Made by a program: the position numbers and the translations under genes
In this document: positions 1-64,000 of the stretch, piece after piece
Layout of the letters: each line of letters opens with the position of its first letter
Numbering within the stretch: the stretch's first letter is position 1
Assembly (NCBI GenBank): GCA_022843785.1
Contig: JALHMZ010000001.1
Coordinates: 83,516 to 147,515 of the forward strand
DNA from: Nitrospira sp.
GTDB taxonomy: Bacteria > Nitrospirota > Nitrospiria > Nitrospirales > Nitrospiraceae
Reading direction: 5' to 3'
DNA length: 64,000 nt
The notes under the pieces: model-generated
Told to the model about the DNA's origin: nothing
What the model saw: only the letters and a program-made list of their open reading frames with translations
The model's database searches: none

Positions 1-9573: not shown

Positions 9574-10447
9574 GTCGTTCCTCCCCCGCCCACCGTCCGG
9601 GATTAAATACAATCGGGCGGATGTTGTTATCCACAAGGACCACGGCCCCCTCTGTCCGCTGGGGTCTGGCTACAACGGAGACCTGCGCCGCAGGCACCAC
9701 CAGCCGGGCCAGGAGCAGGGCGGCCGTATCCTGTCCCGTTGCATGCTCCACCAACGGAGCCAGTTTGCCGTCGAGTTCCTGCCACTGAGTCCCTTCCCGC
9801 CACGCCCCAAATACTGTCTGCCGGGCCGTATCCGCGCGTTCTGCCGGATCGGCGATTCCCGACACGTCCGGCCATCGATTGACCGGAGCCGGTGGATCCG
9901 CCTCCTTCCGGATAACCAATGTCACGGCGTATCCGTCCCGTATCCGCGAGGGGACGACCGGATCCAATGCTTCATAGGGCCCTGAGGCAAACGCCGGAGT
10001 TTTCCCTCGTTCACACGCGACAAACGTCAGGAATACATCGACCACCACACCGTTGAACGGGACTCCATGGAACCCTTGAGCCAGATCATCGTCGGATTGA
10101 GCTTCGTACCAGCGATTCAGTCTGAGACAAACGGTTCTCGGCAATTCAATCAATCGCCCCATCCGGTCGATCGCCAAACCAGGATCTACCTTGATCCGTT
10201 CCGGACGCCCCTCCGGCATCGAAGAATCAACACCGGAAGCTACAGCCGGCTCCCACATCACATGCAATCCCGCGACCGTACCGCTCCCGTACAGATAGGC
10301 CAAGGCCCTGGCCAGACGTCCGCGGTGATAGGTCTGCTCGTCGAGAAAGTCCTCGGCATCGAGCAACACGCCGGTGGCATACCAGAGACGATCCTGGGAT
10401 TCGCCTTGGGCTTGCGCTTTCGCCAGGGGATCGAGTTCGAGACTCAT
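9566..10447 (-). CDS. CIS fibre-base-like protein (293 aa)
   Basis: RLWYATGVLLDAEDFLDEQTY...GSGTVAGLHV...VDPGLAIDRMGRLI, the same N-terminal module as the two downstream genes. Confidence 0.65.
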   Translation of the reverse strand: MSLELDPLAKAQAQGESQDRLWYATGVLLDAEDFLDEQTYHRGRLARALAYLYGSGTVAGLHVMWEPAVASGVDSSMPEGRPERIKVDPGLAIDRMGRLIELPRTVCLRLNRWYEAQSDDDLAQGFHGVPFNGVVVDVFLTFVACERGKTPAFASGPYEALDPVVPSRIRDGYAVTLVIRKEADPPAPVNRWPDVSGIADPAERADTARQTVFGAWREGTQWQELDGKLAPLVEHATGQDTAALLLARLVVPAAQVSVVARPQRTEGAVVLVDNNIRPIVFNPGRWAGEERHV

Positions 10448-10797
10448 TGCGTTCCTCCTCTTCGCGGACGTTTCCGGCCCTGCGGCTTCACGGCCCCCTT
10501 CAGACTGCGCACCGGTGTAGAGATCCCCGTCCCTATCGGCTGAATCGGTTCAATCGGACTTATCGGCCTGATCGGTACCACGGGATCGATCGGAATCACC
10601 GGACCGATCGGGCCGACGATTGGCGGCGTAACCGGAAGCCGCGAAATAATCACCGTCTGAACATCCGGGATGCTCCGATTTCCCTGTGCATCCACGACCA
10701 CCAACTGAAACCGGTGGGTCCCCACGGACAAGCCGGCATCGACGTCGATGAACGGCTGCTCCGTTGTGATCGTCCGGCCCGGAACAAACGTTGCCAC
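10444..10797 (-). CDS. Half-PKD/Ig-like protein with (P-I/V-x)n and basic tail
   Basis: VGTHRFQLVVVDAQGNRS.PD..TV matches the C-terminal half of PKD domains. Overlaps the downstream start (ATGA). Confidence 0.7.
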   Translation of the reverse strand: MATFVPGRTITTEQPFIDVDAGLSVGTHRFQLVVVDAQGNRSIPDVQTVIISRLPVTPPIVGPIGPVIPIDPVVPIRPISPIEPIQPIGTGISTPVRSLKGAVKPQGRKRPRRGGTQ

Positions 10798-10806
10798 AGA
10801 TAACTC

Positions 10807-11112
10807 CTATTCCACCAAGGTCCAAATGAAGCGCGCGACTTGCCCCGGAACGGGATCGGACGACCGCTGCCCGCTCATCCGGAAGGGCCGACCGAAAGGC
10901 ACGGTACGCGGTGCGTCCAACACCGCGGTCGGATTGTCTTCGTCACGCACGATGACCTCAACCCGGTCAGGAGCCGAACGGTTCCCTGAATCATCGACGA
11001 CTTCCAATTGAAAGATGTGCCGGCCGACGGACAACGGCCGATTCGGCGTCACATCCACTGAAATCACATTCTCCGCTGTCTCAATCGGGACACCTGCCTC
11101 AAAAATTGCCAT
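10807..11112 (-). CDS. Permuted/split PKD-like protein (second half followed by first half)
   Basis: GRHIFQLEVVDDSGNRSAPDRVEV followed by PTAVLDAP.TV..G..F.MSG..SSDP...FIWT. RBS GGAAGAGG. Confidence 0.75.
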   Translation of the reverse strand: MAIFEAGVPIETAENVISVDVTPNRPLSVGRHIFQLEVVDDSGNRSAPDRVEVIVRDEDNPTAVLDAPRTVPFGRPFRMSGQRSSDPVPGQVARFIWTLVE

Positions 11113-11152
11113 GGCCTCTTCCTTTCGTCTGAATGAGTCGCACGATTTCTAT

Positions 11153-13672
11153 TTAGGCTAACCACTCCCACACGTACCGAACGAGGCGGCGGCCCTCGGC
11201 CGCCCGCGATCCTCGCGCGTCCAGCTGAAACGACCGGCCGAATCCGACGGTCTGCTCATCGCCGGCCTCGGCCACAGGAGGGCCGGATACTGTCGTCGGC
11301 ACAACCTGGGCCAGGGTGTCCAGTCGTGGATCGAGGCTCGGACTATGTACCAGCACATCGCGCCGCCCCAAACGCGAGCGCCCGACACGAACGGGACGCA
11401 CTGGTTGAGATGACCCCAGATAGGTATCGACGCCGACCAACGAGGCCGCACCGACAAGAAACGGTTCCGAAGCCGTCACCACCCGCACCGCCACATGCGC
11501 AGGAGATTCCAGATTCACGATGCGCCTGATCAAGCCCACCTCTTGCGGCTCAACCTGCTGATGCACCAGCACTGTGGCACGAAAAACCAACCGATCGAGG
11601 AAGCCCTCGACCGCCCGTTCTTCCCGCGCCGTAAGATCGAGCTCCGACGCAAACAGCGCCAAAAACTCTCGGCGTTCTTCCTGTCCCAGAAATAACGAGT
11701 CACCCACAAACGAGTTGCCGCCGACCACCAGCCCGCCCAAGAGCGAATCGTCTTCGTCCGCGAAATCGCCGCCCAGAATGGTCCCCATGGTTCGACGTAG
11801 CCGGTAATCTTCCAACACGACGATTTCGCCGCTCGCTACCGCGCCGCCGGTGGCGATGTCGAGCGCCAGCTTGAGGCCTTCCAGCGTCCCGCGTTTGCGA
11901 TAGAGCTCAGGAGCGGATGCGAGGAACCGGCGACGGCGGGCACCGGGAAAGGCCGGATCGAACGACACCCCGATCCAACTCCCGAGCCATTCCAGCGCTT
12001 CATCTGGAGTCGTTCGCGGATCGGTCAGAAGGTAGGCCGACGCAATCCGATCCTCGATAGGCGTCAACACACCTTCCATGTTGTCCAGAAACCGCTCAAG
12101 GAAATCGGATGGGGTCGCAGACTGCCCGGGCGCAAGCAACGTCTCCGCTTCATCCCCATACCTCGTCTCGTGATAGAGCTCCGGCAAATACCGGTCTCTA
12201 TAAGAGAACCGCGACGCATACGTTCGCACCGCCGCCACTTCCGGCGTCGTCCGGCCATTGCCGCTGAGCGTGACACGCACCCAGCAGTACCGCCCTTTCA
12301 CTTGCGTAACAGGACGATGCCCGCGTTGAATCAGCACCGTGAAAAGCCCTGCGCGATCCCGCACCAAGGGACAATTCAGCAGCCCGGGATAGAACGGAAC
12401 CTCCGACGCGCTGGAGACCCACGCTCCTTGTGGAACAGGTCCCTGCGCCACCATCGGCTGCCCAAAATAGTGGGGATGCCACGCGTCCTCGGATACGGGC
12501 GGCACCGCCTCCTCGCTGGCCGCCACGGCGATCACGACCGAACTATCCGGAGGGATCTCCGCTTCGAGATAGAGCCGATGCCATACGGTCTGCGAAGACC
12601 CGCTGTCGATCAGTATCGCATTCATGGCCTGCCCTTTCGTCGCAAAGGAGGGAAGCGAAAGGGCATGCAGTCCGGCGGATCCATCCACAGTTGGATAATG
12701 CGGTGGATCATTGAGCGTATGCAGAAACGGCCCGCCGGTATAGTCGGTCAAGGGGTACAAATCGCCGACCGGCTCTGCAACAAAGCCGGTCGTTCCTGAA
12801 ACCGGCTCAATCGGCATGGGGTAGACAAGGGCTTCACCCGGCACACCGATAACCAGCACAGCCAGCCGATCAAACCCGACCCATGCCACACTATAGGGAC
12901 GGCCGGCCCCCTGCAGCATGATCGCGGGGCCACGCCATCCGGTGGAATCGAGTAAACGGACGCGGGCTCCTCCTCCGGAGACCCAGATCAAGACTGCCAC
13001 GACCCCGTCGGCTCGACAGGCCAGCGCAACCGGCTGTTCATCAGATGCAAAGATAATCTGCGAGGCATCGAACAGATGCGGAGGATACGGATTCTCTGAA
13101 CAGGGTCGAACGACGTCCGGATCGTAGGGAGCAGAGGGTCGATCCGGAAACGGCAATCCCCTCACCCGACCGATCTTGCGTCGGACTCGATCCAGAACCC
13201 AGACCCCTCCGGAAGGATCCGCGGATAGCCGCCACGCAGTCCCTTCCGCCGACTCCAGCACCACCTGCGCCCATCGATCACGCGTGTCATGCAACAGGAT
13301 GCGGTCGCCCAACGCGACATACAACACATCGTCATACCCCATCGCGATGTCGGACGGAACCTGCCCGGTCGACATTGGAAGAACCGGGAACCGTCCGGGT
13401 CTGGCACCAGTCGCAACTATGGCCTGCGCCGTCGCATCCCACGATGCACGCATGCCGAATTGGTCCATCGCATCCGGCACAGACTCTAAGCGGGACAAGG
13501 CTTGGGCCTCCACCACCGCCGCTTCCATATCACTGACAACGGGGATCGCTCGCCGCCCCGCCAGCCGGAAGCGTCGGCGCACCGTGTCATACGTCAGCGC
13601 CGGTGGATCTCCTTCGATCCGCCATTGATGCGCATCGGCGAGCAACCAGTGTTTGAGTCCATTGGCGTCCAT
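11153..13672 (-). CDS. Baseplate wedge protein with phage tail protein I domain (Afp12-like), N-terminal propeller-like region and C-terminal half-PKD
   Basis: RYLPELY...FLERFLDNMEG...LTDPRTTPDEALEWLGSWIG...ELYRKRGTLEGL is the tail-I domain pattern. Confidence 0.8.
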   Translation of the reverse strand: MDANGLKHWLLADAHQWRIEGDPPALTYDTVRRRFRLAGRRAIPVVSDMEAAVVEAQALSRLESVPDAMDQFGMRASWDATAQAIVATGARPGRFPVLPMSTGQVPSDIAMGYDDVLYVALGDRILLHDTRDRWAQVVLESAEGTAWRLSADPSGGVWVLDRVRRKIGRVRGLPFPDRPSAPYDPDVVRPCSENPYPPHLFDASQIIFASDEQPVALACRADGVVAVLIWVSGGGARVRLLDSTGWRGPAIMLQGAGRPYSVAWVGFDRLAVLVIGVPGEALVYPMPIEPVSGTTGFVAEPVGDLYPLTDYTGGPFLHTLNDPPHYPTVDGSAGLHALSLPSFATKGQAMNAILIDSGSSQTVWHRLYLEAEIPPDSSVVIAVAASEEAVPPVSEDAWHPHYFGQPMVAQGPVPQGAWVSSASEVPFYPGLLNCPLVRDRAGLFTVLIQRGHRPVTQVKGRYCWVRVTLSGNGRTTPEVAAVRTYASRFSYRDRYLPELYHETRYGDEAETLLAPGQSATPSDFLERFLDNMEGVLTPIEDRIASAYLLTDPRTTPDEALEWLGSWIGVSFDPAFPGARRRRFLASAPELYRKRGTLEGLKLALDIATGGAVASGEIVVLEDYRLRRTMGTILGGDFADEDDSLLGGLVVGGNSFVGDSLFLGQEERREFLALFASELDLTAREERAVEGFLDRLVFRATVLVHQQVEPQEVGLIRRIVNLESPAHVAVRVVTASEPFLVGAASLVGVDTYLGSSQPVRPVRVGRSRLGRRDVLVHSPSLDPRLDTLAQVVPTTVSGPPVAEAGDEQTVGFGRSFQLDARGSRAAEGRRLVRYVWEWLA

Positions 13673-13777
13673 CTCGAAACTCTTAGCCCTTCAGCTGCAT
13701 GCTGGAAAACCTTGTTTGACATCTCCGACCGGCACGAGCATCAATCCCGGACGAGCACACACACTCGTACAGACTGC

Positions 13778-16063
13778 TCAGCAGAGATCCGGCACGACCG
13801 GAACCGCCACCCCCGACTGATCCGCAAAGGGATTCGGCACCCCTCGTAGATCATCCGGGGCCTCCTCGCCCACCACGACCACCACGCTCAATAACTCCGG
13901 CAATTGCCAGGGGTGCAGGGGCAACTGCACCGACGCGTCGGGTACCGCCCGCGGCAATCTGCTCCACTCCGCACCCTGCTGCTGGAACAAATTGATCGGC
14001 GCCACTCCACTGACTCCCGGAACGCGGGCCACAACCACTTCCAACTCCCGATCCCGCACTGAACGGCCCAATGGCCACCCCGTTCCATCAGTACCTCCAG
14101 GAGCCAACGGCCAGAGAGCACGGCGGAGTGCTTCACGCACCTCGGCCGTCACGGTCTCGCGCGACACCTCCCCTGACCCGGCAATCCTCTCACCGACGCT
14201 ACCACTGGTAAAACCGTCCTTCACTGTAATCGCGACACTCACACCTAAAGGCACATACTCGCAGCCGATTACATAGAGCTCGGTCCCAAGCGGCCGACGC
14301 GGGTCGAGCATGCCATGCACGGCTTCGAGAAACGGCCGGTCCGGCCTGGGATTCGGCAGGCCAGTCCCTTCCTTAAACGGAATCACCATGACCGACACGA
14401 CACCCGGCACCTCGAAACGCCGCTGATGCGGCTTGAACCGGGGCAGTACTTCCACACGACCCATCCGCACACCGGGTGTCCGCGCCGCCAGTTCCTGATA
14501 ATCGGTTTCCGTCACCGCCCGATCCCGATGACGAAAGAGCGCAGGAATACGCCGCTCCGCTTCTCCCAGCGTTTCTGCATCGGTGCCGCCTTGAGTCGGC
14601 AAGGTTTGGGAAATTTTCAATTTGGTCGTGACCACCGCCCCACGAAGATCGCGGGCCGCAATGGAGGTCAGACTGCCCGGAGGAAGATTCCCTGCCACTC
14701 CGCCTCCCGCCCGCATCACCGCAACGCGAATGCGCATCCCGGCCTCGGGAATGCGACCTCGCATGCCGTCTCCGAAGCGGATGGTTCCGGCCTCCCGGTC
14801 AAGCTGATAGACCGCGGCATCCCGTCCCGCCAAGGCCAGATCCTCAATCCGCTGCCAGAGCTGAAATCCACGCCCGCTTTCTTCGACGTGGATCACGAGC
14901 GACTCGGCCTCAATCGACTGACCCGGCAACTGGCATTCCTGATCGGCTGTCCCTGCACTGTGGGCAATGACCCGGTTGGTGAGGGTCTTACGCTGATCGA
15001 TCTCCGCGGCATTGATACCGACCCAACTCAACGCCAGCCGTTGCAGCGACTTTACCGTCGGGCGGATGCGAATCCATGCGACCAGCCGAGCGGCCAGATC
15101 AGCTTGGTCCAACCGAGGCGGCGCATCGCCTACCCCGGCCTTGAGGTTCGCGCGCACATCATTGCTCGGCACGCGAATCCTCGACCCAGCCGGCAGCACC
15201 AAGCGCACCACTCCGGATCGCGTCAGGTCGACAGTCGTATCGGCTGCCACATCCAGGGTCAGATAGTCCGGCTCACCGCGCTCATCTACCGTACCAATTT
15301 CCCACACATGCGGAATCCTGGCGCGGGGACCAATCTCGTCAAACAAGGCCGGAATCGTAATCGAGGGCATGACTCCGACCGACAGTACTTGCTGACCACC
15401 GCTCGCATTACGACCCAGCGTTGCACGAATCTGTTCAACCAACGCAGGCTGCAACTCACGGGTGGGTGCCTTGGGCGCAAGCAACGCCAGCCACAGGGAG
15501 CGATCCACCGTTTGCATCATCAGATCGAACCCATCCGCATCGGGCGCACCGTCTACAAAAATCGGGGTCGTCACGTACGGTGTCGGCAACGACGTCAATC
15601 GATAGACCGATTGCAGTCCGGGAACCACGGCCGCGAAATCGTTCCGTTCTTCCTCGCTCAACGGCCGTTTGTAAAAGGCTTCGGCTGTAACCGGCAAGAC
15701 CGTGAGTTCCGTTCTTGTCTCAAAGGTGACGGGCTTTTCGATCGTCGCCCGCCCCTGGATTGCCACGGACTGCGTCATGGACTCGTCGTCGATCTGCACC
15801 GTGACCAGGCCCTGAGCCGGCACGGCGGACCGCATCGGTACGCCAAGCAATCGCAGGAACGCCAGGCGCTGACGCTCCGGAATCAGATTCGCTCGATAGA
15901 GCAGCGTGTCGGTCAGCCAGGCGAACAGCTCGATGAGGGTCCGTCCGGGATCGCCCGGCCGCGGATGCGTCCATTCCGGCGTGTGGGCGGGAATCCGCGC
16001 GAGCAGTTCTTCCACCAAATCCTGATAACTGCGATCGTCGAGAGCGGGCGGACGAATCGGCAT
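13778..16063 (-). CDS. Baseplate assembly protein J-like (Afp11-like)
   Basis: PALDDRSYQDLVEELLARIPAHTPEWT...DPGRTLIELFAW; also FGDGMRGRIP, GGTDAETL and DRAVTETDY motifs. Confidence 0.92.
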   Translation of the reverse strand: MPIRPPALDDRSYQDLVEELLARIPAHTPEWTHPRPGDPGRTLIELFAWLTDTLLYRANLIPERQRLAFLRLLGVPMRSAVPAQGLVTVQIDDESMTQSVAIQGRATIEKPVTFETRTELTVLPVTAEAFYKRPLSEEERNDFAAVVPGLQSVYRLTSLPTPYVTTPIFVDGAPDADGFDLMMQTVDRSLWLALLAPKAPTRELQPALVEQIRATLGRNASGGQQVLSVGVMPSITIPALFDEIGPRARIPHVWEIGTVDERGEPDYLTLDVAADTTVDLTRSGVVRLVLPAGSRIRVPSNDVRANLKAGVGDAPPRLDQADLAARLVAWIRIRPTVKSLQRLALSWVGINAAEIDQRKTLTNRVIAHSAGTADQECQLPGQSIEAESLVIHVEESGRGFQLWQRIEDLALAGRDAAVYQLDREAGTIRFGDGMRGRIPEAGMRIRVAVMRAGGGVAGNLPPGSLTSIAARDLRGAVVTTKLKISQTLPTQGGTDAETLGEAERRIPALFRHRDRAVTETDYQELAARTPGVRMGRVEVLPRFKPHQRRFEVPGVVSVMVIPFKEGTGLPNPRPDRPFLEAVHGMLDPRRPLGTELYVIGCEYVPLGVSVAITVKDGFTSGSVGERIAGSGEVSRETVTAEVREALRRALWPLAPGGTDGTGWPLGRSVRDRELEVVVARVPGVSGVAPINLFQQQGAEWSRLPRAVPDASVQLPLHPWQLPELLSVVVVVGEEAPDDLRGVPNPFADQSGVAVPVVPDLC

Positions 16064-16066
16064 CGG

Positions 16067-16465
16067 TCAGCCTCCAACCTCGACGGTCAGTCCCAGCTGG
16101 TGGGAGACACCCGTCCGTTTCAACCGGTAGCCGATGACCACCCGCACATGCGACAGTTCTCCCGGCACCTCGGCGACCTCGACACGATCAAGCATAATGC
16201 GATCCTCCCAGCGCCCGAGGGCCTCGGATACGGAATCTCTGATCCTCCGACGAGTGGTCAACGTGTTCGGTTCATGTAGAAACTCACTCAGCCCGGCGCC
16301 GAAATCCGGACGCATCAACTGTTCCCCCGGCTGCGTTTGCAAGATGACCCGGATCGCCTGTCTGACGCTGTCGTCCAGCGACGGGAACGCGAGTCGTCCA
16401 TCGATATCGGGCTGCGGCAGGAGCGGCCAGCCGAGAGAGGGTCGAGGAAGCGCAGCCTGGGTCAT
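16067..16465 (-). CDS. gp25/GPW-family baseplate protein (Afp9-like)
   Basis: SVRQAIRVILQTQPGEQLMRPDFGAGL...RWEDRI. Start moved to ATG 16465 (GGAGG RBS, ATGA overlap). Confidence 0.92.
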   Translation of the reverse strand: MTQAALPRPSLGWPLLPQPDIDGRLAFPSLDDSVRQAIRVILQTQPGEQLMRPDFGAGLSEFLHEPNTLTTRRRIRDSVSEALGRWEDRIMLDRVEVAEVPGELSHVRVVIGYRLKRTGVSHQLGLTVEVGG

Positions 16466-17964
16466 GATTTCCTCCCTGGAATCGGGATACAGATCTTGAT
16501 GTACAGCAGCCACTGAAAAATGATGTTGAACAGCTGCAAAAATATATTCAGCACAATGAAGGCGCAAATCGTGATCAAGGGAAGGCTGAAGCTGCAGAGC
16601 CACTGGATGCCCAACTTCGGAGACGGAGTGACCTTTTTCCCGTCGGCCAGGCTCTTGGCATCGCCCTGCAACAGATTAAACAACCCCTCCGGTACGGCAA
16701 ACGCCACATTGGGTTTCATCTTCTTAAGAAAATCCTTCGTAACGTCCGGCAAGGCAATTTGCACCGGCGGAGCCCCATTATTGTCGTACCACGGAGCAAT
16801 TGTGAAAGGTTCGCTGTACTCACTCCACACTGTCTCGGGAGGACAGCGGTCGTCCTGTTTCACCCGCACGAAGGCGCGGAGGCGATACTGCCGTCCTTCC
16901 TCACCGAACCGTCCTTGCCCGCCTCCCACTTGCGCAAGGCGGGTTTGCATCGTCCCCAACACCAGCTTCGCCAAGGTCGACGCCTGCGTCTCACTCATTA
17001 CAGGCCATTCATCAGGCATAGCCTGTGAGGCGGTGCCGGAGAGATCCCCCTCCAACAACACGCTGGAGGCAGCCTTAAGAAAATCACCTGCCTTGATCGA
17101 GCCCTGTTCCCCGGTCAATACAATACTGTTGAGGCCGGCAAACAACGTGCGGGCGGCCTGCGTCTCTCCGAACGCGTCGAACTCGATGGCCACCTGTTTG
17201 AGTAGCATCACAAAGTCGGCCAATGATGCGTTCGCCGGGTCCAATTTATTCAGCGCAGTACCGGCAAAGGGAAAAGATCGAGGCCCACCGGCCTTTAAAT
17301 ACCGATGTAGATGGCCTTCCAGGTCCTTCTCCGTAAAGGATGGGAATGCCGGCGATTCCGTCATCTCCGAGCTGGTCACCGGGATCACTCCGTACAGGAG
17401 CGTCCGCCCGGTCGCACGGCAGACCTCCGGAGGGGCGATGAACAACGGCGCTTCCTGCTCCCGTAACCTGGTAACCTGACCCGTTTGCATAGCCAGCAAA
17501 CGATTGATCTCATGATGCCCGGCCGACAATTCAGGACGGCGGAAGGCTGGGTCGGGATCCCGCGTTTCATGTTGTACGTTGGAGAAGGGCACCCAACCCC
17601 GGAAAAGCCGATTCTCCTGCATCCAGGCTTCGCGCATTTCTCCACTCTTGCCGCTCGTTGAGGTACGCCGGACGACGAGACCGGCCCCGACGATTTGTTT
17701 CGGATCCAGTCGCGGACGGCCGAAGGTCAGACAGGAGACATCCAACAAAGCCAGGTGAAACGTGCGGTGAATCGGTTGAAATAATTTTAAGATCCCATTC
17801 GTATCGCGAGTCCTGGCTGCCGACTTGAGCACATCCGGCAACCCCTGCTCCCGTGAAAGCCGATCCAGCAGGGCCGGGAGAAAGTCCTGCTCGGTCCGCT
17901 CCAGAATCACCGGACCGGCAGCTGCCCCCCCTGCGCCTTGAAGACTGACCTCATGCGCTACCAT
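16462..17964 (-). CDS. Hypothetical 500 aa protein with long hydrophobic Cys-containing C-terminus (probable membrane segment)
   Basis: Translationally coupled on both sides. C-terminus WLCSFSLPLITICAFIVLNIFLQLFNIIFQWLLYIKICIPIP. Confidence 0.8.
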   Translation of the reverse strand: MVAHEVSLQGAGGAAAGPVILERTEQDFLPALLDRLSREQGLPDVLKSAARTRDTNGILKLFQPIHRTFHLALLDVSCLTFGRPRLDPKQIVGAGLVVRRTSTSGKSGEMREAWMQENRLFRGWVPFSNVQHETRDPDPAFRRPELSAGHHEINRLLAMQTGQVTRLREQEAPLFIAPPEVCRATGRTLLYGVIPVTSSEMTESPAFPSFTEKDLEGHLHRYLKAGGPRSFPFAGTALNKLDPANASLADFVMLLKQVAIEFDAFGETQAARTLFAGLNSIVLTGEQGSIKAGDFLKAASSVLLEGDLSGTASQAMPDEWPVMSETQASTLAKLVLGTMQTRLAQVGGGQGRFGEEGRQYRLRAFVRVKQDDRCPPETVWSEYSEPFTIAPWYDNNGAPPVQIALPDVTKDFLKKMKPNVAFAVPEGLFNLLQGDAKSLADGKKVTPSPKLGIQWLCSFSLPLITICAFIVLNIFLQLFNIIFQWLLYIKICIPIPGRKS

Positions 17965-18647
17965 ATGTTACCCGCTCCCGGGGTATACATAGACGACACG
18001 ACCGTCGTAGCAATCAGCGTGTCGCATTGGACCACGCCTGAAAACTTGGACATCCCGGCGTTGACTGTCACCATGCCCGCGCTGACCTCGACCTGACTGG
18101 CCTCCACCGTTACTTTGGCCGAGGCCTGAATCGTGACGCCGCTTGTCTCCATCGTGACGGTATTGCCCGCAGCCTCCAGCTTGATCTTTCCCCCGGCCTC
18201 GTCGGTCAACGTCCCCTTCACTCCCGCAGGCGTCTCAAACACGATCCGCTCCTGCCCGCTTCCTTCCTCCACGATAGAAAACTTTGTGCCGGCCTTTCCC
18301 GTAATCGTCCACCGGTCCACACGATCGCCCGGCAAGGAATCCGGCGCCTGATCGCGACTGTTCCACAACCCACCCACCACCATGGGAAAACGCGGATCGC
18401 CATTCAGGAACACAACCAGCACCTCGTCCCCGACGTCAGGCAGCAGGAATGCCCCCTTGTTGCCGCCCGCAAATGGTACAGCCACACGCGCCCACACCGG
18501 CCCATCCTGGTCGTCAAGCCCATCACAGTTGAGCAAGCGGATCTGTACCCTCGTCAACCCGTCGGGATCTTCCACCGACACGACCTCGGCCAGATAACTC
18601 GCGGTCCACAGACCGGCCGGTATCTCGAATCGATTCCCGACCGTCAT
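17958..18647 (-). CDS. Spike protein gpV/gp5-like (OB fold + short beta-helix)
   Basis: WARVAVPFAGGNKGAFLLPDVGDEVLVVFLNGDPRFPMVVGGLWN. Start moved to ATG 18647 (ATGA overlap). Confidence 0.9.
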   Translation of the reverse strand: MTVGNRFEIPAGLWTASYLAEVVSVEDPDGLTRVQIRLLNCDGLDDQDGPVWARVAVPFAGGNKGAFLLPDVGDEVLVVFLNGDPRFPMVVGGLWNSRDQAPDSLPGDRVDRWTITGKAGTKFSIVEEGSGQERIVFETPAGVKGTLTDEAGGKIKLEAAGNTVTMETSGVTIQASAKVTVEASQVEVSAGMVTVNAGMSKFSGVVQCDTLIATTVVSSMYTPGAGNIW

Positions 18648-19732
18648 GACCGTCCTCCCCAATAGGCGCATTCCGCTTCGAACTGCGTGCGATACCCGAT
18701 CTCCAGATCGTAGCGATGACTCGCCCGCGTCACGTAATAGGTATTGCTGTAGCGCGGCCCGATGCCGGCAACTGTCACATGCGTACCGACCCTGATCTCC
18801 GGATTACCCTCCGCCGTGCCGTCCAGGCAGACGAACCGGCGGGCCCGTTGGTCGAATCCACTGTCTGCGACCGCCTGGGCTTCGTCCTGCGTGCGCACCG
18901 TCAGATGTCCGATATGCTGAGTCCGATTGATCGAGGCTTGCTCCAGCATCTCGGCCCCTGTCGCCCCTTCGCCAGGACCGCGATGCGAGCCGGTGCTTTC
19001 CGCAGTCAGTCGTGCCCCTTGCGCGGCATCCCATCCCGCAACCGTCACCTTATTCGTCTGATGGACCAGATCAGCCAACACCCGGACCCTCCGAAGCTGG
19101 CCATACATATGCAACTCCACACTTCCTCTCCGCACATCCTGTCGAGGCGATACGTGTAGTTCGCCGCCGACCACCTGCACGTCGCCGTCGTAGCGTTCGA
19201 TCACCCGACGAAGAAAGGCCAAATCACTTTCGTTGAGCTGCACCCAGGTCCCGATATTGTCCGTCATGCCAGTCACCACCGGTTGAAGACCCAGGCGGCC
19301 GGCTATCTCCCGTGCCAAATCCGCGATCGCCATCTCATCGTACGTCTTCGTGCGACGGGTCATACGCGCCTGCTGCCCGGCATCCTCAGCCAAGACGGTC
19401 AATTCCGGCGGCCCCTCTTCTCGAAAATCCGCCTCCAAGCCCGTAATCATGCCCTGAAAGATTTCCATCGGCGACGAGACAGGCCCGGCATACACGGTGA
19501 TAGGCTTGCCTAGCGTCAGGATCGCCCCATCCTCGAACGCAAAGGAAGCGCTTCCGTCGGAATCGCTCGCCACATTGCTCAGTCGCAGTTGCAGCGTTGA
19601 GAGGCCGCCCTCCTGCTCGGTAACCTCCATCCCGATCAACAGCTCGGATACTTTCGCATACGACTGTTGATCGATCTGGACCGTCGGTCTTGCGCTATAG
19701 ACTGCGCTAGGGCTGATGGGACGTTCACTCAT
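18644..19732 (-). CDS. Hub protein, phage late control D / gp27-like (N-terminal half of VgrG/Afp8)
   Basis: QLNESDLAFLRR..ERYD, NKVTVAGWD and GTAEGNPEIRVG.V...GIGPRYSNTYYV motifs. Confidence 0.88.
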   Translation of the reverse strand: MSERPISPSAVYSARPTVQIDQQSYAKVSELLIGMEVTEQEGGLSTLQLRLSNVASDSDGSASFAFEDGAILTLGKPITVYAGPVSSPMEIFQGMITGLEADFREEGPPELTVLAEDAGQQARMTRRTKTYDEMAIADLAREIAGRLGLQPVVTGMTDNIGTWVQLNESDLAFLRRVIERYDGDVQVVGGELHVSPRQDVRRGSVELHMYGQLRRVRVLADLVHQTNKVTVAGWDAAQGARLTAESTGSHRGPGEGATGAEMLEQASINRTQHIGHLTVRTQDEAQAVADSGFDQRARRFVCLDGTAEGNPEIRVGTHVTVAGIGPRYSNTYYVTRASHRYDLEIGYRTQFEAECAYWGGRS

Positions 19733-19775
19733 TGCCGAATAGGCTCCACATCATTCAGGATCCTTACAGGTCATG

Positions 19776-19934
19776 CTAATCGGCGTGAATCCGCGCCGCC
19801 CGTGTGGCCAATCGGCGCAACTCGGCAGCGACATCCGGACGTGACGACGAAGCCTGCGTCGCCTGCGGTCGACTCTCCGCCGGCGCAGGTTCCGACTGCA
19901 CATCGGCGATCACTTCATCAATCACCACCGCCAT
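19776..19934 (-). CDS. Small hypothetical CIS protein (52 aa), below the ORF-track cutoff
   Basis: Manual translation MAVVIDEVIADVQSEPAPAESRPQATQASSSRPDVAAELRRLATRAARIHAD. It fills the gap between the tube initiator and gpD; the ATG follows GAGAGG. Confidence 0.65.
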   Translation of the reverse strand: MAVVIDEVIADVQSEPAPAESRPQATQASSSRPDVAAELRRLATRAARIHAD

Positions 19935-19937
19935 GAT

Positions 19938-20987
19938 TTACCTCTCATCAAATCGAATTTTGGAGGCCAAGGTGGTATGAACTCCGACATCGGCGTTCAA
20001 ACTGGCGGAACCTTCCACTTTCGCCCGTCCTCCAACCCCAAACTGAGCCCCTTGATCAGTCGCCAAACCTACCGAGTCGGCACGTGGCAGCAGGGACCTG
20101 GAATTCAGCCCAGGTGGCACAGATCTGCTTGACGATGTCGTGCGCAATCCGGCAAACGCACCCTGAGTCGCGGTGACCCCTGCGGAAGCCGATCCACCGA
20201 TGGTTACCCCTGCACCCGCACCGACACCACCCGACAAACCTGCTGATATGCCCCCCCCGAACGACACTCCCACACCGGCTCCGGCTGATGCTCCGATTCC
20301 TCCGCTGATACCAATCCCCAACCCGGCCCCACCCGATGCGAACGCCGCAGGCCCACCAAGCGACACCGATGCCCCCAACGAGATCGGCCCACTGGTAAAT
20401 CGCAATGTCTCCAGCCCGTTGGCAAGGCCCACGCCACGACCAACATCTCCGACACCGGCCATGGCTGAGATCCCGGTCACGCCAGCACTGGCTGAGAGAG
20501 ACAACACAGCCCCCTCCTCGCTGCCCTCACCGGCTCCGGAACCTGCCCCATCCTCAGCAAACACGGCTTCCTGCCGAACCATGCTCAGATTCACCTTGGC
20601 CCGCAAAGGGACGCCGGAAGGCGAGAAGAAATCGATCGTCTCCTGGTAGGACTGAACCATCCCCTGAAAGACGAACGTTCCCCACTCAAACCGCACAATG
20701 GCAGGAATTCGCTGTTCATCCGGCTCCATGAGCACCGCGATCCGCTGCGTCACCTCGCGCACATCCGTCCCCGCCCCGGTCGTATCAAACATGAGTTCCA
20801 TCGTCAGCGTGGCGGAACTCCCGGTAACATACTGTTTGGTGTCGCCCGATTCGCCGCTTGTTCCCAACGTGTTGGCAATGGAGAGCTGCAACGACGTCGG
20901 GTTGAAATGCACCGTGATCGCCTGATCCTGCTGAGGTCCGCTTTGCGGGGTAAAGACGGCTTTTTGTACTCGCTGGCTGTCGCTCAT
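19938..20987 (-). CDS. CIS tube initiator (Afp7-like) with Gly/Ala/Ser-rich C-terminal region and no LysM
   Basis: ITVHFNPTSL...LMFDTT...PAIVRFEWG..VFQG...FFSPSGVPLRAKV.L is the CIS tube-like pattern. Confidence 0.75.
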   Translation of the reverse strand: MSDSQRVQKAVFTPQSGPQQDQAITVHFNPTSLQLSIANTLGTSGESGDTKQYVTGSSATLTMELMFDTTGAGTDVREVTQRIAVLMEPDEQRIPAIVRFEWGTFVFQGMVQSYQETIDFFSPSGVPLRAKVNLSMVRQEAVFAEDGAGSGAGEGSEEGAVLSLSASAGVTGISAMAGVGDVGRGVGLANGLETLRFTSGPISLGASVSLGGPAAFASGGAGLGIGISGGIGASAGAGVGVSFGGGISAGLSGGVGAGAGVTIGGSASAGVTATQGAFAGLRTTSSSRSVPPGLNSRSLLPRADSVGLATDQGAQFGVGGRAKVEGSASLNADVGVHTTLASKIRFDER

Positions 20988-21005
20988 CGTGGCAGGGCTT
21001 TCCGG

Positions 21006-21485
21006 TTATGACACCAATTCCAGTCCTTCATGGACCACATGCAACTCTTCAATCCCAACTTCTGAAGCCTTGGCGTTCAGATCCGCCGTTTTGAATTTTA
21101 CTGGCATGGCCTGGCGCAACACCCACGTCACGGCGGGAGTCCCAGCGTGATCGAGCATGACGATAGCCAGCGATAACCGGTGTGCGGACGCCCCCCCCTG
21201 GGTCACCATGGAGAACCACTGCCAGAGGTGTTGGCTACGAAGAATGCCGCGCCGCAATACGACGGTCGCAAAACTTACCGGCCCAACCCGCTGCGCCGCG
21301 CCGTAATTACGTCCTCCTTCTCGAATGGCGACCGGCTCCATCGTCGCTTCCAAACCCGTACACTCGGCAAAGCCCCCGTCGAGTGAGGACAATGCGGACG
21401 TACCGCTCCCCCCGAGCGGCTCCTCAGAAAAGGAAACCTGAAAACGAAACGGGCTGATCGGATCTTGCCTGCTGTTTATGGCCAC
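21006..21485 (-). CDS. Tail tube protein 2 (T4 gp19-like)
   Basis: F.F.V...GFAECTGL...IREGGRN...V.L.RG...W.W...PVKF...DLNA..SEVGIEEL.VVHEGL. Confidence 0.88.
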   Translation of the reverse strand: MAINSRQDPISPFRFQVSFSEEPLGGSGTSALSSLDGGFAECTGLEATMEPVAIREGGRNYGAAQRVGPVSFATVVLRRGILRSQHLWQWFSMVTQGGASAHRLSLAIVMLDHAGTPAVTWVLRQAMPVKFKTADLNAKASEVGIEELHVVHEGLELVS

Positions 21486-21528
21486 ATCGCCTCGCTTGAA
21501 TCATCAGTCGACCAACCCTGCCCTCCGC

Positions 21529-23100
21529 TCACGCGACGACGCCATCGGAAGACAACAGGGACACCTGCCCACCCTCATGCAATCCCAGCACAACCGTAAT
21601 CCGTTCAATCGGCGCGGACGCCTGAAACTGCACCGTGACGATCACGCGTCCTGCGTCCAAATCCTGTTGGCTCATCGTGCTGCGATCGCACCGAACCTGA
21701 AAGGCCTCGTCCGGTGTGACACCACGCAAGGCCCCGTCCTGAAACAGCCCGACCAGCAACCGTTGTAACCGCTCCCGGATCAGCCCCCACAGCGCTTCAC
21801 CCGACGGCTCAAACAGCAGGTCCTCGCCTGCCAGACGCGCCGCCCGCACAAGGGCCGTGACAAGGCGATTGACACAGGCCGGTCGGTACCCTTCATCGAG
21901 ACTAGTCGTGACATCGGACAGCAAAACAAACCCTCTGGGTATTCGCCCGAGAATCGACACCCGCTCCGCCATCGACCGCCGACGAGTACCCTGCCGACCC
22001 GCATGACCGGCCGGCCGTTCGAACTGTTCCCGCCCCCACCCCGGCCATACATCCGTAACCTCGACGAGCGGCAACCCGGCGGCGCTGTGGAAACTTCCTC
22101 GCATGAGCGCATTTCTCGCCAACAATCCGGCCAGCACTCCATCCGGACTTTCCAACCCCTCGGGAAGCAGGTTGGATGCGGATGTCCGCACCCAGGGAAA
22201 CGCAAGTTGAACGAACGCGCTCGCCACTCCGGGCCGAACGGACTCCGTCAATCCGGCATCAAACACACCGTCGCCCTGACGGCTCAACCAGCCATGATAA
22301 TCCCGTTCAAGCTCGGTCCCGGCTTTCGGCAGCGGCAACGCCGCCACAAGCTGGACTTCTCGTCGGCGTCCAGCCAGCATGCCGCCCACGAGATTCACCG
22401 CCGTGGCCCACTCGCCTGCAGCAGCTGCATCACACCGTGGGGCACTGCCCCATCGCACGGGGTCATCGGCCGCGGGATCAGCCGCTTCCGTGCCGCACTC
22501 GACGAACTCTTCAGCTACGCGAGGCAACTCCCGCACCACAACCGGGTCTGGATCGACGGCAAAAGCTTCGGCAAGATCCGGCAGACAAAGATAGGAGACC
22601 TCAGGCAATCCGAAGATATGTCCGACCCCCTGCCAACTCGTCCTGGCCAACGGGGTACAACTCACTTGCCCGGTCGACCATCCCGGAATCAGTTCATCCA
22701 CCCGCGCCAGCCGGGCCACACGAGAAAACCCGTACTCCCAGGGATTCCCTACCCGGACCACATAACATTTGCGGCCGCCTTGTGAAAAAAACGACCGGAC
22801 TGCTGCGCCAAGATAGGTGATCCCTCCAGATCCGTTTGTACGGGAGTCCCAACGGAACAACCGATTGAAGAGCTCCCACGAATCGATCGGAATCGGAATG
22901 TCGTCCAACGCGTCGGGGTCGAACCCCGGCCTCCCAAGCTGCGCAGCAGTCCATCCGTATTCACTCATCCACTCACGGAGAAAGGGGGGCAGCCCAGCCC
23001 CCTGACGCCTGGCGACAAAGCCGACAAAGCATGCGATATCGGCCCGATTGGGATCGACGGTGGCAACCGGAGCCTGTTCCTCAAACTGAATTCCGTTCAT
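21529..23100 (-). CDS. Tail sheath protein 2 (divergent)
   Basis: RADIACFVG, AVRSFFSQGGRKCYVVRVG and C-terminal GAL.G.TPDEAFQVRCDRSTM.QQDLDAGRVI. Confidence 0.85.
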   Translation of the reverse strand: MNGIQFEEQAPVATVDPNRADIACFVGFVARRQGAGLPPFLREWMSEYGWTAAQLGRPGFDPDALDDIPIPIDSWELFNRLFRWDSRTNGSGGITYLGAAVRSFFSQGGRKCYVVRVGNPWEYGFSRVARLARVDELIPGWSTGQVSCTPLARTSWQGVGHIFGLPEVSYLCLPDLAEAFAVDPDPVVVRELPRVAEEFVECGTEAADPAADDPVRWGSAPRCDAAAAGEWATAVNLVGGMLAGRRREVQLVAALPLPKAGTELERDYHGWLSRQGDGVFDAGLTESVRPGVASAFVQLAFPWVRTSASNLLPEGLESPDGVLAGLLARNALMRGSFHSAAGLPLVEVTDVWPGWGREQFERPAGHAGRQGTRRRSMAERVSILGRIPRGFVLLSDVTTSLDEGYRPACVNRLVTALVRAARLAGEDLLFEPSGEALWGLIRERLQRLLVGLFQDGALRGVTPDEAFQVRCDRSTMSQQDLDAGRVIVTVQFQASAPIERITVVLGLHEGGQVSLLSSDGVVA

Positions 23101-23109
23101 GGCGTGTCA

Positions 23110-23559
23110 CTAGGCCACCTGTTCAAATTCCAATCCTTCAACCGACAACACTAATTCCTCCATCGCCACGTCTCCTCCGCCCTTCGCAGCTAGAGTCGGA
23201 CCGGCATACTTCATCGGAAACACGCGTGACAGCGACCAGGCCATGACCGGATTGCGCGCCTCATCCAGCATCGTGACCACCACAGTCCGCTTGGCGGAGG
23301 GGCCGTTATGCCGGACTTCGTTCACCCAGGCCCACAAGTCGGTGGAATTGACGATACCCCGCTTCAAGGTGACGTCGGAGACCTTGTGCATCCCCGGCAC
23401 TTTGCGGACATGGTTTTCTTTCTCGTTGCCATTCCGATACTCTGCCACCGTGATGTCCGTACTCAAGCCGGACACGTCGGAAAATCCGCCGAAGGCCTCT
23501 TGTCCGTCGATGTTCACGATGAAATTGAATGCCCCGTAGGGGGTCGTACGTGCTGCCAT
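23110..23559 (-). CDS. Tail tube protein 1 (T4 gp19-like)
   Basis: PYGAFNFIV..GFSDVSGL..EYRNGN...RKVPG..K..DVTLKRG...P.KY.GPTL.A. Confidence 0.95.
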   Translation of the reverse strand: MAARTTPYGAFNFIVNIDGQEAFGGFSDVSGLSTDITVAEYRNGNEKENHVRKVPGMHKVSDVTLKRGIVNSTDLWAWVNEVRHNGPSAKRTVVVTMLDEARNPVMAWSLSRVFPMKYAGPTLAAKGGGDVAMEELVLSVEGLEFEQVA

Positions 23560-23577
23560 AGTGACTCCTCCTCCCGA

Positions 23578-25287
23578 TTAGTTTCGCTCGTCCGCGGTCT
23601 TTTGGCCGATGCGGAAGATCACGAACTCCGCCGGTTTCAACACGGCAATACCGACCAGACAGATCAAGCGTCCATTATCCAGATCGTTCTGCGTCATGGT
23701 GCTACGGTCGCACCGAACGAAGAATGCTTCCTTCGCGGATGCGCCCAACAACGCGCCATTCACCCACTCGTTGTAGAGAAACGCCGACACCGTTTCACGG
23801 ACATTGGCCCAGAGCCGCTCGCCGTTCGGTTCGAATACCGCCCATTGCGTCCCCCGGTCGATGGACGCTTCGAGGTAATTCATATAGCGGCGCACATTGA
23901 CGTACTTCCACTCAGGGTCGGAACTGACCGTCCGCGCTCCCCACACCCGATAACCGCGCCCGCTGAGATACCGCAGGCAGTTAACGCCGAGCGGGTTGAG
24001 AACCTCCTGCTCGGCAAAGTTCACGTCTCGCTCGAAGCGCAAAGCGCCGCGCACCACTTCGTTCGCCGGAGCCTTATGGACGCCCCGCTCGACATCGTTG
24101 CGCGCATAGACGCCGCAGACAAATCCGGACGGTGGCAGCGCAAGTTCGCGCGGCACACTGGCATCCCCTGCACGCGCCAATGGATTGCTGACGACCACCC
24201 ACGGGTAGTACAGAGCAGCATACTTCGAATCAACGCGCCCCCTGATCTCCCGCGCTTCGGAGACCGCTTTGTCGGCTGGCGTATCCAACACGGCAATGCG
24301 ATAGGCCCGAGCACGCTCCGCATGGCTGATCAACGCGCCCAGAATACCCTGCGCATCGCCATACGCCGAAGAACCCGGCGCAGCCACGATCGAGAGATCC
24401 TCGATCTTTTCAAACTCCCTGAGCCCCGCCTCATAGGCTGTCTGGTTCGGAGCAGTGCCGTCGCTGCCGTTCCCCAGCGTCTGAGACCAGACATCGGCAG
24501 TGCCAAAAAGCCCGGCCCGCAGATCGAACGCGGTAACCGCCGACCCGATCTCGACGGCCAACCACTGTTCCAACGCATCGCTTCGTCGGGAAGGCGTGGC
24601 TGAAAAGACGTTTCCGATCCAGCGCGGATGTGAACGGTCGAACCCGAGGTCATCGAAACCGGCTGTATGCCCATCTCCATCCACCGCCACGACCGACAGA
24701 CTGATGAAATCAGCGGTGCCGTTGGGGGCCGCCGTATCAGCCAGGCCGCTCAGATCAAGCGTATTCGCCGACGAATCAACCCACGTACCATTCAGCTTGA
24801 CATGAAACACCGTGCCCGCGCCGGAGCCGGATCGGACCATCGCTCCGGACGGTGCGGCATTCATCGTGCGCTTCGTGGCCGGTGCGGTTTGCAGCCGAAC
24901 CACGACCTGTCCGTTGCCTGCTTGACCGGGAAACCGGGCCACAAACCGCGCACGGCGCGTGGGATCGGCATTGGCCACCATGTCGGGCGAGTTGGCCAAA
25001 CCGCCGCTACCGGTATAGGTACGCGAAACATAGAGACGCGCCCCCCCGTTATCGAAGTAGGCCCGGACCGAATGGGCGAGGAAGTTGGTGCCGTATTCCA
25101 GGTTATCCAGCCCGCCATAAATTCGCTCGAAATCCCCGAAGCTGGTGATCAGCTCAGGAGTGCCTCCCACAGGCCCTTTCCGCGTCGGGCCGACGAAACC
25201 GGTTGTGCTGGTGCCAACCCCCTCGATGGACTTGGCACGAAAGCTTGTTTCTTCGACATAGACTCCTGGTGCGAGATATTCTGGCAC
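23578..25287 (-). CDS. Tail sheath protein 1
   Basis: Starts at GTG 25287 with PEYLAPGVYVEE after GGAGGAG. Motifs YAALYYPW, PPSG.V.G.YAR.D..RGVHKAPANE and WAVFEPN...PAEFVIFRI. Confidence 0.96.
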   Translation of the reverse strand: MPEYLAPGVYVEETSFRAKSIEGVGTSTTGFVGPTRKGPVGGTPELITSFGDFERIYGGLDNLEYGTNFLAHSVRAYFDNGGARLYVSRTYTGSGGLANSPDMVANADPTRRARFVARFPGQAGNGQVVVRLQTAPATKRTMNAAPSGAMVRSGSGAGTVFHVKLNGTWVDSSANTLDLSGLADTAAPNGTADFISLSVVAVDGDGHTAGFDDLGFDRSHPRWIGNVFSATPSRRSDALEQWLAVEIGSAVTAFDLRAGLFGTADVWSQTLGNGSDGTAPNQTAYEAGLREFEKIEDLSIVAAPGSSAYGDAQGILGALISHAERARAYRIAVLDTPADKAVSEAREIRGRVDSKYAALYYPWVVVSNPLARAGDASVPRELALPPSGFVCGVYARNDVERGVHKAPANEVVRGALRFERDVNFAEQEVLNPLGVNCLRYLSGRGYRVWGARTVSSDPEWKYVNVRRYMNYLEASIDRGTQWAVFEPNGERLWANVRETVSAFLYNEWVNGALLGASAKEAFFVRCDRSTMTQNDLDNGRLICLVGIAVLKPAEFVIFRIGQKTADERN

Positions 25288-25322
25288 GATGCTCCTCCCT
25301 TCCCATTCCGACTGCACACCCT

Positions 25323-26072
25323 CTAGGGGATTGCGACAGTCACTCGGCACGCCTCTGTTCGTCCTGATGCCAACTTCATCGTTCGCTGTCCATTCGGCAA
25401 AATGCCTCGATTCGCTTCAAGTGCGTCCGGATCCGGCATATCGCCTGCATCAGGATCCACCACCACCTCAACTCGAACATCTACTTCGGTCCCTATCACC
25501 GGCCCCGAAGAAGCCTCCCATGTCGTCACGGGAATGCCGGACACCGCGACCAAAGCTTCCCCACGTGGATCAGACAACCCGCGCGCCAGCACCTGTCCGT
25601 CGCTTGTACGCAACACGCGGATCAATGCACCGCCCAAACCACGGCCGTCCTCCTCGCGAACAACGGTTGCCCGAATGACCGCCCATGCGGAAGAGATCGG
25701 AGCCGATGCACTCAGATACATCCGGCTCTCGATAGGCTGAAACACGGACTCGCCATGTCCGGCTCGAACCGGGTCAGGATCACGTGGAAGTCGGAGAGTG
25801 TGACGGCGAGGCAGATAGGTTGCTCCCATATCACGCACCTCAACGACCGCGCTCAAACTCCCGACGGGTGGAGCAGCAGGAGGATTCGACAGCACGTCCT
25901 GATGCCGCTCAAGGCCTGGCATCTCCATCAGCACGTGCAGCCCTCGGCGATTGCGGACCCATACCGTTCCCGCCCCCCTGACCGATAGGGGTGAAAGAAT
26001 CGGCTGTCCAGTGACGCCATCTACGATGCGCAACGCAGCAAGTACCCGTCTGGTGAGGCTGTCAAGAATCAT
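25323..26072 (-). CDS. Hypothetical CIS protein with carboxypeptidase-regulatory-like beta domain (possible cap adaptor)
   Basis: Coupled to DUF4255 (ATGA overlap). Beta-rich ..GALIRV..GQVLARGLSDPRGEALV segment. Confidence 0.55.
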   Translation of the reverse strand: MILDSLTRRVLAALRIVDGVTGQPILSPLSVRGAGTVWVRNRRGLHVLMEMPGLERHQDVLSNPPAAPPVGSLSAVVEVRDMGATYLPRRHTLRLPRDPDPVRAGHGESVFQPIESRMYLSASAPISSAWAVIRATVVREEDGRGLGGALIRVLRTSDGQVLARGLSDPRGEALVAVSGIPVTTWEASSGPVIGTEVDVRVEVVVDPDAGDMPDPDALEANRGILPNGQRTMKLASGRTEACRVTVAIP

Positions 26073-26653
26073 TGGGCGGCCTCCAGCCCGGCCATTTTGA
26101 AATTCCTGGCCACCACAGGCAGGCCGCTGGAAACAGCATCAGGATCGATCCGCACCACGCGCGCGCTATAGGACAGACTCAGCCGATAGGACGGCTCCAA
26201 TGCATCCCAGATGCGCATCAAATCCTCGTGGCTGAGCTCTGCGGGAATGATGTGGACAATATCACTCGGATCCCAGCCTCCTTCCGGTGACAGCGTCGAT
26301 CGATCCAGGACAGGACGCTGGTACAACTGACGCATCGCCCAGGCAAGGATCGTTTGTTCAGCCAGAGCATTGTCGGCCCACACCGTCAGCAGGAAATGCA
26401 AATCCACCGACATCGGCGCATCAACGCGAATCAGGTCGTTCGTACTTCGCACATTGCGAACGTGCTCGTTCATCGTAATGCGATAGAGATACAGCGAGAG
26501 CGTGGTGCCTCGCTCTTCCGTACTCCCCATTTCCTGGCTGGCGAACAGCTTGAACTCGCAGGGATGTGCCGTTCGCAGATCGCTGGGATACGTATTGCGC
26601 AAATACGCCACGAGTGATGTTCCAACGGAATGAATCGCAAGCACATTAGCCAT
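26069..26653 (-). CDS. DUF4255 / Pvc16-like tail cap (terminator) protein
   Basis: LSLYLYRITMNEH.RN...DLHFLLT.W...LAWAMRQL...IWDAL...YRLSLSY.ARVV.I. Confidence 0.9.
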   Translation of the reverse strand: MANVLAIHSVGTSLVAYLRNTYPSDLRTAHPCEFKLFASQEMGSTEERGTTLSLYLYRITMNEHVRNVRSTNDLIRVDAPMSVDLHFLLTVWADNALAEQTILAWAMRQLYQRPVLDRSTLSPEGGWDPSDIVHIIPAELSHEDLMRIWDALEPSYRLSLSYSARVVRIDPDAVSSGLPVVARNFKMAGLEAAQ

Positions 26654-26921
26654 GGAGATGTCGCTTTACTTCATCCAAACGATCTTTGTTCAACCCGTAA
26701 AAACAGACGCCGGATGCCCCCACCCTTACTGAAACCCACCCGCGTTGCGTAAGTTGCTCCAAGCTGCAACGAACCACGTCGGCGTGAGCCGTACGATCGG
26801 CAGGAGATCCCCACCACCGCGCGACACCCTCCAGGGTATCCTTGGCATCAGGATGTTCGACAAGGTGCCGCAAGATGGTTCTGACCGCTTGCTCCACCTC
26901 GGCAGAGGTTCCTTCCGTCAC
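26646..26921 (-). CDS. Small winged-helix-like hypothetical protein, first gene of the CIS operon
   Basis: IL.HL..HP.AKDTLEGVARWW...V..SLEQL...GWV...FY. GTG start with GGAG RBS. Confidence 0.65.
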   Translation of the reverse strand: MTEGTSAEVEQAVRTILRHLVEHPDAKDTLEGVARWWGSPADRTAHADVVRCSLEQLTQRGWVSVRVGASGVCFYGLNKDRLDEVKRHLHG

Positions 26922-26956
26922 GCTCTACTCCGCATCTCTTGAGTACGGCAGACACC

Positions 26957-26972
26957 AGCAAACCCCATGCCT
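26957..26972 (-). promoter_or_regulatory. Sigma54 (-24/-12) promoter of the CIS operon
   Basis: Minus-strand AGGCATGGGGTTTGCT has exact GG-N10-GC spacing and matches GGCAY-N5-TTGC. It lies ~36 nt upstream of the GTG at 26921, next to a sigma54 activator gene. Confidence 0.75.
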
Positions 26973-27032
26973 TCAGACAACGATCCGAATCCACGTTGTT
27001 TCGGCTAATTACATGACCCATCGAATGGATAG

Positions 27033-27147
27033 CTGCGGCAAACTTACCCCTGCTTACTCTTGATAAATGTAGCTCCTCATCATGAGGAGCAAGCCGTTTG
27101 CACGCTGCGGCCTATCTACCTCGGCAATGAGGGCGAACTTGCCGCAG
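27033..27147. promoter_or_regulatory. Candidate upstream activator sequences
   Basis: CTGCGGCAA (27033-27041) and TTGCCGCAG (27139-27147) are exact reverse complements, each inside an imperfect 20-bp palindrome. A separate palindrome GCTCCTCAT-C-ATGAGGAGC lies at 27072-27090. Confidence 0.45.
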
Positions 27148-27256
27148 TACTATTGGGGGATAGGAGGAAGATGCACCACAGGTTCCTGATGGATGCCATT
27201 AGGAACTTCACGAGGGCACATGGCCACAGCTACTCGGACAACGAGGTGCGTATACG

Positions 27257-28249
27257 CTAGGAAAACTGGCTTCGGTGCAATTGGTGCTTCGTGAGGAGTC
27301 GCTGGAAGGATCGCCGTTCTTTACCAGCAGCTTTGGCGGCGTGTGTAATATTGCCGCGATGTACTCTGAGCAGGTTGATAAGGTAGGTCCTTTCGAATTC
27401 CTGCATGGCAGTCATTTTTGCCTGACTCAATGTGCCGGAGGTTGTCTCAGCAACCATGGCTCCGGCCAATTCCACATGATAGGTCTCGATCGTTCCTCCT
27501 CCGCTATGGAGCACAGCGCGTTGCAATACGCCTTCCAGCTCCCGGATATTACCGGGCCAACTATGCGCCATCAGCTTGTGCAGCGCCTCCTCTGAAACCG
27601 ATACTGGTCCATAGCCATGAACCCGCCCATAGTGTTCTGCAAAATGCGCCGCCAACAGGGGAAGATCTCCAAACCGGTAACGTAACGGCGGAATAGTGAC
27701 CGACAACACATGCAATCGATAAAATAAGTCCTCTCGAAACCTCTTCTCCTGTACCAACACCAACAGGTCGGCATTCGATGCCACCACCACCCGAACATCA
27801 GCATAGGCGAACTTTGCACAACCGACAGGGCGGTATTCTCCCCGCTGAAGAAACCGAAGCAGCTTGGCCTGAGCCGGAAAACTCAGCGCATCGATTTCAT
27901 CAAGAAACAACGTGCCCCCGTGCGCTTCCGCCACCAAACCTCTTTCTGCTGAGGCCGCGTCCGTATAGGCTCCTTTGCTATGGCCAAAGAGCTCGTTCTC
28001 GATCAACGCATCCGGCAACGCTCCGCAATTTACCGGGATAAAGGGCTGTCCGCGTCTCACGCCGTGATAGTGGATTGCGCGTGCAAACAGCTCTTTACCA
28101 GTGCCCGTTTCCCCCGTAATCAAGACGGTCGCACCTGTTCCTGCAAAGAGCTTGATTTTCTCAAGCGTGCGGAGAAATACCTCGCTTTCGCCGACTAAGG
28201 TGTCGAAGTGTATGCGCGGGGACAGATCCCGGCTCTCAACATCGGGCAT
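27257..28249 (-). CDS. Sigma54-dependent transcriptional activator (bEBP) lacking an N-terminal sensory domain
   Basis: GETGTGKE, ELFGH.KGAYTDA (GAFTGA variant), FLDEI, REDLFYRL, WPGNIREL and a C-terminal Fis-type HTH. An in-frame stop upstream excludes an N-terminal extension. Confidence 0.92.
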   Translation of the reverse strand: MPDVESRDLSPRIHFDTLVGESEVFLRTLEKIKLFAGTGATVLITGETGTGKELFARAIHYHGVRRGQPFIPVNCGALPDALIENELFGHSKGAYTDAASAERGLVAEAHGGTLFLDEIDALSFPAQAKLLRFLQRGEYRPVGCAKFAYADVRVVVASNADLLVLVQEKRFREDLFYRLHVLSVTIPPLRYRFGDLPLLAAHFAEHYGRVHGYGPVSVSEEALHKLMAHSWPGNIRELEGVLQRAVLHSGGGTIETYHVELAGAMVAETTSGTLSQAKMTAMQEFERTYLINLLRVHRGNITHAAKAAGKERRSFQRLLTKHQLHRSQFS

Positions 28250-28715
28250 TCGCACCCCTCCATCCAAGACCCGTCAATATCCCGACTCCGTCATCCATCT
28301 CACGCCCGGTCGTCTAAGTAATTCCTCGCATGATAGACCGCAGGGTACAAAATTCTCTTGCGAAGGTCCAGCCAGTATATCTTGACGTATCGTAGCAGGC
28401 TCCTCCTACCGGTAGTGGATTTCAACCTCCAGGCCAAAAGACTCTGTGATGCGTCGAATCTTACGCCCTACCAGCTGTACGGCCTGGATCATTGTTCCCA
28501 AGACAGACGTGACGGCACCGCATTGACTGAGGCGGCGATCAACATGGACCTTGTCACAAGAATCGGGCACCCTGCCAATCAAACTTCCACGGATCGCTGC
28601 AGCGCTATCATACTCAAGCACCTGGTGTTTACAGGAAGAACACGGTTCTCTGCGCGATCCCTTCTTGGATCGACACAAATACAGAAAAGGCAGGCAAGAA
28701 ATACGGTGGACGATG

Positions 28716-29546
28716 CTATCGACGAGCCTGACAGGCGATGCAATAAAAGGAACTGCGCTCGCTTTGCATACGCTGAATCATACGCCCACAGCGATTGGGG
28801 CAGGGCTGGTCTTCTTTCCCATAAACCAAATGCCGCTGTTTGTATTGCCCTTCTGTTCCATCCGGGGCAAAAAAATCTCGCACGCTCGAACCGCCGCAGG
28901 CAATCGCGCTGTGAAGCACCTCTCGAGTGACAAGGAAAAGCCGTTCGACTCTGGCGGCCGAAAGACGATCTACAAGGACATTGGGGTGCAATCCTGCGCG
29001 AAAGAGGATCTCATTCGCATAGATGTTCCCTATCCCGGCAACAGCCTGTTGGTGCATGAGCAGTGGTTTCAACCGGCCCCGCCGACTCTTGATGAGCCGA
29101 TAAAACTCTTCCAACGAGACCGTCAAGGGATCACAGCCGAACCGGCGGGCAACATATCGATCGAGCCCCTCCTGATCCAGCAGAGACAGTCTTCCAAATC
29201 GTCGCGGATTCCAATACCGCACCTCCGGTTCCCGACCACCGGAAAATGTCATACGCACATGCACGTGCTGTGGATGTCTGATCTGCACCGACGCAAACAA
29301 CAACAGGCCCGTCATGCCCAATTCGGCAACAACATAGCGCACAGCCTGGTCCTTGACGAACCGAATGGCCACGCTCTTTCCGTGCCGCTGAACTTGCTGC
29401 ACAACGGCCCCTGTGTACCACGACCGCGATGTGAGCCCCTCACGGACAATATCCGTCCGGCCCACCCAACAATCGGTCAATTGGGCGCCGATAAGCGCAG
29501 TACGGATCTGACCGGCAACGACTTCGGCCTCAGGCAATTCCGGCAT
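28716..29546 (-). CDS. mutM: Formamidopyrimidine-DNA glycosylase
   Basis: N-terminal MPELPE, GIGNIYANEILF and a C-terminal CP..C...C..CQ zinc finger. Confidence 0.95.
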   Translation of the reverse strand: MPELPEAEVVAGQIRTALIGAQLTDCWVGRTDIVREGLTSRSWYTGAVVQQVQRHGKSVAIRFVKDQAVRYVVAELGMTGLLLFASVQIRHPQHVHVRMTFSGGREPEVRYWNPRRFGRLSLLDQEGLDRYVARRFGCDPLTVSLEEFYRLIKSRRGRLKPLLMHQQAVAGIGNIYANEILFRAGLHPNVLVDRLSAARVERLFLVTREVLHSAIACGGSSVRDFFAPDGTEGQYKQRHLVYGKEDQPCPNRCGRMIQRMQSERSSFYCIACQARR

Positions 29547-29668
29547 ATCGGTCGCTCCCCATGGTGAGCGATTAAGCCATGCAGATCATTGGAAAGGCAA
29601 CGCTTGAAAGAAGGGATCGTGACGGGCTTGAAAATGGAATTGAGGTGTTGCGGCAGACACCAATGCAA

Positions 29669-30079
29669 TCAGGCACGCTGACGCAGCAGGCGAACTTGTT
29701 CGATGCCGGATTCGAGCTTGGGAAGCGGCAAAGCGCCAGGGCGTTGGGCCAACACCAGTTTCAGCACATCGGCATAGGCCATCCCTTCAACGCAACACAG
29801 ATAGGCCATGGCCACGGACACAGATCGGCCCATCCCAGCTCGACAACAGACCATGACCCGATGGTCTGCGATGTGCCGCTCAACCCAACGGACAGCATCA
29901 GCTAACACGTTCGGATCGGCTTCGCCATAATCTTTGAAGGGTATCCTGCCGGCAATCAGCCAACTCGGCGCTTCAAGCTGATACTCTTCGGCGACCAGCA
30001 ACAACGCGCTAATCTGCGCCGGAGGCTGCGCAGAGTCGTAAATATTGCCGACAAACAGTCGATCGGTGATCTGGTGCAT
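29669..30079 (-). CDS. Dual-specificity protein phosphatase family
   Basis: Catalytic CRAGMGRS (CX5R) motif; RLFVGN start. Confidence 0.85.
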   Translation of the reverse strand: MHQITDRLFVGNIYDSAQPPAQISALLLVAEEYQLEAPSWLIAGRIPFKDYGEADPNVLADAVRWVERHIADHRVMVCCRAGMGRSVSVAMAYLCCVEGMAYADVLKLVLAQRPGALPLPKLESGIEQVRLLRQRA

Positions 30080-30171
30080 CAAGCGTCAGTATACCGACAG
30101 GCCAACAGGCGTCAAGACATTCCCCGGCGCTGTTGCGATTCCATTTCTCCACCCGCTATACTCACAGGAAT

Positions 30172-30531
30172 ATGGTCACTATCACTCAGCAAGAAGTGGA
30201 GCGGCGTCTCGGCACAGTACCCTGCGCCATTTGCAAAGAGTCCAGCTTCGGGATCGATGAACGAGTCAAAGGGACAGACGGTGAATGGCGCGGCATCTGC
30301 AAGAAATGCTACTACACTTTTCCTGTTCATGCCGACATGGAGTTCTATCTGCGCACACAGCCCGACGTGCCCTATCGATTGAAAGAGATTTCCTGCACCG
30401 CCTGCGACCATCGGGGGGTAAGCCTGGATTTCCGAGCCACGATGTCCGTACGAGACGCCTATTATTTCGTGACATGCCAGACATGCCAGCGGCAGTTTCC
30501 GGAAAAGTCGTCGCTGGAGGCCTTTGAATAA
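30172..30531 (+). CDS. Hypothetical double zinc-ribbon protein
   Basis: Four CxxC motifs (CAIC, CKKC, CTAC, CQTC); ATG 30172 with AGGA upstream. Confidence 0.7.
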   Translation: MVTITQQEVERRLGTVPCAICKESSFGIDERVKGTDGEWRGICKKCYYTFPVHADMEFYLRTQPDVPYRLKEISCTACDHRGVSLDFRATMSVRDAYYFVTCQTCQRQFPEKSSLEAFE

Positions 30532-30569
30532 CTCAGCACATCACCGCCATACCAGTGTATACTGACCCC

Positions 30570-30752
30570 ATGACCGACACACCCAAACAGCCGGACCAAA
30601 CACCGCCCGCAGAGAAACCCAAGGTGAGAAAAGAGCTCACCATCATCTCCGTCCCGGACGATCGCGATATGATCGCCGAGGAAATGGCCGAGCTATTCGA
30701 GGAAGACAAAGTCTCCCACCAGCACGGCAGCTCGGAACCGGAAGCGGACTAG
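30570..30752 (+). CDS. Small acidic hypothetical protein
   Basis: Co-oriented ORF with plausible composition; no recognisable motif. Confidence 0.5.
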   Translation: MTDTPKQPDQTPPAEKPKVRKELTIISVPDDRDMIAEEMAELFEEDKVSHQHGSSEPEAD

Positions 30753-30901
30753 CTTCTCAAAGATTTTCAGACATCATCAGCAAGCGGAGCCCCCGCCTCC
30801 ACACCTCTCGGCGCGACCCTTCTGGGTTTCCGCTCGCTGAAACCTCAATGGGTCCCCGCGCCTCCGGTGAAGTCGGCAGGCAGCTCCCGCTTACTGCTGC
30901 T

Positions 30902-30942
30902 AAAAAATGAAACGGCGACGAGTCGCTCACAAACTCGTCGCC
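30902..30942 (-). terminator. Intrinsic terminator
   Basis: Perfect 10-bp stem GGCGACGAGT/ACTCGTCGCC (30914-30942) followed on the minus strand by a T-rich run, downstream of the 30984-31646 gene. Confidence 0.7.
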
Positions 30943-30983
30943 TCAATGATATGCTGACCTAACGGTAGTAATTCCAACCTATC

Positions 30984-31646
30984 TCATGGCTTATTCTTTT
31001 GGCTTATTAGCCCCCAGATTCGCGTCCACCTACCTTCAAGATCTTTCACATTGTTAAAGAAATATCCTGGCGTGAATATTTGAATATTCCTAGACGGAGC
31101 ACCTTTCTTATCCATGCTGTAACGAAACAGTTGGTCTGGCGCCCGATCCACTCCGTGCAGAATCTGAACACCACAAATCTGATCCTGGTCCTTCGGAGAT
31201 AACCACCAGCTCGTTCGAAAATCGTATTCTGCACCTGGCAGTAAGCTCCTATACTCCCGTCGGAGCTCAGCAATCTCATGATGTTTGCTTGGCACTCGGC
31301 CAATACGCTGTATACAGGCCTTCAGAAAAAGCTCGGTTGCCAAATGCAGACAGTAATAGCAGACGCTTGCCTGCGGCCATTCGAGATTTTCTCCAGCCTC
31401 ACCTGCTTGTTCACACAGGACAGTCGAAGCACGAAGATACGCCTGGGATAATCTGTACAATCGCTCAGCTGGTGATAATTTCCTGAATGATGCTGAGTCG
31501 ACCGAGGTTCCCTTCCATCTCATTCCGCGAAGGAGCGGATCATGTATGTAATGCCTCTTACCGTCGGCTGAAATGCCGACAGCAGCCACCCCCTCAGGTA
31601 TTTCTATCCTGCCAACTGATTTCTTCTTGGGCATTCTAGACTTCAC
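30984..31646 (-). CDS. HEPN-like domain protein
   Basis: Y..LHLATELFLKA...RVPSKHHEI.EL and late FRY motifs resemble HEPN families; visibly more AT-rich than its neighbours. Confidence 0.5.
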   Translation of the reverse strand: MKSRMPKKKSVGRIEIPEGVAAVGISADGKRHYIHDPLLRGMRWKGTSVDSASFRKLSPAERLYRLSQAYLRASTVLCEQAGEAGENLEWPQASVCYYCLHLATELFLKACIQRIGRVPSKHHEIAELRREYRSLLPGAEYDFRTSWWLSPKDQDQICGVQILHGVDRAPDQLFRYSMDKKGAPSRNIQIFTPGYFFNNVKDLEGRWTRIWGLISQKNKP

Positions 31647-31940
31647 TAAGTGATTTGCGTCTGACGGGGATTCTCATACGATGTCTGAAGAGAAAATGCG
31701 GGGATAGAATAAAGGGTTCAGCCCACTGAATCGGCCAGCCCCTGCCGAACGGCTCGCTTTGCGTTCTCACGCCGGAGCCGATTGCTCTCGTGTTTGGCCT
31801 CGAACTTTCGGCCCCAGTAGGCGCCACGACCTCTTTTCGCCCCGGCGTGTTCAGTCTTGCGGGCTCTTCCGGCCATGATCCAATCCATAATTGGTCTTCA
31901 ATTTATTCCCACTCATCCGGAAGATCACCGACCTAACCGC

Positions 31941-32255
31941 TCACGCAGCCGTCAGCGGTGAAATACGATTGATCCTGCCCTTGGCTTGTTTCGCTGTCTC
32001 CCACAGATCAACTGCGCGCTGGGCGTTCAGCCAGAACTCTGCGGTGTTGCCAAACAATCGCGAGAGTCGTAGCGCCATCTCCGGACTCACAGCCCGCCGT
32101 TCCCGAAGCACCTCATTCACCGTCTGGCGGGACACTCCGATGGCTTTGGCGAATCCGGAAACAGTCAGCCCATAGTCCGGAAGAAAATCCTCGCGCAGCA
32201 TCTCTCCCGGATGGGTGGGCCGTACCTTCCGAACTCCTTTGTTGGGAATAGCCAT
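31941..32255 (-). CDS. higA: HigA antitoxin (HTH-XRE)
   Basis: RPTHPGEMLREDFL...R.AVSPEMALRLSRLFGNTAEFWLNAQ. Confidence 0.93.
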   Translation of the reverse strand: MAIPNKGVRKVRPTHPGEMLREDFLPDYGLTVSGFAKAIGVSRQTVNEVLRERRAVSPEMALRLSRLFGNTAEFWLNAQRAVDLWETAKQAKGRINRISPLTAA

Positions 32256-32268
32256 ACCAAACCTCGTA

Positions 32269-32550
32269 TCAATGATAGTCAGTTAGCTGAACATCAAATG
32301 CATCGCCGTCGACAAATCGAAAGCAGATCCGCCACTTCATGTTTACCGAGATTGAATACTGGCCCTCTCGATCTTCTTTCAGTCTGTGCAGCCGGTTGCT
32401 TAGGGGAATCTTCAAATCATCGATACTTACAGCCGAATCGAGATACTGCAGCCTCCGTAAGGATCCACTCCGGATCTCGGCAGGAAAGCGTTTTGCCTTA
32501 CCCGTCTCATACAGTTCCGCCGTATGCCGATCCGCGAACGATTTGATCAC
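32269..32550 (-). CDS. higB: HigB toxin (RelE/ParE superfamily)
   Basis: MIKSFAD..T...L..P.SNRLH.L..DR.GQYSI.VN..WRICFRF..GDA.DV...DYH; the toxin precedes the antitoxin. Confidence 0.93.
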   Translation of the reverse strand: MIKSFADRHTAELYETGKAKRFPAEIRSGSLRRLQYLDSAVSIDDLKIPLSNRLHRLKEDREGQYSISVNMKWRICFRFVDGDAFDVQLTDYH

Positions 32551-32557
32551 GCATCAG

Positions 32558-32587
32558 AGTGTAATCCCATGCGTGACACCTAGTCAA
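32558..32587 (-). promoter_or_regulatory. Sigma70-type promoter of higBA with overlapping palindromic operator
   Basis: TTGACT-N18-TACACT ending 7 nt before the GTG (probably leaderless). Imperfect palindrome GTGTAA...TGACAC overlaps it. Confidence 0.6.
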
Positions 32588-32605
32588 TCGACCATGCTCA
32601 CAGAG

Positions 32606-32715
32606 GCGGCCTGGTTGGTCTCCTACTGCGCGCACGCACCGAGCACAGCCCGTAACTGTAAAGTTCGATTTAATCCGAGTGCGCGGTGCGCGAGCAAAGG
32701 AGATTAGCCGGCCGC
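32606..32715. repeat. ~110-bp palindromic intergenic repeat element, copy 1
   Basis: Terminal GCGGCC/GGCCGC with imperfect arms. Shares an exact 15-mer and an exact 11-mer with the copy at 39206-39305. Confidence 0.7.
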
Positions 32716-32784
32716 CCCCTCCGCTGTCCTCATGATGCCGCACCGAATGTGTCCACAGTTCGTCACCTGACAATCAGGTTTAAG

Positions 32785-33963
32785 TCAGACTGGTTTCACT
32801 ATCTTGACCTCTGCATCCTGCTCGATTCTTCCCAGGGCCGACACTTTGCCGCCTTTTTCTTTTCTGACGATTCGCTCAATCTGCACAATCGCGCCGCGAT
32901 GCCAGGCATCGAAGGCCTCATTTTGAGGGGAGGCGAGCCGATCCTGCCGTCCCACTTCATGCCGGCCCTGTTCGTTGCACAACCAGGCCCGCTTCTCCCC
33001 CTTCAGCTCACGCAGTTCACTTACGACCCGATACACATCCGGTCTCCGCTCAACAATGGTCTTGCCGTCTTTGCGCAACAGCAGATAGGAAAACTTCAGC
33101 GCGTCTTTAATGAAACCAACTTCTTTGTCGATTTCTTGAATTGACGGCGGCGGCTCCCAGGCCCGCTCTTCGTGGCACCAATCGTAGAGGCTCACGAGGG
33201 CAGGACACCTGTTTTCATGCAGGCACGGACTAAAGACGGTGCAGCGTTTCTCCTGGAGCAATCGATCGCGCACGTGATGCAACGCCCGCGAGGTCTCCCG
33301 CAAAGCCGGTTCCAGAATCATCATCGTGCCGGATGGGGCGAGCAGCGACAGCGCTTCTGCCATGAAATTAGTCCGAGCAGCAATGGGATCTTTCACTCCC
33401 ACATAGAGCTCGTTCAGGCTATTGGCCAGGATAATGAGATCGAAGGGAGCATGGGGGCGGACCTGCGTCAACCAGGCAGCCTGTTCAAGATCTCCTTCGT
33501 GGCGCTGAAACCTTGCCGTCGTGATATCGGCCATATGGCAATAGCCGGTCCATAGCTGACTCGCTTGCCCAAGCGCAGCCGGTGAGCTGTCGACGGCGAC
33601 GACGTTCAACGCGCCGGTATGCTTTTGCTGATGCCACCAGTCGAGCACGGCCAACGATCCGGTGCCGGGCCCGGATCCCAAGTCCAATACCGAGATTCGC
33701 TCTTGCAGCGGGTCTGTCGGCATTTCATCGAGCAAGACTTGAATCTTCGACAGATTGACCGGTACGAAATAGCTGAGATACGCCATGACCGTCGCCGGGT
33801 CTTCGAGATAAGAACGACTCAGTTCAATACGCTGCTTCGTGAACAGGCGTGAGAGATCACTCACGACCTGCGCAAGCCGTGATTGTGGAAGCCCCTTTTT
33901 ATCAAGGAGCTGGCGAATGGCGTCGAGCACTAACGGGGAAACCGTGGCGTTGTGACGTTGCAT
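32785..33963 (-). CDS. Rsm22/METTL17-family SAM-dependent methyltransferase-like protein
   Basis: VLDLGSGPGTG, ILEPA, PCLHENRCP...WCH and KFSYLLLRK motifs. Confidence 0.8.
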   Translation of the reverse strand: MQRHNATVSPLVLDAIRQLLDKKGLPQSRLAQVVSDLSRLFTKQRIELSRSYLEDPATVMAYLSYFVPVNLSKIQVLLDEMPTDPLQERISVLDLGSGPGTGSLAVLDWWHQQKHTGALNVVAVDSSPAALGQASQLWTGYCHMADITTARFQRHEGDLEQAAWLTQVRPHAPFDLIILANSLNELYVGVKDPIAARTNFMAEALSLLAPSGTMMILEPALRETSRALHHVRDRLLQEKRCTVFSPCLHENRCPALVSLYDWCHEERAWEPPPSIQEIDKEVGFIKDALKFSYLLLRKDGKTIVERRPDVYRVVSELRELKGEKRAWLCNEQGRHEVGRQDRLASPQNEAFDAWHRGAIVQIERIVRKEKGGKVSALGRIEQDAEVKIVKPV

Positions 33964-34001
33964 GGCCCTAGTGTATGCTCACGTCATCATGGAGGACAAC
34001 T

Positions 34002-34250
34002 ATGACGGATGATATCTTGAAGGCCTATAAAGAAGTCGAATCGGCCGTGGAACGCTATATCAACCTGCTGAACGAGCACGTCACGATGTTGCAGAACGTG
34101 GAACCGCCCGGTTCCGACAAAGTGGTGCGTATGTCTGCGGGATCAAAAGCCATGACGGACAGCGCATCGATCTATCTGTCCTATGCGAAATATGTGGCCT
34201 ACGGCATGCCGGAGAGCGAGGAAATGGTCGAGGACGAGATCCAAGGGTAG
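34002..34250 (+). CDS. Small helical hypothetical protein
   Basis: ATG 34002 with GGAGG RBS. Confidence 0.65.
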   Translation: MTDDILKAYKEVESAVERYINLLNEHVTMLQNVEPPGSDKVVRMSAGSKAMTDSASIYLSYAKYVAYGMPESEEMVEDEIQG

Positions 34251-34325
34251 TCTGGTTGTTTGGTTGGCCTGGATGTTTTGGTTTGTCTGGTTCACCAGAT
34301 AAACCACACAAACGAGATGAACTAG
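34251..34325. repeat. Degenerate TCTGGTT-unit tandem/inverted repeat
   Basis: (t/c)tggtt units followed by their complement (accagataaaccac). Confidence 0.5.
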
Positions 34326-34375
34326 AAAATGAAAGAGCCCGTCAGGGTGAGACACCCGACGGGCTCTTCCTTTTC
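34326..34375. terminator. Bidirectional intrinsic terminator
   Basis: Stem AAGAGCCCGTC/GACGGGCTCTT (34333-34368) flanked by A-rich and T-rich runs, between convergent genes. Confidence 0.8.
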
Positions 34376-34385
34376 AAGCACTCAA

Positions 34386-35720
34386 TCAGATGCTGCGCAT
34401 GAAGTGTGCAACTTCGTCAGCGTTGACGGCACCGCCCATGATCTGCGACATCGCCACGTTGGTAGATTTCTTGCCGCTCACTCCAGACTCGACTTCGTCC
34501 ACGATCAACTCCACCGGCATGGACTGACCGCCGTACACCCGCGGACCGCCAATGATCTTTGCCTTGGAGAATCCGTAGATCGCGGTCGCCACTTCTTTCG
34601 CCAGCCAACCAACATAGTTGAACTCCGGCACGACAATGAGCTTGGCCTTCGCGCAGAGTTCACGCAGTTCCTTCGTCGGGAACGGACGGAGCGAGCGCAC
34701 CTTGATCAATCCGACCTTCATGCCCTTTTCTTTGCAGAGGCGTACTGCTTCGCGCGATTGCGCGGCAGCGCTCCCGGACGCGACGATGATTACTTCTGCA
34801 TCATCAACGTTCTCCGCGGTGAGCAACCCGCCCATATACCGATCAATGTACTTGCGCGAACGTTCGACCGCAGCCCAGACTTCCTGCTGCCAAACTGCAT
34901 GGATGTTATAAGCCATGAAGTTCGACTTCTGAACTGGGGCGTCGCGGGACAGGCGCGCGGGAGGATTCTCCGCATCTAACACAGGCACGGCGCCGCGCCA
35001 CGCTTCACGCGGTGGAAGCTTAATGCCGCGATCCTGCATGCGTACATAGCCGCGCGCATGGGTTACGAAGAAACCGTCGCAGCACACACCAACCGGCAGC
35101 GTCACGTCGTTCATTTCACTGATGGTAAAGCCGGCCATCGTGAAGTCGAACATGTCCTGCTGATTTTCAGCGTGGAACACGATCATGCCGCAGTTGAGCA
35201 AGTAGGAAACTTCGATGTTATCCGGCTGAATGGCGAGCGGCGCGTTAACTACGCGGCAGGTGAACATCGCGACAACCGGCAGCCGATGTCCCGGCCAAGA
35301 CGCGATACCCTCGAGGCCACGCAACGTGCCCGGGCCAGCCGTGGCCGTGTAACAACGGACACCGGCGCGGGAGCCGCCCGCGATGGCCGCCATGACGCCC
35401 ACTTCTTCTTCACCGCGATAATATTCTTTCACATAGCCTTCACCATAGAGCACTCCGACAAGCTGCATCGTTTCGCTCTGCGGGGTAATCGGATAGGCGA
35501 TGGCCAAATCCACGTTCGAGCGACGGATGGCTTCTTTTGCCGCTTCGCTGCCGGTGATAAATTCTTTCGTCCGCGGTGCTTCGTGGAACATGTATTCCGG
35601 CGTCACGATTTTTTGCCGCTTCGCCTCGGCATGCGGATCTTTCTTGGCTGCGCTCGATGGAGCCGCCACGCTGGTAATTGGATCGCCTTGCGGATTGGTT
35701 TTGACTTCAGTTTCGCTCAT
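34386..35720 (-). CDS. 2-oxoacid:ferredoxin oxidoreductase alpha subunit (Por/For type)
   Basis: AYPITPQSE, TATAGPG and GLIKVRSLRPFP motifs. Confidence 0.92.
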   Translation of the reverse strand: MSETEVKTNPQGDPITSVAAPSSAAKKDPHAEAKRQKIVTPEYMFHEAPRTKEFITGSEAAKEAIRRSNVDLAIAYPITPQSETMQLVGVLYGEGYVKEYYRGEEEVGVMAAIAGGSRAGVRCYTATAGPGTLRGLEGIASWPGHRLPVVAMFTCRVVNAPLAIQPDNIEVSYLLNCGMIVFHAENQQDMFDFTMAGFTISEMNDVTLPVGVCCDGFFVTHARGYVRMQDRGIKLPPREAWRGAVPVLDAENPPARLSRDAPVQKSNFMAYNIHAVWQQEVWAAVERSRKYIDRYMGGLLTAENVDDAEVIIVASGSAAAQSREAVRLCKEKGMKVGLIKVRSLRPFPTKELRELCAKAKLIVVPEFNYVGWLAKEVATAIYGFSKAKIIGGPRVYGGQSMPVELIVDEVESGVSGKKSTNVAMSQIMGGAVNADEVAHFMRSI

Positions 35721-35762
35721 GATTGCACCCCTTGGCTCGCTTGGGCCTATCCACAGCCATTC

Positions 35763-36533
35763 TTATCCTTCGCGTTTCATCTGTTCGGCGCTGTGCCCGA
35801 ACATCGCCGCGCTGCCGGCTCCTCCCGGCGTCGGCGCAAATTCCATTGGATTCGCATGCGTCTTACCGCCATGAACCTTCGATTGCGTTCCGGTAAACCG
35901 GACGTTCTCACCGTTTTCAGGCAGCTTGATCCCCATCTCCTCGCGTACCTTCTTGAAGATCTGCGCAACACGCTTGATCTTGAGGGTATCGGAATCCCGG
36001 ATGGTAAGCATGGCATCTTCGTGGCCTTGTTCGGCGCAAATAGCCATCGTGCAGCAATTCGTTCCTGCCCGGATCATCTTGAGCGTCAGGTTTGCATAAT
36101 GACAATGCACCCCGATGAAAATGCAGGCTTCGATCTTGTTGCCCCAGATAGTCAAATTCGGATGATTCGGGTTGATAACTTCTTCCGGGTCGATTTTTGG
36201 ATACTTCGGCCGGTAATCCGGCATCGGGATGATCATGACTTGCGGAATCTGCGCCGCGATTTCTAATGTAGCTTTGGCCTTTTCGACTGCGTGATCATTC
36301 CAGGCCCAGAGCAATAGTGGTCCCGGGAAGATGGTGGCATTCGGGCTGGTCAGCATCTTACGCGCCATCTCTTCGATGACTTTTTCTTCATTCGGTTCGA
36401 GCAATCCGTAAAACAACCCCTCGCCCGGGTCTGGAAGCGATACGCCCAGCTGCGCAGCGGACGGAGGATGAAACCCAGCCGGCCCCGGCACAATGATCCG
36501 TTCTCTGGTGTCCTGTGTTGTTGCCACGCCCAT
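35763..36533 (-). CDS. 2-oxoacid:ferredoxin oxidoreductase delta subunit (CODH beta-like family)
   Basis: Operon position; PTIFPGPL..W and MPDYRPKYPKID...INPNHPNLTI motifs typical of five-subunit enzymes. Confidence 0.75.
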   Translation of the reverse strand: MGVATTQDTRERIIVPGPAGFHPPSAAQLGVSLPDPGEGLFYGLLEPNEEKVIEEMARKMLTSPNATIFPGPLLLWAWNDHAVEKAKATLEIAAQIPQVMIIPMPDYRPKYPKIDPEEVINPNHPNLTIWGNKIEACIFIGVHCHYANLTLKMIRAGTNCCTMAICAEQGHEDAMLTIRDSDTLKIKRVAQIFKKVREEMGIKLPENGENVRFTGTQSKVHGGKTHANPMEFAPTPGGAGSAAMFGHSAEQMKREG

Positions 36534-36548
36534 TCCCCTTTCCTGCAC

Positions 36549-36872
36549 TTATCCGACGACTGGACTTGCCAAAACGGCCGTCGTGCTCTTTTCACCGTAG
36601 GTGATATTGTCAGTCAACGCCGCCATCGGCAATTGATCGATCATGATCATCTTGATGGCATTGTTCTTAGCCATGTTGTCGCATACCCACACACATTGCG
36701 CGCATCCCTTGCAGCGGTCCACCGCCACATAGGCCGAGCCGTACTTGAACCCTCGATCCTTGCCCATTTCGTCACTGTATTGAATCGTATTGGCTTCGGG
36801 GCAGTACTGCGTGCAGAGCTTACAACTCTTCGCCGCACAAATCTCGACACTGATATCGGCTACAAGGTACAT
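36549..36872 (-). CDS. Ferredoxin-like epsilon subunit (2x 4Fe-4S)
   Basis: CAAKSCKLCTQYCP and CKGCAQCVWVC. Confidence 0.88.
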   Translation of the reverse strand: MYLVADISVEICAAKSCKLCTQYCPEANTIQYSDEMGKDRGFKYGSAYVAVDRCKGCAQCVWVCDNMAKNNAIKMIMIDQLPMAALTDNITYGEKSTTAVLASPVVG

Positions 36873-36892
36873 GTCAACTCCTTCTCTCCCGG

Positions 36893-37609
36893 CTACGCAG
36901 TGGCTGCAGCGGCCGGCTCTTCCACACGCTTCACATCGGGGGAGGCCCAGCCGTGGTCAACGGCGTAGTTCCATCCGGCCCGCATGACCGCGACATTTTT
37001 ATCGATCAGCTCCTGCTTTTTCTTGAATTTCCGTTCGACCACACTGTCCAGAGCCGCCGTTCCACCGGACACGACGAACCCTTTGCCGAGGAACCGGTCT
37101 TTCACGGCCTGCTCCAAGCCAAGCATATTTGTCAGCCCCGTGATTGCGCCGATGCAACCCATCAAGGCCATATTTGTGGCCAAATCCATCCCCGCCACAT
37201 CCAACGAAATCTTCGTCGCAGGGAAATAATACAGTTTCGCGCGACGCTCCGCCAATTCAGCCGTCTGATCCCGATGCAGTTTCATCGGTCCGTCATTATT
37301 GATCAGCGCAATCCCGTCTTCCTTCAGGCCGAAGTAAAACGGCATTGTGTACGACTTGCCGTGGGTAATCACTTGGGGATGAAAAATGATGATGATGTGC
37401 GGAAATGTGATTTCACCGATTTCATAGATGGCTTCATCCGAGACACGCACGTAACTCTCAACCGGCGCCATTCGTTTTTCCGATCCGTAGAACGGAACGA
37501 TTGTGCTCTCGCCGCCGGCATTGATGACGGCAGTGCTGAGAATGTGCGAGCCGGTGACGACGCCCTGCCCACCGACGCCTGCCATCCGGATGTTGAATCG
37601 CTTCGCCAT
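36893..37609 (-). CDS. 2-oxoacid:ferredoxin oxidoreductase gamma subunit
   Basis: IRMAGVGGQGVVT...PFYGSEKRMAPVESYVR. Confidence 0.92.
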   Translation of the reverse strand: MAKRFNIRMAGVGGQGVVTGSHILSTAVINAGGESTIVPFYGSEKRMAPVESYVRVSDEAIYEIGEITFPHIIIIFHPQVITHGKSYTMPFYFGLKEDGIALINNDGPMKLHRDQTAELAERRAKLYYFPATKISLDVAGMDLATNMALMGCIGAITGLTNMLGLEQAVKDRFLGKGFVVSGGTAALDSVVERKFKKKQELIDKNVAVMRAGWNYAVDHGWASPDVKRVEEPAAAATA

Positions 37610-37630
37610 GATTGACCTCCTCGTGAGTGC

Positions 37631-38524
37631 TTAGGCTTTGCCTGGAATCGCAGCGGCTGGCTTCGCAAGAAATTCCTTATAGCCATAGCGCTCGGTGAGG
37701 TACTGCTTGGCTTCCTCGCTGACATACTCCGTAAACTGATACCGATCGTTCTCGACCGTCTTTGCATCTTCCATGACCTTGTCGGTCGGAATCGCATACT
37801 CGATGTTGCAGGAGGTGTAGGCCTGGATGTACGTCGACCCGACCTCACGCGCGATCAGCACCGCTTTCTTGATGACGCTTTCCACGCGGCGCGGATTATT
37901 CGGAACCACCGTGGCCACATAAGCGCACCCGGCGACCTTCGCCATTTGCAACATGTCCATTTTCTCAAACTTCTTACCGAGCGGCGCCATCTTCAACACC
38001 GCGCCTCGATTGGTCATACCGCTCTCCTGACCGCCGGTATTCCCATAGACTTCGTTGTCCAGCATGATCGTCGTAAACCGTTCCTTGCGGAACCAGGAAT
38101 GGAGCACCTGCTGGAATCCAATGTCCGCCGTGCCTCCATCCCCCGCCATCACGACCACATCCTTCGGCTTGTCGCCGAACCGGAGACGAAGGCCGCGGGA
38201 CAACCCGCTCGCCACGCCGTTTTGGTCGCCGTAGTTGCCGTAGACGAAGGGAATCGCCGCTTGAGAAATTGCAAGACGTCCGCAACCGGCCGTCCCGACT
38301 GTGATCGTATCTTCTGGATTGGGGAACGCAATAATAGCGAGGCGAATGAAGAGTGTCATGGCGCAACCGGCGCACATGGGGTGCTCCTCCAACACTTCCT
38401 TAAAGCTTCCCATCTGCGAGACGGAAACCTTCTTACCAAATGGGCCATGTTCAACCATGTCCCGATATTCTTTCGGCATGAACTTCTCGAAACCATTTGA
38501 AAACTTAACATAATCGAGACTCAT
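37631..38524 (-). CDS. 2-oxoacid:ferredoxin oxidoreductase beta subunit (TPP-binding)
   Basis: CAGC, GDGGTADIG...DNEVYGNTGGQ and C-terminal SC motif. Confidence 0.93.
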   Translation of the reverse strand: MSLDYVKFSNGFEKFMPKEYRDMVEHGPFGKKVSVSQMGSFKEVLEEHPMCAGCAMTLFIRLAIIAFPNPEDTITVGTAGCGRLAISQAAIPFVYGNYGDQNGVASGLSRGLRLRFGDKPKDVVVMAGDGGTADIGFQQVLHSWFRKERFTTIMLDNEVYGNTGGQESGMTNRGAVLKMAPLGKKFEKMDMLQMAKVAGCAYVATVVPNNPRRVESVIKKAVLIAREVGSTYIQAYTSCNIEYAIPTDKVMEDAKTVENDRYQFTEYVSEEAKQYLTERYGYKEFLAKPAAAIPGKA

Positions 38525-38654
38525 CAGGCACCTCCTATGTCACTTCAGGGCAGTCATTATCCGATTTCGACGCAACCGAATGAAACGAAGAAAACCAGGA
38601 AACGATGAGGATGGATGATATGGACCGATTCAATCCGCCACTTGCATCTTGGCC

Positions 38655-38684
38655 ATCCTAGCAAAGCTGAAAAAAGACTGTCAA
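38655..38684 (-). promoter_or_regulatory. Sigma70-type promoter of the oxidoreductase operon
   Basis: TTGACA-N18-TAGGAT with an extended TGn. Confidence 0.6.
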
Positions 38685-38944
38685 TCTTATATATCTTCCC
38701 CAAGACTTGGACCACTACGAACCCAATAGACATGTTGATACTATAACGTCCTGAAATTCAACACAACTTTTCAGAAGGCCCAGGATATCCGAAAGAAGGC
38801 CTAGGGGTGATCAGGCGAATAGGCCATTCGCCCCAAGCCGATTCTGGATGAGAGGAGTCGATCCAGAAGCCGCCTGAAACTCTGTGCGATAAATTTCGGG
38901 AGAGTAATTGCCGATCCATCTCAATCCGTTTACACTGTCGGCCT

Positions 38945-39193
38945 ATGCCTCTTCGTGTACTCATACCAGGTGAAGATGACACAGGCACTCATGTCGGCGG
39001 CGTACATAAGCGGCCACCGATCCCTGACGACTCCCTCAAGGCCGAATGCCCGAAGTTTATGGCGCACGGTCCCTGCGGCGGCGTTCGGAAGGGCGGGTTC
39101 TGCGAAGTCTACCCGGAGATGAAATGCCCGTGGATCTCTCTGTTTATCGAATTAGAAAAAATCGGCCAGACCGAATGGATGAAACAAGTGTGA
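38945..39193 (+). CDS. Methylene-THF reductase C-terminal (MetV-like) Cys-rich domain protein
   Basis: ECPKFMAHGPCGGVRKGGFCEVYPEMKCPW. Confidence 0.8.
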   Translation: MPLRVLIPGEDDTGTHVGGVHKRPPIPDDSLKAECPKFMAHGPCGGVRKGGFCEVYPEMKCPWISLFIELEKIGQTEWMKQV

Positions 39194-39205
39194 TTGGGCC
39201 GGTAG

Positions 39206-39305
39206 GGACACCTCCCGTGCTCGCGCACCGCGGCACACAAGATTGATTGGATTTTTAGATCAGGGGCGGTGCTCGGTGCATGCACCCAATCAGAAGGCGT
39301 CCCCA
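39206..39305. repeat. Palindromic intergenic repeat element, copy 2 (inverted relative to copy 1)
   Basis: TGCTCGCGCACCGCG (39218-39232) is the reverse complement of 32682-32696; GTGCTCGGTGC (39269-39279) is the reverse complement of 32636-32646. Confidence 0.7.
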
Positions 39306-39328
39306 CCAACCCAAAGTGGAGAAGTGAA

Positions 39329-39730
39329 ATGAAGAATAAGCGAAAAACGACAACCCTGGGCTACAACGCGGAACACGCGAAGAGTGGCATAACTTCGCCA
39401 CTGCCCGGCATTGAAACATTTCCCAATCAGTACAAAGGCTACGAGATCACGATCGAGATTCCGGAATACACGGCGATCTGCCCGAAAACGAACCTGCCGG
39501 ACTTCGGCACAATTACACTGCACTATATGCCTGACAAGGAATGCCTCGAATTGAAGGCTCTCAAGATGTACATCCACGCCTACCGCAATCTTGGCATCTT
39601 TTACGAAAATGCCGTCAACCGCATTTTGCAGGACGTGGTCACAGCTTGCCGGCCGGTCTGGGCCAAAGTCACCGGCACCTTTGCCGCCCGCGGCGGCTTA
39701 CGCAGCGTCATCGAAGCTCGATACCCTTGA
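39329..39730 (+). CDS. queF: NADPH-dependent 7-cyano-7-deazaguanine reductase
   Basis: EYTAICPKTNLPDFG, LELKALKMY..AYRN.GIFYE and ARGG motifs. Confidence 0.93.
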   Translation: MKNKRKTTTLGYNAEHAKSGITSPLPGIETFPNQYKGYEITIEIPEYTAICPKTNLPDFGTITLHYMPDKECLELKALKMYIHAYRNLGIFYENAVNRILQDVVTACRPVWAKVTGTFAARGGLRSVIEARYP

Positions 39731-39813
39731 AGAATCAGTAGTCGCCATGCGTTGGTCTCTTGATAGACATAACCGGTTGATAGATAGCGATCGACCAATA
39801 ACATTCCTCCCCT

Positions 39814-40623
39814 ATGGCCACCTACGCAATCGGTGATGTCCAAGGGTGCTTAACCCCTCTGCGCCATCTGCTTGATCGTATCTCCTTTCAGTCTGACACC
39901 GACCGGATCTGGCTCGTCGGCGACTTAGTCAACCGGGGCCCGGACTCATTGGCCACCTTGCGGTTTCTCAAGCATCTCGGCGCCGCAGCCCAGCCCATCC
40001 TCGGCAATCACGACCTCTTCCTGCTGGCCGCCGCAGAAGGCATCGTGTCGCTCCGCCCCAAAGATACGATTCAGGATATCCTCACCGCAGATGATCGCGC
40101 TGACCTGATCGAATGGCTGAGACGCATCCCGCTCCATCATCGTGAGGGTACGTTCTTTATGGTTCATGCCGGCCTCCTCCCTCAATGGACGGTTGATGAC
40201 GCCACACAGTACGCACGGGACGTCGAAACCATATTGTCCGGGCCGGACTATCGAACCTTTCTCCAGCAACTGTTTCACGGACCGACAACGCCGTGGAACT
40301 CCTCATTGAAGGGGATGCCACGCTTGACAAGCATCGCGCGCGTGTTGACCAGGATCAGGACCTGCACCCCGTCCGGTGAACTATCGAGCTTCTCCGGACC
40401 GCCCGAACAGGCCCCGGCAGGATGCATACCCTGGTTTCATGTCCCAGACCGCCGCAGCGCCGATGCCATAATCATTACCGGTCATTGGGCAGCACTCGGC
40501 CTTCGGCTGGAACCGAACCATCTCGCCATCGATAGCGGCTGCGTGTGGGGGAGACAGCTGACTGCGGTGCGGTTGGAGGATCGAGCGGTGTTTCAGGTCG
40601 ACTACGCCGATCGCCGAAGCTGA
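39814..40623 (+). CDS. apaH: Symmetrical bis(5'-nucleosyl)-tetraphosphatase
   Basis: MATYAIGDVQGC, GDLVNRGPDSL, LGNHD, VHAG, GHWAALG and DSGCVWG. Confidence 0.95.
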   Translation: MATYAIGDVQGCLTPLRHLLDRISFQSDTDRIWLVGDLVNRGPDSLATLRFLKHLGAAAQPILGNHDLFLLAAAEGIVSLRPKDTIQDILTADDRADLIEWLRRIPLHHREGTFFMVHAGLLPQWTVDDATQYARDVETILSGPDYRTFLQQLFHGPTTPWNSSLKGMPRLTSIARVLTRIRTCTPSGELSSFSGPPEQAPAGCIPWFHVPDRRSADAIIITGHWAALGLRLEPNHLAIDSGCVWGRQLTAVRLEDRAVFQVDYADRRS

Positions 40624-40644
40624 CCGGAACTTTCCGGAGCTCGT

Positions 40645-41436
40645 TCAGTGATAGCTCTCGGCATCAGACGGGAATTTCCCCTGCTCGACTTCTTCTTTGT
40701 AACGCCGGAGCGCCTGGAGCGCATCGGCTTTCAGATGCGCGTACGGCTTGACGAACTTGGGCACGAATTCGTCGAACATCCCGAGCAGATCGTAGAGCAC
40801 CAATACTTGCCCGTCACAATGCAGACCTGCACCGATGCCGATGGTAGGAATCGACAACTGTGCCGTGATCGCCCGGGCCAGCTTCGCAGGAATTGCTTCG
40901 AGCACCACCGCGACGGCGCCAGCCTCTTCGATCGCTTTGGAGTCGTCCAAAAGAACCTGGGCGCGATCACCTTCTTTGCCCTGTACTTTATACCCGCCAT
41001 ATTGATTGACTGATTGCGGAGTCATTCCAAGATGGCCGATCACAGGAATGCCGACCTGCGTCATGGCCTGGATACGATCGACCATGACCGCGCCGCCTTC
41101 AAGTTTGACCGCATGGGCGCCGGCCTGGAGAAACCGGCCTGCGTTGCGCACCGCTTCGTCTTTGCCAGCCTGATAAGACATGAACGGCATATCGCCAATG
41201 ATCAGCGATTTCTGCGCCGCTCCGGCCACCAGTCTGGTGTGATATAGCATGTCGTCCATCGTGACCGACAAGGTGTTCGCCTTACCCTGAACCACGATAC
41301 CCAATGAATCGCCGACCAGAATCACTTCGAGACCGGCCTGCTCCACGATGCGCGCGAACAGCGCATCATAGGCGGTCACGACGATCACCTTCTTCTGCTC
41401 GCGCTTATACCGGTGGAGATCCGGAACGGTCATCAT
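40645..41436 (-). CDS. panB: 3-methyl-2-oxobutanoate hydroxymethyltransferase
   Basis: VTAYD, ILVGDSLG, AVKLEGG, GHLGMTPQ and PTIGIGAG..CDGQVLV. Confidence 0.96.
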   Translation of the reverse strand: MMTVPDLHRYKREQKKVIVVTAYDALFARIVEQAGLEVILVGDSLGIVVQGKANTLSVTMDDMLYHTRLVAGAAQKSLIIGDMPFMSYQAGKDEAVRNAGRFLQAGAHAVKLEGGAVMVDRIQAMTQVGIPVIGHLGMTPQSVNQYGGYKVQGKEGDRAQVLLDDSKAIEEAGAVAVVLEAIPAKLARAITAQLSIPTIGIGAGLHCDGQVLVLYDLLGMFDEFVPKFVKPYAHLKADALQALRRYKEEVEQGKFPSDAESYH

Positions 41437-42320
41437 CCGAGTTCAGCCTTCGTGATAATTTCCCGAAGCCGATGAATCCCTTTAATGGCCATGATATGAA
41501 CCCCGTCGCAATGGGAACGCACAGCCTTGATCGCACGCACGGCGATTTCCACCCCGGCATCTTCCGACTTGTCACCGGCGGCGCGCAGCTCATCGATCAT
41601 CTCCTGCGGTACCGACATGCCGGGGATATTGGCATTCATGAACTCCGCCATTTTGGCATTGCGCAACAACAGAATCCCGGCCAACACCTTCACCTTGAAC
41701 GGACGTACGGCTTTCATGAAGCTTGCGAACACATCAGGCTGATAGACCGCCTGTGTCTGAAAAAACTGCGCGCCCGCTTTCACCTTCACTTCGAATTTTG
41801 CCAATACCGGCCCCACCAGGTCGGCCTCCGGCGTGGCCGCCGCGGCGATCGTAAAAGCCGTCGGACCATCCAGCTTATGGCCTGCCATGTCATGGCCTTC
41901 GTTCAATCCCTTAACCAGCTTCATGACTTGCACAGAATCGAGATCATAGACCGGCTTGGCTTCTTTATGGTCGCCGACCGTTGGGTAATCGCCTGTCAAA
42001 CAGAGGACGTTGCGTATTCCCAGCATATGGGCGCCCATCAAATCGGACTGCATGGCGATACGGTTCCGGTCGCGGCAGGTCAGCTGCATGACCGGATCAT
42101 GCCCCAACTCGTAGAGCAGCCGGCAGACAGGCAAGGAACCGGCGCGCACCACCGCCGCCGTGTTGTCGGTCACATTCACACCATGGACGAGCCCGATCAA
42201 ATCCCTGGCATTGTCCAAAATGCCGGCGATGTTCGTGCCTTTCGGCGGATTGTACTCAATCGTCACCGCAAACTGACCCTGATCCAGTACGTCCTTTAGT
42301 CTTCTCGGCTCCCGACTCAT
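41433..42320 (-). CDS. metF: 5,10-methylenetetrahydrofolate reductase (short MetF)
   Basis: EYNPPKG, NVTDN, PVMQLTCRDRN, NVLCLTGD and FFQTQ. Start ATG 42320. Confidence 0.9.
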   Translation of the reverse strand: MSREPRRLKDVLDQGQFAVTIEYNPPKGTNIAGILDNARDLIGLVHGVNVTDNTAAVVRAGSLPVCRLLYELGHDPVMQLTCRDRNRIAMQSDLMGAHMLGIRNVLCLTGDYPTVGDHKEAKPVYDLDSVQVMKLVKGLNEGHDMAGHKLDGPTAFTIAAAATPEADLVGPVLAKFEVKVKAGAQFFQTQAVYQPDVFASFMKAVRPFKVKVLAGILLLRNAKMAEFMNANIPGMSVPQEMIDELRAAGDKSEDAGVEIAVRAIKAVRSHCDGVHIMAIKGIHRLREIITKAELG

Positions 42321-42331
42321 GCTGTTTTCCT

Positions 42332-43198
42332 TTAGCCTCGTTTCATTCCGGCATGTCTCATCGCAGACTCCACCGTATTGTCCAGCAACATGGCGATGGT
42401 CATGGGGCCCACTCCCCCCGGTACAGGACTGATCCATCCGGCCTTCTGGCTGACCGGCTCAAAATCGACATCGCCGCATAGTTTGCCGTCCGGCAACTTG
42501 TTCGTTCCCACGTCGATCACGACCGCGCCCTCCCGCACCATGTCGGCCGTCACAAATTTGGCCTTCCCGATCGCCACCAGCAGCAACTCGGCTTCGCGGC
42601 AGACTGCCGGAAGATCTTTCGTCTTCGAATGGCAAATCGTGACGGTTGCATTGCGCTGCAAAAGCATGAGGGCCAACGGCTTACCCACAATATTACTGCG
42701 CCCCAACACGACGGCGCGCTTGCCTTCGATCGCCACGCCCGTCGATTCGATCATCTTCATGACACCCTTTGGGGTACAGGCCTCGAATACAGGATGCCCT
42801 TCGACCAACCGGCCGAAGTTATAGGGATGAAACCCGTCGGCATCCTTGTTCGGAGACACGGCCTCGAGCACCACTCGACTGTCAATCTGCTTCGGCAATG
42901 GAAGCTGGACAAGAATACCGTGAATCTTCGGATCGGCATTCTTCTTTTCAATCAATGCCAATAGCTCCGCCTGCGTGGTCGAAGCCGGCAGCTTGTGATC
43001 ATCTACATAGATACCGGCCAACTCACAGGCCTTTTGTTTGTTCTTCACATACACATGCGACGCAGGATCATCCCCGACCAGGATCGTCGCCAAACCGGGC
43101 TTGACCCCTGTCTTGGCTAACACTGCTGCTGAGTCAATGGCCAAACGATCCCTGACTTGCTGCGCCAACGCTTTCCCATCGATCAATTTCGCCGCCAC
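42332..43198 (-). CDS. folD: Bifunctional methylene-THF dehydrogenase/cyclohydrolase
   Basis: IDGK, GILVQLPLP, KDADGFHP, GRSNIVGKP and PVPGGVGPMTIAML. Confidence 0.97.
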   Translation of the reverse strand: MAAKLIDGKALAQQVRDRLAIDSAAVLAKTGVKPGLATILVGDDPASHVYVKNKQKACELAGIYVDDHKLPASTTQAELLALIEKKNADPKIHGILVQLPLPKQIDSRVVLEAVSPNKDADGFHPYNFGRLVEGHPVFEACTPKGVMKMIESTGVAIEGKRAVVLGRSNIVGKPLALMLLQRNATVTICHSKTKDLPAVCREAELLLVAIGKAKFVTADMVREGAVVIDVGTNKLPDGKLCGDVDFEPVSQKAGWISPVPGGVGPMTIAMLLDNTVESAMRHAGMKRG

Positions 43199-43312
43199 AA
43201 TTTCCTCCTGATCTTTAGTTTAGATTGAGGTCAAGGTTGAGGCTGAAAACACCACCGGCCGAGACATACACTCAGTCTGAGCCTAAACCTAATCCTGGCT
43301 GAAAATTACGGC

Positions 43313-43342
43313 ACCTTAGCAGGGCAATTTTACCCAAGTCAA
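43313..43342 (-). promoter_or_regulatory. Sigma70-type promoter of folD-metF-panB
   Basis: TTGACT-N18-TAAGGT with TGn extension. Confidence 0.55.
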
Positions 43343-43482
43343 CGCCATGCCGTGCGTGGGGACTACCACGTGAAGCTGAGAAAAGAAAGACCCAAACACC
43401 TCCATCTAGATGGGCTCCTTCGTCGCCTTACACCCCACGCCTTACCCCTTATAGCTCCGTTCCTTGACAGCATCTCGATCCC

Positions 43483-44538
43483 TTGGCTACGATGGCTGAC
43501 CATCATGCAAAGCCGCCTATATTGATGTCCTTACTATTGTCGTCGATGCCGTTCGTTTCATTGTGCGGCCGCCTTTTGCTCTTCTCCATGCTGCTGTTTG
43601 GCTTCGCTTCACCCGGCGGCGCCGCCCAGATCACCGGTTTGGAATCACCTAACAGCTTTGTCGGCGACCAACTTGGGAGCGATTATTTCATTTCGAATAT
43701 CAATGGAGAACCAGAGGACCGAGACAACAACGGATTCATCACAAAATTGGACTCCACAGGGAAAGTCACGAGCCTCAAGTTCATTCAGGGTGGCGTTGGA
43801 AACATCCTGCTGCATGCGCCAAAGGGATTGGCCCTCATGGGACAGACCCTCTATGTCGCAGACCTCGACCAACTCAAAGGATTCGATAAGACGACCGGTA
43901 AACTGCTCGTGGCCGTCTCGTTTCCCACGTCATCTCCTCAAAAGAGTGTGTCCTTACGAGCTGTGACAGCTGGACCGACCGGTCTACTCTACGCATCTGA
44001 CCAAGCCGCGAACTCCATTTACCGTATCGATCCCGCAGCTGATCATCGCGTGAATCTTCTGATCCACGATGACCGGCTGGCTGGACCGTCTGGAATCGCC
44101 GTCCACCCTAAAACAGGCCATCTCATCGCCGTAAGTTGGGACAAAGGCAAGATTCTGGATATTTCACCGGAAGGGGAATTCACCGAATTGGAGTCGAATG
44201 GATTCTTCACAGGACGATTCCAAAACCTAAGCGGAGTCGATTTCGATCGCTGGGGCAATATGTATCTATCGGACTTCACAAAAGGAAAAATCTGGCGGAT
44301 GACCAGAGATCATCGCTTCCACGTGATCGCCGAGTATCTGCTCGCCCCGGCCGATGTCAGCATCGATCGCGCAAACAATCTGATCCTCGTCCCCTATTAC
44401 TATGCCCATGCGGCCGAGATGAATGGATTGGAAACTCCCTCCGACGGCAAACCGAAGGTGGAAAAACGAACGTTGGCGGATTACGGATTTATTCCACCTC
44501 CGCCGAAAGCAGCGACGGAAGGATCGGTAAAGAAATGA
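43483..44538 (+). CDS. Secreted beta-propeller protein (SMP-30/gluconolactonase-like)
   Basis: Hydrophobic signal-like segment; APKGLAL..LYVAD and GPSGIAV repeats. True start uncertain (possibly downstream). Confidence 0.7.
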   Translation: MATMADHHAKPPILMSLLLSSMPFVSLCGRLLLFSMLLFGFASPGGAAQITGLESPNSFVGDQLGSDYFISNINGEPEDRDNNGFITKLDSTGKVTSLKFIQGGVGNILLHAPKGLALMGQTLYVADLDQLKGFDKTTGKLLVAVSFPTSSPQKSVSLRAVTAGPTGLLYASDQAANSIYRIDPAADHRVNLLIHDDRLAGPSGIAVHPKTGHLIAVSWDKGKILDISPEGEFTELESNGFFTGRFQNLSGVDFDRWGNMYLSDFTKGKIWRMTRDHRFHVIAEYLLAPADVSIDRANNLILVPYYYAHAAEMNGLETPSDGKPKVEKRTLADYGFIPPPPKAATEGSVKK

Positions 44539-45233
44539 GCGCCTGCCCCTATTGCACACAGCGAAAAGGAAAACGCCCCTGCCCGGCACTGGGTGGATTG
44601 ATTTGCAGCCCCTGCTGCGGAGAACATCGGCTGGTCCGGATCTCTTGCCCCAGCGACTGCACGTATTTAGACAACGGCAGCGACTATCAGCAAAAGCGGC
44701 TCGGCGAGCAATTCATGCCGATTCGGAGGGATTTCTACCGAGCACTGAGCGAACTCGGCGGTGAAAAAGCCGTCGCCCTATTCAACCTGATCGAAGTCGT
44801 GGCGTTCGGCTATTTCGAGGGACGCCGCGACGGACAGGATGCCGAAGTCATCGCGTCCATTCAAGCTCTTCGCCGCGCCCTCAGCCCGTTGCATGTGCCA
44901 TCGGCGCCCATGCCGGTCTTTGCGGAGCATCTCAAAAAAGAATACGAGACCTTCAAAAAACAGAACCCGGAGCAAATCTCCGACACGTCGAGCGCCCCCG
45001 AAGTGCTCGACCGCGTAATCACATTCGTCTCGGAATTTTCAGGGAAGGACTTTCAGTCCCGCCGGTTTCTTGGCGGGCTCGTCGGCTACGTGAAGACCTA
45101 CCATCCGCACATTGCCGAACATCTCGTGAAAAGACAGGAACCTGGGCACATTATCCTACCCGGCCAATCCTTCATGCCGCCGCCTGAGCCGGAACCACAC
45201 ACCCACGGTCCCGGTTGCGAACATCATCATTAG
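44535..45233 (+). CDS. Hypothetical protein with Cys-rich N-terminus
   Basis: Start reset to ATG 44535 (ATGA overlap): MSACPYC...CP...CSPCC...CPSDC. Confidence 0.7.
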   Translation: MSACPYCTQRKGKRPCPALGGLICSPCCGEHRLVRISCPSDCTYLDNGSDYQQKRLGEQFMPIRRDFYRALSELGGEKAVALFNLIEVVAFGYFEGRRDGQDAEVIASIQALRRALSPLHVPSAPMPVFAEHLKKEYETFKKQNPEQISDTSSAPEVLDRVITFVSEFSGKDFQSRRFLGGLVGYVKTYHPHIAEHLVKRQEPGHIILPGQSFMPPPEPEPHTHGPGCEHHH

Positions 45234-45242
45234 CGTATCCGT

Positions 45243-45587
45243 TCAACAGGCAATATCGAACGCAGCCTGTTGCAGCCGATGCTCCACGTGCCGGGCTAGA
45301 CGGAGGTCCGCTTCGTTCGAGATTGAGACAATCTGGACACCAAACTCCCGTTCGGTCTTCCATCGCACCACGGCCTTCTCGATATCGACCGTGCCCTCTC
45401 CATTCGGGAGCCAGAGCTGAATCCTCACGATGGTGTCGCATGGAAGGGTCGATTGCCCTTCGACTCGAAATCCATTCAAAGAAATATCACGCACCACGGC
45501 TTGACGGACGGAGTGAGACACCAGATAACAGCCTGGATACTCCGCTGATATTCTCCGGTACATGCGTTGTGTGGAAGGAAGACTCAA
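45243..45587 (-). CDS. PilZ domain protein
   Basis: RMYRR (RxxxR) and DISLNG (DxSxxG) motifs. Confidence 0.8.
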   Translation of the reverse strand: MSLPSTQRMYRRISAEYPGCYLVSHSVRQAVVRDISLNGFRVEGQSTLPCDTIVRIQLWLPNGEGTVDIEKAVVRWKTEREFGVQIVSISNEADLRLARHVEHRLQQAAFDIAC

Positions 45588-45790
45588 GTAACGGCCTCCT
45601 TGGCTCGAAATGATGGGCCAAGGATAACCGTTACGGGAGAGCCAGAAAATCCTACGAAAGGCCCCCCCTCAAAAGTAGGGAGCCCTTTCAAGAATGAGCC
45701 TATTTCAAAAGGCTATGGATCGGCCATCCATCGATACACTCACAACAATACAATGACTTGTGTGCTCTACCCATAGAAGCCCCGTCGATA

Positions 45791-46396
45791 CTATTCAGAA
45801 ATAGTCACGGTCATCTCAACACGCTCTTTTGGATTGTCCCGCTCATCACGCGGCAGGTTGACGATCTTATCTGTCACGCCAATGCCCCTGACGACTTCAC
45901 CGAATACAGAATACTTGTTATCGAGAAACCGGGAATCCTCAACCACGATAAAAAACTGCGAGCCGGCTGTGTCCGGATCATTGGCCCGTGCCATCGAGAC
46001 AGTCCCTCGTTTATGCGGTATATCGCTGAACTCTGCTTTGATGGAGTATCCCGGACCACCCTGTCCATAGGTGTCTTTCTTGAGCGAGTCCTTGGTATTC
46101 GGGTCACCACCCTGGATCATGAAACCGGGAATCACACGGTGAAAAATTGTTCCGTTATAGAAACCATCCTTCGCCAGCTTGACAAAATTCGCGACATGTT
46201 TCGGCGCCACATCGGGAAGGAACTTCACTTCGATATCGCCGAATTTCGTCTTGATGATCGCCCGAGGTCCTTTGGAGCTTTCCTCTTTCGGCGCCGTTGA
46301 TTTATCCGCCGCCATAACCAACCCGGCACTTAAAAATAGGCTCGCACTCCCGATCAGTACTGCCACCGGCATCATCCGCCCAATTTGCTTCCACAT
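45791..46396 (-). CDS. Cyclophilin-type peptidyl-prolyl isomerase with signal peptide
   Basis: FHRVIPGFMIQGGDP, SMARANDPDTAGSQFFI and LDNKYSVFG. Confidence 0.95.
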   Translation of the reverse strand: MWKQIGRMMPVAVLIGSASLFLSAGLVMAADKSTAPKEESSKGPRAIIKTKFGDIEVKFLPDVAPKHVANFVKLAKDGFYNGTIFHRVIPGFMIQGGDPNTKDSLKKDTYGQGGPGYSIKAEFSDIPHKRGTVSMARANDPDTAGSQFFIVVEDSRFLDNKYSVFGEVVRGIGVTDKIVNLPRDERDNPKERVEMTVTISE

Positions 46397-46458
46397 TGTT
46401 AGCCTCCCTGTCTCACAAATCTGAAATCCGTCGCAAACCGTCGCACAAGCCAGCCACC

Positions 46459-47166
46459 TCAGCGCTCCGACTGCTCCAAGGCCTGTTTTGCTGCTGCCTG
46501 CTCTGCCTCTTTCTTACTGTGTCCCTGCCCACACCCCACCACCTGCTCTCCCACTGATACCTCGACACGAAACAGCTTCTGATGATCCGGCCCGGTTTCG
46601 CGCACAGTGACATACCTCGGCAACAACTCATGTTGTCTCTGACACCATTCCTGAAACCGCGTCTTATAGTCATCATCTCCCGGTTTCGTCTGTAAGGATT
46701 CGATGTGCCCCAATTCCTCCGACAACGCGTCAAGCGTAAAGATCCGGCCGGCTTCAAGCCCTCCGTCGAGATAGACTGCGGCAATCACAGCCTCCAGCCC
46801 ATCGGCCAGCAAGGATGTTTTCTCTCTCCCCTTCGACAGCTCTTCACCCCGACCAAGCCGCAGCCTGACACCGAGATCAAGCCGCCTGGCGGCTGCAGCG
46901 AGCGAAGGTTCACTGACAAGCTTGGCCTTGAGTTTCGACAGAGCGCCTTCGCTGAGTTGAGGATACCGCGTGGCCAGGTAGTCGCTCACGATGAGCGACA
47001 GGACCGCATCCCCCAGAAACTCGAGCCGCTCATTATGGTTTTGGCTCGACCCCTTGCGCTCATTCACGTAAGACTTGTGCGTCAGCGCTTCGTCCAGAAG
47101 AGTCGAGTCGTTGAATCGATACTTAAACGGAGCAGAAGATGAGTCGGCTGAAGACGCCGGCATCAT
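46459..47166 (-). CDS. rnc: Ribonuclease III
   Basis: ALTHKS, NERLEFLGDAVL and a C-terminal dsRBD (GPDHQK.F, SKKEAEQAAA). Confidence 0.97.
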   Translation of the reverse strand: MMPASSADSSSAPFKYRFNDSTLLDEALTHKSYVNERKGSSQNHNERLEFLGDAVLSLIVSDYLATRYPQLSEGALSKLKAKLVSEPSLAAAARRLDLGVRLRLGRGEELSKGREKTSLLADGLEAVIAAVYLDGGLEAGRIFTLDALSEELGHIESLQTKPGDDDYKTRFQEWCQRQHELLPRYVTVRETGPDHQKLFRVEVSVGEQVVGCGQGHSKKEAEQAAAKQALEQSER

Positions 47167-47177
47167 GGTCGGATAGA

Positions 47178-48428
47178 CTAACCATCCACACGTTTAAAGA
47201 TCAAACAGGCATTCACGCCGCCGAATCCAAAGGAATTGGACAAGGCTGCTTTGATCGCCACCGGCCTGGCCTTGTTGGGCACATAATCCAAATCACACGC
47301 CGGGTCCGGATTCTCCAGATTGATTGTGGGCGGAAGGATCCCGTGAAACAACGCCAGGATACTGAACACCGCCTCAATTCCACCCGCCGCACCCAGCAAA
47401 TGTCCGGTCATGGACTTCGTCGAGCTGACAGGAATCCCATACGCACGCTCGCCGAACACGGTCTTGATGGCATGCGTCTCGATCGCGTCCGCCATTGTGG
47501 ATGTCCCGTGCGCGTTGATATATCCGATCTGCTCTTTGCCGATGCCGGCATCCTTGAGCGCCAACTCCATACAACGGACTGCGCCCTCTCCTCCTTCGGG
47601 CGGCGCCGTAATGTGATAGGCATCACTGTTCATGCCGTATCCAGCCACTTCGCCGTAAATCCGCGCGCCGCGCCTGCGCGCATGTTCCAGTTCCTCGATC
47701 ACGACCACGCCGGCCCCTTCGCCCAGCACAAACCCGTCCCGATCCTTATCGAACGGACGGCTGGCCCTCGTCGGCTCGTCGTTTCTAAACGATAGCGCCT
47801 TCGCTGACGCAAATCCTGCAACTCCCAGCGGTGTCACGGCGGCTTCGGCGCCACCCGCAACCATGACATCCGCATCGCCTCGCTGAATAAGCCGGTACGC
47901 ATCTCCGATACAATGGTTGCCTGTCGCGCAGGCCGTCACAGCACACGCGTTCGGCCCTTTGGCTCCGATTCGAATCGCCACCTGGCCGGAAGCCAGATTG
48001 ATGATCGTCATCGGAATAAAGAACGGGGACACTCGTCCCGGTCCCTTTTCCTTCAGGACATCGTGATAGTGTTCGATTGACCCGAGACCGCCGATCCCCG
48101 AACCGATATAGACACCGACCTTGGTCGCTTCTTCCGGAGCAACTTTCAGTCCTGCATCCTCCACAGCCAATTGGGCCGCGCCCACGGCGTAGTGAATGAA
48201 GGTGTCCATCTTCTTGATTTCTTTTTTCTCAATGAACCGGGCCGGATCAAAATCGGTGACTTCCCCCGCAATCTGGGCATCATACCCGGTCGGATCAAAA
48301 CGAGTGATCCGACGGATCCCCGACTCTCCAGTACAGAGAGCGTTCCATGTTTTTTCGACACCCGTACCGAGGGGAGTCACTAATCCGAGGCCGGTCACAA
48401 CAACTCGGCGTGTAGGTCGATCAGACAT
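47178..48428 (-). CDS. fabF: Beta-ketoacyl-ACP synthase II
   Basis: [35 protein letters not shown] and SNSFGFGG. Confidence 0.96.
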
Positions 48429-48442
48429 CACAGAGACGAGCC

Positions 48443-48676
48443 TTATGATTTTTCCTTGATGTAATCCAGGGCCTTTCCAACCGTGAGAATCTTCTCCGCA
48501 TCCTCATCCGGAATCTCGATCGAGAACTCCTCTTCAAGCGCCATCACCAGCTCGACCGTGTCGAGCGAATCGGCGCCGAGGTCTTCGACGAAGGACGCCT
48601 CAGGGGTCACCTCATCCTCCTCCACACCAAGCTGCTCGGCAATAATCTTTTTTACACGTTCCTCAACGGTTGCCAT
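48443..48676 (-). CDS. acpP: Acyl carrier protein
   Basis: [14 protein letters not shown]. Confidence 0.98.
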
Positions 48677-48767
48677 TGCTCTCCCTACCTCCTTCCCCGA
48701 TAGGACTCACTCGTCGCCGTCACATGGGGATCTGTCACGGCCATACATTGAAATCAGCTCCGATGCC

Positions 48768-49511
48768 TCACGCCATCAACATTCCACCGTTTACATGTAA
48801 CACATGGCCGGTAATATAGGCTGCGTCTTCGGACACGAGAAACCGCACAGCCGCCGCAATGTCCGCCGGTGTACCAAGCCGGCCCAACGGAATCTGCTTC
48901 TGCAGCGTCTCTTTCACATCCGCCGACAACCCATGGGTCATCGCAGTATCGATAAAGCCCGGAGCCACGGCATTGACCGTAACATTCCGGCTGGCATATT
49001 CCCGTCCAACCGTTTTGGTAAAGCCGATGACGGCTGCTTTCGACGCCGCGTAATTGGCCTGCCCTGCGTTGCCCATCACTCCCACGATCGATGCAATATT
49101 AACGATACGACCATACCGCTGCTTGGTCATCGCCTGCAAGACCGCCTTCGTGCAATTGAAGGTTCCATTGAGATTGACCTGAAGCACCAGGTTCCAATCC
49201 TCTTCTTTCATGCGCAGCAAGAGTCCATCACGGGTGATACCGGCATTGTTGACCAGGATATCGACTTTCCCCCATGCCTTGAGCACCTGCTCAACCATCG
49301 CTTTGGTGTCATCGGCCTCCGCGACGTTGACTTTGACATTCAACGCCCGCCGCCCCAACCTCTCAACTGCGTTCACGGTTTCGAGGGAACGGCCCGGATC
49401 AATATCACCGACCACAATATCTGCGCCTGCTTGCGCAAGGGTTTCAGCAATGGCCCGACCGATTCCCTGCGCGGCACCAGTAACAATTGCAACCCTTCCC
49501 TGCAAAGACAT
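48768..49511 (-). CDS. fabG: 3-oxoacyl-ACP reductase
   Basis: TGAAQGIG, NNAGITRD, YAASK and VAPGFIDTAMT. Confidence 0.96.
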   Translation of the reverse strand: MSLQGRVAIVTGAAQGIGRAIAETLAQAGADIVVGDIDPGRSLETVNAVERLGRRALNVKVNVAEADDTKAMVEQVLKAWGKVDILVNNAGITRDGLLLRMKEEDWNLVLQVNLNGTFNCTKAVLQAMTKQRYGRIVNIASIVGVMGNAGQANYAASKAAVIGFTKTVGREYASRNVTVNAVAPGFIDTAMTHGLSADVKETLQKQIPLGRLGTPADIAAAVRFLVSEDAAYITGHVLHVNGGMLMA

Positions 49512-49581
49512 AACCAACTCCTGCTCGAAGCTTGAAAATTAGACGTGCACGTATCGATGCACACTACTCACTTGCCGACTT

Positions 49582-50520
49582 TTACCTGTTCACGTTGTTT
49601 AAGGTGGTTTCCAGCGACTTCGGATCGTTCACATTCATCAGACGCGCCTCGGGAAGAATACGCTTGATTAAGCCGGTCAGCACCGCCCCCGGCCCTACCT
49701 CCACGAACGTGGTCACCCCCATCGTGCCCATGGTCCTGACCGTGTCTTCCCATAGCACGGAAGACGGCAATTGCTTGACCAACGACGCGTGGATTTCGTT
49801 CGCTCGGCTGATCGCCCGCGCCTCAGCATTATTGATGAGGGGCGCCCGAAGGTCCGACCAGCAGATTGCCGCCAGGTCCGTGGCCAATCGATCGGCCGCG
49901 CGTTGCATCAATGGCGTATGTACCGGCACACTCACCGGCAAAGGAATCGCCTTCTTGCAGCCTTTTTCTTTAGCCAACTCGATAGCCCGTTCCACTGCCA
50001 CCTTTTCACCGGCAATCACGACCTGGCCCGGCGAATTAAAATTGGCGGCAGCCACGACTCCAACCACTGATGCCTCTCGACACACAGCTTTGACGACATC
50101 CGGCGTCAATCCCAACAACGCAGCGACAAGACCCGTACCCGGAGCCACGGCTTCTGACATATAGCGGCCGCGCTTTTGGACTAGTCCGACCGCATCTCGA
50201 AACGACACACCACCTGCCGCCACGAGCGCCGAATACTCACCCAAACTGTGACCTGCCACTGCAATTGGTTGTATCCCGGCTGATTCTAATGTTTTCAACG
50301 CAGCGATACTGCTCACCAACAGAGCCGGCTGCGTATACTCCGTCAAATTGAGCCGTTCTGCCGGGCCCTCAAAACAAAGCGTAGCACTGTCGTACCCCAG
50401 CACCGCCGAGGCTTCCTCGTAGACTTGCTTAATTGCCGGATGAGCCTCGCACAGCGATTTGCCCATCCCCACAGATTGCGAACCTTGGCCTGGGAATACC
50501 AGACCGATCCCGGATGCCAT
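49582..50520 (-). CDS. fabD: Malonyl-CoA:ACP transacylase
   Basis: FPGQGSQ, GHSLGEY and NFNSPGQVV. Confidence 0.97.
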   Translation of the reverse strand: MASGIGLVFPGQGSQSVGMGKSLCEAHPAIKQVYEEASAVLGYDSATLCFEGPAERLNLTEYTQPALLVSSIAALKTLESAGIQPIAVAGHSLGEYSALVAAGGVSFRDAVGLVQKRGRYMSEAVAPGTGLVAALLGLTPDVVKAVCREASVVGVVAAANFNSPGQVVIAGEKVAVERAIELAKEKGCKKAIPLPVSVPVHTPLMQRAADRLATDLAAICWSDLRAPLINNAEARAISRANEIHASLVKQLPSSVLWEDTVRTMGTMGVTTFVEVGPGAVLTGLIKRILPEARLMNVNDPKSLETTLNNVNR

Positions 50521-50594
50521 AGGCTGTTAGATATCTTAGAATTGCCCTGGAATGTCAACGGGAAAAAGTTTTGAGCATGCCGCCGGCAGCACGA

Positions 50595-51569
50595 TTACCA
50601 CCGGATCATGGCAGAGGCCCACGTCAACCCGGCCCCAAACGCGCCAAGCATGACCAGCGATCCGTCCCTGATACGCCCCGCGCGCACCGCTTCATCCAAC
50701 GCAATGGGAATCGACGCGGCCGACGTATTGCCATACCGGTCGAGATTGAGCATCACTTTTTCAGCCGGAAGACCAAGGCGCTCCATGACCGCCGTGAGAA
50801 TCCTGAAATTGGCCTGGTGGGGCACATATAAATCAAGGTCTTCCACACGAAGATGATTCGCAGCCAAGGTTTCCCTGGCGATCTCTTCCAGGTTCCGCAC
50901 CGCGACCTTGAAGGTTTCATGTCCCTTCATCTTGATACACTGCATTCGTTCCGCAATGGTTTTCTCAGACGGCGGCATCCGAGACCCGCCCCCCGGTACG
51001 GCGATCAGTTCGTTCAAATTTCCATCGGAGCGAAGGTGTGTAGACAAAATGCCCCGCTCCCCATCACCCGCACTGACAACCGCCGCCCCAGCCCCATCTC
51101 CAAATAGGACACAAGTATTTCGGTCTGTCCAATCTGTAATAGCGGACATAACTTCCGAGCCGATTACCAGGACATGACGCATCCCGGTCTTCACATACGC
51201 ATCAGCCACTGACAACGCATAGACAAAGCCGCAACATGCGGCCGCAATGTCACAGGCCGCTGCCTTAGTCGCACCGAGTTGATGCTGCACCAAACAGGCC
51301 GTCGATGGAAGCGGATAGTCCCCCGTACAGGTGGCAACCAAGACCATATCGAGCTCAGTCGCGGGAAGACCTGCCGCCGCCAGTGCCCGCTTTCCAGCTT
51401 GGACGGCCAAATCCGAGCATGCCTCCCCGGCACCTGCGATATGCCGCTCTCGAATACCGGTCCGTTCACGAATCCACTCGTCCGAAGTCGCCACCATGCG
51501 TTCGAGATCCGCATTCGTCAGCACTTTGGCAGGCGCGTACGAGCCTGTGCCAGTAATGCGGGACTTCAT
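50595..51569 (-). CDS. fabH: Beta-ketoacyl-ACP synthase III
   Basis: EWIRERTGI, AACCGF, PHQAN and GNTSAASIP. Confidence 0.97.
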   Translation of the reverse strand: MKSRITGTGSYAPAKVLTNADLERMVATSDEWIRERTGIRERHIAGAGEACSDLAVQAGKRALAAAGLPATELDMVLVATCTGDYPLPSTACLVQHQLGATKAAACDIAAACCGFVYALSVADAYVKTGMRHVLVIGSEVMSAITDWTDRNTCVLFGDGAGAAVVSAGDGERGILSTHLRSDGNLNELIAVPGGGSRMPPSEKTIAERMQCIKMKGHETFKVAVRNLEEIARETLAANHLRVEDLDLYVPHQANFRILTAVMERLGLPAEKVMLNLDRYGNTSAASIPIALDEAVRAGRIRDGSLVMLGAFGAGLTWASAMIRW

Positions 51570-52585
51570 GTTTCCTGCTCCACTGAAGGACCAGCAAGAC
51601 TGCCTTCGATATTTCGCTGAATCAGTTCTTGCACCCGTCCTTCAGCCATGCCTTTGGCCCGGCGAATGGCGTTCTTGATGGCTTTTGCCGACGACCGGCC
51701 ATGGCAAATGATTGTAATGCCGTTGACTCCAAGCAACGGTGCGCCGCCGAACTCGGCATAATCGATCCGCCGCTTGAGCTTCTTCAGGGGAGCTGCAATC
51801 AGGGGATAGGCCAGCCGTCCAAGCAGCGAGCCTGAAATCTCCTTGAGCAACAATTTGCTGATCGTCTCGGCAACGCCTTCGGATATCTTCAACGCAACGT
51901 TTCCAATGAACCCGTCGCACACCACCACATCCGCATTTCCGCTGTATACTTCGCGGCCCTCGATATTGCCGACGAAATTCAACGAACTCGCCTTTAATAG
52001 CTTGAAGGCTTCCTTCGTGACCTCATTGCCTTTACTGTCTTCTTCGCCAATACTCAGCAGGCCGACACGAGGATTGGGCTTGCCGAATAAGTACTTTCCG
52101 TACTCATTCCCCATCACGGCAAACTGATGAAGATCCTTCGCGCCACAATCAACATTCGCCCCCACATCAAGAATGATCGCTTCACCGGTCACCGTCGGCA
52201 AACTGGTGGCAATCGCCGGCCGTTCCACGCCTTTCGTCAGCCCCAATACAAAAAATGAGGCGACCATGCTGGCTCCCGTATTGCCTGGGCTCACGACGGC
52301 ATCGGCTTCACCGTTCTTCACCATTCCGGTAGCAACCCAAATCGACGAGTCCCGCTTCTTGCGGACCATGGCCGCAGGGGATTCCTCCATGGTAACAACT
52401 TGGGACGCATGACGAATGGACACGCGGGCATCGCTATAGCCGAGACGGCCGCATTCTTGTTTCAGCGTCGTCTCGTCGCCGACGAGAATAACCTCGACAT
52501 CCGACTCACTGATGGCCTGGAACGCGCCTTCGATGCAGGGAACCGGGCCATGGTCGCCTCCCACCGCGTCAAGTGCGATCTTCAT
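51566..52585 (-). CDS. plsX: Phosphate acyltransferase
   Basis: IALDAVGGD, GNTGA, LDVGANVD, GFIGNVALK and HGRS. Confidence 0.96.
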   Translation of the reverse strand: MKIALDAVGGDHGPVPCIEGAFQAISESDVEVILVGDETTLKQECGRLGYSDARVSIRHASQVVTMEESPAAMVRKKRDSSIWVATGMVKNGEADAVVSPGNTGASMVASFFVLGLTKGVERPAIATSLPTVTGEAIILDVGANVDCGAKDLHQFAVMGNEYGKYLFGKPNPRVGLLSIGEEDSKGNEVTKEAFKLLKASSLNFVGNIEGREVYSGNADVVVCDGFIGNVALKISEGVAETISKLLLKEISGSLLGRLAYPLIAAPLKKLKRRIDYAEFGGAPLLGVNGITIICHGRSSAKAIKNAIRRAKGMAEGRVQELIQRNIEGSLAGPSVEQET

Positions 52586-52858
52586 GCGGGATGAGGTGGT
52601 CACGGCTGGTGTCGGATCAACCGGCTGTCCATGTGCAGTTTTTCTGATTCGATAGACACGGCAGAGCGTTGAGCCTCATGCGAGGATTGGCCCAACGAAG
52701 GGGAAGCAGGACCTGGCGCACGGCTCTCCCGTCTACGTCCCGTGACAAATTGGGGACCGGCAGAGGTGCCCCAGTGTGCTGCCGAATAGAAGCGGCCTAC
52801 GACAGTCGCGCCACCCGCCGGAGTCAGGCCGATGTCACAGAGCACAGTGCACCTTCCG

Positions 52859-53044
52859 TTACGCTTCTTCGACTTGAATGACAGCCTTGCCCTTGTATGT
52901 CCCGCAGTTCAAACACGTATAGTGCGGCAGTTTCAACTCGTGGCACTGGGGACAGACCGACATCCCCGGAGGCGTCATGCGCAGCTTTTGCGTCCGGCGC
53001 TTATCTCGTCTCGCTCGTGAGTGCTTATGTTTCGGATTGGGCAT
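52859..53044 (-). CDS. rpmF: 50S ribosomal protein L32
   Basis: MPNPKHKHSRARRDKRR...CPQC...PH..C..CG.YKG. Confidence 0.97.
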   Translation of the reverse strand: MPNPKHKHSRARRDKRRTQKLRMTPPGMSVCPQCHELKLPHYTCLNCGTYKGKAVIQVEEA

Positions 53045-53095
53045 GGCAACTCCTTCTTCGAGCCACTGCCGGGCCTTTCACTGACCGGCAGGCTC

Positions 53096-53671
53096 TTACA
53101 ACTTTTCTTTCATCCCGCGCAGAACTTGAAACGGACTTCCCGTCGGTTCCGCGGCGCAGTGACACGGCCCCTCATTTAAATTTTCCCCGCATTGGGCGCA
53201 GAGCCCAAGACATTCCTCGACACACAGCGGATGCATTGGAGAAGCGAGAATCAACTGCTCACGAAGCATCGGCGTCAGATCGAGCTGATCACCCGCGTAA
53301 TAGTACAAATCATCGTCCGGCTCTTCCAGCTTGGGTTCAACTGCCGGCGCTGCTTTCTTCTTTCGTCCAGCATCTTGCTTTGCTACGGGTACCGCAGCCT
53401 TGGTTTCCCGTTCATAGGCAGCGCGCACAGAGAAGGCGATGGGACTCTCAAAATCCTTCAGGCAGCGCACACATTGATAAACTGCCGTTCCTTCCACAAC
53501 CCCCGTCAGGCAGATCGTACGTTCGACCGATCGAAGATCCAGCCCCACCGACAATGTCCCACGAATAGACACGTCTACATCGGTGAGTCCCAGCTCTTCA
53601 GCCGTCAGATCTCCTGAGAGTGAAACGCCGTCCGCCGTAATATCTGCAATCTTGGGTGTGAGTAGATCCAT
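53096..53671 (-). CDS. DUF177/YceD-family protein
   Basis: CVRCL, DLTPMLREQLILA.PM.PLC..C.GLC..CG; upstream of rpmF. Confidence 0.9.
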   Translation of the reverse strand: MDLLTPKIADITADGVSLSGDLTAEELGLTDVDVSIRGTLSVGLDLRSVERTICLTGVVEGTAVYQCVRCLKDFESPIAFSVRAAYERETKAAVPVAKQDAGRKKKAAPAVEPKLEEPDDDLYYYAGDQLDLTPMLREQLILASPMHPLCVEECLGLCAQCGENLNEGPCHCAAEPTGSPFQVLRGMKEKL

Positions 53672-53733
53672 CCCGATCCCCAGCGACTCGCCGCCGCCCC
53701 GCTCCAATACGCCGCAATCACCGGTCACGCTTG

Positions 53734-53991
53734 TTATCGCTCCTCTGCGAAACTGATGATGGCAATATGGCGAGCCCGCTTGACGGCGACGGTCAACTCA
53801 CGTTGATGGCGCATGCAGTTTCCAGAAATACGTCGCGGGACGATCCGCCCCCGCTCAGTCAGGAAATTTCTCAGCAACCCGGCGTCCTTGAAATCGATCG
53901 GAGCCTTCTCCAGGCAAAAGCGGCACGGCCGCCTCCGCTGAAACAATCTGCCTCCGCCCCCGCCACGCTCACTGTCGTTACTCCGTTCCAT
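53734..53991 (-). CDS. rpsR: 30S ribosomal protein S18 (Zn-binding form)
   Basis: CRFC...IDFKD...[20 protein letters not shown]. Confidence 0.97.
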
Positions 53992-54015
53992 CACTGCCTC
54001 CTCATTCCTACGCGC

Positions 54016-54417
54016 TCAACCTTGTTCATCCATGTCATAGCCGGGCTCATCGTGAGCCGGAGGCTCTGCACCGGCAGTCCCACCCTCTTGACGTTTGGGC
54101 ATAAACGTCACAGCCTGCGCGACGACTTCGTGCTTGCTGCGCTTTTGACCGTCTTCGGTTTCCCATCGTCGCTGCTGTAGCCGTCCCTCGACGATTGCAC
54201 CGTTGCCCTTACTGAGATACTGCCCGCAATGTTCCGCTTGCTTGCCGAACACCACGATATCGACGAAACAAACTTCTTCCTTCAGATCCTCGCCCTGTTT
54301 GAACCGTCGGCTCACGGCAAGGCCGAAACTCGCTACCGGCGTCCCGCTCGGTGTGTACCGCAGCTCGGGGTTCCGCGTGAGGTTCCCCATGAGAATGACT
54401 TTATTAAATCCGGCCAC
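54016..54417 (-). CDS. ssb: Single-stranded DNA-binding protein
   Basis: NKVILMGNLTRNPELRYTP.G, VEGRLQ.R.W and an acidic tail. Confidence 0.96.
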   Translation of the reverse strand: MAGFNKVILMGNLTRNPELRYTPSGTPVASFGLAVSRRFKQGEDLKEEVCFVDIVVFGKQAEHCGQYLSKGNGAIVEGRLQQRRWETEDGQKRSKHEVVAQAVTFMPKRQEGGTAGAEPPAHDEPGYDMDEQG

Positions 54418-54751
54418 CGTCGGACTCCTGTGCCGAGACTTCTAATGGACGGCGCTCCACCAATGGCTTCTCATGATGAATCGTCAGAAACTTGATAATG
54501 TTGTCTTCCAATCGATAGGCCCGCTCGAGTTCACCGACCGTGTTATTCGGCGCCTTGAAGTAGAAATAGGCATACGTGCCCTTCCGTTCCCGACGCACTT
54601 CATAGGCAAGTTTCTTTTTGCCTAAATTTTCAGCCTTAATGAACTGCGCACCGGTTTTATCGGCTACGCCTTTCATCTTCTCGATAAGGGTTTTGGTCTC
54701 CTCGTCGGAGACGGACGGACGGATAATGAACAGAGACTCGTAGAGCTCCAT
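54404..54751 (-). CDS. rpsF: 30S ribosomal protein S6
   Basis: MELYESLFIIRP...LGKKKLAYE...G.Y. Start ATG 54751. Confidence 0.96.
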   Translation of the reverse strand: MELYESLFIIRPSVSDEETKTLIEKMKGVADKTGAQFIKAENLGKKKLAYEVRRERKGTYAYFYFKAPNNTVGELERAYRLEDNIIKFLTIHHEKPLVERRPLEVSAQESDGGRI

Positions 54752-54759
54752 GAAAGAAT

Positions 54760-54798
54760 CCTCCTGGACAAAGGCCCCCGAACCGGTCGGGAGCGAGG
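54760..54798 (-). ncRNA. Putative S6:S18 ribosomal-protein leader
   Basis: Minus strand CCUC-GCUCCCGA(CCGGU)UCGGGGGC-CUUUGUCCAG-GAGG: an 8-bp hairpin plus a basal pairing that sequesters the RBS, with a CC in the internal loop. Confidence 0.45.
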
Positions 54799-54831
54799 TG
54801 TAAGACGCCTCTCTGGCGCAACGACCGTGGA

Positions 54832-54861
54832 AAGGTAACACAGGGAGAACAAAACAGTCAA
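54832..54861 (-). promoter_or_regulatory. Sigma70-type promoter of rpsF
   Basis: TTGACT-N18-TACCTT with TGn extension. Confidence 0.55.
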
Positions 54862-54958
54862 TTTACAGCGGCACAGCTCGGTACCGGCCGGGAAAAGATC
54901 AACCTCATGGATGCATGTCGTTCGCGTCGTGCGAAACTGCCGGCAGCCCACGTGGTAT

Positions 54959-55870
54959 CTATCCTGATACCGGAAACCGATAGTTCCCTCCACCGGTTTC
55001 CTGTACGGCATTCAATGCGCCCTGAGTTCGCTGAATCAATTCATCAGCCTGACGGCCATCGATCGGATAGACAGCCACCCCGATACTCACCGTGACCATC
55101 ACTGATTCTTCCTTCACCTTGAACGGCTGAGCCATAGAACCCAGCACTCGCTTTGCAACGATGTCCATATCTGACCGGGAATTGATCCCCTCCAACAGGC
55201 AGGTAAACTCATCGCCTTCAAGACGCGCGACGGTATCGACCTCTCTCATACATTTCTTGAGACGCTCCGCCGCCTCTTGGAGCAGCAGGTCACACCCATC
55301 GGGGCCGAGCGTTTCAGCCAGAGATGGAAACTGATCAAGCGCCAGCAAGACCAGGCCGACCTCTTGTTTCTTCCGCTTGGCCAGCGCCAGCGCATGGATC
55401 AGCCGATCGTGAAACAAGGCTCGATTGGCCAGCGCGGTCAATGGATCGTACTGCGCCAGATACGACAGGTGCTGTTCGGCTTGTTTGCGATCGACCGAGT
55501 GTCGGACCGCCCGCACCAGTTGTTCCGCCGTCCACTGCTGCTTGACGATGACGTCCTGAATACCTCGCTGAATTGCCTGCCGCTCTTTCCTGGCATCTTT
55601 GTGATCCGTCAACATCACAATCGGCATCCGAGCCAGGGCGGCCTGTAGCAAGTCCAAAACATTCAAGCCATGCGTATCGATCAACTCTCCGTAGAGTAAA
55701 ATGACATCGAACGACTCACGGCTCAGCAGGCGCAAGGCTGCGCTCAGATTCCCGACATGAGTAACCTGGATGTCCCCTTCACCCGCCTCAGCGAGCATGT
55801 CACGCGCCCGACGGGCGTCGATTTCACTGGCTTCGACTAGGAGGACCTTAATCACTGGACCCGATCTCAC
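54959..55870 (-). CDS. Pseudo-receiver + degenerate GGDEF domain protein
   Basis: REC-like N-terminus lacking the phosphoacceptor Asp (DVILLYG). GGDEF region DPLTALANR...REVDTVARLEGDEF. Confidence 0.85.
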   Translation of the reverse strand: MRSGPVIKVLLVEASEIDARRARDMLAEAGEGDIQVTHVGNLSAALRLLSRESFDVILLYGELIDTHGLNVLDLLQAALARMPIVMLTDHKDARKERQAIQRGIQDVIVKQQWTAEQLVRAVRHSVDRKQAEQHLSYLAQYDPLTALANRALFHDRLIHALALAKRKKQEVGLVLLALDQFPSLAETLGPDGCDLLLQEAAERLKKCMREVDTVARLEGDEFTCLLEGINSRSDMDIVAKRVLGSMAQPFKVKEESVMVTVSIGVAVYPIDGRQADELIQRTQGALNAVQETGGGNYRFPVSG

Positions 55871-55881
55871 TTCTTCAACGA

Positions 55882-56973
55882 TCAGACATTGAACCGAAAA
55901 TACACGATGTCCGCTTCTTTAATCACGTAGTCTTTCCCCTCGAGACGAAAGAGCCCCTTCTCCTTCACCTTGGCCTCCGAGCCACAGGCCAGCAAGTCGT
56001 CATAGTGGTAGACCTCGGCCCGGATGAAACCGCGCTCCATGTCCGAGTGGATCTTGCCAGCCGCCTGCGGTGCTTTGGTCCCTCGCACGATAGGCCACGC
56101 CCGCGATTCGATTTCCCCGGCAGTAAAGAAGGTGACGAGATTCAACAGCATGTAGGCTTCGCGCGTGAGCCGCACAAGGCCGGATTCAGTCAGCTCCAGT
56201 TCTTTGAGGAAATCGACTCGTTCGGCTTCTGGCAGCAACGACAGCTCTGCTTCCAGCTGGCCGCAGATGGTCACCACACCCGCGCCTCGCTTGCCGGCAA
56301 AATCGCTCACGGCTTGAACCATCGCCTCGTCAGCATTCTTCCCTTCCGAAACATTCGCCACAAACAACACCGGCTTGGCGGCCAGCAGTTGACACTCATC
56401 AAGAATCGCCCGCTCCTCCGGCGTGTAGCTGAGATTGCCCAACCACTCGCCCTTGTCGAGCAGACCGATCAACCGCGCGATCAACTCCAACTCAAACGCT
56501 GCTTTTTTGTCCCCCGCACGAACCTTTTTCTCGGTTTTTTGCTTGCGCCGGTCGAGCGTTTCAAGATCGGACAGCATTAATTCCGTTTCGATAACACCGA
56601 TGTCGCGAAGCGGGTTCACGCCGCCGCTGACATGCACCACATCGGTTCCCTGGAAACAACGCACGACGTGGAGCAACGCGTCGACTTCCCGGATATGGCC
56701 CAAAAACTGGTTGCCGAGTCCCTCTCCCTTGCTGGCGCCCTCGACCAAGCCGGCGATGTCCCGGACTTCAAGTGTGCTATAGGTCGTTTTCTTTGACTTA
56801 AACAGATCAGTAAGTGTGACGAGGCGCGGGTCGGGCACCAGTGCAATGCCTGTATTCGGGTCAACTGTGGCGAAGGGATAGTTGGCTGCCAGCGCTCCGC
56901 TACCAGTTAAGGCATTGAACACCGTTGTCTTACCGACATTCGGAAGCCCGATCATCCCGCAACAAAGCCCCAT
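55882..56973 (-). CDS. ychF: Ribosome-binding ATPase YchF
   Basis: GLPNVGKTT, DIAGLV.GAS.GEGLGNQFL and IHSDMERGFIRAEV. Confidence 0.97.
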   Translation of the reverse strand: MGLCCGMIGLPNVGKTTVFNALTGSGALAANYPFATVDPNTGIALVPDPRLVTLTDLFKSKKTTYSTLEVRDIAGLVEGASKGEGLGNQFLGHIREVDALLHVVRCFQGTDVVHVSGGVNPLRDIGVIETELMLSDLETLDRRKQKTEKKVRAGDKKAAFELELIARLIGLLDKGEWLGNLSYTPEERAILDECQLLAAKPVLFVANVSEGKNADEAMVQAVSDFAGKRGAGVVTICGQLEAELSLLPEAERVDFLKELELTESGLVRLTREAYMLLNLVTFFTAGEIESRAWPIVRGTKAPQAAGKIHSDMERGFIRAEVYHYDDLLACGSEAKVKEKGLFRLEGKDYVIKEADIVYFRFNV

Positions 56974-57001
56974 GTTTTAAGAAGCGCTGAGCCTTAAGTT
57001 C

Positions 57002-57035
57002 TGAGTGCTGAGTTAGTTCCCCTACTCAACACTCA
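57002..57035. repeat. Short heptamer-unit inverted repeat
   Basis: TGAGTGCTGAGT ... ACTCAACACTCA (11/12 complementary). Confidence 0.55.
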
Positions 57036-57039
57036 CCAC

Positions 57040-57624
57040 TTACAACTCACCACTTTCCTTTCCTTCCCGCACATTGAACTGATTCATCGCCGTCTCCACA
57101 CCACGGTGTATCAGACACTCCAGGGCATCAACAGCCCGTTCGACACAGGGGTCGAATACTTCCATCTCGTCGCTCGTTACCATTTCCAGCACATAGTCGG
57201 CTGAATCCTGCCTCTGTGCAGGCCGTCCAACCCCGACCTTGAGCCGAACGAAGCGGGAAGTGTCTACTGCCTCAATGACGGACTTGATGCCATTATGACC
57301 TCCATGCCCGCCTGTTTGCTTGATCCTGATACGCCCCGGATCGAGGTCGAGGTCATCATGGATGAGAATGAGATTGTCTGGGGTAAGCGTCAGGTCGCGA
57401 AGCAGCCCCTTGAGAGGAGGGCCTGTCACGTTCATGAAGTCGAGCGTCCCGGCCAACTCGACCAACTCCGACCCCAACCGCCCGGAGCCTCGTTGCGCCA
57501 TACCGCGCGGGGAAAGATGGATTGCCCATCGAGTAGCAGCCCGCTCGATGACCCACACACCGACATTGTGGCGAGTCTTGGCGTAGGCCTTGCCGGGATT
57601 GCCCAATCCGACGAGGAGATGCAC
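57040..57624 (-). CDS. pth: Peptidyl-tRNA hydrolase
   Basis: LVGLGNPG..Y..TRHNVG, IHDDLD and GGHGGHNG. Confidence 0.96.
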   Translation of the reverse strand: MHLLVGLGNPGKAYAKTRHNVGVWVIERAATRWAIHLSPRGMAQRGSGRLGSELVELAGTLDFMNVTGPPLKGLLRDLTLTPDNLILIHDDLDLDPGRIRIKQTGGHGGHNGIKSVIEAVDTSRFVRLKVGVGRPAQRQDSADYVLEMVTSDEMEVFDPCVERAVDALECLIHRGVETAMNQFNVREGKESGEL

Positions 57625-57626
57625 CG

Positions 57627-58424
57627 TTACTTCTTCTTTTCAGCTTCCTTCTTGTCACCCTTGGAGGCAGCTGCATCCTTGCCGCCGTCCTTTTTCTCGC
57701 CGGCTTTCGCTTCACCAGCCGCCGCTGCAGCACCAGCTTTCGCCGGTTCCGCGCCAGCCGCACCTTCACTACCAGCCACGGCTTCCTTACCCTTGGCTAG
57801 CACTTCCGTTTCTCCCGCCGCACCTGCCGCACTCGTCAAGAGCGCTTCGAGCTTGGCATCAGACATGGGCGCCGCTACGCTGACAACCATTTGCTCGGAA
57901 TCATCCAAAAAGCGGACCCCTTCCCGCACCGCAATATCTTTAACATGGATGCCGCCGCCGATATTCAAGGCCGACGCATCAATCTCGATATGGTCAGGCA
58001 AGATCGACGGCAGACATTCGACATGCATATCGCGCATGTTATGGTGCAACACTCCGCCTTCCTTCACACCAGCGGGCATTCCTCCAATAACCTGGATCGG
58101 AACTTTGACCCGAATAGGCTTGCTCATGGACACTTCAAAGAGGTCTGCGTGCAGCACCGCACCGCTCACGGGATCAACCTGATAATCGCGCAGAAGCGCA
58201 GTGCGGTTCGGATTGGATTTTGCCCCGGCAATGGTCAACGAAATCAAGGCAGAACTGCCTGCTTGAGACTTCAAAATCTTGATCAACTCGTCCGGGTTAA
58301 CAGTGAGCATGAGACACTCGCCCTGTCCATAGAGCACGGCAGGAACTTTGCCCGCGCGCCGCATGGACCGCGCGGCACCCTTGCCGGCCTGCTCTCTTAC
58401 CGTCGCTGCTAAATCGAACTTCAT
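57627..58424 (-). CDS. rplY: 50S ribosomal protein L25/CTC with Ala/Lys-rich tail
   Basis: R..GK.AAR..RR.G.VPAVLYG, Q.DPV....H.D and GVKEGG. Confidence 0.96.
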   Translation of the reverse strand: MKFDLAATVREQAGKGAARSMRRAGKVPAVLYGQGECLMLTVNPDELIKILKSQAGSSALISLTIAGAKSNPNRTALLRDYQVDPVSGAVLHADLFEVSMSKPIRVKVPIQVIGGMPAGVKEGGVLHHNMRDMHVECLPSILPDHIEIDASALNIGGGIHVKDIAVREGVRFLDDSEQMVVSVAAPMSDAKLEALLTSAAGAAGETEVLAKGKEAVAGSEGAAGAEPAKAGAAAAAGEAKAGEKKDGGKDAAASKGDKKEAEKKK

Positions 58425-58475
58425 GATACTCCTCCATCTCCCCTGCGTGCGGCCAAAGGCCCGATGCGTGGGGGC

Positions 58476-59417
58476 CTAGGCAAATAGTGAACTGACCGAC
58501 TCATCTTCGTGAATGCGTCTGATGGCCTCTCCCAGAAGAGGGGCCACCGACAGTTGATACAACTTAGGGCACACCTGCTCTTTCCCTCGCAGAGGAATCG
58601 TATTGGTTGCAACAACCTGTGTAAGACAGGATTTTTGCAGCCGTTCCAATGCAGGGCCAGAGAGCACCGCGTGCGTGCAAGCAGTCCAGACTTCGCGCGC
58701 GCCTTGATCGGCGCAGGCCTGCGCGCCCTGGACGATCGTACCGGCTGTATCGATCATATCGTCCAGCAACAGCACACTCTTACCTTTGATATCACCAATG
58801 ATGTTCATCACCTGGGCTTGATTCGGCCCTTCACGCCGCTTGTCGATGATCGCCAGATTGGCCTGAATCCGCTTGGCCAAGGCACGGGCACGCTCCACAC
58901 CGCCGGCGTCAGGCGACACGACAACGAGATCGTTGATCTTCTTTTTCGTGATGTAATCCAACAGCACCGGCATCGCATAGAGATGGTCTACCGGCACATT
59001 GAAAAAGCCCTGGATCTGCCCCGCATGGAGGTCCATCGTCAGCACCCGGTCTGTTCCGGCCGTTGTAATCAAATCGGCAACCAACTTCGCGGTAATTGGC
59101 ACACGCGGTTGGTCTTTTCGGTCTTGGCGGGCATACCCAAAATACGGGATGACTGCGGTAATGCGATTCGCCGACGACCGCTTGAGCGCATCAATGACGA
59201 TCAGCAACTCCATCAATGAATCGTTCACCGGCTGGCAACAAGACTGGACCACAAAAACATCTGCGCCACGCACGTTTTCGTCGATCCGGACCCGAATCTC
59301 ACCGTCACTGAACGATGAGACTGTGGCCTCCCCCAGTTTCTGCCCTAAGTACGCAGCGATTTCTTGGGCGAGCGCAAGGTTGGCGTTGCCAGAGAAAAGT
59401 TTCAATTCCCGGTTCAT
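58476..59417 (-). CDS. prs: Ribose-phosphate pyrophosphokinase
   Basis: [24 protein letters not shown] and DDMIDTAGT. Confidence 0.98.
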
Positions 59418-59560
59418 CGGATTTTCTCTTATGTGTCCTAGTCGGCGTCGTAAGACTCTGAATTCTCTAGTGGTTCTTCTTCGGTGAGCGCAGGCGGACT
59501 CTTAGGAGTCCATGCCCCCTCGTCCGCTGCACGCGCAGAGAAAGGGAACCAAGGGGCGGA

Positions 59561-59590
59561 ACTGTATCGGAAATATACGGCTTCTGTCAA
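59561..59590 (-). promoter_or_regulatory. Sigma70-type promoter with GC-rich discriminator upstream of prs
   Basis: TTGACA-N18-TACAGT followed by TCCGCCCC. Confidence 0.6.
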
Positions 59591-59614
59591 CCGAACCTGT
59601 TGCGCCACGCCCAG

Positions 59615-60541
59615 CTATGATTTAACGATCAGTGGACCGGACGATGCCACAACTACAAAAACCTTGAGCCGAGGTTGAAATTGAAAATGAGCCTGCGCCT
59701 TCCGGGCCTCTCCTTCGTTGCGAAAAATCCCGAAGACGGTCGCCCCACTACCCGACAACAGTGCGGCCTCTGCGCCCTGCGTCATAAGTGCCTGCTTGAT
59801 TTCAAAAAGGCTAGGATGGGCCCTGAAAACCGGCGCCTCAAAGTCGTTTTCCGCCACTTCAAGAACCTGTTCCCACGAAATTCCTGATTCCCGCCCTAGT
59901 GCTGCATGAATATCCGAAAGCGGCCGTACCTGGTTCCGGCTGGAAGAAAGCTCTTGATAAGCCCACTTAGTTTCAACTGAAAATCCGGGATTGACAAGCA
60001 CAACCCATCGGTTCCCAGCGACTCGAACAGGGTGCACCTGTTCGCCTCGCCCCGTTACCACGGCGGACGGAGCAAAAAAGAAGAACGGCACGTCGCTCCC
60101 CAGCGCCTGACCGACTTGCGCCATGTCCGCCGACGACCATCCCAGACTCAATGCTCGATCGAGTCCGACGATCGTAGCTGCTGCATCGCTGCTTCCCCCG
60201 CCTAGGCCTGCGCCCATCGGAATTCGCTTGATCAAAACAATCTCCACCCCGACCCTTCGGTCACAACGGCGCAACACCGCCTCCGCAGCACGATAGACAA
60301 GGTTCGTATGGTCCACGCTCAAGGAGGACACATCACATCGCAGCCTGATGTCGGTATGCTCTTGATTGATCCGAATAACGACTTCGTCCTCTAATCTGAC
60401 GGTCTGCATCAGAGACCAGAGATTATGAAACCCGTCGGTACGGCGGTCGAGGATACGAAGGACAAGATTAATTTTGGCGGGAGCAAAAACGGTAACGGGG
60501 GACGCCGAGACGGCAAATGATTCTGAAGAGTCTTTAGTCAC
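59615..60541 (-). CDS. ispE: 4-diphosphocytidyl-2-C-methyl-D-erythritol kinase
   Basis: APAKINL.L, KRIPMGAGLGGGSSDAA, LGSDVPFF and LSGSGATVFG. Confidence 0.96.
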   Translation of the reverse strand: MTKDSSESFAVSASPVTVFAPAKINLVLRILDRRTDGFHNLWSLMQTVRLEDEVVIRINQEHTDIRLRCDVSSLSVDHTNLVYRAAEAVLRRCDRRVGVEIVLIKRIPMGAGLGGGSSDAAATIVGLDRALSLGWSSADMAQVGQALGSDVPFFFFAPSAVVTGRGEQVHPVRVAGNRWVVLVNPGFSVETKWAYQELSSSRNQVRPLSDIHAALGRESGISWEQVLEVAENDFEAPVFRAHPSLFEIKQALMTQGAEAALLSGSGATVFGIFRNEGEARKAQAHFQFQPRLKVFVVVASSGPLIVKS

Positions 60542-61919
60542 GACCCCCTTTTATAGCATACTTCTCCAGCCGATACCGAAACGATCGCGTGTTCAGTCGA
60601 AGCAACCGAGCGGCTTTCTTCTTGACCCATTTTGATCGCTCAAGCGCCTTGAGCAACAGATCTTTCTCGATACCGTTGACAAGCCCCTCCAGGTCCACTC
60701 CATCGTCCGTCAATTCCAGGGGAACGCCCTGTTGCGGCTGTGCTGAAATCGACCGATGCAGCCACCCCTGAACATCCGTATCGGTCACCGTCCCTCCGAC
60801 TGAAAATGCGACAACGCGTTCGATCAAATTCTCCAATTCCCGAACATTGCCCCGCCATTCATGCCCCAGCAATACACACATGGCTTCGGAGCTCAACACC
60901 GGAAGCGGCTTCCCGCTCTCCCTCGAGAAACGCTCCAAGAAATGGTTGACCAATAACGGAATGTCCCCGCTCCGCATCCGCAGCGGAGGCAGTCGAATCG
61001 GAATAACATCCAGCCGATAGTAGAGGTCTTCACGGAACGACCCGTCGGCAACCGCCTTTTCGAGATCCTTATTGGTCGCAGCCACGATGCGCACATCGAC
61101 TTTGACGTCCTGAGTTCCGCCCACACGCCGGAACTCACGCTCCTGGATCACCCGCAAGAGCTTCACCTGAATCGTGGGCGTGGTATCGCCGATCTCGTCG
61201 AGAAACACAGTTCCGCCATTCGCCACCTCGAACAACCCGGCCTTATTCGAAACCGCCCCGGTGAATGATCCTTTCATGTGGCCAAACAGCTCACTTTCCA
61301 AAAGCGTCTCAGGCACCGCGCTACAGTTCACAGCCACAAACGGCAAGGCATTCCTGCTGCTGTTGTAATGGATCGCACGTGCCACCAGTTCTTTTCCTGT
61401 TCCGCTTTCGCCGCAGATCAGGACATTGCTCTTTGAGTCAGCCACCTTCCGCACGACATCAAACACCTTCTGCATCGCATCGCTCTGGCCTACCAGCTGT
61501 GAAAAGGACGACTGGCTGGCCATCTCGCGTTTGAGCAAAATATTTTCCGTCGTCAGGCGCCGTTTCTCCAACGCATTGCGGATGATCAATTGAACTTCGT
61601 CTACCTGAAACGGCTTCGTCAAATAATCGTAAGCTCCCTGCTTCATCGCCTCGACCGCCGAATCAGCAGAGGCGAATGCCGTAATGATCAACACAACCGT
61701 TTCGGGGGAAGCCGACTTTGCTGCCTTGAGCACTTCCATGCCGTCGATCTTTGGCATGCGTAAGTCAGTGATGACCAGGTCGAAAATGTCCCTATTTAGA
61801 AGCTCGATGGCTTCCTCACCATCGGCCACGCTGGTCACAGCATACCCGGTCCGCTTGAGCATAATGCTCAACACTTCCCGCAAGCTTTGTTCATCATCAA
61901 CGACTAGGATCTTTTCCAC
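60534..61919 (-). CDS. pilR: Sigma54-dependent response regulator (PilR-like)
   Basis: REC (VDDE, ITDLRMP), [14 protein letters not shown] and HTH; follows pilC-pilS. Confidence 0.85.
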
Positions 61920-63598
61920 GGTTCCCTACCTTCATGCCATAACCGCACCCCGGCATCCGCCGATTGCGGCAGGCACACGACAAATCGCGTGCCCTGGTTT
62001 TCCTCACTCTCAACCTTGATCCACCCTCCATGCAAATCGACGATCCGATGCACGGCCGCAAGCCCCAATCCAGATCCATGCGCTTTAGTAGTGAAGAACG
62101 GCAGAAAAATCTTATCGAGGTTCTGTTTGGGAATGCCTTCCCCCGTATCATGAAACGAGATTTCAACCACATCCGCCTTGCGCCCGGCGACATCGACACG
62201 CCGACAACCCGTTGCAATTGTGAGTTGCCCGCCGCGCGGCATGGCATCAAACGCGTTAGCCGCTAAATTCCAGAACACTTGCTTCATTTGATCCTGATCG
62301 ATCTGCCCCGGCAACGTCCCTTCGGCCAGCACTGTTTCGATGGCGATCTTCGTTCTTGTTCGTGCTTCATGTTGTACCAGATCAAGCGTCTCGGCAAGGA
62401 CTTTGTTCAAATCAGCCTCTTTCATATTCAGCGCGGGAGGGCGGGCATATTGGAGGAACTCCGTGATGATGTCGTCCAGTCTTGTCGCTTCGCGAATCGC
62501 GATGTCCATCAGCCGCTGGCTGGTTTCATCTGCCAGAAGATCTTTCCGAAGCATTTGCATCGCCCCGGCGAGTGCCCCGAGAGGATTTCGTATTTCATGC
62601 GCCATTCCCGCCGACATCTCTCCGAGATTGGCCAGCCAATCCTTCCGCCTCATCTCTTCTTCCATGTCCCGAATCTGCGTGAGATCTTTGAACACCCCGA
62701 CGAATCCTGTTTCAGTTCCTTGTTCATGCAACGGCGCGAGCGTCATCCCAAGAATCAGCCGGTTGCCGTCTACCCGTTTGCATTCCACCTCGAATCTGCT
62801 ATGAGCAAACCGATTGAGTAGACCTTCGTCTTCCGGCTGAGCAGGATGCCAGTTGAACACTTCCCGCCAGCGACGTCCCTGTACTTGCTCAACACTGTAA
62901 CCCGTCGTCTCTTGCGCCGCGGGATTGAACGAGGTAATACATCCGCGCTCATCCGTCGTGAAGACCCCGCTGCTGATGCTATGGACGATATTTTCATGGA
63001 AGGCCCGAAGGCGACTGAGCCCTTGCTCTTTTTCACGCAGTGACCGATCGGCACATTGCAGCTGATCTGCAAGCGCCCCACTAAGAAGCCCGACGACCAG
63101 AAAAGCCAGGCTATAGACACCGAACGCCTGAAGAGACTCGGCGGCGCTGAGACGAGTCTGCGGCAACCATCCCCACACTTCAGCCAATCCATACAGTTGA
63201 ATATTGGTGAGAATCCCGAAAAGAATGATGCAGCAACTGGCGGTCAACAGCCCCACGCGGCGCCGAGGGACAAGGCTTGCCACCGTCACACTGATGACAT
63301 AGAGCACCGCAAACGGACTTTCAATGCCTCCCGTCCTTGCGATCAGTACTGTTTCAAGCAAGAAATCGACGGCGACTTGGACCCACGCGAATTGAGCAAG
63401 CGCCTCAGGGCTCGAAATTTTTCGAAGTATGATCGCGTAAAGAATTGTTACCGCATAGGTGAATGCGATCAGTGCATAAAAGGTTTCGACCCGCTCTCCC
63501 TTGGTCAGCTGAAAGGTAAGGGAGAGTCCCAACAGCAGAGTGACAACGACAATGCGAAGCCCCATTAACCAGTAAATTCTGGTCTTGATATCGTCCAT
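61904..63598 (-). CDS. pilS: Membrane sensor histidine kinase (PilS-like)
   Basis: Six TM-like segments, a PAS domain, AHEIRNPL and PFFTTK..GSGLGL. Start ATG 63598. Confidence 0.85.
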   Translation of the reverse strand: MDDIKTRIYWLMGLRIVVVTLLLGLSLTFQLTKGERVETFYALIAFTYAVTILYAIILRKISSPEALAQFAWVQVAVDFLLETVLIARTGGIESPFAVLYVISVTVASLVPRRRVGLLTASCCIILFGILTNIQLYGLAEVWGWLPQTRLSAAESLQAFGVYSLAFLVVGLLSGALADQLQCADRSLREKEQGLSRLRAFHENIVHSISSGVFTTDERGCITSFNPAAQETTGYSVEQVQGRRWREVFNWHPAQPEDEGLLNRFAHSRFEVECKRVDGNRLILGMTLAPLHEQGTETGFVGVFKDLTQIRDMEEEMRRKDWLANLGEMSAGMAHEIRNPLGALAGAMQMLRKDLLADETSQRLMDIAIREATRLDDIITEFLQYARPPALNMKEADLNKVLAETLDLVQHEARTRTKIAIETVLAEGTLPGQIDQDQMKQVFWNLAANAFDAMPRGGQLTIATGCRRVDVAGRKADVVEISFHDTGEGIPKQNLDKIFLPFFTTKAHGSGLGLAAVHRIVDLHGGWIKVESEENQGTRFVVCLPQSADAGVRLWHEGREPWKRS

Positions 63599-63811
63599 AA
63601 TTCCAATCCCCGACAAGGCAAGGGAACCCCGTAGCCATCCTACCGCCTGCACTTCCAGAGCAGACGGTAGGGAAATCCACGAACGATCAAAGATCACATG
63701 GAATTGGAGGGCGCCGCTGTACGTGTCCGGCACTTGAGTGAGCCGACCTCACTCGCTGAACTTGGTTTAAGCCATGTCGAGTGAGAAAGTCTGCTGCCCA
63801 ACTTCTATCGC

Positions 63812-64000
63812 TTACCCGATAGCCTGCGCCATCGTAAAGATTGGCAAATACATTGCTACTACAATAAACCCTACGGTGGTACCAAGAAACACCATCATCA
63901 TGGGCTCTAGGAGCGCAGTGAGATTGGTCACCGCTTGGTCCACCTCATCCTCGTAGAAATCTGCGATCTTTCCCAGCATGCTATCCAATGCGCCTGTCGA
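63812..64000 (-). CDS. pilC: Type IV pilus inner-membrane protein PilC, 3' end only
   Basis: Manual translation STGALDSMLGKIADFYEDEVDQAVTNLTALLEPMMMVFLG..VGFIVVAMYLPIF. Confidence 0.92.
   Translation of the reverse strand, partial: STGALDSMLGKIADFYEDEVDQAVTNLTALLEPMMMVFLGTTVGFIVVAMYLPIFTMAQAIG

Follow-up and report, generated by a model that had tools for sequence, protein, structure and literature searches.

Adjacent genes in a Nitrospira injection-system locus encode complementary halves of PKD/Ig-like domains that are predicted to be completed in trans

Three adjacent genes in a contractile injection system locus of Nitrospira sp. encode a baseplate wedge protein (the anchor), a 101-aa protein (the extender) and a 117-aa protein (the cap) that are probably separate polypeptides linked in series through two PKD/Ig-like domains, to each of which two chains contribute. 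The locus lies in a 64,000-nucleotide stretch of DNA (hereafter the window), from the sequence of which an initial annotation had proposed that half-domains carried by these three proteins are completed in trans. On comparative and modelling grounds this proposal is now strongly supported, by a conserved loop cut, by all-or-none co-occurrence of the parts, by purifying selection and by the predicted fold of the joined halves; physical complementation itself, the order of assembly and the function of the product are what we infer from these data.

All three genes are on the minus strand and belong to one operon-like block, in which Pfam matches over 709-26653 on the minus strand identify an Afp/PVC-like contractile injection system (sheath, tube, spike/hub, gp25, Baseplate_J, wedge adaptor, Pvc16-like cap and AAA ATPase). 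The wedge protein, which has 1120 homologues at E < 1e-10, has the C-terminus PPVAEAGDEQTVGFGRSFQLDARGSRAAEGRRLVRYVWEWLA, and a half-domain HMM together with a Pfam match to the joined halves confirmed that it ends in the first half of a PKD domain (Table 1). Partial Pfam matches and half-domain HMMs likewise bore out the description of the 101-aa protein as a second half followed by a new first half, and that of the 117-aa protein as a second half followed by a low-complexity tail. Both first halves stop directly after the conserved Trp strand, as had been noticed at the outset: the chain of the wedge ends 3 residues beyond that strand and is followed by TAA, and the extender ends in FIWTLVE followed by TAG, so that the two termini lie 3-4 residues past the conserved Trp. 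In the cap, the E-F loop of the second half is 4-5 residues shorter than that of the extender. Across injection-system loci the composition of the cap tail is kept and its sequence is not. The stop codon of the cap gene and the start codon of the gene that follows overlap in the sequence ATGA, and three downstream proteins (293, 537 and 1269 aa), which are probably fibre proteins of the injection system, are retained in loci that lack the split-PKD module as well as in loci that have it.

Table 1 Positions of the split-PKD genes, their half-domains and neighbouring features in the window
Feature	Position	Strand	Basis or remark
Anchor, 839-aa baseplate wedge protein (Tail_P2_I, TssG-like adaptor)	11153..13672	-	Pfam PF09684, E = 1.5e-9
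H1a, first half of PKD domain 1 (strands A-B-C; wedge residues ~796-839)	11156..11287	-	Half-domain HMM match
40-nt spacer between wedge and extender, with Shine-Dalgarno (SD) ribosome-binding motif AAGGAAGAGG ahead of the extender ATG	11113..11152	-	Direct sequence reading
Extender, 101-aa gene	10807-11112	-	
H2b, second half of PKD domain 1 (C′-E-F-G; extender residues 1-57)	10942..11112	-	Half-domain HMM, E = 5e-26
H1b, first half of PKD domain 2 (A-B-C; extender residues 58-101)	10810..10941	-	HMM, E = 7e-24
Extender TAG stop and 9-nt spacer	10798..10809	-	TAGGAG acts as SD motif for the cap gene, which starts with GTG
Cap, 117-aa gene	10444-10797	-	
H2c, second half of PKD domain 2 (cap residues 1-52)	10642..10797	-	HMM, E = 2e-11
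Cap tail, Pro/Val/Ile-rich with basic C-terminus (KPQGRKRPRRGGTQ)	10447..10641	-	pLDDT below 50, disordered
Three downstream proteins (293, 537, 1269 aa) with related N-terminal regions	4209..10447	-	BLAST relations, conserved gene order

None of these polypeptides taken singly carries the whole ~85-residue PKD model (PF22352, K319L-like_PKD, or PF18911, PKD_4). When the extender alone is compared with Pfam, residues 27-55 match positions 57-84 of the 84 in PF22352 and residues 59-98 match positions 2-40 of the 85 in PF18911, and single-gene matches are weak (E = 0.0025-0.09, over model positions 57-84 or 2-40 only). Joining the wedge C-terminus to the extender N-terminus gives a match to positions 1-84 of 84 in PF22352 (E = 8.5e-6) with a score of 26.1 bits, 0.9 bit below the curated Pfam cut-off of 27 bits, and the read-through chain of extender and cap scores 27.6 bits against the same cut-off. 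The joined halves thus resemble members of the PKD family both in matching the whole model and in their predicted PKD sandwich fold.

The chain breaks fall in the C-C′ loop of two consecutive PKD domains, and across more than a hundred loci of many phyla the cut stays at this one loop, a recurrence far beyond chance that argues that the proteins join by completing each other's domains. Among the 120 closest of the 1120 wedge homologues, about 115 terminate 0-7 residues past the first half, and none contains a whole PKD domain or carries a Pfam PKD annotation. The extender homologues (n = 47; 48-95% identity) are mostly 101-108 aa long and have essentially the same ends. The three-gene layout, the conservation of which the initial annotation had proposed to check, is kept in 26 loci from at least eight phyla, with all three parts present in Nitrospirota, Acidobacteriota, Chloroflexota, Cyanobacteria, Fibrobacterota, Desulfobacterota and Burkholderiales. 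Moreover, the parts occur together or not at all: both small genes accompany 20 of 20 wedges that have the half-domain and neither accompanies the three of three that do not (20/0 versus 0/3; Fisher p = 5.6e-4). Values of dN/dS over all parts are 0.10-0.53, indicative of purifying selection, and no natural fusion of parts was found among the 120 wedges or the extender relatives. A related locus (L067, from a long-read metagenome-assembled genome) does resemble an ordinary tandem-PKD gene that has been frameshifted at other positions, as might be seen if the splits came from frameshifts introduced during sequencing or assembly, or from nonsense mutations in a gene undergoing decay. For the module described here such an origin is refuted by the comparative data and its probability is negligible, since the cut lies at the identical position in independently obtained assemblies and isolates (about 115 wedge homologues, 26 three-part loci), dN/dS stays well under 1, and start codons and SD motifs are conserved.

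Some phage structural proteins are described as acquiring Ig-like domains by programmed recoding, and stop read-through or a programmed frameshift could in the same way extend the wedge into a single long protein that carries both PKD domains whole. The extender and cap genes of the window are indeed in the same frame, with one TAG plus 9 nt between them, and in 12 of 24 loci the frame of the extender is also that of the anchor. Nevertheless, wedge and extender are in different frames in the window, 40 nt apart, and the in-frame layout of extender and cap is not conserved, being present at the chance rate (11 of 33 loci). Intergenic gaps range from -23 to +369 nt, stop codons vary, with all three kinds used, and the extender, which in 35 of 36 loci starts from an ATG with an SD motif of its own, is also found where there is no upstream partner at all. 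An Ig domain added by programmed frameshift would have a fixed frame relation to the protein body and a slippery site between the two, and the chance frames, the variable spacing and the extender's own start signals do not fit this. We consider recoding highly improbable, and the varying frames, gaps and stops, together with the SD motif of the extender, also exclude the possibility, raised in the initial annotation, that a single fused gene was split by sequencing frameshifts.

AlphaFold2 modelling of the in-frame chain of extender and cap yielded a complete seven-strand sandwich at residues ~60-157 (pLDDT about 90) that resembles the PKD domain of ColG (TM 0.87-0.88, rmsd 1.8-1.9 Å). Because this model is covalently linked, it speaks to the compatibility of the halves and not to assembly in trans. 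Comparison of the read-through chain with the lone extender indicates that H1b forms strands only once joined to H2c. The model of the lone extender (54-sequence alignment) has high confidence (pLDDT 92.5, pTM 0.70), as would be expected if the 101-aa protein folded by itself, as a circular permutant or some other small fold, and its similarity to PKD halves were a relic. In that model, however, the F-G hairpin is the only regular part and the C strand is unpaired, and Foldseek found no significant match to it in the PDB (the best local matches span 27-30 residues, and the top match, 4GO6, is non-significant). Furthermore, to judge from Ig topology, the linker of ~4 residues between strands G and A is of normal inter-domain length and would be too short for the chain to fold back, and independent folding explains neither the 44-residue half at the end of the wedge nor the all-or-none co-occurrence. 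Self-folding of the extender is therefore very unlikely in our view, and the monomeric circular permutant against which the initial annotation had weighed its proposal is not predicted by AlphaFold2.

In the assembly that we envisage for completion in trans, the C-terminal ~44 residues of the wedge, which supply strands A-B-C, would be unable to fold alone. The N-terminal half of the extender (C′-E-F-G) would dock onto these strands, completing domain 1, and the N-terminal half of the cap would then complete domain 2 by joining the C-terminal A-B-C strands of the extender. The C-terminal part of the cap would thereby be displayed at the tip, which in the window would be a disordered, Pro-rich, basic tail and elsewhere PASTA repeats, a β-propeller or a TIG domain. 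As each sheet of the sandwich would have strands from both chains, the joint should be tight though non-covalent. The outcome would be an optional thin appendage on each baseplate wedge of the injection system, the role of which, judging from its position and from the cap domains in other loci, is most likely that of a tether or adhesion arm.

The same joint is found on other anchors, namely a 763-aa protein with a baseplate-wedge tail-fibre-network domain and 5 PASTA repeats, and 315-aa proteins, as well as on other caps, with 2 PASTA repeats, a YncE-like propeller or a TIG domain, suggesting that it is a general non-covalent connector. It is also present in genomes without any injection-system wedge gene. 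The placement of the structure on the baseplate in the initial annotation is too narrow, given these other anchors and the wedge-free genomes. Outside injection-system loci there are nine loci with extender and cap only and two to three with the extender only, and the genes in these loci are under purifying selection (dN/dS 0.14-0.40). In six such genomes no other first half was detected, including by search with an anchor-specific profile, and five of the six lack a wedge homologue. As one second half in these genomes lacks a dedicated partner, the three-part scheme in its simple form must be incomplete.

These extender-cap pairs and lone extenders make it plausible, on sequence grounds, that the extender associates with itself, since where there is no other first half its N-terminal half could be completed only by another extender. 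The wedge would then act as initiator, the extender as repeat and the cap as terminator of a variable-length Ig fibre of the kind first proposed, a reading that is a real possibility and one to which we commit only tentatively. As a repeating unit requires, no locus joins an anchor to a cap without an extender, and no fusions were found; the C-terminus of the extender joined to its own N-terminus also matches the PKD model (positions 15-84). Canonical SD motifs are less common ahead of the cap (only 11 of 33 loci) than ahead of the extender (35 of 36), which would fit the production of more extender than cap. Stated generally, and with the same reserve, the ~100-aa protein may be a half-domain relay subunit that assembles head-to-tail with one PKD domain per two neighbouring chains, for which any protein ending in a first half could be the initiator and any protein starting with a second half the terminator. 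Such a relay could make a chaperone-free, cytoplasmic Ig fibre of tunable length, both on injection-system baseplates and, in those Burkholderiales and Alphaproteobacteria that have no such machines, as a two-gene system that stands by itself.

Self-joining is harder to square with the class-specific signatures of the halves. Across phyla the E-F loop of the cap second half is always 4-5 residues shorter than that of the extender, and in the first half of the extender a PTAV motif is invariant and S-x-D takes the place of the S-x-A of anchors; these conserved differences suggest two dedicated joints rather than promiscuous ones. In addition, the stoichiometry of contractile machines is normally fixed. 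The signatures would instead suit a defined 1:1:1 heterotrimer with exactly two PKD domains and two orthogonal joints (anchor to extender N-terminus, extender C-terminus to cap), the split serving ordered or conditional assembly or the exchange of tips. Consistent with this arrangement, three-part loci each have exactly one extender gene, anchors of unrelated kinds all have the anchor-class half, and the distal domains of caps vary as exchangeable tips would. We regard the heterotrimer as possible but somewhat doubtful, as it leaves unexplained both the selection acting on loci with extender and cap or extender only and the absence of fused parts in any lineage.

Completion of a fold by strands of a neighbour is known from pili. 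In chaperone-usher pili (Fim, Pap, Caf1) and type V pili, incomplete Ig-like subunits are completed by the adjacent subunit and assemble head-to-tail, with dedicated tip and terminator subunits. The split PKD domains share with pili an Ig-like fold that is finished by the neighbouring subunit, but whereas pilins lack and receive one strand (G), here three to four strands are missing and each chain supplies about half of the domain (3 strands versus 4). No chaperone or usher family was found by Pfam among the neighbouring genes scanned, and the N-termini (MAIFEAG... and MATFVPG...) have no signal peptide or hydrophobic leader. The setting also differs from that of pili, being a phage-tail-like machine with presumably cytoplasmic assembly and a PKD-type fold. 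Two-chain β-sandwiches held non-covalently are known from the interdigitated Fn3 domain of HCF-1 SAS1 (PDB 4GO6) and from MG6 of complement C3; in these cases one precursor folds and is then cleaved, whereas the split-PKD halves come from separate genes and would have to find each other, in a three-protein relay. SpyTag/SpyCatcher, derived from CnaB2, is an Ig-like domain in two polypeptides that reconstitutes spontaneously, but that system is engineered, is asymmetric, with a tag of 13 residues, and is held shut by an isopeptide bond, whereas the split PKD domain is natural and near-symmetric, with no covalent lock evident.

Tandem PKD proteins (KIAA0319L/AAVR, the collagenases ColG/ColH and secreted bacterial arrays) belong to the same family and have the same motifs, and the extender profile aligns across their domain boundary; the nearest unsplit relatives (P0169 and P0171) are 42% identical. 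Unlike the split-PKD proteins, which break in the C-C′ loops, these are single chains that open with a first half, usually after a signal peptide. In a catalogue of extracellular contractile injection systems, which covers the same kind of locus as the window, Tail_P2_I-type baseplates are TssG-like adaptors that hold up to four fibres (eBAP3/eBAP5), some of which bear flexible chains of Ig/PKD modules (PMC12923769). The catalogued fibres are covalent and held by N-terminal attachment domains, in contrast to the split PKD; the word 'split', complementation and the two small genes do not appear in that work (PMC12923769).

Full-text literature searches, which included this 2026 fibre catalogue, found no published description of a split-PKD assembly, and a half-domain relay from adjacent genes, whether on phage-tail-like machines or as a general connector, appears to be undescribed. 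It explains hundreds of ~100-aa 'hypothetical proteins', missed by domain databases because each gene holds half a domain, as well as the unusual 44-residue extension at the end of a large family of wedge proteins. Carriers in culture, which include Piscinibacter (Ideonella) sakaiensis 201-F6 and isolates of Variovorax, Roseateles and Pelomonas, make the assembly directly testable. The two apparently distinct classes of joint would be ready-made, small, genetically encodable, non-covalent connectors and, if the extender polymerises, it would form a new kind of self-assembling Ig filament. As one joint links varied anchors and tips (PASTA, propeller, TIG), it resembles a natural plug-and-socket by which distal modules could be exchanged, which bears on the targeting and re-engineering of injection machines.

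The 839-aa Tail_P2_I baseplate wedge (hereafter the anchor) ends in ...PPVAEAGDEQTVGFGRSFQLDARGSRAAEGRRLVRYVWEWLA before its stop codon, a stretch corresponding to strands A-B-C (the first half) of a PKD domain. The extender, a protein of 101 aa, starts with strands C'-E-F-G (the second half; ...VGRHIFQLEVVDDSGNRSAPDRVEVIVRD) and runs directly into a new A-B-C (PTAVLDAP...FIWTLVE, then stop), and in the 117-aa protein (the cap) C'-E-F-G (...VGTHRFQLVVVDAQGNRS...) leads into a basic tail rich in Pro, Val and Ile. Pfam finds only partial PKD matches in the single genes, whereas the joined wedge and 101-aa sequences match K319L-like_PKD over positions 1-84 of 84 (E = 8.5e-6) and the joined 101- and 117-aa sequences also give a full-length match to it (27.6 bits), so the proposal of the initial annotation that a PKD domain is split over three adjacent genes holds. 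Among unsplit relatives, secreted tandem-PKD proteins come closest (42% identity), and when the split genes are compared with these, both cuts fall in the C-C' loop, just past the Trp strand. The extender and cap genes belong to a complete contractile injection system cluster, where they come after the wedge gene and before three large genes further downstream. Directly upstream of the cluster is a gene for a sigma-54-dependent transcriptional activator, which may be its regulator.

Features of the injection system region in the window
Feature	Position (nt)	Strand	Basis
Complete injection system cluster	709-26653	minus	Pfam (components)
Pvc16-like cap	in 709-26653	minus	Pfam
Two sheath and two tube genes	in 709-26653	minus	Pfam
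Tandem arrangement of these: sheath-like (590, 523 aa) and gp19-type tube (149, 159 aa) genes	21529-25350	minus	
CIS_tube protein	in 709-26653	minus	Pfam
GPD hub and spike	in 709-26653	minus	Pfam
gp25	in 709-26653	minus	Pfam
Baseplate_J, 761 aa	in 709-26653	minus	Pfam
AAA ATPase	in 709-26653	minus	Pfam
Tail_P2_I wedge, 839 aa	11153-13672	minus	Pfam
Extender, 101 aa	10807-11112	minus	
Cap, 117 aa	10444-10797	minus	
Cap C-terminus	10447-10641	minus	
293-, 537- and 1269-aa proteins	4209-10447	minus	
537-aa ORF as listed	8023-9636	minus	
537-aa protein C-terminus	8023-8200	minus	
Transcriptional activator (Sigma54_activat, HTH_8)	27257-28267	minus	

The 101-aa family comprises 47 database clusters (48-95% identity), almost all 101-108 aa long and with ends alike. 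Among the best 120 of the 1120 wedge family members (E < 1e-10), about 115 end 0-7 residues past the first half, five have no first half, and none contains a whole PKD domain. The three-gene layout, which the initial annotation had proposed to look for elsewhere, is kept in 26 loci: half-domain HMMs map, in order, a gene ending in a first half, a gene made of a second and a first half, and a gene that starts with a second half. The carriers, isolates as well as metagenome-assembled genomes, belong to Nitrospira, Acidobacteriota, Anaerolineae, Cyanobium, Phormidesmis, Fibrobacterota, Desulfobacterota, Variovorax, Piscinibacter sakaiensis, Roseateles/Pelomonas and Rubrivivax. Piscinibacter sakaiensis 201-F6, Variovorax saccharolyticus and Pelomonas sp. 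Root1217 are carriers in culture. We found no natural fusion, neither of a wedge to a whole PKD domain nor of second, first and second halves in a single chain. The extender has no homologue in GenBank phages, two matching contigs in IMG/VR are both injection system loci with all three parts, and no solved structure contains an extender-like protein.

Judging from the gene sequences, the split is neither an artefact nor a product of recoding. Anchor and extender genes share a frame in 12 of 24 loci and extender and cap genes in 11 of 33, frame relations near chance; gene gaps of -23 to +369 nt occur, as do all three stop codons, and 35 of 36 loci give the extender a Shine-Dalgarno (SD) motif and a start codon of its own. 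That the 101- and 117-aa genes of the window are in frame across a TAG is therefore a coincidence. Most caps have no canonical SD motif. That the parts are sequencing frameshifts of one fused gene, a concern raised in the initial annotation, is contradicted by the conserved cut, by the extender's own SD motif and start, and by pairwise dN/dS values of 0.10-0.53 for the anchor half, extender and cap. What an artefactual PKD split looks like is illustrated by L067, a locus in a Gemmatimonadales long-read metagenome-assembled genome (5900-7800) considered as a longer relay: it is best taken as a normal tandem-PKD gene whose breaks lie at non-homologous positions and most likely stem from frameshift errors. 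An 840-aa frame matched in Nitrospirota (G349) encodes an unrelated protein that is secreted and has its PKD domain whole.

The three parts occur together. Each of 20 wedge genes with a terminal first half is followed by both small genes. Three wedges (P0135, P0096 and P0158) stop just short of the first half and are directly followed by a 285-302-aa gene; where DNA is available for these loci, the half-domain HMMs match nothing. The association is significant over these 20 and three wedges (Fisher exact p = 5.6e-4). The remaining cluster is unchanged in loci without the module, three large downstream genes included, which indicates that the module is an optional appendage and not an attachment device for the three large proteins.

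We modelled the 101/117 joint with AlphaFold2 on the in-frame 101+TAG+117 chain as a covalent stand-in for two chains, using an alignment of nine relatives equally in frame. Residues ~60-157 fold into a sandwich with all seven strands (pLDDT about 90), and its superposition on the ColG PKD domain gives a TM of 0.87-0.88 at an rmsd of 1.8-1.9 A; residues 1-57 form only an F-G hairpin, and the tail (165-222) is disordered. The lone extender (54 sequences; pLDDT 92.5) has regular strands only in the F-G hairpin, its long C strand is unpaired where that of the joined model is paired, and even its best structural match is non-significant (E = 0.5). The compact circularly permuted monomer that the initial annotation weighed against completion in trans is thus not predicted, and the topology also makes it unlikely, since the G-to-A link is an ordinary short inter-domain linker.

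The domain make-up of related loci indicates that the three-part relay is a general connector, used also on other proteins. In the Acidobacteria locus L040, the anchor is a 763-aa protein with a baseplate-wedge tail-fibre-network domain, five PASTA repeats and a terminal first half, and the cap carries a second half and two PASTA repeats. The anchors of two Desulfobacterota loci (L042 and L049) are 315-aa proteins with a terminal first half, and their caps (61 and about 70 aa) are a second half only. A second Acidobacteria locus (L057) pairs an anchor of ~313 aa, again with a terminal first half, with a cap bearing a YncE-like beta-propeller after its second half, and a Fibrobacterota locus (L038) has an anchor broken by an apparent frameshift and a cap with a second half and a TIG domain. 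Some extenders (P0174, of 144 aa, P0177, P0179, P0187 and that of L071 at 1930-2331) continue for ~45 residues past the first half. In P0174 this part resembles a C-C' loop and C'/E strands (GAGGG...VVTVP...), a hint of a second cut point later in the chain; the extension in L071 forms a basic tail rich in Pro, and that locus has a minimal cap.

The first halves of all anchor kinds form one class, nearer the wedge's than the extender's. Extender first halves have an invariant PTAV motif and S-x-D, versus S-x-A in anchors, and the E-F loop is always 4-5 residues shorter in cap than in extender second halves. These class-specific signatures suggest two dedicated joints, as expected of a strict 1:1:1 heterotrimer of wedge, extender and cap, and machines of this kind usually have fixed stoichiometry; we nonetheless regard a strict heterotrimer as rather doubtful. 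Extender and cap alone occur in nine loci and the extender alone in two or three, in unrelated neighbourhoods; Pelomonas baiyunensis is one carrier of extender and cap alone. Six of these genomes were searched with the family profile and with an anchor-specific profile, and neither detects another first half, leaving another extender as the sole possible partner for the extender's N-terminal half; a wedge homologue is absent from five of the six, and the genes are under purifying selection. The parts are never fused and the extender is never dropped in any lineage examined, and the missing SD motif at most caps would fit a surplus of extender. These observations favour self-association of the extender, the first half of one copy being completed by the next, which we consider a real possibility if somewhat short of an even chance. 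The free-standing pairs (L047/L001, L050, L055, L056, L060 and L062-L066; Burkholderiales, Dongiaceae and Rhodospirillales) lie, for example, after glmM or adjoining a zinc-ribbon membrane protein, and lone extender genes, with neither anchor nor cap nearby, are those of L085 (3289-3594, minus strand; Nitrospirota genome G116) and L064 (Roseateles puraquae).

The 293-, 537- and 1269-aa proteins have no Pfam match but are related to one another in the N-terminal region (25-34% identity by BLAST), and their genes stand in this order in every related locus; probably they represent a set of three paralogous fibres of the TssK-like/eBAP3-5 type (PMC12923769). PDB sequence searches returned nothing for the 293-aa protein, a single non-significant match for the 537-aa protein (E = 0.47) and, for the wedge, only a short Streptomyces Cis12-like chain (9GTP_E). 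An N-terminal motif common to the 293-, 537- and 1269-aa proteins and the 315-aa anchors is without statistical support (E = 0.1-0.6). As listed, the 537-aa ORF has a TTG start and runs ~70 nt into the end of the 293-aa gene, and homologues align only from about residue 20-30, so the true start is probably further downstream. The C-termini of the cap and the 537-aa protein are both Pro/Gly/Val/Ile-rich and then strongly basic (KPQGRKRPRRGGTQ; RRTAPQKPRSRSTPRRKG); cap tails of other injection system loci have composition, not sequence, in common.

In chaperone-usher and type V pili, a neighbouring subunit completes the fold by donating one strand, in the periplasm and with the help of a chaperone. 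The split-PKD relay would be a variant of that assembly principle, with neither single-strand donation, periplasmic setting nor chaperone. Two-chain Ig/Fn3-like domains in HCF-1 and complement C3 (MG6) arise by cleavage of a folded precursor; HCF-1 (4GO6) is the top, non-significant structural match of the lone extender model. The 'split Ig-like domains' that we found in the literature, in lipin and RTX adhesins, are intrachain cases, and the 'chain-like fibers' of a phage (PMC13730344) are built on a rope protein by beta-sheet augmentation and involve no split domains. A 2026 catalogue of injection system fibres, in which Tail_P2_I figures as a TssG-like adaptor that takes up to four fibres, makes no mention of the split or of the two small genes (PMC12923769).

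In the assembly that we propose, the C-terminal A-B-C half of the wedge would be completed by the C'-E-F-G half of the extender, whose own A-B-C half would take its missing strands from the cap or a further extender, so that the C-terminal part of the cap would be displayed at the tip. As both sheets would contain strands from both chains, no covalent bonds should be needed for stable joints. By analogy with TssG, a baseplate should carry six wedges and so six thin arms, and the PASTA, propeller and TIG tips elsewhere, together with the basic Pro-rich tail here, suggest that their role is likely tethering or adhesion.

Follow-up and report, generated by a model that had tools for sequence, protein, structure and literature searches.

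The window, a stretch of 64,000 nucleotides of Nitrospira DNA, contains a complete CIS operon. The operon opens with a Pvc16-like cap, an unknown protein of 249 aa, sheath, tube, sheath 2 and tube 2, continues with a tube-like, Gly-rich protein, a 52-aa ORF, gpD, gpV, the gene called X here, gp25, J and I, and finishes with p117, p293, p537, p1269, p491 and an AAA+ ATPase. This gene order recurs in 80 loci from genomes and in 8 contigs from IMG/VR. A possible afp6-like gene is the 52-aa ORF (19776-19934) that separates the tube-like gene from gpD. Five DUF4157/eCIS_core cargo genes are found at the 3′ end of the operon and an Amidase_2 gene lies near it; DUF4157 is a marker of eCIS toxins (bioRxiv 10.1101/2020.09.22.308684). 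The operon and the features around X are as follows:

709..26653, minus strand: the whole CIS operon (Pfam scans).
18644..19732, minus strand: gpD, a gp27-like hub, in an ORF separate from gpV (split VgrG; Phage_GPD, E 7e-8).
17958..18671, minus strand: gpV, a gp5-like spike with OB fold and beta-helix (Phage_base_V, E 5e-22), whose stop overlaps the start of X.
17961..17987, minus strand: C-terminal motif of gpV, YTPGAGN(I/V)W, conserved to at least 95% across 53 loci and possibly the place where X docks.
16462..17964 including the stop codon, minus strand: gene X (P0001), encoding a conserved 500-aa protein that belongs to the core of the CIS operon (ORF and translation).
16765..17964, minus strand: residues 1-400 of X, a globular alpha/beta domain with conserved C78, C182 and C374 (AlphaFold2, conservation).
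16603..16764, minus strand: residues 401-454 of X, a linker with the conserved motifs LPD, KPNVAF-VP and LFN-L and a variable Gly/Lys-rich stretch preceding the helix.
16528..16602, minus strand: residues 455-479 of X, with W-x-C-x-F and the only membrane-competent span (about 461-479, LPLITICAFIVLNIFLQLF; Hessa, conservation, AlphaFold2).
16465..16527, minus strand: residues 480-500 of X, into which the helix is predicted to run on, with polar residues in a stripe (N/D480, x484), W485, K-I-C-x-P-x-P and a short basic tail.
16067..16465, minus strand: gp25-like baseplate wedge protein (GPW_gp25, E 5e-23), whose ATG overlaps the stop of X.
13778-16063 (within 11153..16063), minus strand: Baseplate J-like wedge protein (Baseplate_J, E 4.5e-12).
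11153-13672, minus strand: P2 gpI-like wedge protein (Tail_P2_I, E 1.5e-9).

By published gene-content criteria, the Nitrospira locus matches dbeCIS subtype IIb: the gp27-like and gp5-like parts are two ORFs, a single Afp11/Baseplate_J gene is accompanied by an Afp12-like gene, and afp10 is absent. Among the subtypes, afp10 (PAAR) is missing from IIb only, and each of the lineage-II subtypes carries two or three extra conserved genes without recognisable domain (PMC6899500). X fits this description of the extra genes; no such gene is named in that study, where the membrane helix, the Cys motif, the novel fold and the gpV-X-gp25 position are all undescribed. Subtype IIb is widespread and is the sole catalogued subtype without PAAR; the literature searched contained no studied member of it and no paper on the function of the subtype or of an X protein, and the Roseiflexus CIS paper concerns a Streptomyces-like lineage. 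Work is under way to engineer CIS for the delivery of proteins, and whether a CIS acts as a released, cell-anchored or cytoplasmic machine is set by lineage-specific baseplate parts. X alone among the proteins of the operon is of membrane type, and it is encoded at the spike; this makes it the obvious handle on both the membrane contact and the PAAR-less spike of IIb machines.

Reading of the DNA confirmed the first-pass annotation of a 500-aa ORF that lies between gpV and gp25 and is coupled to both. The gpV gene ends in ...GGT AAC ATA TGG TAG with the ATG of X inside it, which gives a 7-nt overlap, and X ends in ...AAA TCA TGA, sharing the ATG of gp25 in an ATGA overlap; a GGGAGG Shine-Dalgarno sequence is located within the last codons of X. 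The conserved start of gp25 is the ATG at 16465, whereas the automated ORF list begins at an upstream GTG (16603). The overlap of -7 nt between gpV and X recurs in at least 23 loci, and that of -4 or -1 nt between X and gp25 in 42 of 79. X is made in step with gpV and gp25. Its translation ends in ...LGIQWLCSFSLPLITICAFIVLNIFLQLFNIIFQWLLYIKICIPIPGRKS, identical to the letters quoted in the first-pass annotation. The N-terminus is non-hydrophobic in the family consensus and contributes beta-strands to the modelled fold; X has no signal peptide, in line with the earlier remark that none was obvious.

The X family falls into at least 1,494 clusters when grouped at 50% identity and was found in 398 species genomes of about ten phyla. 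X lies directly after gpV in all 76 testable loci, directly before gp25 in 80 of 80, and in the same position in the eight IMG/VR fragments; there is one copy per genome, never outside a CIS locus. The existence of at least 789 homologous clusters, together with this strict synteny, shows that X is a true gene and not a chance ORF. The carriers include the culturable Variovorax, Thauera, Roseateles, Sorangium and Phormidesmis, and the size and uniformity of the family, together with its occurrence in hosts that can be cultured, open the membrane contact and the PAAR-less spike to direct tests. A phage origin or use of X was rejected: no match was found in 50,697 phage records, and the eight IMG/VR matches are fragments of CIS operons without head genes.

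PF05488 (PAAR) and PF14107 (DUF4280) are absent from the operon and from the whole Nitrospira genome. Among 30 other X-carrier genomes, none has PAAR inside the locus and 20 lack it wholly, the remaining ones carrying it far from the locus. X is confined to CIS loci, and of the refuting outcomes named in the first-pass annotation, none of those that could be checked came about. The description of the position of X as the 'PAAR slot' is approximate: X occupies the junction of spike and gp25 in a lineage without PAAR, but in Afp/PVC systems afp10 follows gp25 (afp9) (PMC6899500). Like the genes of the PAAR tips (Afp10, Cis10, T4 gp5.4 and T6SS PAAR), the X gene neighbours those of the spike and gp25, and it is present exactly where PAAR is missing. 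X differs from these tips in having no PAAR motif (E up to 10) or fold match, in being about five times larger and in carrying a terminal hydrophobic helix.

The AlphaFold2 model of X is a confident one, with a mean pLDDT of 85.8 and a pTM of 0.75. Residues 1-400 form a block with pLDDT mostly of 75-98, followed by the linker, in which the model places a strand (420-424) and short helices. Outside the tail, C78 and C374 are invariant and C182 is present in at least 90% of 98 homologues. Profile and structure searches with X gave negative results: no Pfam family matched (hmmscan, E up to 10), NCBIfam and PHROG gave no match, a profile search of PDB sequences found nothing, and Foldseek of the model against PDB and BFVD returned no match at E<0.001. 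A cryptic PAAR or other known domain was ruled out by these searches, and the modelled fold of the N-terminal domain is novel, without known relative.

The best-conserved part of X is a 42-residue C-terminal motif, W-x-C-x-F…T-x-C-A…K-I-C-x-P-x-P, which is free of indels in 400 of 436 sequences. The mean pairwise identity of the C-terminal block is 0.75, the level of the best-conserved stretches of gpV and gp25, in contrast to 0.46 for the N-terminal domain (53 loci). In the helix region W455, C457, F459, P462, I464, T465, A468 and L472 are invariant; K490 is present in 97 of 98. The hydrophobic, Cys-rich tail of the first-pass annotation was confirmed: Kyte-Doolittle means over 19 residues exceed 2 across 453-484, about 35 positions of the hydrophobic tail are free of charged residues in the Nitrospira sequence, and C457, C467 and C492, the three Cys of the last 46 residues, are all conserved, each in at least 99% of the 98 homologues. 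No other protein of the operon attains such hydrophobicity, and X is the only one with a membrane-type segment.

The first-pass annotation had considered this tail long enough for a helical hairpin. Its length is indeed adequate, but the hairpin itself did not stand up to three tests. The summed Hessa free energy of 461-479 has a family median of -0.83 kcal/mol (Kyte-Doolittle value 2.5), in agreement with the transmembrane segment on which the earlier interpretation depended, whereas that of the second half (481-499) is +11.4 kcal/mol, so that this half is not membrane-spanning. AlphaFold2 predicts one helix, extending over 461-486 in the full-length model and over 449-491 in the run of the fragment, where its pLDDT is 77-94. 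Finally, covariation retains the i/i+3-4 spacing of a helix across the supposed turn, with 471-475 and 473-477 as top pairs. On these results the two-helix hairpin of colicin type was rejected; they favour a tail that forms one unbroken helix, of which only one stretch is membrane-competent. The polar residues are concentrated along one side of the helix (R=0.75, permutation p=0.025), and no such clustering was detected for its invariant positions (R=0.31, p=0.24); a three-face arrangement with packing, lumen and lipid faces was discarded because the polar stripe alone is significant. Past P496 the tail has a median length of 4 residues and a net charge of +1.7; beyond the span the tail is net positive in 90% of members, and the flank on the N-terminal side is slightly negative. 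X thus has the attributes of a tail-anchored protein, namely no signal peptide, one membrane-competent helix in the last ~50 residues and a short tail.

X is best explained as a fixed core subunit, structural or accessory, of the PAAR-less subtype-IIb CIS. The location of five DUF4157 cargo genes elsewhere in the operon indicates that X is a part of the core and not a payload. Effectors of eCIS (EATs) are variable, lie at the operon 3′ end and are often linked to DUF4157, whereas X is invariant in position. X as payload or effector was rejected because it is a fixed single-copy gene with invariant order and architecture. Of the earlier proposal of either a membrane anchor or a spike-borne effector, the membrane-competent segment and the restriction to CIS loci were upheld; the effector was not, since X is a core gene and the cargo lies at the 3′ end. 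X can also be likened to T6SS prePAAR/Eag-dependent effectors and to the hairpins of pore-forming colicins, spike-associated or toxin proteins whose hydrophobic helices enter a target membrane. Those proteins are variable cargo and depend on Eag chaperones or on an amphipathic shield, whereas neither could be detected for X, an invariant core gene; colicins moreover have two membrane-competent helices instead of one.

The terminal helix of X is probably the means by which IIb machines engage a membrane. Which membrane it would be is a question on which the evidence divides, and the producer membrane is the tentative first choice. X may be a putative tail-anchored subunit that couples the spike and the inner baseplate to this membrane, an interpretation to which we give somewhat less than even confidence. 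The N-terminal domain would sit at the junction of spike and inner baseplate, and the helix would tether the spike end of the machine to the cytoplasmic membrane of the producer. Insertion there in the tail-anchored manner would be the default fate of X because it has no signal peptide and no recognisable chaperone; Pfam scans of the operon detected no chaperone family for hydrophobic segments. The sequence-specific conservation of the helix and its one-sided polar stripe make it probable that X would work as a homo-oligomeric bundle of helices. The machine might then fire through the envelope of the producer, in a manner comparable to the docking of the type VI baseplate by tail-anchored TssL. 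[quoted passage not shown] X shares with TssL (DotU-like) the layout of an N-terminal domain and a single C-terminal membrane-type helix; it has no Pfam or NCBIfam match to TssL/DotU, lacks TssM/TssJ partners and is encoded beside the spike gene, and its helix is conserved to a much higher degree. Precedents for membrane-tethered CIS are Cis13/Cis12 of the thylakoid-anchored tCIS (PMC8894136) and CisA of Streptomyces (PMC12237407). X is proposed to resemble these lineage-specific proteins, which couple the CIS baseplate to the producer membrane via one transmembrane helix. [quoted passage not shown] The distal proteins, p1269 included, are conserved over their full length in 30 of 30 genomes with no hypervariable receptor-binding part seen, as would be expected if the machine does not follow changes in the receptors of different targets. 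On the other hand, the basic tail and K490, together with the slightly negative N-terminal flank, weakly disfavour an N-in/C-out anchor by the positive-inside rule in an energised membrane. Plain membrane anchors drift in sequence; the helix of X, in contrast, is conserved all round, which suggests tight protein packing or a specific activity. DUF4157 cargo and a nearby Amidase_2 gene are typical of released (extracellular) systems, and this observation counts against a producer anchor.

A target membrane is the destination in the main alternative, which is possible although rather unlikely: X would be carried by gpV at the blunt end of its beta-helix, where a single copy of PAAR binds in VgrG/gp5 spikes, and would insert into the cytoplasmic membrane of the target. 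The helix would be shielded in the baseplate until firing, after which copies of X would bundle, leak, or admit tube and cargo. The gpV protein is a VgrG/gp5-type beta-helix, its closest solved relatives being the gp5-like parts of tCIS Cis8 (7b5h), AlgoCIS (7aef), Afp8 and Pvc8, and those relatives are PAAR-capped; X follows the spike gene directly with a 7-nt overlap, the C-terminal motif of gpV is near-invariant, and PAAR is missing at locus and genome. The negative N-flank and positive tail fit an N-out/C-in entry from outside into an energised membrane, the one-sided polar stripe and indel-free conservation suit a defined oligomeric membrane assembly, the cargo is of eCIS type and the neighbouring amidase could free the particles. 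However, with no detectable chaperone, a helix with a Kyte-Doolittle value of 2.5 would be expected to enter the producer membrane first. A 500-aa non-PAAR fold also offers poor geometry for a sharpened tip, phage tails have the same task and yet none of the 50,697 phage records uses X, and the hypervariable receptor-binding part was not seen.

We consider it conceivable, with about the same reserve, that IIb is a distinct mechanistic class in which the invariant, Cys-bearing helices of X form an oligomeric transmembrane bundle with a polar core on the spike axis, serving as a gate in the producer membrane that the PAAR-less spike passes on firing, or as a pore brought by the spike to the membrane of the target. 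X would then be the sole membrane component of the IIb CIS, which are present in hundreds of species of groups as diverse as Nitrospirota, Cyanobacteria, Myxococcota and Proteobacteria.

It is improbable that the helix never meets lipid and is instead packed inside the machine, for example beneath the spike as a central bundle, within the cavity of the hub or against gpJ/gpI, which would make X a subunit of the inner baseplate or of a spike cage. Conservation of the helix all round and not on one face, the 42-residue motif without indels and three invariant tail Cys that might bind a metal or be disulfide-linked in an oligomer all suit such an element, and spike cages and plugs of other CIS use lineage-specific parts. 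In addition, the tail has a low pLDDT (50-70) in the full-length monomer although the isolated helix is predicted confidently, which suggests a missing partner. Against this stand the favourable insertion energy of 461-479, the ~35 positions without charge, the succession of terminal hydrophobic helix and basic tail, which is a classic signature of membrane anchors, and rate covariation, which yields no partner. Least probable of all is an assembly factor or regulator outside the mature particle, for instance a membrane-bound nucleation platform or firing trigger with a CisA-like role: CisA is required for firing but missing from purified particles and the N-terminal domain of X (identity 0.46) is among the fastest-evolving proteins of the operon, but X, unlike cisA, lies within the spike-baseplate block, overlaps both neighbours and is strictly conserved in presence and architecture.

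In the analysis of evolutionary-rate covariation, the partial correlations of X fell within 0.32-0.37 for each of gpV, gpI, sheath 2 and the tube-like protein, so that none was singled out as its partner. A scan for sigma-54 promoters gave matches no better than chance. A natural fusion of X to gp25 (P0192, 611 aa) was dismissed as a frameshift artefact with a low-complexity, out-of-frame tail. In some loci the script reported apparent gaps of 95-731 nt between gpV and X. In L035, an inserted gene was rejected because the gap reflects a miscalled start codon, the true start being an MV codon that overlaps the gpV stop, and a miscall of this kind probably accounts for the other gaps of middle size. 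L056 contains between gpV and X a repeat-bearing intergenic insert of ~710 nt without PAAR-like ORF, and gaps of the same size occur in L058 and L068.

X, the 500-aa protein encoded between the gpV spike and gp25, belongs to the core of a PAAR-less contractile injection system (CIS), has a new fold and is the only membrane-type protein of its operon. The Nitrospira CIS is encoded by one co-directional operon, from 26653 down to 709, which begins with a Pvc16-like cap and a 249-aa protein without assigned identity, continues with a sheath, a tube, a second sheath, a second tube, a Gly/Ala/Ser-tailed CIS_tube protein, gpD, gpV, X, gp25, J and I, followed by five proteins of 117, 293, 537, 1269 and 491 aa (p117 to p491) without family matches, and finishes with an AAA+ ATPase. 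The genes around X are:

19938-20987, minus strand, CIS_tube-domain protein with a Gly/Ala/Ser-rich, low-complexity C-terminal extension of ~200 residues
separate gene ahead of gpV, minus strand, Phage_GPD hub (family match)
17958-18671, minus strand, gpV, Phage_base_V OB-fold spike, upstream of X
16462-17964, minus strand, X, 500-codon ORF
downstream of X, minus strand, GPW_gp25, Baseplate_J and P2 gpI-like protein (family matches)

The first-pass annotation had described this reading frame, quoted its C-terminus and noted its coupling to both neighbours, all of which was confirmed: the ORF lies on the minus strand, its last 50 residues are identical to those quoted, and the overlaps can be read in the DNA. 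The gpV 3′ end, GGT AAC ATA TGG TAG, contains the ATG of X (7-nt overlap), and X ends AAA TCA TGA, where ATGA is the overlap with the ATG of gp25. A GGGAGG ribosome-binding site is located within the last codons of X, ahead of gp25, whose conserved start is the ATG at 16465; the automatic ORF call took instead an upstream GTG. The spike, X and gp25 are co-translated.

X showed no match in Pfam (to E 10), NCBIfam or PHROG and no PDB relative by profile search. A word-indexed search returned at least 789 homologous clusters, all named 'hypothetical', and an exhaustive profile search returned 1,494 representatives at 50% identity, 523 of them at E<=1e-30; among the best 150 of the 1,494, every protein is full length and terminates in the conserved C-terminal region. 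Counting one genome per species, X is encoded in 398 genomes from Nitrospirota, Acidobacteriota, Chloroflexota, Cyanobacteria, Gemmatimonadota, Myxococcota, Planctomycetota, Verrucomicrobiota and Alpha-, Beta- and Gammaproteobacteria. All 80 fetched loci have an identical gene order throughout, with gpV directly ahead of X wherever upstream sequence was available (76/76) and gp25 directly after it (80/80). X was absent from 50,697 phage genome records, and its 8 matches in IMG/VR are all fragments of the same CIS operon.

With separate gp27 and gp5 ORFs, a single Afp11 gene, an Afp12-like gene and no afp10, the locus falls, on the criteria of Chen et al. 2019, into subtype IIb, the sole subtype reported without afp10/PAAR (PMC6899500). 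The whole window genome is devoid of PF05488 (PAAR), as are 20 of 30 other genomes carrying X; in the rest it is found far from the CIS locus. DUF4280 gave no match in the window genome and few in the other carriers; wherever contig identity allows judging, these few fall outside the loci that were fetched. X itself is not a PAAR protein: when tested, it matched neither the PAAR profile nor the PAAR fold. Lineage-II subtypes each carry a few conserved genes without recognisable domain, and X most likely belongs to the 'subtype-specific conserved genes' of subtype IIb that the 2019 paper mentions without naming them (PMC6899500). The literature search found no paper on X or studying a subtype IIb system; X represents an undescribed, lineage-defining membrane subunit of an already known machine.

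The gpV protein aligns to the gp5-like parts of AlgoCIS, Afp8, Pvc8 and Cis8 of the thylakoid-anchored system (tCIS), at whose spike tip density was assigned to PAAR-like Cis10 (PMC8894136). The C-terminal end of gpV (FSG-V-C...YTPGAGN-W) shows at least 95% conservation over 53 loci; we take it as a candidate contact for X or a candidate self-contained tip. A rate-covariation test for a partner of X was unspecific and pointed to no single one. In three Pseudorhodoferax and Variovorax loci (L056, at 9231-9943, L058 and L068), a repeat-bearing insert of ~710-730 nt parts gpV from X and abolishes the usual 7-nt overlap; in L056 it contains no PAAR-like ORF, and the gaps of L058 and L068 are of the same size.

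An AlphaFold2 model of full-length X, computed as a monomer without membrane from a 98-sequence alignment, reached a mean pLDDT of 85.8 and a pTM of 0.75. It predicts a mixed alpha/beta domain over residues ~1-400, followed by a linker, a short strand (455-459) and a helix (461-486), with low confidence for the last 50 residues. Foldseek searches with this model gave no PDB or BFVD match at E<0.001 (TM-scores ~0.1), and the predicted fold is without known relative in these databases. Conservation is concentrated at the C-terminus: mean pairwise identity over 53 loci is 0.46 for the N-terminal domain and 0.75 for residues 453-496, compared with 0.74 for the best 44-residue windows of gpV and gp25, 0.81 for the tube, 0.90 for gpJ (N-terminus) and 0.91 for the sheath (C-terminus). 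The 42-residue motif W-x-C-x-F-x-x-P-(22)-W-(4)-[KR]-x-C-x-P-x-P is gap-free in 400/436 family sequences. Nine residues (W455, C457, F459, P462, A468, W485, C492, P494 and P496) are unvarying among 254 distinct motif versions. The search pattern itself fixes all of them but A468 and C492, and the unfiltered 98-sequence alignment, too, shows each of the nine as invariant or almost so. In a divergent relative, L089, the C-terminal module is preserved despite far-reaching drift of the N-domain.

X contains a single membrane-competent helix, whose conservation is sequence-specific. Its 19-residue hydropathy exceeds 2.0 over 453-484, a peak unmatched by any other operon protein compared. A helical hairpin had been suggested earlier for this region, but three independent tests favour a single helix with one membrane-competent span. 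First, the Hessa biological hydrophobicity scale, a simple scale rather than a topology predictor, rated 461-479 as insertion-competent (summed value, family median -0.83 kcal/mol) and 481-499 as not competent (+11.4), because of N/D480, polar position 484 and K490 (97/98 sequences). Second, AlphaFold2 on residues 397-500 alone (80 sequences) predicted one unbroken helix, 449-491, with pLDDT 77-94 over 457-486, in agreement with the full-length model. Third, without correction for phylogeny, the four strongest covarying pairs of the motif (471-475, 480-484, 473-477 and 484-487) all show helical i/i+3-4 spacing and two cross the would-be turn, whereas pairs symmetric about 473 covary weakly.

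X lacks a signal peptide, and no chaperone that would shield hydrophobic segments is recognisable in the operon; insertion of the helix into the producer's cytoplasmic membrane, as a tail anchor, is therefore expected. Once inserted, X would hold the spike end of the machine at that membrane, and our tentative reading is that X is a tail anchor setting the spike end on the producer's cytoplasmic membrane. TssL follows this tail-anchor logic, and the proposed placement of X would be the same; X as a TssL homologue was rejected. The logic also recurs in tCIS Cis13 (PMC8894136) and, more loosely, in CisA (PMC12237407), although the architecture of both is unlike that of X. The distal proteins showed no hypervariable tip, conservation covering their whole length (p1269 is conserved end to end in 30/30 genomes), in keeping with a machine that does not follow variation among target surfaces.

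The main rival, somewhat less likely in our view, places X on the spike and has its helix insert into the target membrane. Its gene adjoins gpV, the gpV end is invariant and the cargo is of extracellular CIS (eCIS) type. Moreover, the tail past P496 (median 4 residues, at most 18) is net positive in 90% of members and the flank ahead of the helix is slightly negative, a charge pattern suited to entering an energised membrane from outside, and N473, S/Q477, N/D480 and Q/R484 form a polar stripe on one helix face (resultant 0.75, permutation p=0.025). However, no shielding chaperone is recognisable, the fold is not that of PAAR and the phage records lack such a solution. Invariant positions distributed all round the helix would suit its burial inside the complex, which the insertion free energy of the span and the basic tail make improbable. 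That X is an assembly or trigger factor outside the particle is more improbable still.

X is single-copy in the window genome, and just one other of 24 same-genus genomes has it, as a contig-end fragment; the CIS locus is therefore accessory and patchy in the genus, which suggests horizontal acquisition. The following genes flank the operon (L081 is the same genome's region reaching before the window start):

27257-28267, minus strand, sigma-54 activator (Sigma54_activat, E 1e-61), directly upstream of the operon
window 1-698 (cut) and L081 5154-12714, minus strand, five tandem eCIS_core/DUF4157 paralogues of 423-520 aa
L081 3185-4213, same strand, astacin-like metallopeptidase with PPC domain, after the DUF4157 genes
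L081 1377-2282, same strand, Amidase_2+SH3 protein (N-acetylmuramoyl-L-alanine amidase), after the DUF4157 genes

Each paralogue carries the eCIS_core/DUF4157 domain at residues ~116-204, directly 3′ of the AAA+ ATPase. DUF4157 is an N-terminal marker of eCIS-associated toxins, placed at operon 3′ ends (bioRxiv 10.1101/2020.09.22.308684); since the paralogues occupy this same position, the CIS has its own cargo set, and the five are probably its cargo or toxins. The amidase and the peptidase could serve in particle release or as effectors. A GG-N10-GC-like site, AGGCATGGGGTTTGCT, is located at 26957-26972, ~300 nt ahead of the first CIS gene; within the window, sigma-54 matches of this kind occur no more often than by chance. 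Among the distal proteins, p293, p537 and p1269 (4209-10797, minus strand) seem to have an N-terminal domain in common, and residues ~44-390 of p1269 match a p537-sized ORF of other genomes at ~30%. The C-termini of p117 and p537 consist of Pro-rich P-[IV]-x-P repeats and a basic tail. The Gly-rich-tailed CIS_tube gene is kept in all related loci, its extension possibly acting as lumen filler or in length determination. The gap between this tube-like gene and gpD is occupied by a 52-aa ORF (19776-19934, minus strand), a candidate for the Afp6/Cis6-like 'spike plug' gene reportedly retained in subtype IIb.
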